Source of the DNA: Nitrosopumilales archaeon
GTDB taxonomy: Archaea; Thermoproteota; Nitrososphaeria; Nitrososphaerales; Nitrosopumilaceae
Length of the DNA: 32,000 nucleotides
NCBI GenBank assembly: GCA_007280335.1
Contig: QYQE01000026.1
Span: 1-32,000 of the forward strand
Reading direction: 5' to 3'
Each line of letters begins with the position of its first letter. Position 1 is the first letter of the stretch. This document shows positions 1 to 32,000 of the stretch, in pieces. The notes beneath the pieces are model-generated. The model did not search any database. It saw nothing but the letters and a program-made list of their open reading frames with translations, and was not told where the DNA came from. The position numbers were made by a program, and so were the translations under genes.

Positions 1-768
1 AAACTAGGTTATAGAATGACGCGCGGTATCTTGCTTTATGGACCGAGCGGAACTGGTAAGACGCTTTTAGCAAAAGCTGTAGCAACAGAAAGTGAGGCAA
101 ATTTCATTTCAGTCAAGGGCCCAGAATTACTCTCAAAATGGGTTGGAGAATCAGAACGTGGAATACGTGAGATATTCAAAAGGGCAAGGCAAGCCTCGCC
201 GTGTGTAATATTCTTTGATGAGATTGATTCCATCGTTCCGGTACGAGGAATGGGAGAAAGTGCCGTTACAGAAAAAGTTGTCAGCCAGCTTTTAACTGAA
301 CTTGATGGCATTGAAAGCTTGCATGGTGTTGTAGTCCTTGCAGCAACAAACAGAGCAGACATGATTGACAAGGCGATACTACGACCTGGAAGATTTGATA
401 AAATGATTCTAGTACCAATGCCAGAGAAGGAAGGACGACTAAAAATATTAGAGATAAATTGTAAGGACATACCTATTGACAAAGAAAAAAGAATTGAAAA
501 CAGTCCGAACCCTGATTATGTAGATCTGGAAAAGATTGCCGAGAATGCTGATGGTCTGAGTGGTGCTGATGTTGCCTCTATTGCAAATACAGCAGCATCG
601 ATGGTCATACATGAGTTTCTTGAAAAATATCCTGATCCAGTAGAAGCAGAAAAACAGGCAGAAACTGCCAAAGTAAAGATGAGACACTTTGAAGACGCTC
701 TTCGTAAAGTCAGAACACAAAAAGATCTAAAGACCGGCGAAAAGCTAACCGTCTCCCACTTTAGGTAA
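1..768 (+). CDS. cdc48: CDC48/VCP-type AAA+ ATPase, C-terminal (D2) part; the 5' end lies outside the window
   Basis: Frame 1 is open from base 1 (KLGYRMTRGILLYGPSGTGKT). It has Walker A GPSGTGKT, Walker B VIFFDEIDS and the second region of homology ATNRADMIDKAILRPGRFD. Stop is at 766-768. Confidence 0.9.
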   Translation, partial: KLGYRMTRGILLYGPSGTGKTLLAKAVATESEANFISVKGPELLSKWVGESERGIREIFKRARQASPCVIFFDEIDSIVPVRGMGESAVTEKVVSQLLTELDGIESLHGVVVLAATNRADMIDKAILRPGRFDKMILVPMPEKEGRLKILEINCKDIPIDKEKRIENSPNPDYVDLEKIAENADGLSGADVASIANTAASMVIHEFLEKYPDPVEAEKQAETAKVKMRHFEDALRKVRTQKDLKTGEKLTVSHFR

Positions 769-1112
769 TTTCAAAAAAAATTGTTAATGATGCAAAGCTA
801 ATTGTCTTGATTAAAAATAAATTTTTAAAAAATCACTGAGTCTGTTTTTAGTTTATTCTTTTTTAGCTTCTTTCTCATTTGATGGTTTTGCAGAATCTTT
901 CTTAAACCATGATATCAAACATGCTAGTTTTTTGTTCATCGCATCCAAGTCTAACGTGACTTAATAAACCGTCCTAACTCATTGAATAATCAAAATATGA
1001 TCTGTATTTACTAAAGAAAAAAATTATTTTGCTATAGAATATTTGTATGATTTAGGAAATTAATCTCTTACAGTAATATATAGTCAAAATTATGAGTAAA
1101 ATTGGCGAAAAT

Positions 1113-1210
1113 GCCGGGGTCGCCTAGCCTGGTAGGGCGCGCGCCTGGAAATAATTTACCATAAAGCGCGTACTCGCAAGGGTCCGAGAGTTCAAATCTC
1201 TCTCCCGGCG
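1113..1210 (+). tRNA. tRNA-Ser (anticodon GGA) with a short intron in the anticodon loop
   Basis: The cloverleaf was folded by hand. Acceptor is GCCGGGG/TCCCGGC with one G-U pair, and the discriminator is G1210. D stem is GCCT/GGGC and anticodon stem is CGCGC(1140-1144)/GCGCG(1166-1170). The stem encloses 21 nt, which is a 7-nt loop CUGGAA..A with GGA at 1147-1149 plus about 14 extra nt. The long variable arm ACUC-GCAA-GGGU marks a class II tRNA. T arm is GAGAG-TTCAAAT-CTCTC. No CCA is encoded. Confidence 0.8.
1151..1164 (+). other. Putative tRNA intron at the canonical 37/38 position (boundaries approximate)
   Basis: There are 14 surplus nt between the two halves of the anticodon loop. The anticodon TGG(1146-1148) can pair with CCA(1159-1161) inside the insert. 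I could not draw a clean bulge-helix-bulge by hand. Confidence 0.5.
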
Positions 1211-1462
1211 CCTTGATTTCTTAAAAGCAAATGGTACTACTACCTAAAGTAAACCATAGTTATTCCTCTTTTTTATTTTTAATTCAATTGTAATATTGTA
1301 GTAAGTTTTATTTAATTTAGGCAAAGGCAAAAGAGTTTATCGACAGCGAGTAAAAATAGTAAACCCCCCGTTTAGGCGTGGAAACTGAAGCTACTAGATA
1401 ATAACGAAAGTTATGATTTGTTGGAGATTCTTTAAATCACATTTAACGTCATAACGGGTGAA

Positions 1463-2026
1463 ATGAGTAAAGACCAGTACGCAGAATCTCCAGCAATAAC
1501 ATGGAACAAAGATTATCTACTAAGATGGGAAGATTTCAAAGGAAACCCAAATCATAAAATTCCTGCTTCTGCTAATTCATCAGTAGGTCTTGAATCTCAA
1601 CCTACCATTCAACTGATTACAACAAAAACAAAATTCAAGTTTAAGATCAATGTAGTAGGAATTAGAGCAATTTTCATTCCTGATGCATCCATGATGATAA
1701 AAGAAAGAATAAGCGAACAAGGAAGTGCCACGCTTCTAAGACATGAACAGGGTCATTTTGATTTAGCAGAAGAAATAGCAAGAAAATCAAATGTTAAACT
1801 AAATGCAGAGTTTAACTCAAGAACTTTTACCATACATGGAAACAATGAAGAAGAATCTAAGAAAAATGCTCTACACCAAGTTAAAGAAATGATCTCTAAG
1901 TATCTGGTTGAGGAACATGAAGAACTAAAAACTTTGGAGAAAAAATATGATGAGGAAACGAGACATGGCATAATTGAGGATAAACAAAATGTCTACAATG
2001 AACGCTTTGACAAACTAAGAATATGA
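1463..2026 (+). CDS. DUF922-like putative Zn-metallopeptidase
   Basis: 187-aa ORF with an HExxH motif in LLRHEQGHFDLAEE and a downstream YDEETRHG...KQ segment. An N-terminal L-x-W-x-DF-x-G motif is also present. From memory this pattern matches the DUF922 family. Confidence 0.55.
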   Translation: MSKDQYAESPAITWNKDYLLRWEDFKGNPNHKIPASANSSVGLESQPTIQLITTKTKFKFKINVVGIRAIFIPDASMMIKERISEQGSATLLRHEQGHFDLAEEIARKSNVKLNAEFNSRTFTIHGNNEEESKKNALHQVKEMISKYLVEEHEELKTLEKKYDEETRHGIIEDKQNVYNERFDKLRI

Positions 2027-2027
2027 G

Positions 2028-2285
2028 ATGACTCTTGTTGGAAAAAAGAACCATTACAACGTAAAATTTCTCAAAGGTTACGGATTCTCAATAAACGTAA
2101 AAGATTCAAAAATAGTTTTGAAAAACTGTTACGATCCTTTCTCAGAACCGCAAATTGAAGAATGGTATGTCAAAAATATGCCTTATGAGAAAATTGTCCT
2201 TTCTGGAAAAGGCTACATCTCAACCGAAGTGTTAACCTATCCACTCTTGAACAGTCTTTTTTATCAAATGAATATTTCTGCCTGA
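2028..2285 (+). CDS. Small ORF resembling the N-terminal domain of Cas1; possible truncated Cas1/casposase remnant
   Basis: The ATG lies 1 nt after the stop of the upstream gene. Residues KGYGFSINVKDSKIVLKN ... PYEKIVLSGKGYISTEVL resemble the beta-strand N-domain and the hhhhxGxxxhSxxAh segment of Cas1. The resemblance ends near 2235 and no catalytic domain follows. This is a by-eye judgement only. Confidence 0.35.
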   Translation: MTLVGKKNHYNVKFLKGYGFSINVKDSKIVLKNCYDPFSEPQIEEWYVKNMPYEKIVLSGKGYISTEVLTYPLLNSLFYQMNISA

Positions 2286-3100
2286 TAGATTTTCTGGATA
2301 TTTAATGCCACGTAACTGCCAATAAATAGAAGATGCAAAAGGCAAAAGAGAGGATGGCTCTCGGCAAATTCCTTTGCTTTTTTTATAAAAGATGTATTAC
2401 CCGAATCTTTGTTCTCACCTTTCCAAATACGAATAAAATCAGATTGCTGAACATCATCATGTGAAAAGTTTCTTACTTTTTTTGTCCGGACAAGAGCATA
2501 AACTTCTGAACAATTTTCGAAAACACGTCTAATGCCATTTTCTGGCTTTTTGACTTTATACCAATGTTTGTTATCAGTTAGATCAGAAAAGAAAACTTCA
2601 GTATCAGCATATCCATTAGCTTCTGAATACAGAGAATAAAACAATTCTGGGGAGAATTGCCAGAATCCATGACCGCACCAATTATTTGCCGGAAGAGCAT
2701 GAAGTATTACACCGCCATTACTACACATTGTTGAAAGATTCTCAAATGCCTGAGGGAGATTGAAGATATGTTCCAGACTTCCAAAATCAATGATTGTGTC
2801 GTATTGATGTTCAGTATTGACTAGATTGCTAGGCAGAGGCTTGTTCATATCATGCGTATATGTCGCATCTTCATAATCAGAATAATCATAGGAATCAATC
2901 TTAACAGATTCAAAATTATCTTGTAAAAGCTTTTCACAATAAATTCCATAATCAACTTCTTGTGGAAGATTTAGTATTTTTTTAATATCTATTTTTCTAA
3001 GGAGTATCTGCTGTCTACCAATCGTTGCAGTTTTTCCGAATCTCCCGCTCCTCTTTAACGAATATCTTAGAAAATTTAATGTATGGATCTCGATTCCCAT
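2264..3100 (-). CDS. Class I SAM-dependent methyltransferase-like protein with a degenerate motif I
   Basis: 278-aa ORF. YDTIIDFGSLEHIFNLPQAFENL and CSNGGVILHALPANNWCGHGFWQFSPELF resemble methyltransferases found in glycan/LPS clusters. No clear GxGxG is present. Its 3' end overlaps the convergent 2028-2285 ORF by 22 nt. Confidence 0.55.
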   Translation of the reverse strand: MGIEIHTLNFLRYSLKRSGRFGKTATIGRQQILLRKIDIKKILNLPQEVDYGIYCEKLLQDNFESVKIDSYDYSDYEDATYTHDMNKPLPSNLVNTEHQYDTIIDFGSLEHIFNLPQAFENLSTMCSNGGVILHALPANNWCGHGFWQFSPELFYSLYSEANGYADTEVFFSDLTDNKHWYKVKKPENGIRRVFENCSEVYALVRTKKVRNFSHDDVQQSDFIRIWKGENKDSGNTSFIKKAKEFAESHPLFCLLHLLFIGSYVALNIQKIYQAEIFI

Positions 3101-3153
3101 TTTTTCCCAAATTCCTGATCTTTACTCATGTGATATATCATAAATCCCTTACA

Positions 3154-3199
3154 TTCCTTACTTTCCTTGGGCAGATTAAAGAATTTCCTTTCTTTCCTT
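3154..3199. promoter_or_regulatory. Four TTCCTT hexamers, with two copies of TTCCTTACT, in the divergent intergenic region between the methyltransferase-like gene and the AbrB-family gene
   Basis: TTCCTT occurs at 3154-3159, 3163-3168, 3185-3190 and 3194-3199. Spacing within each pair is 9 nt, and TTCCTTACT repeats at 3154 and 3194, 40 nt apart. The last copy ends 18 nt before the ATG at 3217. Confidence 0.3.
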
Positions 3200-3216
3200 A
3201 CTAATAAGGCAAAATC

Positions 3217-3390
3217 ATGGCATCAAAGGATTCAAAACGAGATATACTTGGAATGACTACAATCACCTCCAAGTTTCAGGTGACAATTCCAAAGAAACTC
3301 AGAGATAAGCACAATCTTAACGAAGGGGACAATATCGCATTCGTTGAGGAGAGTGGGAAAGTGTACTTGGTTAAGAGTAATGAAATCTGA
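3217..3390 (+). CDS. AbrB/SpoVT/MazE-family DNA-binding protein (57 aa), not in the supplied ORF track
   Basis: Hand translation gives MASKDSKRDILGMTTITSKFQVTIPKKLRDKHNLNEGDNIAFVEESGKVYLVKSNEI. The core xxQVTIPKxxRxxxxLxEGD is the swapped-hairpin AbrB signature. No toxin-like ORF is adjacent. Confidence 0.7.
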   Translation: MASKDSKRDILGMTTITSKFQVTIPKKLRDKHNLNEGDNIAFVEESGKVYLVKSNEI

Positions 3391-3598
3391 TTTTCTTCTT
3401 AACACATTATGACTAAAAATTGTTCATGAAGTTGGTTTCTCTCTAGATTCCATTTTTAGCAAAATAATTCAATGAAATAGACATTGAATCAATCATCTTT
3501 CCATCATTGATGTTTTTCTAATCTTCAAACCAAAGTCTCTGGTAATTTATCATTATGACAAACAATTTATCTACTATACATAAAATCGAAGATTAGAA

Positions 3599-4177
3599 TT
3601 GAAACATTTGTTCTACATAACATCATTGGTTCTTGCTTTAGTTATGATAGGAACCACAAGCTATGCGTTTGCTGATGATACCATACAATTAGGCGTTCCA
3701 TTTCAGATACAATTCAATCAAACAGCAACAATGCAAGATCTGCAAATAAAAATTGCGAATATAACAGATTCAAGATGTCCTTCGGATGTTACATGTGTGT
3801 GGCAAGGCCAAGCAAAGATACTAGTTGATATCAATAAAAACAGTCAAAACCTTGGAAATTTCAGCTTAATTCTAAATGATAAAAACTTGGAAGCTAGATC
3901 TTTTGATCATTATTCTATCCGTCTAATCAAAGTTGATCCATATCCAATTAGTACTAAAAAGATACAGCTTTCTGATTATGATGTCACTTTGAAATTATCC
4001 TTATTGCCACCATTAAAGCAACTCAAGTCTGGAATCTCTCCAGGACAATTTAGCTGTTTGTCAGGTCTTACGTTGGTGATAAAATCAGAAGATAACTCTC
4101 CTGCATGTATAAAATCTGCAACCATACCAAAACTTGTGGCAAGAGGATGGACTACGGCAATATCATATTCAAACTAG
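3599..4177 (+). CDS. Secreted protein of unknown function
   Basis: TTG start. The signal peptide KHLFYITSLVLALVMIGTTSYAFA is followed by DD. An N-domain carries DSRCPSDVTCVWQGQAKI, and a C-terminal Cys pair module reads PLKQLKSGISPGQFSCLSGLTLVIKSEDNSPACIKSATIPKLVARGW. Confidence 0.6.
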   Translation: MKHLFYITSLVLALVMIGTTSYAFADDTIQLGVPFQIQFNQTATMQDLQIKIANITDSRCPSDVTCVWQGQAKILVDINKNSQNLGNFSLILNDKNLEARSFDHYSIRLIKVDPYPISTKKIQLSDYDVTLKLSLLPPLKQLKSGISPGQFSCLSGLTLVIKSEDNSPACIKSATIPKLVARGWTTAISYSN

Positions 4178-4229
4178 TCTCATCTAGCTAGATACCTTCA
4201 CACAATCAATTAAAAGAAACACCTCTGTT

Positions 4230-5525
4230 TTGGTATCGTTGGCAAAATGTAATGTGGCTATAATTGGAGGTGGATTGCTTGGAACCTGCATCTCATACTG
4301 GCTTTCTAGCCTGTATGATATCGAAGTTGTAGTAATTGAGAAAGAACCAGAAGTTGCAATGCATACAAGTAGCCGAAACACCGGTGTGGTACACTCTCCT
4401 TTTTATCTAAATCCTGAAAAAAAGGGTAAGCTTGCCAAGGCAGCCTTTGTATCTCATGATCTGTGGAAGAGGTTTGCAGAAAAAAAAGGATTAGCATGGA
4501 AAACTGTTGGAACACTAGAAATTGCATTAGATGACACACAACACAAGATTCTAGAAAAATATCTAAAATGGGGTATACAAAATGGTATTTCAGAAAAAGA
4601 TCTTGAACTGCTTGACAGAAATGAGGTTGCAAAAAAAGAACCTAATGTATCTTGTCACTCTGCAGTATTTTGTAAAACAGATGTTGCTGTTGATTATGGT
4701 AAATTAACGCAAGAACTAAAAAATGAATCACAAAAAAATGGAACTAAATTTTTGTTAAACCACAAAGTAGAATCAATTGAAAATAAAAATGAACCAGTCA
4801 TAAATTTTGAAAATAAAACACAATTGTCATGTGATTTTGTGATAAACTGCGCAGGAGGATACTCACTTGATATTGCAAAAAAGTTTGGCGTAGCTATGCA
4901 ATATTCCAGTTTACATTTTAGAGGAGAATACTGGATTGCACAAAAAGAATACACTGATCTTGTGAAAACAAATATCTATTCGGTTCCTAACTATCCTGAC
5001 TTTCCATTTTTAGATCCACACTGGATTTTACGAGCTGATGGAAGAAGCGAGGTAGGACCAAATGCAGTGCCTGTACCAAGCCCTGAAACCTATTCTGGAT
5101 ATATAGGAAACGTGGAGACATTTATCTCAAAATTAATTGATGTGGTCACTGGAAATGCAAGAAATCTGCTCCTAAATGCTGATTTTATGAATCTAGTTGC
5201 AAAAGAATGGCTAAGCTCTATCTCAAAGGTAGTCATGATTGAGAGAGTACAAAAGTTCATCCCCAAAGTAAAACCTGAGTATTTCTTAGAGCGTGGAACA
5301 GCTGGGATTCGTACCCCTATCATAACACCAGAAGGAAAATTTTTACCAGATGTTGTGGAGATTGAAGGTCCAAACTCATATCATATTTTGAACTATAATT
5401 CTCCTGGGGCAACTGGGGCACCAGCTTATTCTGCATATGTTGTAAAATCATTACAGGAAAAAGGACTATTGGATTACACTACACATACAAAAGAATCAAT
5501 TTGGAATTTCGAAAAAATTACGTAA
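4230..5525 (+). CDS. lhgO: FAD-dependent L-2-hydroxyglutarate oxidase/dehydrogenase-like oxidoreductase
   Basis: N-terminal dinucleotide fold VAIIGGGLLGTC. SSRNTGVVHSPFY, FRGEYW and YPDFPFLDPH...GPNAV track the E. coli LhgO motifs as I remember them. The start is ambiguous between TTG 4230, TTG 4239 and GTG 4254. Confidence 0.75.
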   Translation: MVSLAKCNVAIIGGGLLGTCISYWLSSLYDIEVVVIEKEPEVAMHTSSRNTGVVHSPFYLNPEKKGKLAKAAFVSHDLWKRFAEKKGLAWKTVGTLEIALDDTQHKILEKYLKWGIQNGISEKDLELLDRNEVAKKEPNVSCHSAVFCKTDVAVDYGKLTQELKNESQKNGTKFLLNHKVESIENKNEPVINFENKTQLSCDFVINCAGGYSLDIAKKFGVAMQYSSLHFRGEYWIAQKEYTDLVKTNIYSVPNYPDFPFLDPHWILRADGRSEVGPNAVPVPSPETYSGYIGNVETFISKLIDVVTGNARNLLLNADFMNLVAKEWLSSISKVVMIERVQKFIPKVKPEYFLERGTAGIRTPIITPEGKFLPDVVEIEGPNSYHILNYNSPGATGAPAYSAYVVKSLQEKGLLDYTTHTKESIWNFEKIT

Positions 5526-5900
5526 CTCTACAGGTTTACCAATCCCTAGAATATCTTCTATCTTACTTGAAATCTCTATAATTTTGTTGTTGTCAACATG
5601 ACCTTCACAAGTGCAATAAACTATCAAATCATCATGATACCAAACCAGTTGATGCACCTTTGTTCTGGACACATGGGTAAAAGCAACCTTGCCTAAGGTT
5701 TTGTTGAATTTCTTCTCTATCTGTTTTGTATTATACAGATCTAAAGATAGTAATTCCTCTTTTCTTTGTGCCTTGACACTATGCTTTCCTTGTTTCATTT
5801 TGTTTAGGAGTAATTCTCCATCTTCTCCAATGATTTCTACATATCGCATTGAATCATCTATTGCTAAAATTTCATAGGATATCTTTGTAAAATCCATCAT
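5496..5900 (-). CDS. Small conserved hypothetical protein, paralog of 19283-19654
   Basis: 134-aa ORF. It shares EILxxDDSxRxV, FxxTLGK and a DDxLxx..TE....N..I..KI pattern with the 19283 ORF. Any Roadblock/LC7-like fold is only a guess. The 3' end overlaps convergent lhgO by 30 nt. Confidence 0.5.
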   Translation of the reverse strand: MMDFTKISYEILAIDDSMRYVEIIGEDGELLLNKMKQGKHSVKAQRKEELLSLDLYNTKQIEKKFNKTLGKVAFTHVSRTKVHQLVWYHDDLIVYCTCEGHVDNNKIIEISSKIEDILGIGKPVELRNFFEIPN

Positions 5901-6022
5901 TAAACAATTCTAAAAATACATCTTTATTTTTTGCATGTAACTAAAATTACACACACTAGGGGTTTTTGGATCGTCTAAAAATTGGAACCAAACTTAATAT
6001 TTTGTAGCACTCAAACAAGATC

Positions 6023-6283
6023 GTGCTTCCAGAACACTGTTCTATTAGAGAAAAGGGTGTAGACTGCCCTATGCCTCCTGAATTTATCATATCTATCAAG
6101 GTAAAAGATGATGAATACATGGTTGGTGTGACATGTGATGGGCACAAAAAGTCATTTGTGGATAAATTAGAGATATTGCAAAAAGAGGGCAAGGTTCCAA
6201 ATGGTACTATTTCCTTTACTGGATTAAAGGCAGTTGGCACAGATTGTATTAGAATGGATCCAAACGACCTGATTCAACTTTAG
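6023..6283 (+). CDS. Hypothetical small protein
   Basis: 86-aa ORF with a GTG start. It has more balanced composition than the overlapping antisense ORF 5956-6240, which is S/L/F-rich. No recognisable motif. Confidence 0.4.
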   Translation: MLPEHCSIREKGVDCPMPPEFIISIKVKDDEYMVGVTCDGHKKSFVDKLEILQKEGKVPNGTISFTGLKAVGTDCIRMDPNDLIQL

Positions 6284-6315
6284 GTACATAAGTCCAGATA
6301 ACTACCAGAAAACAA

Positions 6316-6864
6316 TTGTCAAAATTAGAATCTGCAGAGTTATTTGCTAAAGAGAGACACTCTGGCATGACAATTGATGATAAGACTCCATACTGGAAGC
6401 ATTTGGAAGGAGTTGTAAACAGACTCAAAAACCTAGGAATTACTGATGAAGATCTCCTATGTGCAGCTTGGTTACATGATAGTATCGAGAACACTATTAC
6501 AACTTTTGATGATATTGAACAAAGATTTGGCAGCAAAGTTGCAGTATTGGTTTTGGCATTATCAAAAGACAAGAATCTGCCAAAGGGGGAACAAGAACAA
6601 CAATACGTAAAACAACTAAAAGATGCATCCTGGGATGCAAAGATTGTCAAACTTTGTGACATATCTGCAAATCTTAAAGATCTAAAAAATGCATCTTGGT
6701 CAAAGACAAAAAAGTCAAAGGAGGTAAAAAAGAAACTGTATTATTTGAATTTAATAAAACCAGAATTGATCAAAAACAAATCCCAAGTTCCTGGCATTCA
6801 AGGTATAATGGATGGAATAAATGAAGTGTTGGTTTCATTTAATCAAAGACCTGTAGTTTTATGA
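6316..6864 (+). CDS. HD-domain phosphohydrolase of the SpoT/Mesh1 (small alarmone hydrolase-like) type
   Basis: AELFAKERHSG....TPYWKHLEGV, LCAAWLHDSIENT, FGSKVAVLVLALSKDK and KIVKLCDISANLKDL follow the order of the RelA/SpoT hydrolase HD motifs (H..., HD, ED-T, KLAD..NL). TTG start. Confidence 0.65.
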   Translation: MSKLESAELFAKERHSGMTIDDKTPYWKHLEGVVNRLKNLGITDEDLLCAAWLHDSIENTITTFDDIEQRFGSKVAVLVLALSKDKNLPKGEQEQQYVKQLKDASWDAKIVKLCDISANLKDLKNASWSKTKKSKEVKKKLYYLNLIKPELIKNKSQVPGIQGIMDGINEVLVSFNQRPVVL

Positions 6865-6872
6865 TGCGCCTT

Positions 6873-7835
6873 TTAGGTCTTGACTTGATAAATTGGCTTC
6901 TTCCCAGATAATGAAAGTACAAGATTTTTGACACAAATTTCAGCCATTTTATTTCGTGTTTCTACAGTAGAGCTGCCACTGTGAGGCATGATTACCACAT
7001 TTTCCATTTTGAAAAGAGGATGATTGGAATCAATAGGTTCTTTTGAAAATACATCAAGGCCAGCTCCCGCAATCATCTTTTTTTGTAATGCAACAACCAA
7101 ATCTTTTTCATTAATTATTTTTCCACGCGCAGTATTTATCAAAAACGCAGTCTTTTTCATTTTTTTAAGTAATTTCAAATTTACGATTTCGTTTGTTTCT
7201 CTATTATGAGGTGCATGAATACTAACAACATCGCTTTTTCTAAACAATTCGTCCAATCCACAATATTGTACACCTAGTCTTTTCTCCTCTTTTCTAGAGA
7301 GCCTAGTTCTGTTGTGGTACAAAACATTCATCTCAAAGCCTCTAGCTCTTCTTGCTACTGCCTTTCCAATTCTCCCCATTCCAAAAATTCCCAGAGTTTT
7401 CCCATAAAGATCAGTTCCCAAAAACTCGTTTGGCCCAAAGATTACCTTCCACTTTCCCTTACGAATCAACCTATCTCCTTCCCCTATCTTTCTAAAAATA
7501 GCAAGCAATAATGCCATGGTAAGGTCAGCTGTAGCTCGAGTCAATACCTCAGGAGTATAGCTTACAACGATTCCCTTTTTTCCAGCATATTTAACATCAA
7601 CGTGATCATATCCTACACTATAGGTGCTAATTGCGGCAAGTCTAGATGCAGCATCAATAACTTTTCTATCTATTCTATCATATGGATAGCAAACAAGCCC
7701 GTCCTTGTCTTTTATCTTTGATATCAACAAATCTTTTGGCATTGGAATTTTCCCAGTATGAATTTCAACATCGTATAGTTTTCGTAATTCCTTTACAGCA
7801 AAATCATGTAATGGTCTAGTGAGTAAAACTTTCAC
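6873..7835 (-). CDS. D-isomer-specific 2-hydroxyacid dehydrogenase (glyoxylate/hydroxypyruvate reductase type)
   Basis: NAD fold GIFGMGRIGKAVARRA and catalytic region NTARG...D...L, MPHSGSST. The ORF is open to 7982, but the family normally starts at MKVLLTRP. I therefore place the start at GTG 7835, giving 321 codons including the stop (320 aa). Confidence 0.8.
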   Translation of the reverse strand: MKVLLTRPLHDFAVKELRKLYDVEIHTGKIPMPKDLLISKIKDKDGLVCYPYDRIDRKVIDAASRLAAISTYSVGYDHVDVKYAGKKGIVVSYTPEVLTRATADLTMALLLAIFRKIGEGDRLIRKGKWKVIFGPNEFLGTDLYGKTLGIFGMGRIGKAVARRARGFEMNVLYHNRTRLSRKEEKRLGVQYCGLDELFRKSDVVSIHAPHNRETNEIVNLKLLKKMKKTAFLINTARGKIINEKDLVVALQKKMIAGAGLDVFSKEPIDSNHPLFKMENVVIMPHSGSSTVETRNKMAEICVKNLVLSLSGKKPIYQVKT

Positions 7836-7901
7836 AACTATTTCCCTCACAAAAAGATAGATTTTAACCTTTGATCTATTAAAAGATAACCGTTTTAACA
7901 C

Positions 7902-8870
7902 ATGATGCCTAATCATGGTATCATGGAGATAATGGGAAGAGGTTTTCGTCAGATAATGCAAGAGTCTCCAGGATACTTTCACATTGGCCTAAAATATTTT
8001 GGCTACAAGTTCTTTAATAAAAAAAGTCCAATTTATGGCTCTGCTGATATAATCAACGTATGCAATTTACACTGTACACATTGCTATTGGTGGCTAAACA
8101 GAAAAGAAAACGAAGAACTAACAGTTGAACAATGGAAAAAAATCATAGATGAAAAATTCAAGAAAAAGCACATTTTCATTGTTACTCTAGTAGGAGGAGA
8201 ACCAACAATGAGAATGGATGTCATAAAATTATTTGCCAAAGAATTTCCAAAGCGAGCATGCGTTGTATCAAACGGTACATTTCCACTAGAAAAAATCAAG
8301 AACCTATACTTTTACTGGGTATCAATAGACGGTACACAACAAGTCCATGATAGTATCCGTGGAAAAGATGCATATGAAAAGACAAAGAAAAACATCATTG
8401 ATTACATAGAAAAAAATGGAGAAAAGGCATGGAAGGACATTTGGATCTCCATGACGATTAACTCACAAAACTACAAAACAGTCAATGATGTTATCGAGGA
8501 ATGGCTACCAATTGTAAATAAAATAGGATTTCAGTTCCACACACCATTTACAAAAGGTGATCCCCTGTGGCTTCCATTTGGACCAGAAAGGACCAAAGTA
8601 GTAGATGATCTCATCGCAATGAGAGCAAAATATCCTGATTCTATCATAAATCCAGTAAAACAACTGGAATTGATGAAGAAAAACTGGGGAGGAAAAGGAA
8701 CCACGCCAGTTGACTGTCCCACTTGGGCTATTTTATCAGTAGATCATCTAGGAAGAGAAAAGATGCCATGCTGTATTGGAAGTGCAGAAAAAAATTCCAT
8801 GAAACCGATATGTGAAGAATGTGGTCTCGGATGCTATTCTGTAATGGTTGCAAACGGAATGAAAGGTTAA
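7902..8870 (+). CDS. Radical SAM protein with a C-terminal Cys-rich region
   Basis: CNLHCTHCYW is the CxxxCxxC motif and VGGEPTM is the GGEP motif. The C-terminal cysteines read DCPTW...PCCIGS...PICEECGLGCY. From memory the overall layout resembles HpnH/DUF3463-type rSAMs. The start could be 7902, 7923, 7932 or 7956. Confidence 0.8.
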   Translation: MMPNHGIMEIMGRGFRQIMQESPGYFHIGLKYFGYKFFNKKSPIYGSADIINVCNLHCTHCYWWLNRKENEELTVEQWKKIIDEKFKKKHIFIVTLVGGEPTMRMDVIKLFAKEFPKRACVVSNGTFPLEKIKNLYFYWVSIDGTQQVHDSIRGKDAYEKTKKNIIDYIEKNGEKAWKDIWISMTINSQNYKTVNDVIEEWLPIVNKIGFQFHTPFTKGDPLWLPFGPERTKVVDDLIAMRAKYPDSIINPVKQLELMKKNWGGKGTTPVDCPTWAILSVDHLGREKMPCCIGSAEKNSMKPICEECGLGCYSVMVANGMKG

Positions 8871-8888
8871 GTCTTCTATAACAACTCA

Positions 8889-8897
8889 TTTATAATA
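8889..8897 (+). promoter_or_regulatory. TATA-box-like element TTTATAATA
   Basis: It is centred about 26 nt upstream of TTG 8919, which is the expected archaeal TATA-to-start spacing. AT-rich background makes chance matches likely. Confidence 0.3.
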
Positions 8898-8918
8898 AAA
8901 TGCTGTAATGATATCAAT

Positions 8919-9053
8919 TTGAAACACAAGGACGAGTTTGCAATTTGTATCCAGTGTGCAAACCCAATAGAGAAATGTGTTTGTGTTTGTCCTTTTTGTG
9001 GAGAACGTGACAAGTGCGAGTGTGCACTTGGCGATGCAGCTACTGGCGGATAA
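8919..9053 (+). CDS. Unlisted 44-codon cysteine-rich micro-ORF
   Basis: Hand translation gives (L/M)KHKDEFAICIQCANPIEKCVCVCPFCGERDKCECALGDAATGG, stop TAA 9051-9053. The 8 Cys are arranged CxxC-x6-CxCxCxxC-x5-CxC. It starts with TTG and has no in-frame ATG or GTG. It is in the same frame as the upstream radical SAM gene. Confidence 0.35.
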   Translation: MKHKDEFAICIQCANPIEKCVCVCPFCGERDKCECALGDAATGG

Positions 9054-9078
9054 TCATAGCATTGTTAATATTTGCTCA

Positions 9079-11007
9079 ATGTCTAGGTTTGATATGTCTT
9101 CTATAGATCTAACATGGGTTATAGGTGGTCCTCAAGGAGGCGGTGTAGAAACCGCAGCTAACATTTTTGCAGGCGCATGTGCAGCATCTGGTTTGAAAAT
9201 ATTTGGAAAACGTGAATATTATTCAAACATTAAAGGAGAACATAGTTATTTTGGAGTTAGAGTTTCAGATAAAACAATTCGCTCTAATGTAACCGGTGTA
9301 ACAATGCTTGCAGCATTTGATGCTGAAACAATATTTCGACACGCAGACGATGTTTTCAATGATGGTGCCATAATTTACGAGTCTGATCTTGCACCAATGA
9401 AAATAGAAGAAGTTCCTACACTAGATCACGAGTTCAAGGAAAGACTAGTAAAATACCTGACATCAAAAAACAAGCCATTAACTATACAGGGAGCACTGGA
9501 TGCAGCAAAAGAGCGCGGAGTCCAACTATACCCTGTCTCATTTAAGACGATTTTATCCAATCTGGCAGACGAAACGCAAAATCCAAAGCTTAGGGGCATG
9601 TTTAGAATGCTTAACGTTCTTGCTGTTTCGGTATCGCTTGGAATTTTGAGTCTACCTTCTGACACTTTACTCAAATCAGTTGAGTCTATTTTTTCAAGAA
9701 AGAAAGAGATTGCTGAGATGAACAAGCACGCAGCAAACTATGCGTATAATTTTGCGACTGCAAAATATCCAAAGTACAAGTATCAACTTTCACCAATCCA
9801 AAAGGAACCAGATACAATAATGCTTCAAGGCTTTCAATCAACAGGTCTTGGCAAGATAGCAAGCGGTTGCAGATTCCAATCATATTATCCTATTACTCCT
9901 GCTTCTGACGAAAGTGTATTTTTGGAATCAAATGAAACCTTTGATGTAGAAAATAACAGGCCGGGCTCTACAATGATTGTACAAACAGAAGATGAAATTT
10001 CTGCAATTGGAATGACAATTGGTGCGGCACTTACTGGAACGCGCTCTGCTACTTGTACATCAGGTCCAGGATTTTCCTTGATGTCTGAAGCTCTTGGATG
10101 GGCTGGAATAAATGAAGTGCCAATTGTAGTGACACTATACCAAAGAAGTGGACCATCAACAGGTCTTCCAACAAGACATGGTCAGGATGATTTACAATCT
10201 GCAATACATGCAGGGCATGGAGATTTTCCAAGAATTGTCTATGCATCAGGGGACATGGAAGAAGGATTCTATGATACTGCAAAATGTTTCAACTTTGCAG
10301 AAATTTTCCAGATGCCAGTTATACACATGATGGACAAATTCATTGCAAGTACAGTTGCAACCGTAAAAAGATTTGATCCAAAAAAAATTACAATTGAACG
10401 GGGCAAGCTTTTAGAAAAAATTGAATCATATGATTACAAAAGATTTGCTCGCTCTCCTGACGGGCTATCGCCACGCTCAAGACTTGGACTGGAAAAGGGA
10501 ATATTTTGGAACACTGGAGATGAGAGCGATGAATATGGTCATATATCTGAAGATCCAGAAAACAGAATTTTCAAGATGGACAAGCGTGCTACAAAGCTAG
10601 AGTTTGCCCTAAAAACAATATCCAAGGAAGACCAGGCTACAAACTATGGTGTTTCAGAATTTTGTATAATAAGCTGGGGCTCAACCAAAGGACCCATCTT
10701 AGATGCAATTGAAATGCTAAAAAAAGAAGGATTTGCAATAGGCTTTATCCAGATCAAATTATTACAGCCATTTCCAACTGATTATATCAAATCTTTGGTA
10801 AATGGAGCAAAGACAATCATAGACATAGAGGCAAACCACTCTGCACAGCTTGGATCTTTACTAAACGAACACTTGGATCACAAAGTCGATTATTATATTG
10901 TAAAATATACTGGAAGGTCAATGACTTGCACTGAAATTTATGATTCATTAAAAAAAATACTACAAAACAAGGCAGAAAAAAGACAGGTGTTAACATATGG
11001 TGTCTAA
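9079..11007 (+). CDS. 2-oxoacid:ferredoxin oxidoreductase, alpha subunit (fused gamma-alpha type)
   Basis: [17 protein letters not shown] is the gamma-like domain, and [10 protein letters not shown] and [15 protein letters not shown] are the alpha domain. The track ORF starts at 8977, but ATG 9079 or 9094 fits the family N-terminus. It overlaps the beta gene by 11 nt. Confidence 0.85.
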
Positions 11008-13060
11008 TTTATCCGATTACAAGACAGAGGTCCACAATGACTGGTGCCCAGGGTGTGTACTACCTGATACTCTTCTCCACTGTAATCCGTCTGTTAAACA
11101 AATTCAACAAGTCAAGGTAGGTGAGCGAGTTCTTGGCCGAGACGGTCTTTATCATAAGGTAAGTGAGATCATAACACACATTCACAGAGGGAAACTGTTC
11201 AAGCTTGTCACAAAATGCTTTGGGGTAACATATCTGACAGAAGAACATCCCGTCTTGATAGTAAGACGTGATCATCAAAAATTACACAACAAAAAATTTG
11301 ATGCAGTCTGGACACGGGCAGACGAAATCAAAACAAAAGACTATCTTGTGTATCCAATTCAAAAAGAAGAGGTAGACAAAGACTATATCGAAGTTGATTA
11401 TCAACTAAAGGAAAAGGATACAGTATCCAAGCCTCTTCCAGCCAAGATTCCACTCAACGAAGATTTTCTAAGATTGATGGGATACTATATCGCTGAAGGG
11501 TATGTACATGATAGAGAGATTAATTTCACCTTCAATTCGAGTGAAACTGAATTTTTAGACGATGTTCAAAATATCATGTCTCAAACGTTTGGCCTAAACG
11601 GGACAAAAAGCAGCAAAAGAAATGCAACCACAATAACCTTCTACTCGGCGCCTCTTGGAAGGCTGTTTTTGGATTGGTTTGGTCACAAATCATACAACAA
11701 GAAGATACCGCATTTTGCAATGCTTCTTCCTGCACAAAAACAAAAGGATCTTATCAAAGGTTTGTGGCGCGGGGATGGATGGATAAGCACACAACAATTG
11801 CGAGGCAACTTTAAGACTACATCGAAGACCCTGTGTGAGCAGCTAAAGGCCCTTCTGCTAAGACAAGGGGTGGTTCCAATAATTACTGTTGGCAAGAAAA
11901 AAGGAATTCACCGAGAATCATATTCAATTCAGATTGTAAATGATCGCGATTTTGCAGTATTGTGCAAGATACTAGATGAAAAGGTAGAGTCAAAAGTTCA
12001 CATCGGAAAACTACCTTCATCAATTGTTACGCCTGATTATGTCCTAATTCCGATAAAAGAGATTGAGAGTTTTGACTATGATGGGCCGGTTTACAACCTT
12101 GAAGTCGATGATGTAAACTCGTATGTAAGCGAAAATGCAATTTTACACAATTGTGGAGACTTTGGAATTGTAAGTGCAATACAAATGGCACTAGCAGAAA
12201 TGGAAATTCCAAGAGACAAAGCTGCTATCTTTTCAGGAGTTGGCTGTTCAGGAAAGACATCTCATTTTGTAAACGTATACGGAGTCCATACTTTGCATGG
12301 ACGAGTTTTGACATTTGCACAGGGTGCAAAGCTTGCAAATCCAGAGATGACAATTATTGCGGCAGGAGGAGATGGAGATGGATTGGGAATTGGCGCTGGA
12401 CACTTTGTTGCAGCTGGCAGAAGAAACGTTGACATGACATACATCATTTTCAATAATGGGGTATATGGTTTGACAAAAGGCCAAGCCTCTCCAACTTTGA
12501 AGCTGGGATTGAAAACAAAATCACTTCCAGAACCAAATGTTAACCAAGCCGTAAATCCAATCGCACTTGCAATTGCAAGCGGCTTTACATTTGTTGCAAG
12601 AGGATATGCTTATGATGTAAGACAGCTAAAAGATTTGATTGTTTCTGCAGTAAAACATAGAGGACTAGCATTTTTGGATGTTCTTCAACCATGTCCGACA
12701 TACAACGACATCAACACAAGAGATTGGTTTTCAGGAATGGATAACATAGACGAGATGACAAAAAAACCGCAACCAAGAATATACAAGCTTGAAGACACAA
12801 ATTATGATCCCACGGTGCATATTGACTCACAAGAGGAAGAAAATGAAAAGCTGGCACAAGCTTTAATCAAATCAAATGAATGGGGTGAAAAAATACCAAC
12901 AGGCATATTCTATCAAAATGAGCTTATTGCTCCATATGATCAAAGAATTGCAGACAGAATTCCAAACTATCTTGAGAATCCACCATCTGCTCAGGAAATT
13001 ACATCTAATGGAAAACCAATCACAGACATCTCAAAAATATTGGACTCACTCCAAGTCTAA
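10997..13060 (+). CDS. 2-oxoacid:ferredoxin oxidoreductase, beta (TPP-binding) subunit, interrupted by an intein
   Basis: The exteins read DWCPG...[20 protein letters not shown] and [15 protein letters not shown]...[12 protein letters not shown] (TPP motif). The ORF is 687 aa, of which 366 are the insert. The remaining 321 aa is a normal beta subunit length. Confidence 0.9.
11054..12151 (+). mobile_element. Class 1 intein with a LAGLIDADG homing endonuclease domain (366 codons)
   Basis: Block A is CVLPDTLL with Cys1 and block B is LTEEHPVL (TxxH). The LAGLIDADG motifs are [13 protein letters not shown] and [13 protein letters not shown]. Blocks F/G read [21 protein letters not shown] followed by Cys+1. 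Excision rejoins WCPG and CGDFG. Confidence 0.85.
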
Positions 13061-13136
13061 AAATTATTCAATCTATGTGGTAGGCGTCAAGAACGAAATA
13101 AGTTATTAGCATGTTGAGTTTGAGAGTATTTTATCG

Positions 13137-13571
13137 TTGAATATATCAGAAGTAAACAAGGTATTTCGAAAATCTATAATCAAGGGTTACTTTGAGCCAA
13201 GCCTTCTGAATCTTGATTTCAAAAAATCAAACATCAAGCATCCCACAATTCATGATGAAGGTCTTATGCAATCACACTTATTGCATCTTTTTTTTGACAT
13301 TGATACAGGTGGTGACTATCCTGATGGTGACGAGTGGTTCATGGCAGAATATCTTTTCCCTTATAATATAAAAATTCCAGACACAATGAAAGGAACAGAT
13401 TATTTTAGTACAATGTCAGTTGGAGAAGGAAAAAACTTTTGGCGTCATAGGGAAATGATCCGTTACAAATACGGCAAATCAAAAAAACTAGAAGAAGCTC
13501 TTGAATTTTTAGAAAAAAAATACCAAGAACTACAATCGATGTTAGAACCACTAGAAAAAGAAATCAAGTAA
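13137..13571 (+). CDS. Hypothetical protein
   Basis: 144-aa ORF with a TTG start, an acidic DIDTGGDYPDGDEW segment and a predicted coiled-coil C-terminus. No recognisable family. Confidence 0.4.
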   Translation: MNISEVNKVFRKSIIKGYFEPSLLNLDFKKSNIKHPTIHDEGLMQSHLLHLFFDIDTGGDYPDGDEWFMAEYLFPYNIKIPDTMKGTDYFSTMSVGEGKNFWRHREMIRYKYGKSKKLEEALEFLEKKYQELQSMLEPLEKEIK

Positions 13572-14094
13572 GTTTCCATTCATTTTTTAAAAAAACATAT
13601 GTAGTATCATTAGAATCTGAAGTATGTACATTCCACTTTCCTACAGTCTCATCAAATTCATAAATTACGTCACTGATATTTTGAGGAATTTTTCTTGGAT
13701 CAAGCTGGAACGGAAGAAGCTCTAAAACAAAATCTATTTTATCAATTGCAGTATTAAACCAAGTGTTCTCTTGTAAATCTACAACAAAATTTATGTTCGG
13801 ATTACCGACAAATCGAATGAAAGTTTGCAGTGTCCGTCCATTTCCCCTGCGTCTTTTTAACTCTTTTAGCAGTCCTTTTGTTTTGTCCCACCTTGCATTT
13901 CCAAACCATTTAAAAAATGCTTCATTGAATGCCAATGGAAAAGCGATATCTAACATTGTAGTATAATCTTCATATTGTTGAGGAATAGGATGTTCTTCTA
14001 CTTTGAACATGGCATTTAACAATCCATAAAGTACCTCAAGTTCCCAAGGTGAAATCCCGTAATATTTTAGTGATGCTACAAGCTTGGAACTCAT
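13564..14094 (-). CDS. Hypothetical protein
   Basis: 176-aa ORF with an ATG start and protein-like composition. It lies 34 nt downstream of the previous minus-strand gene. No recognisable motif. Confidence 0.5.
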   Translation of the reverse strand: MSSKLVASLKYYGISPWELEVLYGLLNAMFKVEEHPIPQQYEDYTTMLDIAFPLAFNEAFFKWFGNARWDKTKGLLKELKRRRGNGRTLQTFIRFVGNPNINFVVDLQENTWFNTAIDKIDFVLELLPFQLDPRKIPQNISDVIYEFDETVGKWNVHTSDSNDTTYVFLKNEWKLT

Positions 14095-14128
14095 TATTTT
14101 TATTAGTGAAAAAATCTAATTAAAGGTT

Positions 14129-14680
14129 CTAGATTGTAAGCAGGTATTTTATCAGATAAAGAGATCCGATTGTTCCAATTACAAATACCATTGGCTTCCA
14201 AGCAAAGACTGGGAAACTAGGCGTCTTGAGCTGGATTTTATAATTATCAAAGACAGTTTGTACGTATTTCTTTATTCTTTCATTCCAGATCTTGTATTCT
14301 ATTTGGTGCTTTTTTAGTAGCATCTCTACCTCGTAAAAAACAGGAGTTCTTTGGCAAAACAGGTGCTGCAAATAGTCTCTTGAAACCTCTACTTCAGCTT
14401 GTATAGCAACTAATCCCTTTTTCATCTCAAGCAATCTTACATGCATCTCCCATGGTTTTTTCAATTTTAATGAAAGGCCATGTCCTATCTGCAATGGCTG
14501 CTTGTGTTCAAATTTGACATGGGTAAAGCCTTCATGTGAAAATATCTTCAACAACTCATCAACACTATTTTTGACAACGATAGTTAGCTGTTCTACGCCC
14601 TTCCTATCCACTGATATCTTTTCTCTCTTACCGTCAAGTAGGGATACCGTCTTTGGATATCTAGTCAGGAACTCTACCAT
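14129..14680 (-). CDS. Hypothetical protein with a C-terminal transmembrane anchor
   Basis: 183-aa ORF with a hydrophobic tail FPVFAWKPMVFVIGTIGSLYLIKYLL. It lies 44 nt downstream of cofE on the same strand. Confidence 0.5.
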   Translation of the reverse strand: MVEFLTRYPKTVSLLDGKREKISVDRKGVEQLTIVVKNSVDELLKIFSHEGFTHVKFEHKQPLQIGHGLSLKLKKPWEMHVRLLEMKKGLVAIQAEVEVSRDYLQHLFCQRTPVFYEVEMLLKKHQIEYKIWNERIKKYVQTVFDNYKIQLKTPSFPVFAWKPMVFVIGTIGSLYLIKYLLTI

Positions 14681-14724
14681 TATAGCTCAACCTCCATTTG
14701 ACCTCTATTAAAAGTATGACTGTT

Positions 14725-15495
14725 CTAGTTTTTTGTTCCTAGTCCACGAACGTAGACACACTGGTCATGCGATATAGCCATCTCGTTCTGGCTTATCTTC
14801 CTGTCTGTTATTTGTGCCTCTGAGTTTTTTATTACACAAAATGGAATTGCATCAGAACCCTCTCCCATCTTGAGATTTGCTATTGATGCAAGGTTATCAG
14901 CTACTGCCTGAAATGTAACTTTAAGCGGATTCCCAAAAAGATCTTTTTGACCCCGTATATCAGATAATGGCTCTATTCCTGCACATGCAATAGCAATGCC
15001 AACCGTGCCAACTCTTGCAGGCATTAACCGGCTGTCTATGATTATGACTCCAACATGTATCAAATATTTTAAGAAAATTTTTCGTCGCAGTTGTTCTGTA
15101 ACACGATACGCATCTATGGGATACAAAATTATCTTTCCTTTCTGTGCATTTGATTTATCAATTCCTGCATTTGGGGCCATTATGTTATCAGCTGATGTAA
15201 TTACAAATCCAGGTACTCCGCCAAAAATAGTATCAGACTCTCGCAATATGATTTCTGCAATCTTGGGATTGATTTGAAATTTTTTACCAAGTGATTTGGA
15301 CTCTTTAGATGGAACAACATATTCATAATTAACAACCCTGCCTTGAGAATTTGCAACGAACTTGCTTGAAATTATGATTACGTCTCCATTTTCCAGGGTT
15401 ATCTTAGTTCTTTCTAACGAACTAATCAAGGATTCAAAGAGATCAAATTCTTCTGTTTTTACCTCTGATTTTATAGGATAAACGGAAAGAGACAT
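14725..15495 (-). CDS. cofE: Coenzyme F420-0:L-glutamate ligase
   Basis: APNAGIDKSNA, IIIDSRLMPARVGTVGIAIACAG, IRGQKDLFGNPLKVT and ADNLASIANLKMGEGSD match CofE motifs. Confidence 0.8.
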   Translation of the reverse strand: MSLSVYPIKSEVKTEEFDLFESLISSLERTKITLENGDVIIISSKFVANSQGRVVNYEYVVPSKESKSLGKKFQINPKIAEIILRESDTIFGGVPGFVITSADNIMAPNAGIDKSNAQKGKIILYPIDAYRVTEQLRRKIFLKYLIHVGVIIIDSRLMPARVGTVGIAIACAGIEPLSDIRGQKDLFGNPLKVTFQAVADNLASIANLKMGEGSDAIPFCVIKNSEAQITDRKISQNEMAISHDQCVYVRGLGTKN

Positions 15496-15600
15496 GATAT
15501 GGTTTTATTCTCTTTACTTTTTAGCGTTCTGTATACATAAGACCACTCAAATATGGATTCAAATCATCATCTTTTTTTAACATAGACTCAGTTTATTGCC

Positions 15601-15999
15601 GTGGGATTATTCTCCAGAAAAGAAGAATTTTGTACTATTTGCAACAAGAGTATTTTTCGTAAACATAAACCAAAGCGTGATTGGAATGTTGAGGGTCCAC
15701 TATGTGCAGATTGTTATGTGGATGTAATGAAAAAACATTATGAAAATAATAATGAAAATGAATGTGTTGTATGTGGAAAAGAACCAGGATCGTTTAGCTT
15801 ATGGAAGCCAAAAAAGGAATGGGACATAAAAGGTTGGCTTTGCAAGACTTGTTTTGAGGAAAAAGAAAAATTAGATAACGAATCAAAAAAATTCTGTAGC
15901 ATATGTGGTACCAAACTCAGCTTTATCAGTTATAGCCCAAAAAAAGAATGGAGTATCAAGGGGTACATGTGCAAAATTTGTTGGAATTCAAAAAATTAA
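15601..15999 (+). CDS. Protein built of three tandem zinc-ribbon repeats
   Basis: GTG start. The three modules of about 44 aa each carry CxxC...PK(K/R)(E/D)WxhxGxhCxxC(Y/F/W). They are CTIC..KRDWNVEGPLCADCY, CVVC..KKEWDIKGWLCKTCF and CSIC..KKEWSIKGYMCKICW. Confidence 0.6.
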   Translation: MGLFSRKEEFCTICNKSIFRKHKPKRDWNVEGPLCADCYVDVMKKHYENNNENECVVCGKEPGSFSLWKPKKEWDIKGWLCKTCFEEKEKLDNESKKFCSICGTKLSFISYSPKKEWSIKGYMCKICWNSKN

Positions 16000-16033
16000 G
16001 ATTAGTGTCATAATTGTACTGTACCAAAATAGT

Positions 16034-17284
16034 TTAGGTTGACGAATTCATTTTCAATTTATTTTTTCTGACTTTTCTTATGTAGATGACGGAAAAAGCT
16101 ATTGCAGGCAAAAATACGAAATAAAGCAGATATTGTATCAAGTTATCAAATATCAAATCTTGTGTTGCTGCTTTAGGAACTATCCTATAGATTGCACCAT
16201 CTGATAATGAAACAATATACAATAGACCGTCTGGTCCTGCAACCAAATCTGTCATACACCCAAATCCTGTACCGAATATTATTTCATCCATAGAGTCACC
16301 ATAATCTACAACTTTGTCAGCTAGTTGAGGTGATTTGAAAACAAAACCATCTCTGTTATCATTTAATTCAAATCTGTATAGATTTCCATTATTGCAATCT
16401 CCAACAAACACACTGTTTTTGTATTTCCCAAACTGTGGGGAATTGACAAATGCTATTCCTGTAGGCGCAACTGTTTTCATCCAAGTAAATTGTGGATCAT
16501 GATACTGATATCCGGGATAGCCTGGAAGTTGTGCTAACTGGGTTTTATTTGCAGTACCCATGATGACATCCCAACCGCTGTTAAAGTTTGGTGGCACCAT
16601 GTTAACCTCATCACCAAAATCATCACCATTTTCTGTATCCCAAAGTTTTCCAGTTACAGGATCAACAGTTAAACCAAAACTGTTTCTAATTCCCATTGCA
16701 TAATACGGCCCAGTAGGAGCAACTCGCCAAATAACACCCATATCATTTGGTTCACCAATTGGATGATTCTGCAGTTTTCCATATTGGCCTGCATCTCCAA
16801 GAACAATGTATACTGAATTATTTAGATCAGTTGTCATGGCTCCACCGTTATGGTAGTCTTGTGTCTGCGGGAAATTCTTTATGAGAGTTTTATGTATCAG
16901 CACACTTCCATTCCAATCATAACTATAGATTCTCTTCCCTATGGCAGGTCCATCATTGAATGAAGATTGTGTAAAGTAAAGGTACACCTTGGTTCCAACA
17001 TTAATGATTCCAAGCATTCCCTGTTCTCCAATACTTGTGACATTTTCATGAAGTACTGGTTCTTGTTGCTGCACACCATCTCGTATTAGTACAACATTGC
17101 CAGATATTTTTTGTAAAACTAGTATGTTATCTTTGTCCACAAAGTCCATTGTGGTTGGACTACAACAAATATCTGGAACATATTTTTGAACTACAAAATC
17201 ATTGTCAATTATACTAGGTTGAGAATACACAGGCAAAATTATGCAGATGGATAATACAAAAATTAAAAGTAACCAGAACTTCAT
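16034..17284 (-). CDS. PQQ-dependent sugar (glucose/sorbosone) dehydrogenase-like beta-propeller, exported and C-terminally anchored
   Basis: Signal peptide MKFWLLLIFVLSICIILPVYSQP. Propeller motifs include GEQGMLGI, HNGG, GIRNSFGL..DP.TG.LW..ENG.D..DE.N and GPDG.LY. A C-terminal TM segment follows. Confidence 0.75.
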   Translation of the reverse strand: MKFWLLLIFVLSICIILPVYSQPSIIDNDFVVQKYVPDICCSPTTMDFVDKDNILVLQKISGNVVLIRDGVQQQEPVLHENVTSIGEQGMLGIINVGTKVYLYFTQSSFNDGPAIGKRIYSYDWNGSVLIHKTLIKNFPQTQDYHNGGAMTTDLNNSVYIVLGDAGQYGKLQNHPIGEPNDMGVIWRVAPTGPYYAMGIRNSFGLTVDPVTGKLWDTENGDDFGDEVNMVPPNFNSGWDVIMGTANKTQLAQLPGYPGYQYHDPQFTWMKTVAPTGIAFVNSPQFGKYKNSVFVGDCNNGNLYRFELNDNRDGFVFKSPQLADKVVDYGDSMDEIIFGTGFGCMTDLVAGPDGLLYIVSLSDGAIYRIVPKAATQDLIFDNLIQYLLYFVFLPAIAFSVIYIRKVRKNKLKMNSST

Positions 17285-17437
17285 TGATTATCGTCTAAAC
17301 TACTGATTATTAAATTTCAAGATGATGGTTCTTTACTGATCCACATACGATATTCATCAATTATAACGTCTCCAACAAAATTTGACTCATTTTCGTCTGC
17401 AAACCTTTTAATTTCAAAAAAATCTAAGTTAAATCAA

Positions 17438-18715
17438 ATGGGGATGAACATAACAGAAAAGATACTTGCCAGAGCATCTGGACGTGCCAGTTTAGCTCCC
17501 GACGATGTTGTTTTTGCCAACGTAGACAAGGTAATGGTTCATGATGTTTCTGGACCTGGAGTGATAGCAGTATTTGAAAAATTGAAAAAACAGGGCATGA
17601 AGATAGAAAAGCTCTGGGATCCATCCAAAGTCTGGGTTGCAGAAGATCATTTTGTCCCTTCTGCTGATAAGATATCAGCTCAAAATATCGTACTTCTTAC
17701 CAATTTTACAAAAGAGTTTGGAATTTCAAAACACTTCAAGTATGGAATGGGTCAATATGGGATATGTCATACATTATCGCATGAAGAGGCAATGGTTTTG
17801 CCAGGTGAGGTCTATGTCGGAGGAGATTCACATACTAATACTACAGGTGCGCTTGGTGCATTTGCAGTAGGTCTTGGTCATACCGATGTTGCCTATGTTT
17901 TGTTAAATGGAAAGATCTGGTTCAAAGTGCCTCCAACAATTTACTTTAAGCTAAACGGCAAATTACCAAGTCATGTAATGGCAAAAGACTTCATACTGAA
18001 AATTATAGGTGATATTGGTAACGACGGTGCTGCATACAAAACAATGCAATTTGGAGGTAGCGGAGTTTCTGAAATGTCAGTTGAAGAACGTCTTACTTTG
18101 ACAAACATGACTACAGAAGCTGGAGCAAAAAGTGGAATCATAGAACCAGATCAAAAACTTAGAGATTATCTATCTACTAGAGGTGCAACAAAATACAACG
18201 AAGTTCACGGAGACCAAGACGCACAATATGAAAAGTTATACGAATACGAAGCATCTGAACTTGAACCGACTGTTGCAAAACCATTCTCACCAGAAAACAT
18301 TTCTGCAGCACGGGATTTGTCCTCAATTGAGCTAGACAAAGCATACATTGGTTCTTGTACTGGTGCCAAGCTTGAGGACCTAAGAGCAGTAGCAAAGATT
18401 CTCAAAGGAAGACATGTAAAGATTAGAACCGAGATCTTGCCAGCAGCAATTTCAATATTCAAAAAGGCAATGGATGAAGGTCTCCTTAAAATTTTTATGG
18501 ATGCTGGGGTAGTTGTTGGTCCGCCAACTTGTGGTGCTTGTTGTGGAGCACACATGGGAGTCTTGGCAAAAGACGAGGTTTGCATCAGTACTACCAATCG
18601 TAATTTTCCAGGAAGAATGGGACATTTAGAATCAAAAACATATCTTGCATCTCCACTTGTTGCGGCAGCATCTGCTGTTACTGGAAAGATTACTGATCCG
18701 AGGGATTTGAAATGA
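17438..18715 (+). CDS. Aconitase-family dehydratase large subunit, archaeal type (3-isopropylmalate dehydratase or homoaconitase)
   Basis: 425 aa. NITEKILA, VGGDSHT, the cluster cysteines GSCTGA and CGACCG, and TTNRNFPGRMG are all present. Confidence 0.85.
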   Translation: MGMNITEKILARASGRASLAPDDVVFANVDKVMVHDVSGPGVIAVFEKLKKQGMKIEKLWDPSKVWVAEDHFVPSADKISAQNIVLLTNFTKEFGISKHFKYGMGQYGICHTLSHEEAMVLPGEVYVGGDSHTNTTGALGAFAVGLGHTDVAYVLLNGKIWFKVPPTIYFKLNGKLPSHVMAKDFILKIIGDIGNDGAAYKTMQFGGSGVSEMSVEERLTLTNMTTEAGAKSGIIEPDQKLRDYLSTRGATKYNEVHGDQDAQYEKLYEYEASELEPTVAKPFSPENISAARDLSSIELDKAYIGSCTGAKLEDLRAVAKILKGRHVKIRTEILPAAISIFKKAMDEGLLKIFMDAGVVVGPPTCGACCGAHMGVLAKDEVCISTTNRNFPGRMGHLESKTYLASPLVAAASAVTGKITDPRDLK

Positions 18716-19194
18716 AAGGGTCTGTAATAAAATACGAGAAAGATGATATCGATACGGATGTAATCCTTCCAGGTCCTTATCTTAAGATTCATGATTACAA
18801 GGAACTTGCGAAACACGCAATGGAAGGCTTGGACAAGGACTTTCATTCCAAGGTAAAGGAAGGTGATTTCATAGTTGCAGGTCGTAACTTTGGTTGTGGT
18901 TCATCAAGAGAACATGCTCCAATAGCACTTTCCTATTCTGGGCTCAAAGCAGTTTTGGCTTTGTCATTTGCAAGAATATTTTACAGAAATGCAGTAGATG
19001 GTGCATTTTTGCTGCCAATAGAAATTGATGAAAATTCATACAAGGATATTTCAGAAGGTGATAATCTTGAGATTGACACTGCAAAAAATGAAATAAAAAA
19101 TCTAACCAAAAGCAAGACTTACCCGATGAAGCCTTTTCCTGAATTAATTGGAAAAATTGTTGCTGCTGGTGGGCTGTTCAATTACAAGCCATAA
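18712..19194 (+). CDS. Aconitase-family dehydratase small subunit, archaeal type
   Basis: 160 aa. DIDTDVILPGPYLKI and AGRNFGCGSSREHAP are present. There is a 4-nt start/stop overlap with the large subunit gene. Confidence 0.85.
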   Translation: MKGSVIKYEKDDIDTDVILPGPYLKIHDYKELAKHAMEGLDKDFHSKVKEGDFIVAGRNFGCGSSREHAPIALSYSGLKAVLALSFARIFYRNAVDGAFLLPIEIDENSYKDISEGDNLEIDTAKNEIKNLTKSKTYPMKPFPELIGKIVAAGGLFNYKP

Positions 19195-19282
19195 AAATGC
19201 AGTTTCAAATTTTTCTCCTTCATTCTAGATTAAAAAGATCGAGAAATGATATTTATTGAGGATTTCTTGACGCAGAAAGTAA

Positions 19283-19654
19283 TTGACTCAAAATTATATT
19301 AATACAGATACTGTCAAATTAACGGAAATTCTAAAGCTAGATGATTCTATTAGGTTTGTAGGTAAAATAAAAAATCGTAAATTGCAGTCATTTGTGAGAA
19401 ATGAAAACAAAACGCCATTACTTAATGAGGAGTTGGATAACATGGCTCACTATCAAGCCTCTGTGAAGGCAAATATGGAAAATATGTTTGATAGTACTCT
19501 TGGCAAGACAAACTGGATGATTACCTCAAAAGAAAAAGTAAAACTAATCACGCTTTTCTTAGATGATGGTTTACTCATCTTATCTACAGAATCTGACATA
19601 AATCACGATGAAGTAATAAGAAAAATTCAAAGTCTGAATCTGAATTTCAGTTAA
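19283..19654 (+). CDS. Small conserved hypothetical protein, paralog of 5496-5900
   Basis: 123-aa ORF with a TTG start. Its motifs are shared with the 5496-5900 ORF, as noted there. Confidence 0.5.
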
Positions 19655-19709
19655 TCAACCTCACGATTTTTTATACCATTATATCTTGCATCTACAGAGA
19701 ATTTTGTAT

Positions 19710-21125
19710 ATGTCACGAACTCTATTTGAGAAGATTTGGGATTCTCATGTTGTGGTACAACAAGATGATGGACCTTCTCTGCTTTATGTAGACAGGCATC
19801 TTGTTCATGAAGTAACATCACCACAGGCTTTTGATGGATTGAGAATGAATAAACGAATAGTACGAAGAACCGACCTTACATTTGCTACAATGGATCACAA
19901 TGTTCCAACAACTGACAGGTCATTACCAATTGTAGATCAAATCTCTTCAAGACAGATCCAAGTGTTAGAGAAAAACTGTAAAGATTTCGGAATTGAATTA
20001 TTTGATATCCATAGCCCAAATCAAGGAATAGTGCATGTTATTGGCCCAGAGCTTGGTATAACATTGCCTGGCACCACAATTGTTTGTGGAGACAGTCATA
20101 CCTCTACACATGGAGCCTTTGGCTCACTGGCATTTGGAATAGGAACAAGTGATGTAGAACATGTCTTGGCTACTCAATGTGTCTGGATGGAAAAGCCAAC
20201 AACTTTTGAGATCAAAGTAGAAGGCAAGAGAAAAAATCCACATGCTATTACTGCAAAAGACATCATACTTTCTATTATAAGACAGATAGGAACTGCAGGT
20301 GGAACTGGCACAATAATAGAGTATCGAGGAGGGACAATATCAGATCTTACCATGGAACAAAGAATGACAATTTGTAACATGTCTATTGAAGCTGGTGCAA
20401 GAGCTGGCCTTGTTGCTCCTGATGAAAAAACATTTGAGTTCTTGCGAGGAAAGAAATATGTTCCAAAAAATTACGATGAACTTGTAAATTACTGGCGTGA
20501 AAATCTAAAAAGTGATGCAGGAGCACATTTTGATAAAAGCTTTACACTGTACGCTGACAAGATATCACCACAAGTATCATGGGGGACAAATCCTGCAATG
20601 ACTACTGATGTGACAGGAACTGTTCCGTTTCCAGAAGAATATTCTAAAGGAAATGTGGATGAAGAAAAGGCAGCACTCAAAGCATTACAATACATGGGTC
20701 TCAAGCCTGGAACACAAATCACAGACATTTCACTTGATCGAGTCTTCATTGGTTCTTGTACAAATTCAAGATTAGAAGATTTGATTGAAGCATCCAAACT
20801 CATCAAGGGTAAGAAGATCTCATCTAAAGTGCGTGCAATGGTTGTACCAGGTTCACAACTTGTAAAAAGACAAGCAGAACAATTGGGGTTGGATAAAATT
20901 TTCAAGGATGCAGGATTTGAATGGAGAGAATCAGGTTGTAGTATGTGTCTTGGAATGAATCCGGATATCTTGGCCTCTGGTGAGAGATGTGCTAGCACAT
21001 CAAATAGAAATTTTGAGGGAAGACAAGGTGCAGGTGGAAGAACTCATCTTGTTAGCCCTATTATGGCAGCAGCTGCTGCGCTAGCAGGACATTTTGTTGA
21101 TGTGAGAGAATTGGATTTGAATTAG
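19710..21125 (+). CDS. leuC: 3-isopropylmalate dehydratase large subunit, long bacterial-type form
   Basis: [52 protein letters not shown] and [12 protein letters not shown] are present. The track ORF begins at TTG 19686, but ATG 19710 fits the family N-terminus. Confidence 0.9.
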
Positions 21126-21126
21126 C

Positions 21127-21702
21127 ATGGAACCATTTAAAAAAATAAAAAGCATTGTTACACCTCTTGATAAGGTAAATGTAGATACTGATCAGATAAT
21201 TCCAAAACAATTTTTAAAACTAGTGCAAAAAACTGGTTTTGGCCAGTATCTATTTTATGATTGGAGGTTTGAAAATGGAGATAAACCCAGAGAAGACTTT
21301 GTCTTAAACAATCCAAAATACTGTGATTCAAAGATATTGCTTACAAGAGACAACTTTGGGTGCGGCTCTAGCAGAGAACACGCTGCGTGGGCTTTGCTTG
21401 ATTATGGATTTAAGGTAGTCATTGCTCCGTCTTTTGCAGATATATTTTACAATAACTGTTTTAAAAATGGAATTTTACCAATAAGGCTTGACTCTCAAAG
21501 TGTAGAAAAATTATTTAACAATTCATCTGAGATTGAAGCTGATTTACAAAACCAAACCATAGCTGTTGGTGATATCATCATTCCTTTTGAAATAGAAAGT
21601 CACAGAAAAAAGACTCTGCTTGAAGGACTAGATGATATTGCTGTCACTTTACAATACGAAGATAAAATAACTATGTATGAAAAATCTAAATCTAAACTTT
21701 AG
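21127..21702 (+). CDS. leuD: 3-isopropylmalate dehydratase small subunit, long bacterial-type form
   Basis: VDTDQIIPKQFLK, NFGCGSSREHAAWAL and IAPSFADIFYNNCFKNG are present. It starts 1 nt after the leuC stop. Confidence 0.9.
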   Translation: MEPFKKIKSIVTPLDKVNVDTDQIIPKQFLKLVQKTGFGQYLFYDWRFENGDKPREDFVLNNPKYCDSKILLTRDNFGCGSSREHAAWALLDYGFKVVIAPSFADIFYNNCFKNGILPIRLDSQSVEKLFNNSSEIEADLQNQTIAVGDIIIPFEIESHRKKTLLEGLDDIAVTLQYEDKITMYEKSKSKL

Positions 21703-22430
21703 GTTTTCATTTTTTTGATTATGTTTTTTACTATTTCCTGATTCCTTTCTATTTTTGTCGGTGATTCTACATCTATCCAAGGAGTTTTTTCTATGTCAAA
21801 TGCACTAATTGATTGATTTCTTGACAATCCTTGTAAAATATCATATGACAAATTGATCTGTTTTTGTTTTCTCTGTTTAGATTTGATTAACTTTAAAATT
21901 TTTGTTGCAAGTATGTATATGCCAAGACATTCTACCATTGCTAACTTGATAATTGGTTTCTCTTTGAATTCTAAAATCAAACCATCTTTTACAACAGCAT
22001 AACCTGTTTCCTCTTTTCTATAGCCTCTTGTAGCAACACAAGCAGTGCTTTTCTTTTTCTTGTAGAATTTTAACATCTTTCCAAGATCAACAGGAGTAAG
22101 GTTGTCTGCAAACCATAATAGAAATTCAGAACTTTTTCCCAAAAGACTAGACAGATGAACAAGGTCTCCACCTGTACCACTTTGAGAATCCTGAACAAAT
22201 CTTATTTTTTTCTTGATTGTTCTATTTTCAAAATATCCTTGTATCTGACTGCCAATTCCGTTATAGTCGGCAAGAATAATTACCTCGTCGATAAAACCAA
22301 AGGAAGAAACATACTGTACTATATGATCTATGAGAGGTTTTCCCTCTATTGGGATCATTGCCTTTGGAAAATAATCCGTAAACGGCTTACCCCTTGTACC
22401 CCGTCCACCGGCCAAAATTACAGCTTTCAA
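21699..22430 (-). CDS. Sugar-phosphate nucleotidyltransferase
   Basis: N-terminal MKAVILAGGRGTRGKPFT...PKAMIPI signature. Confidence 0.8.
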   Translation of the reverse strand: MKAVILAGGRGTRGKPFTDYFPKAMIPIEGKPLIDHIVQYVSSFGFIDEVIILADYNGIGSQIQGYFENRTIKKKIRFVQDSQSGTGGDLVHLSSLLGKSSEFLLWFADNLTPVDLGKMLKFYKKKKSTACVATRGYRKEETGYAVVKDGLILEFKEKPIIKLAMVECLGIYILATKILKLIKSKQRKQKQINLSYDILQGLSRNQSISAFDIEKTPWIDVESPTKIERNQEIVKNIIKKMKT

Positions 22431-22433
22431 ATC

Positions 22434-22880
22434 TTACCTGTATGATTTCTGCTTTCTTCTTCTGGCACTAGGCCCACCAAACTTCTTGGGTTCTTTTCTC
22501 CTATCGTCTCCGCTTAGAAGATGTTTATCAAAATCAGTAAGGCGTTTTTTAAGATCCTCACGCACTGTTTTTGTAAATGGATGATCTTTTGGTTCTTTCT
22601 TTGATTTTGTCCAACCAGTCATTGCTCTTGAAATAGCTACAGAAGATGCATAGGCTTGTCCCATAAAACCGCCACCGCTTACTCTAACAAAAAGATCAAT
22701 TTTATCTCTCAAATCGCCAGCAATCTCTAATGGTGCAAGCATTATCTCTCGTGCAGTTTCTTGTTGAACCATCTCTACGGGAGTGTTGTTTACTCTAACC
22801 ATGCCTGCTCCTTTTGAAATGTGAACATGTGCTTTTGCAGATTTTCTTGATGCAAAATAACTTTCTACTCTAGTAACCAT
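22434..22880 (-). CDS. rps9: Ribosomal protein uS9
   Basis: GGGFMGQAYASSVAISRA and the basic C-terminus GGPSARRRKQKSYR are present. Confidence 0.9.
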   Translation of the reverse strand: MVTRVESYFASRKSAKAHVHISKGAGMVRVNNTPVEMVQQETAREIMLAPLEIAGDLRDKIDLFVRVSGGGFMGQAYASSVAISRAMTGWTKSKKEPKDHPFTKTVREDLKKRLTDFDKHLLSGDDRRKEPKKFGGPSARRRKQKSYR

Positions 22881-23350
22881 TATTCATGCCATCCTACCAT
22901 TCTTCCAAGATCTCCCATGCTAGTATAGTATGGAGAAGCTTTTCTAATCTTTGCATCCTCAAATTGTGTAGTTGTCATTGATTTAAGCTCATTTGGTACA
23001 CCCAAGTATGCTCTTAGTCTCTTGAATGCAGTTATCCCAGATGGTTTTTTTGGTAGCATGCCTCTTATCATCTTGGTTATCATGGTGTCTGGTCTTCTTG
23101 GGTGAAATGGGCCAAACTTTGGATTGTTAATACTTGCAATCTCTAAAAATTTTCTGTATGATTTTATGATGGCGTCTCTATCACCGCTTAACATGACATT
23201 CTCAGTGTTTACAATTGATACTCGATTTCCATTAATCAAGAGTTTTGCTACATGTGAACACAGTCTTCCTGCAATCATGTTTGTTCCATCCACTATGATG
23301 TTCTGAACTTGTTTGACTTCAGTCTTTGTTTGGGTTTGTTGTTTAGCCAA
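22880..23350 (-). CDS. rpl13: Ribosomal protein uL13
   Basis: IIVDGTNMIAGRLCSHVAKLL and MIRGMLPKK are present, and the gene sits in the conserved order with S9. Confidence 0.9.
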   Translation of the reverse strand: MAKQQTQTKTEVKQVQNIIVDGTNMIAGRLCSHVAKLLINGNRVSIVNTENVMLSGDRDAIIKSYRKFLEIASINNPKFGPFHPRRPDTMITKMIRGMLPKKPSGITAFKRLRAYLGVPNELKSMTTTQFEDAKIRKASPYYTSMGDLGRMVGWHE

Positions 23351-23690
23351 TTATTATCACTCCTTTTCCTGTTGGGTAACTTTTTATTAGATCAGTAAAA
23401 TTGAGAATTTTTCCACCAGAGTCTAGAACCTTTTTGGCACCCGAAGTAGAAATAGAAAATGAGCAAAGTGTTATTTTATGTGAAAGGTAACCAGTTCCAA
23501 GCACTTTTCCTGGAACAACAACTATGTCATTGTTTTTTACAAATTTATCTATTTGACCAATATTGACTGTTCTTCTAGCACTAGATGGTTTGAGTGCAAG
23601 TTCTGCTAGTCTTGACCATATTGGAGCTTTGTTTTTCTTTGATGCTCCTTTGAGTTCCTTTACCATTTGTATAACAACTTGGTTGGTCAT
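23343..23690 (-). CDS. rpl18e: Ribosomal protein eL18 (L18e)
   Basis: APIWSRLAE...RRTVNIGQI...VVVPGKVLGTG matches the L18e pattern. It lies between rpoD and L13, as is usual in archaea. Confidence 0.85.
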   Translation of the reverse strand: MTNQVVIQMVKELKGASKKNKAPIWSRLAELALKPSSARRTVNIGQIDKFVKNNDIVVVPGKVLGTGYLSHKITLCSFSISTSGAKKVLDSGGKILNFTDLIKSYPTGKGVIIIG

Positions 23691-23729
23691 TTGTAATATT
23701 GCCTTTTTTAACCCAAATATAATGCATGC

Positions 23730-24365
23730 TCATCCAAGGGTAGAAATTACTTGCTTGAAACTATCTAATCTTTTTGCAAGCTCTTCTACTCCAGCTGATA
23801 CTATTTGAGATGGTGTCATTGCGCCTGTTGTTTCTATAGTTAAGATATGATCTTCAGGGTTTCCAGTTTCTATTAATACTGACACTGTCGCAGAATTCCA
23901 TTTTGCATGTTCTGTACCCCTTCCTAATCTTGCATAGGCTTCAAGCTTTAACTTTTGATTTGGTGCAAGTTCAATAATTGGAATCTTGTCACTAACTGGT
24001 TTTACAACTTCATCTTCTGATGTAAGCTCAGCCGATGTAACAGTTCTTGTAGTATCTGCAGAGCCTGCATCGATCATTAACATAACTCTGCAACGAGAAC
24101 AACCAACCTCACTATGGCAATCACAATTTGATGCTTCGACAAACCTTGTTAGATCTGTCTTTATTGGAATCATTGCAAGTCTGTGGGCTATGCCCTCATC
24201 TGCAAGGACAGAAGAATTTTCAATTATCACTACATCATCAATGGCAAAAACAGGTACTCCTGTAAGGCAAATCCTTCTTAATGCGTTGGCATATTGTAAT
24301 GGTACATTCTTTAATTTAACAACAATCTTTCGTTCATTTTGCTCAATAATCTCTAAAGAAGTCAA
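23730..24365 (-). CDS. rpoD: DNA-directed RNA polymerase subunit D (Rpo3)
   Basis: ANALRRICLTGVPVFAID, LADEGIAHRLAMIPI, GTEHAKW and a CDCHSEVGCSRC loop are present. At 211 aa it has no ferredoxin-like insertion. Confidence 0.85.
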   Translation of the reverse strand: MTSLEIIEQNERKIVVKLKNVPLQYANALRRICLTGVPVFAIDDVVIIENSSVLADEGIAHRLAMIPIKTDLTRFVEASNCDCHSEVGCSRCRVMLMIDAGSADTTRTVTSAELTSEDEVVKPVSDKIPIIELAPNQKLKLEAYARLGRGTEHAKWNSATVSVLIETGNPEDHILTIETTGAMTPSQIVSAGVEELAKRLDSFKQVISTLG

Positions 24366-24450
24366 ACCTTAGCGAAAACAATCGTTAGTCCAAATAAAAA
24401 TCTAGCGAGTTTTTCCGTATAGATAAATACCAAAGTTGAATATCACAATT

Positions 24451-25137
24451 ATGGATAAGCCATCTGTAGTCAGATTTGCTGTTGAAGGAGAAAAATTTGA
24501 GATTCTTGTAAAGCCAGACCCAGCACTTGATTTCAAGTTGGGAAAAAAGAAGGATATTTCCTCTATAATGATCTCTGAGGAGATTTATTCAGATTCTAAC
24601 AAGGGCACACGAGCATCGACTGAAAAATTGATGAAAGCATTCAAGACAACAGATCAAACTGCAATTGCCACTATGATTCTTCAAAAAGGTGATCTTAACC
24701 TAACAACAGATCAAAGACGAAAGATGGTTTCAGAAAAACGTAAACAAATTGTAGAATTTATTGCCAAAAACTTTGTCGATCCCAGATCTCATCTTCCTCA
24801 TCCGCCGCTTAGGATAGAGCAAGCCATGGATGATGCACGCGTCTCAGTTGATCCGTTCAGAAATGTAGACGAACAAACAAAAGATATTGTTGAACAACTA
24901 CGTTCCATCATACCATTAAAATCAGAAAACATGCTTCTTGAAATTCTGGTACCAGCACAGTTTGCTGCACAATCTTATTCAGTTTTAAAATCTGTAGGGT
25001 CTTTAAAAAAAGAAGAATGGCAAGCTAACGGTGCTCTTAAAGTAATACTAGATATACCGGCTGCAGCAAGGGCAAATGTGATAGATAGATTGGGATCAAT
25101 AACAAAAGGTTCTGCTTCTGTTGAGGTCTCGAAATGA
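24451..25137 (+). CDS. SBDS/Sdo1 ribosome maturation protein
   Basis: VRFAVEGEKFEILVKPD at the N-terminus, plus its conserved position upstream of rrp4. The track ORF begins at TTG 24436, but ATG 24451 is preferred. Confidence 0.85.
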   Translation: MDKPSVVRFAVEGEKFEILVKPDPALDFKLGKKKDISSIMISEEIYSDSNKGTRASTEKLMKAFKTTDQTAIATMILQKGDLNLTTDQRRKMVSEKRKQIVEFIAKNFVDPRSHLPHPPLRIEQAMDDARVSVDPFRNVDEQTKDIVEQLRSIIPLKSENMLLEILVPAQFAAQSYSVLKSVGSLKKEEWQANGALKVILDIPAAARANVIDRLGSITKGSASVEVSK

Positions 25138-25838
25138 TGGAAACAAAAAGAAGATACGTAATTCCTGGCGACGTTATAACAACAGGACCCTTTAGACCAG
25201 AACAAAATGTCTACCAAGAAGGAGATCGAATTATTTCTACAAGTGTAGGTATTTCTGAAATTTTCGATAATGCTGTACGTGTAATTCCACTTACAGGAAT
25301 ATACATGCCAAAAACAAACGACCTGATTATAGGCAAAGTAATAGGACATTCGTCGTTATCATGGGAGTTTGATATTAACTCGTGTTTTGTAGGATTTTTA
25401 CCAGCTCAGGATGTTTTTGGCAGAGACTATTCTCCCACCAAAGATGAGCTTAAAGAAAGACTTGACAAAGGGGACTTGGTTGCAGCACGAGTTGCTAATT
25501 TTGATAGATCGCGCGATCCATTACTTACTGTACAGGACAGGGATCTTGGAAAAATTGAATCAGGAGAGCTAATTGAGATTTCTCCAAGCAAGGTTCCAAG
25601 ACTAATTGGAAAACGAGGCTCTATGATCCAAACAATTGAGATGGCTACAAAGGCAATGATTACAATTGGACAAAATGGATGGATAGTTGTTTCCTCTGAA
25701 GATCCCGATGGATTATTAAAGGCAATAGAAGCAATCAGAATGGTTGATGCTCAGGCACATATGCCGAACTTGACTGAAAGAGTCAAATCCATGCTTGGGG
25801 TAGAACTTGGAGATAATAATGACACAATTAATGAATGA
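25134..25838 (+). CDS. rrp4: Exosome RNA-binding subunit Rrp4 (S1 + KH)
   Basis: VIPGD at the N-terminus, S1 region GDLIIGKV...W..DI and KH region KVPRLIGKRGSMI are present. It has a 4-nt overlap with the SBDS gene. Confidence 0.85.
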   Translation: MMETKRRYVIPGDVITTGPFRPEQNVYQEGDRIISTSVGISEIFDNAVRVIPLTGIYMPKTNDLIIGKVIGHSSLSWEFDINSCFVGFLPAQDVFGRDYSPTKDELKERLDKGDLVAARVANFDRSRDPLLTVQDRDLGKIESGELIEISPSKVPRLIGKRGSMIQTIEMATKAMITIGQNGWIVVSSEDPDGLLKAIEAIRMVDAQAHMPNLTERVKSMLGVELGDNNDTINE

Positions 25839-26535
25839 AAATGGAATTAGATGTGACGGAAGAAGAGTAGATCAATTAAGAAATATATCTATCAAAGTGG
25901 GAGTTTTGAAAAACGCAGACGGCTCTGCATACATAGAGTTTGGTAAAAACAAAATTCTCGCTGGCGTTTTTGGACCTCGTGATGTTCATCCAAAACACAT
26001 GGCAAACCAAGACTCTGGAATTTTGCGTTGCCGATATCACATGTCTCCTTTTTCTGTTACAGAAAGAAAAAACCCCGCTCCTTCAAGAAGAGAAATAGAG
26101 ATCTCCAAAGTAATCAAAGAGGCATTATTGCCTGCTGTAATACTAAAGGACTTTCCTAGAACAGTAGTAGATGTCTTTATCGAAGTACTTCAGGCCGATG
26201 GAGGTACTAGATGTGCTGCACTGGACGCAGCATCTCTTGCTTTAGCGGATGCAGGAATACCAATGCGTGATCTGGTTTCTGCATGTGCAGCAGGAAAGGT
26301 CGCTGATCAAATAGTTTTGGATATTAACAATGAAGAAGATCAGGAAGGACAGGCTGACATGCCAATTGCATATATGCCAAACCTTGGAAAAATCACTCTA
26401 ATGCAACTTGATGGAATCTTGACTCCAGCTGAGTATCAAAAATGTGTTCAAACTGGAATAAATGGATGTAAACTAGTTTATGAAATACAAAGAAAAGCAC
26501 TAATGGACAAGTACTTTACAAATGAGGCACAATAG
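25819..26535 (+). CDS. rrp41: Exosome catalytic-ring subunit Rrp41 (RNase PH family)
   Basis: RCDGRRVDQLR, GSAYIEFGKNKI and QADGGTRCAALDAASLALADAGIPM are present. The start is taken at ATG 25819, and the track ORF is open from TTG 25807. Confidence 0.9.
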   Translation: MTQLMNENGIRCDGRRVDQLRNISIKVGVLKNADGSAYIEFGKNKILAGVFGPRDVHPKHMANQDSGILRCRYHMSPFSVTERKNPAPSRREIEISKVIKEALLPAVILKDFPRTVVDVFIEVLQADGGTRCAALDAASLALADAGIPMRDLVSACAAGKVADQIVLDINNEEDQEGQADMPIAYMPNLGKITLMQLDGILTPAEYQKCVQTGINGCKLVYEIQRKALMDKYFTNEAQ

Positions 26536-26537
26536 AC

Positions 26538-27344
26538 ATGGCTAATTCAGTTATACTTGCACAACTAAAAAGAGAACAAATCTTAGAACTCTTAAAAGAA
26601 GGAAAAAGACTTGATGGAAGAGGTTTTGAAGATCAACGACCACTCTCAATTGATGTTGGAGTAATTCCAAAGGCAAACGGTTCTGCAAGAGTAAGGCTTG
26701 GAGATACCGAGATTGTCACAGGAGTAAAGATTCAACCAGATAAACCATTTCCAGATCTTGGTGATAAAGGAATACTGATATGCACTGCTGAAATTCTTCC
26801 ACTCGCAGATCCTAATACAGAACCAGGCCCTCCATCTGAAGAAGTAATAGAGCTGGCAAGAGTTGTTGATCGAGGAATCAGAGAAACTGAGATGCTTGAC
26901 TTACACCAACTGGTTCTTATCGAGAACAAATCAGTAATTGGAATTTTTATCGATAGCAGTATAACAGACGCAAACGGAAATCTCTTTGATGCATGTTCAT
27001 ATGCTTCTGTTGCAGCTCTTCTATCATGTACTGTTCCAAAGTATGAAATCAAAGATGAGGCTCCGGTTCTAGTAGAAGGTGTAACTTCAAAACCTCCTGT
27101 AAAAACAATTCCAGTATCTATTACAATGGCAAGAATTGGAGATCATATTATCGTAGACCCATCATCATATGAAGAAGCTTGCATGGATGCACGATTGACA
27201 ATTACAACCAATACCGAGGGAAACATTTGTGCGCTTCAGAAGGGAGGAATTGATGGCTTTACCTTCGAGCAAGTGGTAAGATGCTCAGAAATTGCTCTTT
27301 CGGTGGGAACAAAAATAAGGAAGCAACTTGAGAAACTGATGTAA
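26538..27344 (+). CDS. rrp42: Exosome ring subunit Rrp42 (RNase PH family)
   Basis: RLDGRGFEDQRPL, NGSARVRLGDTEI and DANGNLFDACSYASVAAL are present. Confidence 0.9.
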   Translation: MANSVILAQLKREQILELLKEGKRLDGRGFEDQRPLSIDVGVIPKANGSARVRLGDTEIVTGVKIQPDKPFPDLGDKGILICTAEILPLADPNTEPGPPSEEVIELARVVDRGIRETEMLDLHQLVLIENKSVIGIFIDSSITDANGNLFDACSYASVAALLSCTVPKYEIKDEAPVLVEGVTSKPPVKTIPVSITMARIGDHIIVDPSSYEEACMDARLTITTNTEGNICALQKGGIDGFTFEQVVRCSEIALSVGTKIRKQLEKLM

Positions 27345-27345
27345 A

Positions 27346-27561
27346 ATGGTTAAAGGTAAAAGCTCATCATTAAAGGGACTTGGCTCAAAGTATGGTTTAA
27401 AACCACGTAAAAAATTTACTGCAGTTCACAGGCTTTTGAAAGCAAAGCGAAGATGTGTTGAATGCGGTTCCATCAAGTTTGGGCGCGTGGCAGTAGGTAT
27501 ATGGGCCTGCAAAAAATGCGGATTCAAAATAGCTGGAATGGCATATGACGTTAAGGTATAA
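27346..27561 (+). CDS. rpl37ae: Ribosomal protein eL43 (L37Ae)
   Basis: 71 aa with a zinc ribbon CVECGS...GIWACKKCG and the basic N-terminus YGLKPRKK. Confidence 0.85.
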   Translation: MVKGKSSSLKGLGSKYGLKPRKKFTAVHRLLKAKRRCVECGSIKFGRVAVGIWACKKCGFKIAGMAYDVKV

Positions 27562-27790
27562 TGCCAAGATAGAAATTTTTGCTAAAGAAAAAACAAAATC
27601 TATTTTTGACTCGATTCAAACAGACAACAAATTCTCCGCTGGAACTCCGACAAAAACAACAATATCTTTTGATAAAAAAATTACAATCTTAATTGATGCA
27701 CAAGAGATCTCACATTTGCGGGCAAATTTGAATTCGACGTTACGTCTTGTACAGGCAAGCAATGATTCTATCGAATCGGTAAAAATATAA
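27545..27790 (+). CDS. pcc1: KEOPS subunit Pcc1-like protein
   Basis: 81 aa. The pattern is A-x-I-E-I-F...A..I..S...D....(strand)..L.I...A.EISHLRANLNSTLRL. Its superoperon position also fits. Confidence 0.55.
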   Translation: MTLRYNAKIEIFAKEKTKSIFDSIQTDNKFSAGTPTKTTISFDKKITILIDAQEISHLRANLNSTLRLVQASNDSIESVKI

Positions 27791-27813
27791 GCAAATCAAC
27801 TCGTGAATCTAGC

Positions 27814-28203
27814 ATGTCTTCTGGCGAGCAACAAATTCCACCGTGGTTACAAGAACAAGTTGGAAGATTACAACAACTACAACAAAATCTCCAATCCATC
27901 ATGGGCCAAAAACAACACTTGGAGATGGATCAACTTGAGACAGAAAGAGCACTTGAAATTCTCAAAAAAGTAGGTGATAATGATGCCGTTTTCAAAAACG
28001 CAGGTTCCATACTAATAAAATCAACAAAAATAAGTCTTATTGCAGAACTAGAAGAAAAAAAAGAACTTGCAAACACTCGCATTACGGTATTATCAAAACA
28101 AGAAACACGCGTCAAAGAAAATCTTAAGGAAGCAGAGACCAAGATAAAAGAAATGCTGCGTGGACCATCTGACGGTCAACCAAAAATAGACACTCCCAAA
28201 TAA
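27814..28203 (+). CDS. pfdB: Prefoldin beta subunit
   Basis: 129 aa with two heptad-rich coiled coils flanking a central beta hairpin region VFKNAGSILIK. Its superoperon context also fits. Confidence 0.75.
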   Translation: MSSGEQQIPPWLQEQVGRLQQLQQNLQSIMGQKQHLEMDQLETERALEILKKVGDNDAVFKNAGSILIKSTKISLIAELEEKKELANTRITVLSKQETRVKENLKEAETKIKEMLRGPSDGQPKIDTPK

Positions 28204-28233
28204 AATATTAACAAACTCTGTAAATGTTGTATA

Positions 28234-28920
28234 ATGAAGATAAACGACCTGCGGATGATAATTGATGAGAGGGAGAAGAAAAGCGGAATCCCTGATCTTC
28301 TCAGAGCAGTTGGGGTAAACATTGAACTCAAAAATCTACCAGTAGGCGATTATATTGTGGCCCCAGAAACCATAGTGGAAAGAAAAAGCATTCAAGATTT
28401 TATCTCATCTGTTTTTGACGGAAGACTATTTGATCAATGTAACAGACTAAAAGAACACTTTGAGCATCCAATTATTTTGATGGAAGGTAATGTGGATCAA
28501 ATTGAAGAGCTTACTGAAAACCCGCTTGTTTTCTATGGTGCTATATCCTCAGTTGTTTTAGATTTTAAGATTCCAATCATTCCGACACCAAATGCATCAC
28601 ATACAGCAAAGCTTTTGATAGCTATGTGTACAAGACAGGAAAATAAAAAAGGTCCATTTTTGAAAAAAATAAAAAAATCAGATGATTTACAAAAACAGCA
28701 ACTATCTGTTCTTTGTAGCCTGCCAGGAGTAGGAGAAAAATTAGCAACCAGAATGCTAGAAAGGTTTGGTTCCCCAACTAATACACTAAAGGCCTCTTAC
28801 TCCGAGCTTTCAAAAATCAAAGGCATGGGAGAATCAAGAGCTCTTAAGATAAGAAAAATGCTTGATGCAGAAAACAAATTAAAGAAAAAAGTAGACCAAA
28901 AAACATTACACGATATCTGA
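28234..28920 (+). CDS. xpf: Short-form XPF/ERCC4 nuclease with a C-terminal HhH2
   Basis: IIDEREKKSGI, GDYIV...IVERKSIQDFISS..DGRLFDQ (ERK nuclease motif) and HhH LPGVGEKLATRMLERFGS...IKGMGESRA are present. The extreme C-terminus QKTLHDI is PIP-box-like but degenerate. Confidence 0.8.
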   Translation: MKINDLRMIIDEREKKSGIPDLLRAVGVNIELKNLPVGDYIVAPETIVERKSIQDFISSVFDGRLFDQCNRLKEHFEHPIILMEGNVDQIEELTENPLVFYGAISSVVLDFKIPIIPTPNASHTAKLLIAMCTRQENKKGPFLKKIKKSDDLQKQQLSVLCSLPGVGEKLATRMLERFGSPTNTLKASYSELSKIKGMGESRALKIRKMLDAENKLKKKVDQKTLHDI

Positions 28921-28957
28921 CATACAATTCAAATATCTGACTTTGTAAACGAATGAG

Positions 28958-29715
28958 ATGATTGTTTCACACATGTGGCTTGTTGAACATCTAAATGATC
29001 CTAATGTTGTGATCCTTGATTCTCGCGGTAATGTTGCATATTCTTATGCACACATACCAAATTCTTAACCACTCGGTGTTGAAAAAGTAATAATATCAAA
29101 TCAGTATGGTGCCAATTTAGTGTTTGATACAGACAAGGCTGCGAACCTTTTTGGTTCTATTGGAATTGATGAAACCAAGACCGTGATAATTTATGGTGAT
29201 TATATGGATCCCTCATCAGCAAGGATTGCTTGGACATTGCTTTATTTTGGCCATGATAAAACAAAAATTTTGGATATTGATATTAGAGGATGGCATCAAA
29301 AAGGACTAGCTGTTACTCGTGATATACCTACAATAAAATCAACTACATTTGTTCCAAAAATAAATGCAAATCTGAGAATTGAGGCTGAAGAACTAGTAAA
29401 AAAAATTGATACTGATGTAATTATAGATGCACGCACTCCGCAAGAATTTATGGCAGGAAGAATTCCTAATTCTATTTTAATTCCTTTTACAGACGGCATG
29501 GGACAACAAGGATTTCTTTTCAAAGAAAAAGAAGAAATGAAAAAATTTTTTGAAGAACAGAAAATTCCAAAGGACAAGGAAGTGGTTTGTTATTGTGTAC
29601 TTGGGCATAAGCAGCATATGTTTTTACACAACTAAAGATTGCAGGATATGAAAATGTCAGATTATACGATGGTTCATTTGCTGATTGGGCTGGAAGAAGA
29701 CTTCCTCTTGGCTGA
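28958..29715 (+). pseudogene. Two-domain rhodanese (thiosulfate/3-mercaptopyruvate sulfurtransferase-like) disrupted by a nonsense codon and a frameshift
   Basis: ATG 28958 gives MIVSHMWLVEHLNDPNVVILDSRGNVAYSYAHIPNS, followed by in-frame TAA 29066-29068. The same frame continues through the 29120-29635 ORF. After the active-site CYCVLGHK (about 29610) the frame runs out at 29635. The conserved tail AAYVFTQLKIAGYENVRLYDGSFADWAGRRLPLG continues in the -1 frame to TGA 29713-29715. Confidence 0.7.
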
Positions 29716-30180
29716 TCTACGGCTAAGATTGGTTCCACAAATAGGACACCGTGATATCTTTGAAAAGATTTTTTCACATCCAGAACAAAAATAAACCCAA
29801 TCCTTTACCTCTGTAATACCTTTGGTCATGATAGGAATGACTTTGAGGTTGAGTTGTTTGGCGGTGTTTGATATTGCGTAATCATCAGTAACTAGTTCTC
29901 CATCTATCTGCAAACACAGTGCAATAACAGAGATATCTCCTTTGGAAAGATTTTGAAAATCTCCAGTTTCTTTTGCTTTTGCCAATACTTTTGTAATGTA
30001 TTCCTTTTCAGGATCGGTAATCTCTAATCTTTTTGTTTCAACAAGTACATTTAATGCATCGTGATTTTTCTTGATGTGTTTTATTTCGTCAAAAACAACA
30101 GGGGTTGTATAGCTTTTCTCTTGTGAGGCGAAAGGGATGCCAGCATAAAAAGCACTTGCATCTAAAATTCTAGAAACCAA
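29674..30180 (-). CDS. nob1: Nob1-like PIN-domain endonuclease with a C-terminal zinc ribbon
   Basis: PIN N-terminus ILDASAFY, acidic residues in DEI and TDDY, and a CSGC...CPICG ribbon are present. The 3' end overlaps the rhodanese pseudogene tail. Confidence 0.7.
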   Translation of the reverse strand: MVSRILDASAFYAGIPFASQEKSYTTPVVFDEIKHIKKNHDALNVLVETKRLEITDPEKEYITKVLAKAKETGDFQNLSKGDISVIALCLQIDGELVTDDYAISNTAKQLNLKVIPIMTKGITEVKDWVYFCSGCEKIFSKISRCPICGTNLSRRSAKRKSSSSPISK

Positions 30181-30985
30181 GCTTGCTCATCTGTCTTAGA
30201 CCGCGCTTTTTGATTCTTACAAATACTGCCTGTTTTTTGTATTTTCTTATGGTTATGACATCATCATATCTTGCGGGTTTTATCACTTGGGCGTCCATGA
30301 TAATACTAGAATCGTGAGAACTAAGTATCTCAATTTTTTCATCTGGAACAACTAGTGATGGCAACTTGTTTACTGGTGCAACTGGTGTAATTATTAATAC
30401 ATCCAAACTTTCGTGCAATATTGGACCACCAAGAGAATAAGAATGTCCAGTAGAGCCACTGGGCGTTGCAATTATTACGCCATCCATTTTTTGTGTGACT
30501 GTATCATTTTGAAATCTGATTTCAAAAAGTGAAGTCTTTGTAAGATTTTGCCTGTTTATGAAAATCTCATTTAGGGCAGGTGGAAAATCCTGACCATTGC
30601 ATGAAGCAACAACTCTTATCCGCTTGTCAAGAAAAATATTATCTGAAAGTATTTGGTTTATGGCAGTATCAATCTCAGGCATTGTAATTTCGGATAATAT
30701 GCCCCTGTTTCCACCCACGTTTATAGCCAAATTTGGAACCTCGTTTTCTAAATATCTAAATGTACGTAAAGTTGTACCATCGCCACCACAAGTTATGGTC
30801 AAGTCAAGCTTTGCATCCTTTAATTCTTCCAAATCACTTACTTTTTTTGCACCTTCTACTTCTACTGGTGAAATGGTAAAAACTTGAGATTTTTTTGCAA
30901 GTAGTTTCTTTGCCACTTTTTTGGCAGCTTCCTCGGATTCTTTTGAACCGACCTTACTTACTACAGCTACTCTGTTAAGATTCAA
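30170..30985 (-). CDS. nadK: NAD kinase
   Basis: The GGDGT motif (ITCGGDGTTLR), NVGGNRGIL and ATPSGSTGHSYSLGGPI are present. TTG start. Confidence 0.85.
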   Translation of the reverse strand: MNLNRVAVVSKVGSKESEEAAKKVAKKLLAKKSQVFTISPVEVEGAKKVSDLEELKDAKLDLTITCGGDGTTLRTFRYLENEVPNLAINVGGNRGILSEITMPEIDTAINQILSDNIFLDKRIRVVASCNGQDFPPALNEIFINRQNLTKTSLFEIRFQNDTVTQKMDGVIIATPSGSTGHSYSLGGPILHESLDVLIITPVAPVNKLPSLVVPDEKIEILSSHDSSIIMDAQVIKPARYDDVITIRKYKKQAVFVRIKKRGLRQMSKLGF

Positions 30986-31073
30986 GCGGAAAGTAGTATT
31001 CCAGTTTCACTTAAAAAGCAACTGATAAGGATAAAATATAAGGACCTTTCATGGTAATTTATTCTGAAAGAAA

Positions 31074-31919
31074 ATGAGTTATGCAAATCCGGATGTTTTG
31101 ACAGATACTGAATGGGTCTCAAAAAATATCTCAAATAAAGCGATTAATATTGTTGAAGTGGACTATGATCCAGAAAATGGATACAGACAAGGCCACATTC
31201 AAGGTGCCAGTCTGATATGGTGGAAACGTGATATCAACGATCCAATAAGAAGAGACATCATAAGCAAAACCCAATTTGAAGACCTTATGGCAAGAAACGG
31301 CATTACTCCAGAATCTGAAGTTATCTTGTATGGTGATTTTAATAATTGGTTTGCAGCCTTTGTATTTTGGATTTTCAAGTATTATGGACACAAAAATGTC
31401 AAACTGATGAATGGCGGTAGAAAAAAATGGGAATTAGAAAAGAAACCATACACAAAAGATGAGCCACAAATTCAAAAAACAAAATATGATTCCCTTCCAC
31501 CTGATGAAGGACTGCGAGCATATCTATTTGATGTCAAAAGAGCAATTGATAGACAGGATACTGTATTAGTTGACGTACGATCTCCAAAAGAGTTTACTGG
31601 AGAGATAACTGCACCTCCAGAATATCCGATGGAACATGCACAAAGAGGTGGTCACATTCCTAAAGCAAATAACATTCCCTGGGCTACTGCGGTCAACGAT
31701 GCAGATGGCACTTTCAAATCCGTAAACGATCTAAAACAGATCTACGAGTCAAAGGGTGTGACACCAGACAAGGATGTGATATGTTATTGTAGAATTGGAG
31801 AAAGATCTTCACACTCGTGGTTTGTTCTCAAATATCTGCTAGGATATTCTCAAGTAAGAAACTATGATGGTTCATGGACTGAATGGGGTAACATGATCGG
31901 AAACCCAGTTGAAAAGTAA
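31074..31919 (+). CDS. Two-domain rhodanese sulfurtransferase (intact)
   Basis: GHIQGA is in domain 1. The catalytic loop is CYCRIGERSSHSWFVL, followed by VRNYDGSWTEWG. Confidence 0.85.
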   Translation: MSYANPDVLTDTEWVSKNISNKAINIVEVDYDPENGYRQGHIQGASLIWWKRDINDPIRRDIISKTQFEDLMARNGITPESEVILYGDFNNWFAAFVFWIFKYYGHKNVKLMNGGRKKWELEKKPYTKDEPQIQKTKYDSLPPDEGLRAYLFDVKRAIDRQDTVLVDVRSPKEFTGEITAPPEYPMEHAQRGGHIPKANNIPWATAVNDADGTFKSVNDLKQIYESKGVTPDKDVICYCRIGERSSHSWFVLKYLLGYSQVRNYDGSWTEWGNMIGNPVEK

Positions 31920-32000
31920 GAATTGAGCCAAGAACTTCCATTGCTAAAGAAAGGGATTTTCTATTTCATACGAGACGGTGATGATTCTATTATAATGGAA

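What the first reader, a model, noticed from the sequence alone, without database searches (positions are those of the whole stretch)
11054..12151. Full-length homing-endonuclease intein inside the WCPG|CGDFG cofactor motif of the 2-oxoacid:ferredoxin oxidoreductase beta subunit
The beta ORF is 687 aa, roughly twice the usual length. After 19 N-terminal residues ending DWCPG comes a 366-codon insert with every hallmark of a class 1 intein:
- Cys1 (CVLPDT).
- TxxH (LTEEHPVL).
- Two LAGLIDADG motifs ([11 protein letters not shown] and [13 protein letters not shown]).
- A C-terminal VYNLEVDD...AILHN followed by Cys+1.

Removing exactly 11054-12151 restores WCPGCGDFGI, the contiguous N-terminal motif of OFOR beta subunits. 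From memory of the Sulfolobus-type enzyme structures, the two cysteines of CPGC are ligands of the [4Fe-4S] cluster. If so, the +1 splicing nucleophile is itself a cluster ligand, and enzyme activity should depend absolutely on splicing.

This enzyme is the sole 2-oxoacid oxidoreductase visible in the window and is a central-metabolism gene. It is not among the classical intein hosts I know of (polymerases, helicases, RNR, VMA and similar), though I cannot verify that here.
Basis: partly seen in the sequence, partly recalled or inferred. Interest (0 to 1): 0.7.

Follow-up and report, generated by a model that had tools for sequence, protein, structure and literature searches.

The report
Mobile intein splitting an iron-sulfur enzyme motif
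A self-excising, mobile protein insert (an intein with a homing endonuclease) sits between two cysteines that hold the iron-sulfur cluster of a central-metabolism enzyme in an ammonia-oxidising archaeon; it is a standard kind of element in an undescribed host site, and its junction matches a sequence engineers use to make splicing depend on redox state.

Summary
ORF 10997-13060 (+) encodes a 687-aa 2-oxoacid:ferredoxin oxidoreductase (OFOR) beta subunit. Codons 20-385 (11054-12151) are a 366-aa class 1 intein with a two-motif LAGLIDADG endonuclease.

- **Identity:** Pfam hits pass their cut-offs. The AlphaFold model (pLDDT 92.7) matches TliVMA, PI-SceI and PI-PkoII.
- **Boundaries:** a syntenic genome about 96% identical lacks exactly these 1098 bp. 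Removal gives a 321-aa protein colinear with Sulfolobus tokodaii OFOR.
- **Site:** the insert lies inside CPG|C, the CXGC loop that ligates the [4Fe-4S] cluster.
- **Selection:** dN/dS is about 0.1 in both the splicing and endonuclease parts.
- **Distribution:** 6 of the 80 nearest species carry it, in scattered positions.
- **Mobility:** synonymous divergence is lower in the intein than in the host genes, which points to horizontal spread.

More than 100 alleles at this site are already in databases but are not annotated as intein-containing, and I found no paper on them.

Redox-gated maturation is therefore plausible but untested.

Verdict: new member of a known kind, moderate interest.

The parts
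8977..11007 (+). OFOR alpha subunit gene (context). It overlaps the beta start by 11 bp. The true start is probably about 39 codons downstream, because orthologs are 637 aa.
   Evidence: NCBIfam Oxoac_fdxalpha_Archa 870.8 bits, cut-off 800. Pfam POR, POR_N and PFOR_II. Ortholog length 637 aa in L001 and L002.
10997..11053 (+). N-extein, 19 codons, ending D-W-C(-3)-P-G. Cys17 is the first [4Fe-4S] ligand.
   Evidence: Aligns to StOFOR Cys12b. CXGC ligand role from PMC5020499. Positions -4 to -1 are invariant in 49 intein-bearing homologs.
11054..12151 (+). Intein, 366 codons: Hint splicing domain interrupted by a LAGLIDADG homing-endonuclease domain.
   Evidence: Pfam Intein_splicing and LAGLIDADG_3 above cut-offs. 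AF2 pLDDT 92.7, pTM 0.91. Foldseek TM 0.77 to the TliVMA intein, plus PI-SceI, PI-PkoII and PI-PfuI. Exactly absent from L001.
11054..11056 (+). Cys1 codon (TGT), the nucleophile of splicing step 1. With Cys-3 it forms the precursor motif C-P-G-C.
   Evidence: Invariant in 50/50 aligned sequences. CPGC redox trap described in PMC10772547 and PMC3922620.
11237..11248 (+). Block B TxxH (T62-E-E-H65).
   Evidence: T62 and H65 invariant in 50/50.
11429..12013 (+). Homing-endonuclease domain, approximately residues 126-320. It contains LAGLIDADG-1 (11474-11506, acidic residue E148 at 11495-11497) and LAGLIDADG-2 (11750-11788, acidic residue D241 at 11774-11776).
   Evidence: LAGLIDADG_3, two stretches. 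E148 in 46/50 and D241 in 48/50 aligned sequences. G143, Y145, G149, W238, G240 and K265 invariant. Domain matches I-DmoI with TMt about 0.73. dN/dS 0.07-0.12.
12083..12151 (+). Blocks F and G ([23 protein letters not shown]). The terminal residues are His365-Asn366.
   Evidence: N366 invariant in 50/50. H365 in 34/50, replaced by Gly in a sister clade. Block F position 4 is Asn here (34/50) and Asp in 16/50.
12152..13060 (+). C-extein (302 codons plus stop). It starts with Cys+1, which is both the splicing nucleophile and the second cluster ligand, followed by GDFGI. It holds the TPP-binding domain and the remaining two Cys ligands.
   Evidence: TPP_enzyme_C and PFO_beta_C. Colinear with 5b46_B and 5b48_B, E = 1e-110 to 1e-115. 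The mature protein's cysteines are at 17, 20, 51 and 200 only.

Best explanation
The segment 11054-12151 is a functional, mobile class 1 intein carrying a two-motif LAGLIDADG homing endonuclease. It is inserted in the OFOR beta-subunit gene of a Nitrosopumilaceae archaeon, between Gly(-1) and the second cysteine of the CXGC loop that ligates the enzyme's only [4Fe-4S] cluster.

**Splicing (inferred from conserved residues).**
1. The gene is translated as a 687-aa precursor.
2. Cys1 performs the N-S acyl shift, assisted by T62/H65.
3. Cys+1 attacks to form the branched intermediate.
4. Asn366 cyclises, assisted by His365.
5. An S-N shift seals the 19-aa N-extein to the C-extein, giving the 321-aa beta subunit with an intact C-P-G-C loop.

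Only after splicing can the four-Cys site bind the cluster and dock ferredoxin.

**Homing (inferred).** The excised intein acts as a homing endonuclease. It cuts intein-free OFOR-beta alleles at the conserved DWCPG|CGDFG coding sequence, and the element is copied in by repair. This would explain its scattered occurrence and its younger synonymous age relative to the host genes.

**What is shown.** Element identity, exact boundaries, ligand site, purifying selection on both domains, patchy distribution, and the intein/host divergence discordance.

**What is inferred.** Splicing activity, endonuclease activity, the target site, and dependence of enzyme activity on splicing.
For: - **Domain and fold identity:**
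- **Exact empty site:** a 96%-identical syntenic genome lacks the insert, and 321-aa orthologs are 97-98% identical.
- **Host colinearity:** the spliced product is colinear with StOFOR beta, and the junction falls at Cys12b-x-x-Cys15b. PMC5020499 gives the ligand and ferredoxin-docking role of that loop.
- **Catalytic residues:** C1, T62, H65, N366 and C+1 are invariant, and E148 and D241 are at least 92% conserved, across 50 homologs of 38-86% identity.
- **Selection:** dN/dS is 0.06-0.10 overall, 0.07-0.12 in the endonuclease part and 0.04-0.09 in the splicing part.
- **Distribution:** the same insertion point occurs in more than 100 homologs. Only 6 of the 80 nearest GTDB species representatives carry it. 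They are scattered over the extein tree, and the window nests among six intein-free species.
- **Discordant age:** identical-codon fraction at conserved residues is 0.60-0.68 in the intein against 0.48-0.51 in the C-extein plus alpha gene, z = 3.4-5.0.
- **Junction substitutions:** three window-specific synonymous changes lie within 7 bp 5' of the junction, with no other window-specific site (window differing from at least 4 of its 6 closest intein-free relatives) between -155 and -7. Two of them match most intein-bearing alleles.
Against: - No experiment shows splicing or DNA cleavage.
- Block F position 4 is Asn rather than the usual Asp, and block F position 13 is Asn rather than His. This could slow or alter step coordination, although 34 of 50 homologs share Asn at position 4.
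- The nearest sampled intein is only 86% identical in protein and about 84% in DNA. No recent donor is known, so I cannot tell gain in the window lineage from precise loss in its six sister species.
- dS estimates near 1-2 are close to saturation.
- The co-conversion signal rests on three sites and cannot be polarised.
- No close relative of the intein was found on viral contigs that could serve as a vector.
Confidence: 0.9

Rival explanations
1. **Redox- or Fe-S-gated conditional splicing.** The intein is not only a parasite. Through the native Cys(-3)-Pro-Gly-Cys1 junction it works as a post-translational switch. Under oxidising conditions a Cys-3/Cys1 disulfide (or a Cys1/Cys+1 disulfide, or metal binding) blocks step 1 and holds OFOR-beta as an inactive precursor. 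Reduction releases splicing and allows cluster insertion. This would add to the best explanation rather than replace it.
For: - The precursor junction is literally C-P-G-C1. Engineered redox-responsive inteins are made by placing CPG next to the catalytic Cys to create a CPGC trap (PMC10772547).
- The P. abyssi MoaA intein has a native Cys-3/Cys1 disulfide that controls activity, and Pab PolII has a Cys1/Cys+1 disulfide (PMC3922620; PMC10663303).
- The host is an Fe-S enzyme in an aerobe.
- Among 58 representative relatives of this intein, Cys is at -3 in 13 and at +4 in 0, against a background Cys frequency of 1.6%. The hosts include TrxB-like CAT|C and ferredoxin CxxCxx|C sites.
Against: - Cys-3 is required anyway as a cluster ligand, so its conservation says nothing about a switch.
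- Most close relatives live without the intein (74 of 80 species), so no essential regulatory role exists in this clade.
- The cytoplasm is normally reducing.
- The -3 enrichment reduces to about 5-6 independent host sites.
- No biochemical data exist.
Confidence: 0.2
2. **Anciently fixed, vertically inherited intein.** It has been lost precisely in most lineages, and the endonuclease is no longer used for homing. It would be retained for structural or splicing reasons.
For: - The insertion site is shared from Nitrosopumilaceae to Nitrososphaera and Nitrosocaldus, at intein identities down to 38%, so the association is old.
- The nearest intein allele is much more diverged (dS about 0.8) than the window is from its intein-free sisters (96% DNA identity).
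- A few alleles have lost E148 or D241.
Against: - Intein synonymous divergence is significantly lower than that of the flanking host genes in four independent comparisons. Strict vertical descent does not predict this.
- Intein-bearing alleles lie in at least six separate patches of the extein tree. That would require many independent, base-perfect deletions.
- The endonuclease domain is under dN/dS of about 0.1, with both catalytic acidic residues intact in the window.
Confidence: 0.15
3. **Decayed or non-splicing insert, or an assembly artefact.** The gene would be a pseudogene, or the insert a chimera.
For: Non-canonical Asn at block F position 4 and at position 13. NCBI annotation sometimes splits such genes into fragments.
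Against: - The 687-codon frame is uninterrupted.
- All nucleophiles and the TxxH motif are intact.
- Purifying selection is strong.
- The same architecture appears in more than 100 independent assemblies.
- No second OFOR-beta-like or intein-like sequence occurs in the window.
Confidence: 0.02

Closest known systems
Homing-endonuclease-associated archaeal inteins with solved structures: TliVMA/PhoVMA (7qsu, 7qss, 7qst), PI-PkoII (2cw7), PI-SceI (1vde), PI-PfuI (1dq3)
   Same: Same architecture: a Hint splicing domain split by a two-motif LAGLIDADG endonuclease domain. Foldseek TM is 0.77 to 7qsu, and sequence E = 5e-11 to PI-PkoII. The termini are Cys1, TxxH and HN|C.
   Different: The host is a TPP/Fe-S metabolic enzyme rather than a polymerase or ATPase. 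Sequence identity is only 12-19%. It is more compact (366 aa) than PI-PkoII, PI-SceI and PI-PfuI, though similar in size to the VMA intein entries. Block F position 4 is Asn, where PI-PkoII has Asp.
Pyrococcus abyssi MoaA intein and the engineered CPGC 'redox trap' (Callahan, Belfort and co-workers)
   Same: Cys at extein -3 and catalytic Cys1 form a CxxC across the N-terminal splice junction. Here the sequence is exactly C-P-G-C1, as in the engineered trap (PMC10772547; PMC3922620). As in MoaA, the host is an oxidoreductase, and reviews describe MoaA as oxygen-labile (PMC10663303).
   Different: Disulfide formation and redox control are demonstrated for MoaA and the engineered inteins, and not tested here. 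In this case the motif is the native cluster-ligand loop, and after splicing Cys+1 takes the place of Cys1 in it.
Mycobacterial SufB intein (Fe-S assembly scaffold; splicing sensitive to oxidative and nitrosative stress)
   Same: An intein in the Fe-S metabolism sphere whose splicing affects Fe-S enzyme supply, cited as a stress-sensitive intein (PMC6195587).
   Different: Bacterial host, different protein and site. It is not reported to lie on a cluster-ligand CxxC. I did not establish any close sequence relationship.
Intein-containing tetraether lipid synthase Tes of Nitrososphaeria (NCBIfam NF045703, rSAM_Tes_intein) and inteins in IscU/NifU_N, TrxB-like and ferredoxin-domain proteins
   Same: These are the nearest relatives of this intein outside OFOR-beta. 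The NF045703 match has E = 2e-19. Several sit immediately before a ligand or redox cysteine: NPV|CGD, CAT|C, CxxCxx|C.
   Different: Different host genes and target sites, at only 27-40% identity. I did not examine whether the Tes intein also lies on a Cys ligand.
Two-subunit archaeal 2-oxoacid:ferredoxin oxidoreductase (StOFOR1/2; 5b46, 5b47, 5b48)
   Same: The spliced product is colinear with StOFOR beta (E = 1e-110 to 1e-115). It has the same CXGC loop, the same four cysteines, a TPP domain, and an adjacent alpha gene.
   Different: StOFOR has no intein. The window protein has a short extra loop (about residues 216-226 of the spliced protein) that is typical of its clade.

Membership tests
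Class 1 intein (Hint-fold protein-splicing element) | Cys/Ser/Thr at intein position 1 and Cys/Ser/Thr at extein +1 | tested here: met
   Cys1 (11054-11056) and Cys+1 (12152-12154). Both invariant in 50 and 49 aligned homologs respectively.
Class 1 intein (Hint-fold protein-splicing element) | Block B TxxH and C-terminal His-Asn | tested here: met
   T62/H65 invariant. H365-N366 present, with N366 invariant and H365 in 34/50.
Class 1 intein (Hint-fold protein-splicing element) | Block F aspartate (F:4) that coordinates the splicing steps | tested here: not met
   Asn348 in the window and in 34/50 homologs, Asp in 16/50. This residue is highly conserved but not universal among inteins, so it does not exclude membership. 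It may affect kinetics.
Class 1 intein (Hint-fold protein-splicing element) | Hint fold / profile match | tested here: met
   PF14890 scores 43.5 bits, above the 35.8 cut-off. AF2 pLDDT 92.7. Foldseek E = 8e-24, TM 0.77 to the TliVMA intein.
Class 1 intein (Hint-fold protein-splicing element) | In-frame insertion absent from orthologs, whose removal restores a conserved host motif | tested here: met
   L001 lacks exactly 1098 bp. 321-aa orthologs are 97-98% identical. The spliced product is colinear with 5b46_B.
Class 1 intein (Hint-fold protein-splicing element) | Autocatalytic excision with ligation of the exteins | not testable with these tools
   Needs expression followed by SDS-PAGE or MS. 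Indirect support only, from purifying selection.
LAGLIDADG homing endonuclease (single-chain, two-motif) | Two LAGLIDADG helices, each with a catalytic acidic residue | tested here: met
   LMGYYIAE148G and LWRGD241G. E148 in 46/50 and D241 in 48/50. PF14528 scores 64.8 bits with two stretches.
LAGLIDADG homing endonuclease (single-chain, two-motif) | Alpha-beta-beta-alpha-beta-beta-alpha fold resembling I-DmoI or PI-SceI domain II | tested here: met
   Foldseek matches I-DmoI with TMt about 0.73, E about 1e-6, plus full-length PI-SceI and PI-PkoII.
LAGLIDADG homing endonuclease (single-chain, two-motif) | Site-specific cleavage of the intein-less allele and homing | not testable with these tools
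   Indirect support only: patchy distribution, intein synonymous divergence below that of the host, and dN/dS of about 0.1 in the endonuclease domain.
Archaeal two-subunit 2-oxoacid:ferredoxin oxidoreductase, beta subunit | Equivalog-level profile match, TPP-binding domain, adjacent alpha subunit | tested here: met
   NF041171 scores 431.4 bits, cut-off 423. TPP_enzyme_C and PFO_beta_C are present. The alpha gene scores 870.8 bits, cut-off 800.
Archaeal two-subunit 2-oxoacid:ferredoxin oxidoreductase, beta subunit | Four Cys ligands of the single [4Fe-4S] cluster, including the CXGC loop | tested here: met
   The mature protein has cysteines only at 17, 20, 51 and 200. By the offsets of the alignment these correspond to StOFOR residues 12, 15, 46 and 197. 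The CXGC role comes from PMC5020499. That residues 46 and 197 are the other two ligands rests on my own knowledge plus the title of Yan et al. 2014, cited there.
Redox-trapped / conditional intein (Cys-3-Cys1 disulfide, MoaA type) | Cys at extein -3 forming CxxC with catalytic Cys1 | tested here: met
   C17-P18-G19-C20 in the precursor. Invariant in 49 homologs.
Redox-trapped / conditional intein (Cys-3-Cys1 disulfide, MoaA type) | Reversible disulfide that blocks splicing under oxidising conditions | not testable with these tools
   Requires a redox titration of splicing and non-reducing MS.

The most novel reading that the evidence does not exclude
The OFOR-beta intein may be a natural CPGC redox trap. 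Maturation of the enzyme's only Fe-S site would then be gated post-translationally by cellular redox state (or Fe-S or metal availability) in an aerobic ammonia oxidiser.

It may also belong to a wider, undescribed group of archaeal inteins that preferentially sit immediately before the second cysteine of CxxC or Fe-S ligand motifs. Hosts seen here are OFOR-beta, TrxB-like reductases, ferredoxin domains, IscU and radical-SAM proteins. That pattern would hint at a recurrent link between intein splicing chemistry and redox or metal sites.
Probability: 0.2. Interest if true: 0.75.

Novelty: new member of a known kind. Interest (0 to 1): 0.5.

Why it matters
Inteins are overwhelmingly described in replication, recombination and repair proteins. 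A well-supported, still-mobile intein inside the cluster-ligand loop of a central carbon-metabolism enzyme widens the known host range. It does so in globally important nitrifiers.

It also offers a natural presence/absence polymorphism, with intein-bearing and intein-free genomes about 96% identical. That makes it a useful system for studying the homing cycle in uncultured archaea.

The native C-P-G-C1 junction provides a directly testable case for the debated idea that inteins can act as environmental (redox) switches. Here the test can be done in the native extein context of an Fe-S enzyme.

On the practical side, annotation pipelines mislabel or split these genes. A dedicated 'intein-containing OFOR beta' model would fix this, and metabolic reconstructions would no longer miss the enzyme.

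Tried and rejected
- **Viral vector.** Scans of IMG/VR with the intein alone found nothing. With the family alignment they found only distant inteins of at most 29% identity, none in OFOR. There is no evidence for a phage or virus vector.
- **Other inteins in the window.** phmmer of the intein against all six-frame ORF fragments hit only the OFOR-beta ORF.
- **Prior description in the literature.** I ran seven searches: intein with ferredoxin oxidoreductase, Thaumarchaeota, ammonia-oxidizing archaea, Nitrososphaera, 2-oxoacid, or iron-sulfur cluster plus IscU, and the redox-trap search. I also spot-checked papers. None describes this intein. The original redox-trap papers (PMC3087850, PMC3718494) are not held, so I cite secondary sources. 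The supplement of the Novikova et al. intein census is not held.
- **Co-conversion tract.** There is a cluster of three synonymous differences within 7 bp of the 5' junction. It cannot be polarised as gain or loss and rests on too few sites. I keep it as suggestive only.
- **Composition as a sign of foreign origin.** Intein GC is 39.1% against 39.8% for the extein, so this is uninformative.
- **Pseudogene or artefact reading.** Rejected; see the rival explanations.
Full report
**1. Observation**

The window carries an ORF at 10997-13060 (+) of 687 codons. It overlaps by 11 bp the end of a gene at 8977-11007 for the OFOR alpha subunit (NCBIfam NF041170, 870.8 bits, cut-off 800).

The first 19 residues end in DWCPG. 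Residue 20 is Cys (TGT at 11054-11056) and opens CVLPDT. Residues 384-385 are His-Asn (12146-12151), followed by Cys-Gly-Asp-Phe-Gly. The coordinates in the finding are exact.

Profile searches support both components:
- Pfam gives Intein_splicing at 43.5 bits (cut-off 35.8) and LAGLIDADG_3 at 64.8 bits (cut-off 22.5) for the 366-aa insert.
- Pfam gives TPP_enzyme_C and PFO_beta_C for the remainder.
- NCBIfam places residues 385-685 in the archaeal OFOR-beta equivalog, 431.4 bits against a cut-off of 423.

An AlphaFold2 model of the insert, built on a 50-sequence alignment, has mean pLDDT 92.7 and pTM 0.91. Its best PDB matches are homing-endonuclease-associated inteins: TliVMA 7qsu (E = 8e-24, TM 0.77), PhoVMA, PI-SceI, PI-PkoII and PI-PfuI. 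The central domain alone matches I-DmoI.

**2. Boundaries and the empty site**

Removing 11054-12151 gives a 321-aa protein that aligns end to end with Sulfolobus tokodaii OFOR beta subunits 5b48_B and 5b46_B (E = 4e-115 and 2e-110). DWCPGCGDFGI is contiguous in that alignment.

A search with the spliced sequence returned orthologs of exactly 321 aa at 97-98% identity (P0121-P0124). One lies on contig JACQCS010000001.1 (GCA_016201515.1, a groundwater 'Thaumarchaeota archaeon'), fetched as L001. L001 has the same gene order as the window. Its DNA is 96.2% identical over window 3549-11057 and 96.8% identical over 12152-23051, and it lacks precisely the 1098 bp in between.

This is a textbook filled-site versus empty-site pair, at about the species boundary.

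**3. The insertion point is a cluster-ligand loop**

[quoted passage not shown] It also states that Pro13b and Phe18b of this loop contact ferredoxin. The paper cites work showing that the four Cys residues are needed for CoA-dependent oxidative decarboxylation (PMC5020499).

In the alignment, the window's Cys17 and Cys20 (spliced numbering) are Cys12b and Cys15b. The mature window protein contains exactly four cysteines, at 17, 20, 51 and 200. These fall at the aligned positions 12, 15, 46 and 197.

The intein therefore sits between Gly(-1) and ligand Cys15b, and the +1 splicing nucleophile is a cluster ligand. That catalysis of the physiological reaction requires splicing is a strong inference, not a demonstration.

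**4. Is the element functional?**

I aligned 50 sequences carrying an intein at this site, spanning 38-86% intein identity (A1).
- Invariant: C1, T62 and H65 (block B TxxH), N366, Cys+1, and the endonuclease residues G143, Y145, G149, W238, G240 and K265.
- Nearly invariant: the LAGLIDADG acidic residues, E148 in 46/50 and D241 in 48/50. Both are intact in the window.

Pairwise Nei-Gojobori dN/dS between the window intein and five relatives is 0.06-0.10. Split by domain, it is 0.07-0.12 for the endonuclease part and 0.04-0.09 for the splicing part. Both activities therefore appear to be under purifying selection.

There are two deviations from the textbook pattern. Block F position 4 is Asn rather than Asp (34/50 Asn, 16/50 Asp). 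Position F:13 is Asn in the window, and His is the commonest residue there in the family (22/50). A sister clade also replaces the penultimate His with Gly.

**5. Distribution and mobility**

A search with the full precursor returned more than 100 proteins of about 685-720 aa with an intein at the identical point, WCPG|C...N|CGDFG. Sources name them from Ca. Nitrosotenuis uzonensis, Nitrososphaera sp., Ca. Nitrosocaldus sp., and also from Bipolaricaulota/Acetothermia MAGs. I did not verify the bacterial taxonomy.

Most of those that carry a source name are annotated simply as OFOR or 2-oxoglutarate oxidoreductase beta. Some are split into 'LAGLIDADG family homing endonuclease, partial' plus a roughly 320-aa 'thiamine pyrophosphate-dependent enzyme'.

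Among the 80 nearest GTDB species representatives:
- 6 carry the intein.
- 74 lack it, including two with an altered target motif (CVGC, CAGC).

On a neighbour-joining tree of the C-extein, the carriers fall in at least six separate places. The window nests inside a clade of six intein-free species. No marine Nitrosopumilus or Nitrosopelagicus representative has the intein.

The intein is also younger than its host genes at synonymous sites. The table gives the fraction of identical codons at conserved residues, window against each relative:

| Comparison | Intein | Host genes (C-extein + alpha) |
|---|---|---|
| L002, L008, L019, L035 | 0.60-0.68 | 0.48-0.51 |

These differences give z = 3.4-5.0. 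Intein dS is 0.77-1.16 against about 2 or unestimable (saturated) for the extein.

Strict vertical descent predicts equal values, so the intein has moved between lineages after they diverged.

Direction in the window's own clade is unresolved. The closest sampled intein is only 86% identical, so there is either an unsampled donor or repeated precise loss in the sisters.

Three window-specific synonymous changes lie within 7 bp 5' of the junction: TGC CCA GGG against TGT CCT GGA in the nearest intein-free genomes. No other window-specific site (window differing from at least 4 of its 6 closest intein-free relatives) occurs between -155 and -7. The two changes at -7 and -4 match 5 of 7 intein-bearing alleles. 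This is compatible with a short co-conversion tract, but the evidence is too thin to rely on.

**6.

The precursor's N-terminal junction reads Cys(-3)-Pro-Gly-Cys1.
- The same group found that the P. abyssi MoaA intein has a native Cys-3/Cys1 disulfide that controls activity (PMC3922620).
- Reviews interpret this as protection of an oxygen-labile enzyme (PMC10663303).

The OFOR-beta precursor thus carries the engineered trap sequence naturally. This makes redox-conditional maturation a concrete, testable hypothesis.

I rate it at about 0.2. Cys-3 is needed as a ligand regardless. Most relatives do without the intein. Nothing has been measured.

**7. Relatives of the intein**

An exhaustive profile-free search of 1.84 billion representatives gave 7930 hits at E <= 0.001. 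After OFOR-beta, the best-scoring hosts include:
- IscU/NifU_N proteins, with junction ...GNPV|C...HN|CGDVM, which is the first cluster-ligand Cys of the scaffold.
- A radical-SAM protein.
- 4Fe-4S ferredoxin-domain proteins, with junction CxxCxx|C...|CxxxCP.
- TrxB-like pyridine-nucleotide disulfide reductases, with junction CAT|C...HN|CDAP, which is the redox-active CxxC.

NCBIfam's best intein match is the intein-containing tetraether synthase Tes model.

In 58 representatives with full-length matches, Cys occupies extein -3 in 13 and +4 in none, against a background Cys frequency of 1.6%. This reduces to roughly 5-6 independent host sites. It is an intriguing asymmetry but not yet a statistic.

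**8. Comparison with the known, and verdict**

In mechanism and architecture this is an ordinary class 1 intein with a LAGLIDADG homing endonuclease. Membership features are met, apart from the non-universal block F Asp and the untestable biochemical activities.

The new points are these:
- The host and site: an Fe-S ligand loop of a central-metabolism enzyme in Nitrososphaeria, with no description found in the held literature.
- The natural CPGC junction.
- Clear evidence that the element is still circulating.

As sequence the family is already abundant in public databases with precomputed intein domains. The claim is therefore 'new member of a known kind', of moderate interest (0.5), with a more interesting but unproven redox-switch reading.

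Noticed in passing
window 1198-3548: A 2.35-kb segment is present in the window but absent from the 96%-identical syntenic contig L001. It carries ORFs 1463-2026 (+), with a weak sub-threshold DUF922 hit, and 2264-3100 (-), with a weak sub-threshold methyltransferase hit. This is a second strain-level indel near the intein locus.
   Followed up: partly
P0245, P0252, P0253, P0255 and others (IscU/NifU_N); P0269, P0281, P0287 and others (Pyr_redox_2); P0254, P0264, P0334 (Fer4); P0243 (radical SAM): The closest non-OFOR relatives of the intein sit immediately before cluster-ligand or redox cysteines of other Fe-S and redox proteins. In 58 representatives, Cys is at extein -3 in 13 and at +4 in 0.
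   Followed up: partly
P0066 and P0074 clusters (contigs up to 226 kb): Intein-bearing OFOR-beta with the same insertion point is named by its sources from bacterial Bipolaricaulota/Acetothermia MAGs. This suggests cross-domain occurrence, either of the intein or of the whole gene. I did not verify the taxonomy of the contigs.
   Followed up: no
L018 (match start 4001) and L059 (match start 4001): Two intein-free species representatives have an altered ligand loop and homing site: DWCVGCGDYG and DWCAGCGDFG instead of DWCPGCGDFG. L018 is sister to the intein-bearing L002 on the extein tree. These may be endonuclease-resistant variants.
   Followed up: no
Cluster members of P0072, P0066 and P0074: NCBI annotation often splits intein-bearing OFOR-beta genes into 'LAGLIDADG family homing endonuclease, partial' plus a roughly 320-aa 'thiamine pyrophosphate-dependent enzyme'. 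No intein-aware model exists for this family, unlike Tes, GyrA and RecA.
   Followed up: no
L002 4138-5208: In the intein-bearing relative L002, a TnpB/Cas12f-like gene (Pfam MJ0013 and Cas12f1-like_TNB) sits directly upstream of OFOR-alpha. The window and L001 have a radical-SAM gene in that position (window 7902-8870).
   Followed up: no
alignment A1, intein positions 348, 355 and 365: There are two intein sub-lineages at the same site. One ends ...LHN, and in the window this type has Asn at block F position 4. The other ends ...ASGN (penultimate Gly or Ser), and 16 of 50 sequences have Asp at F:4. This suggests compensatory active-site variation, but I did not test whether the residues co-vary.
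   Followed up: partly
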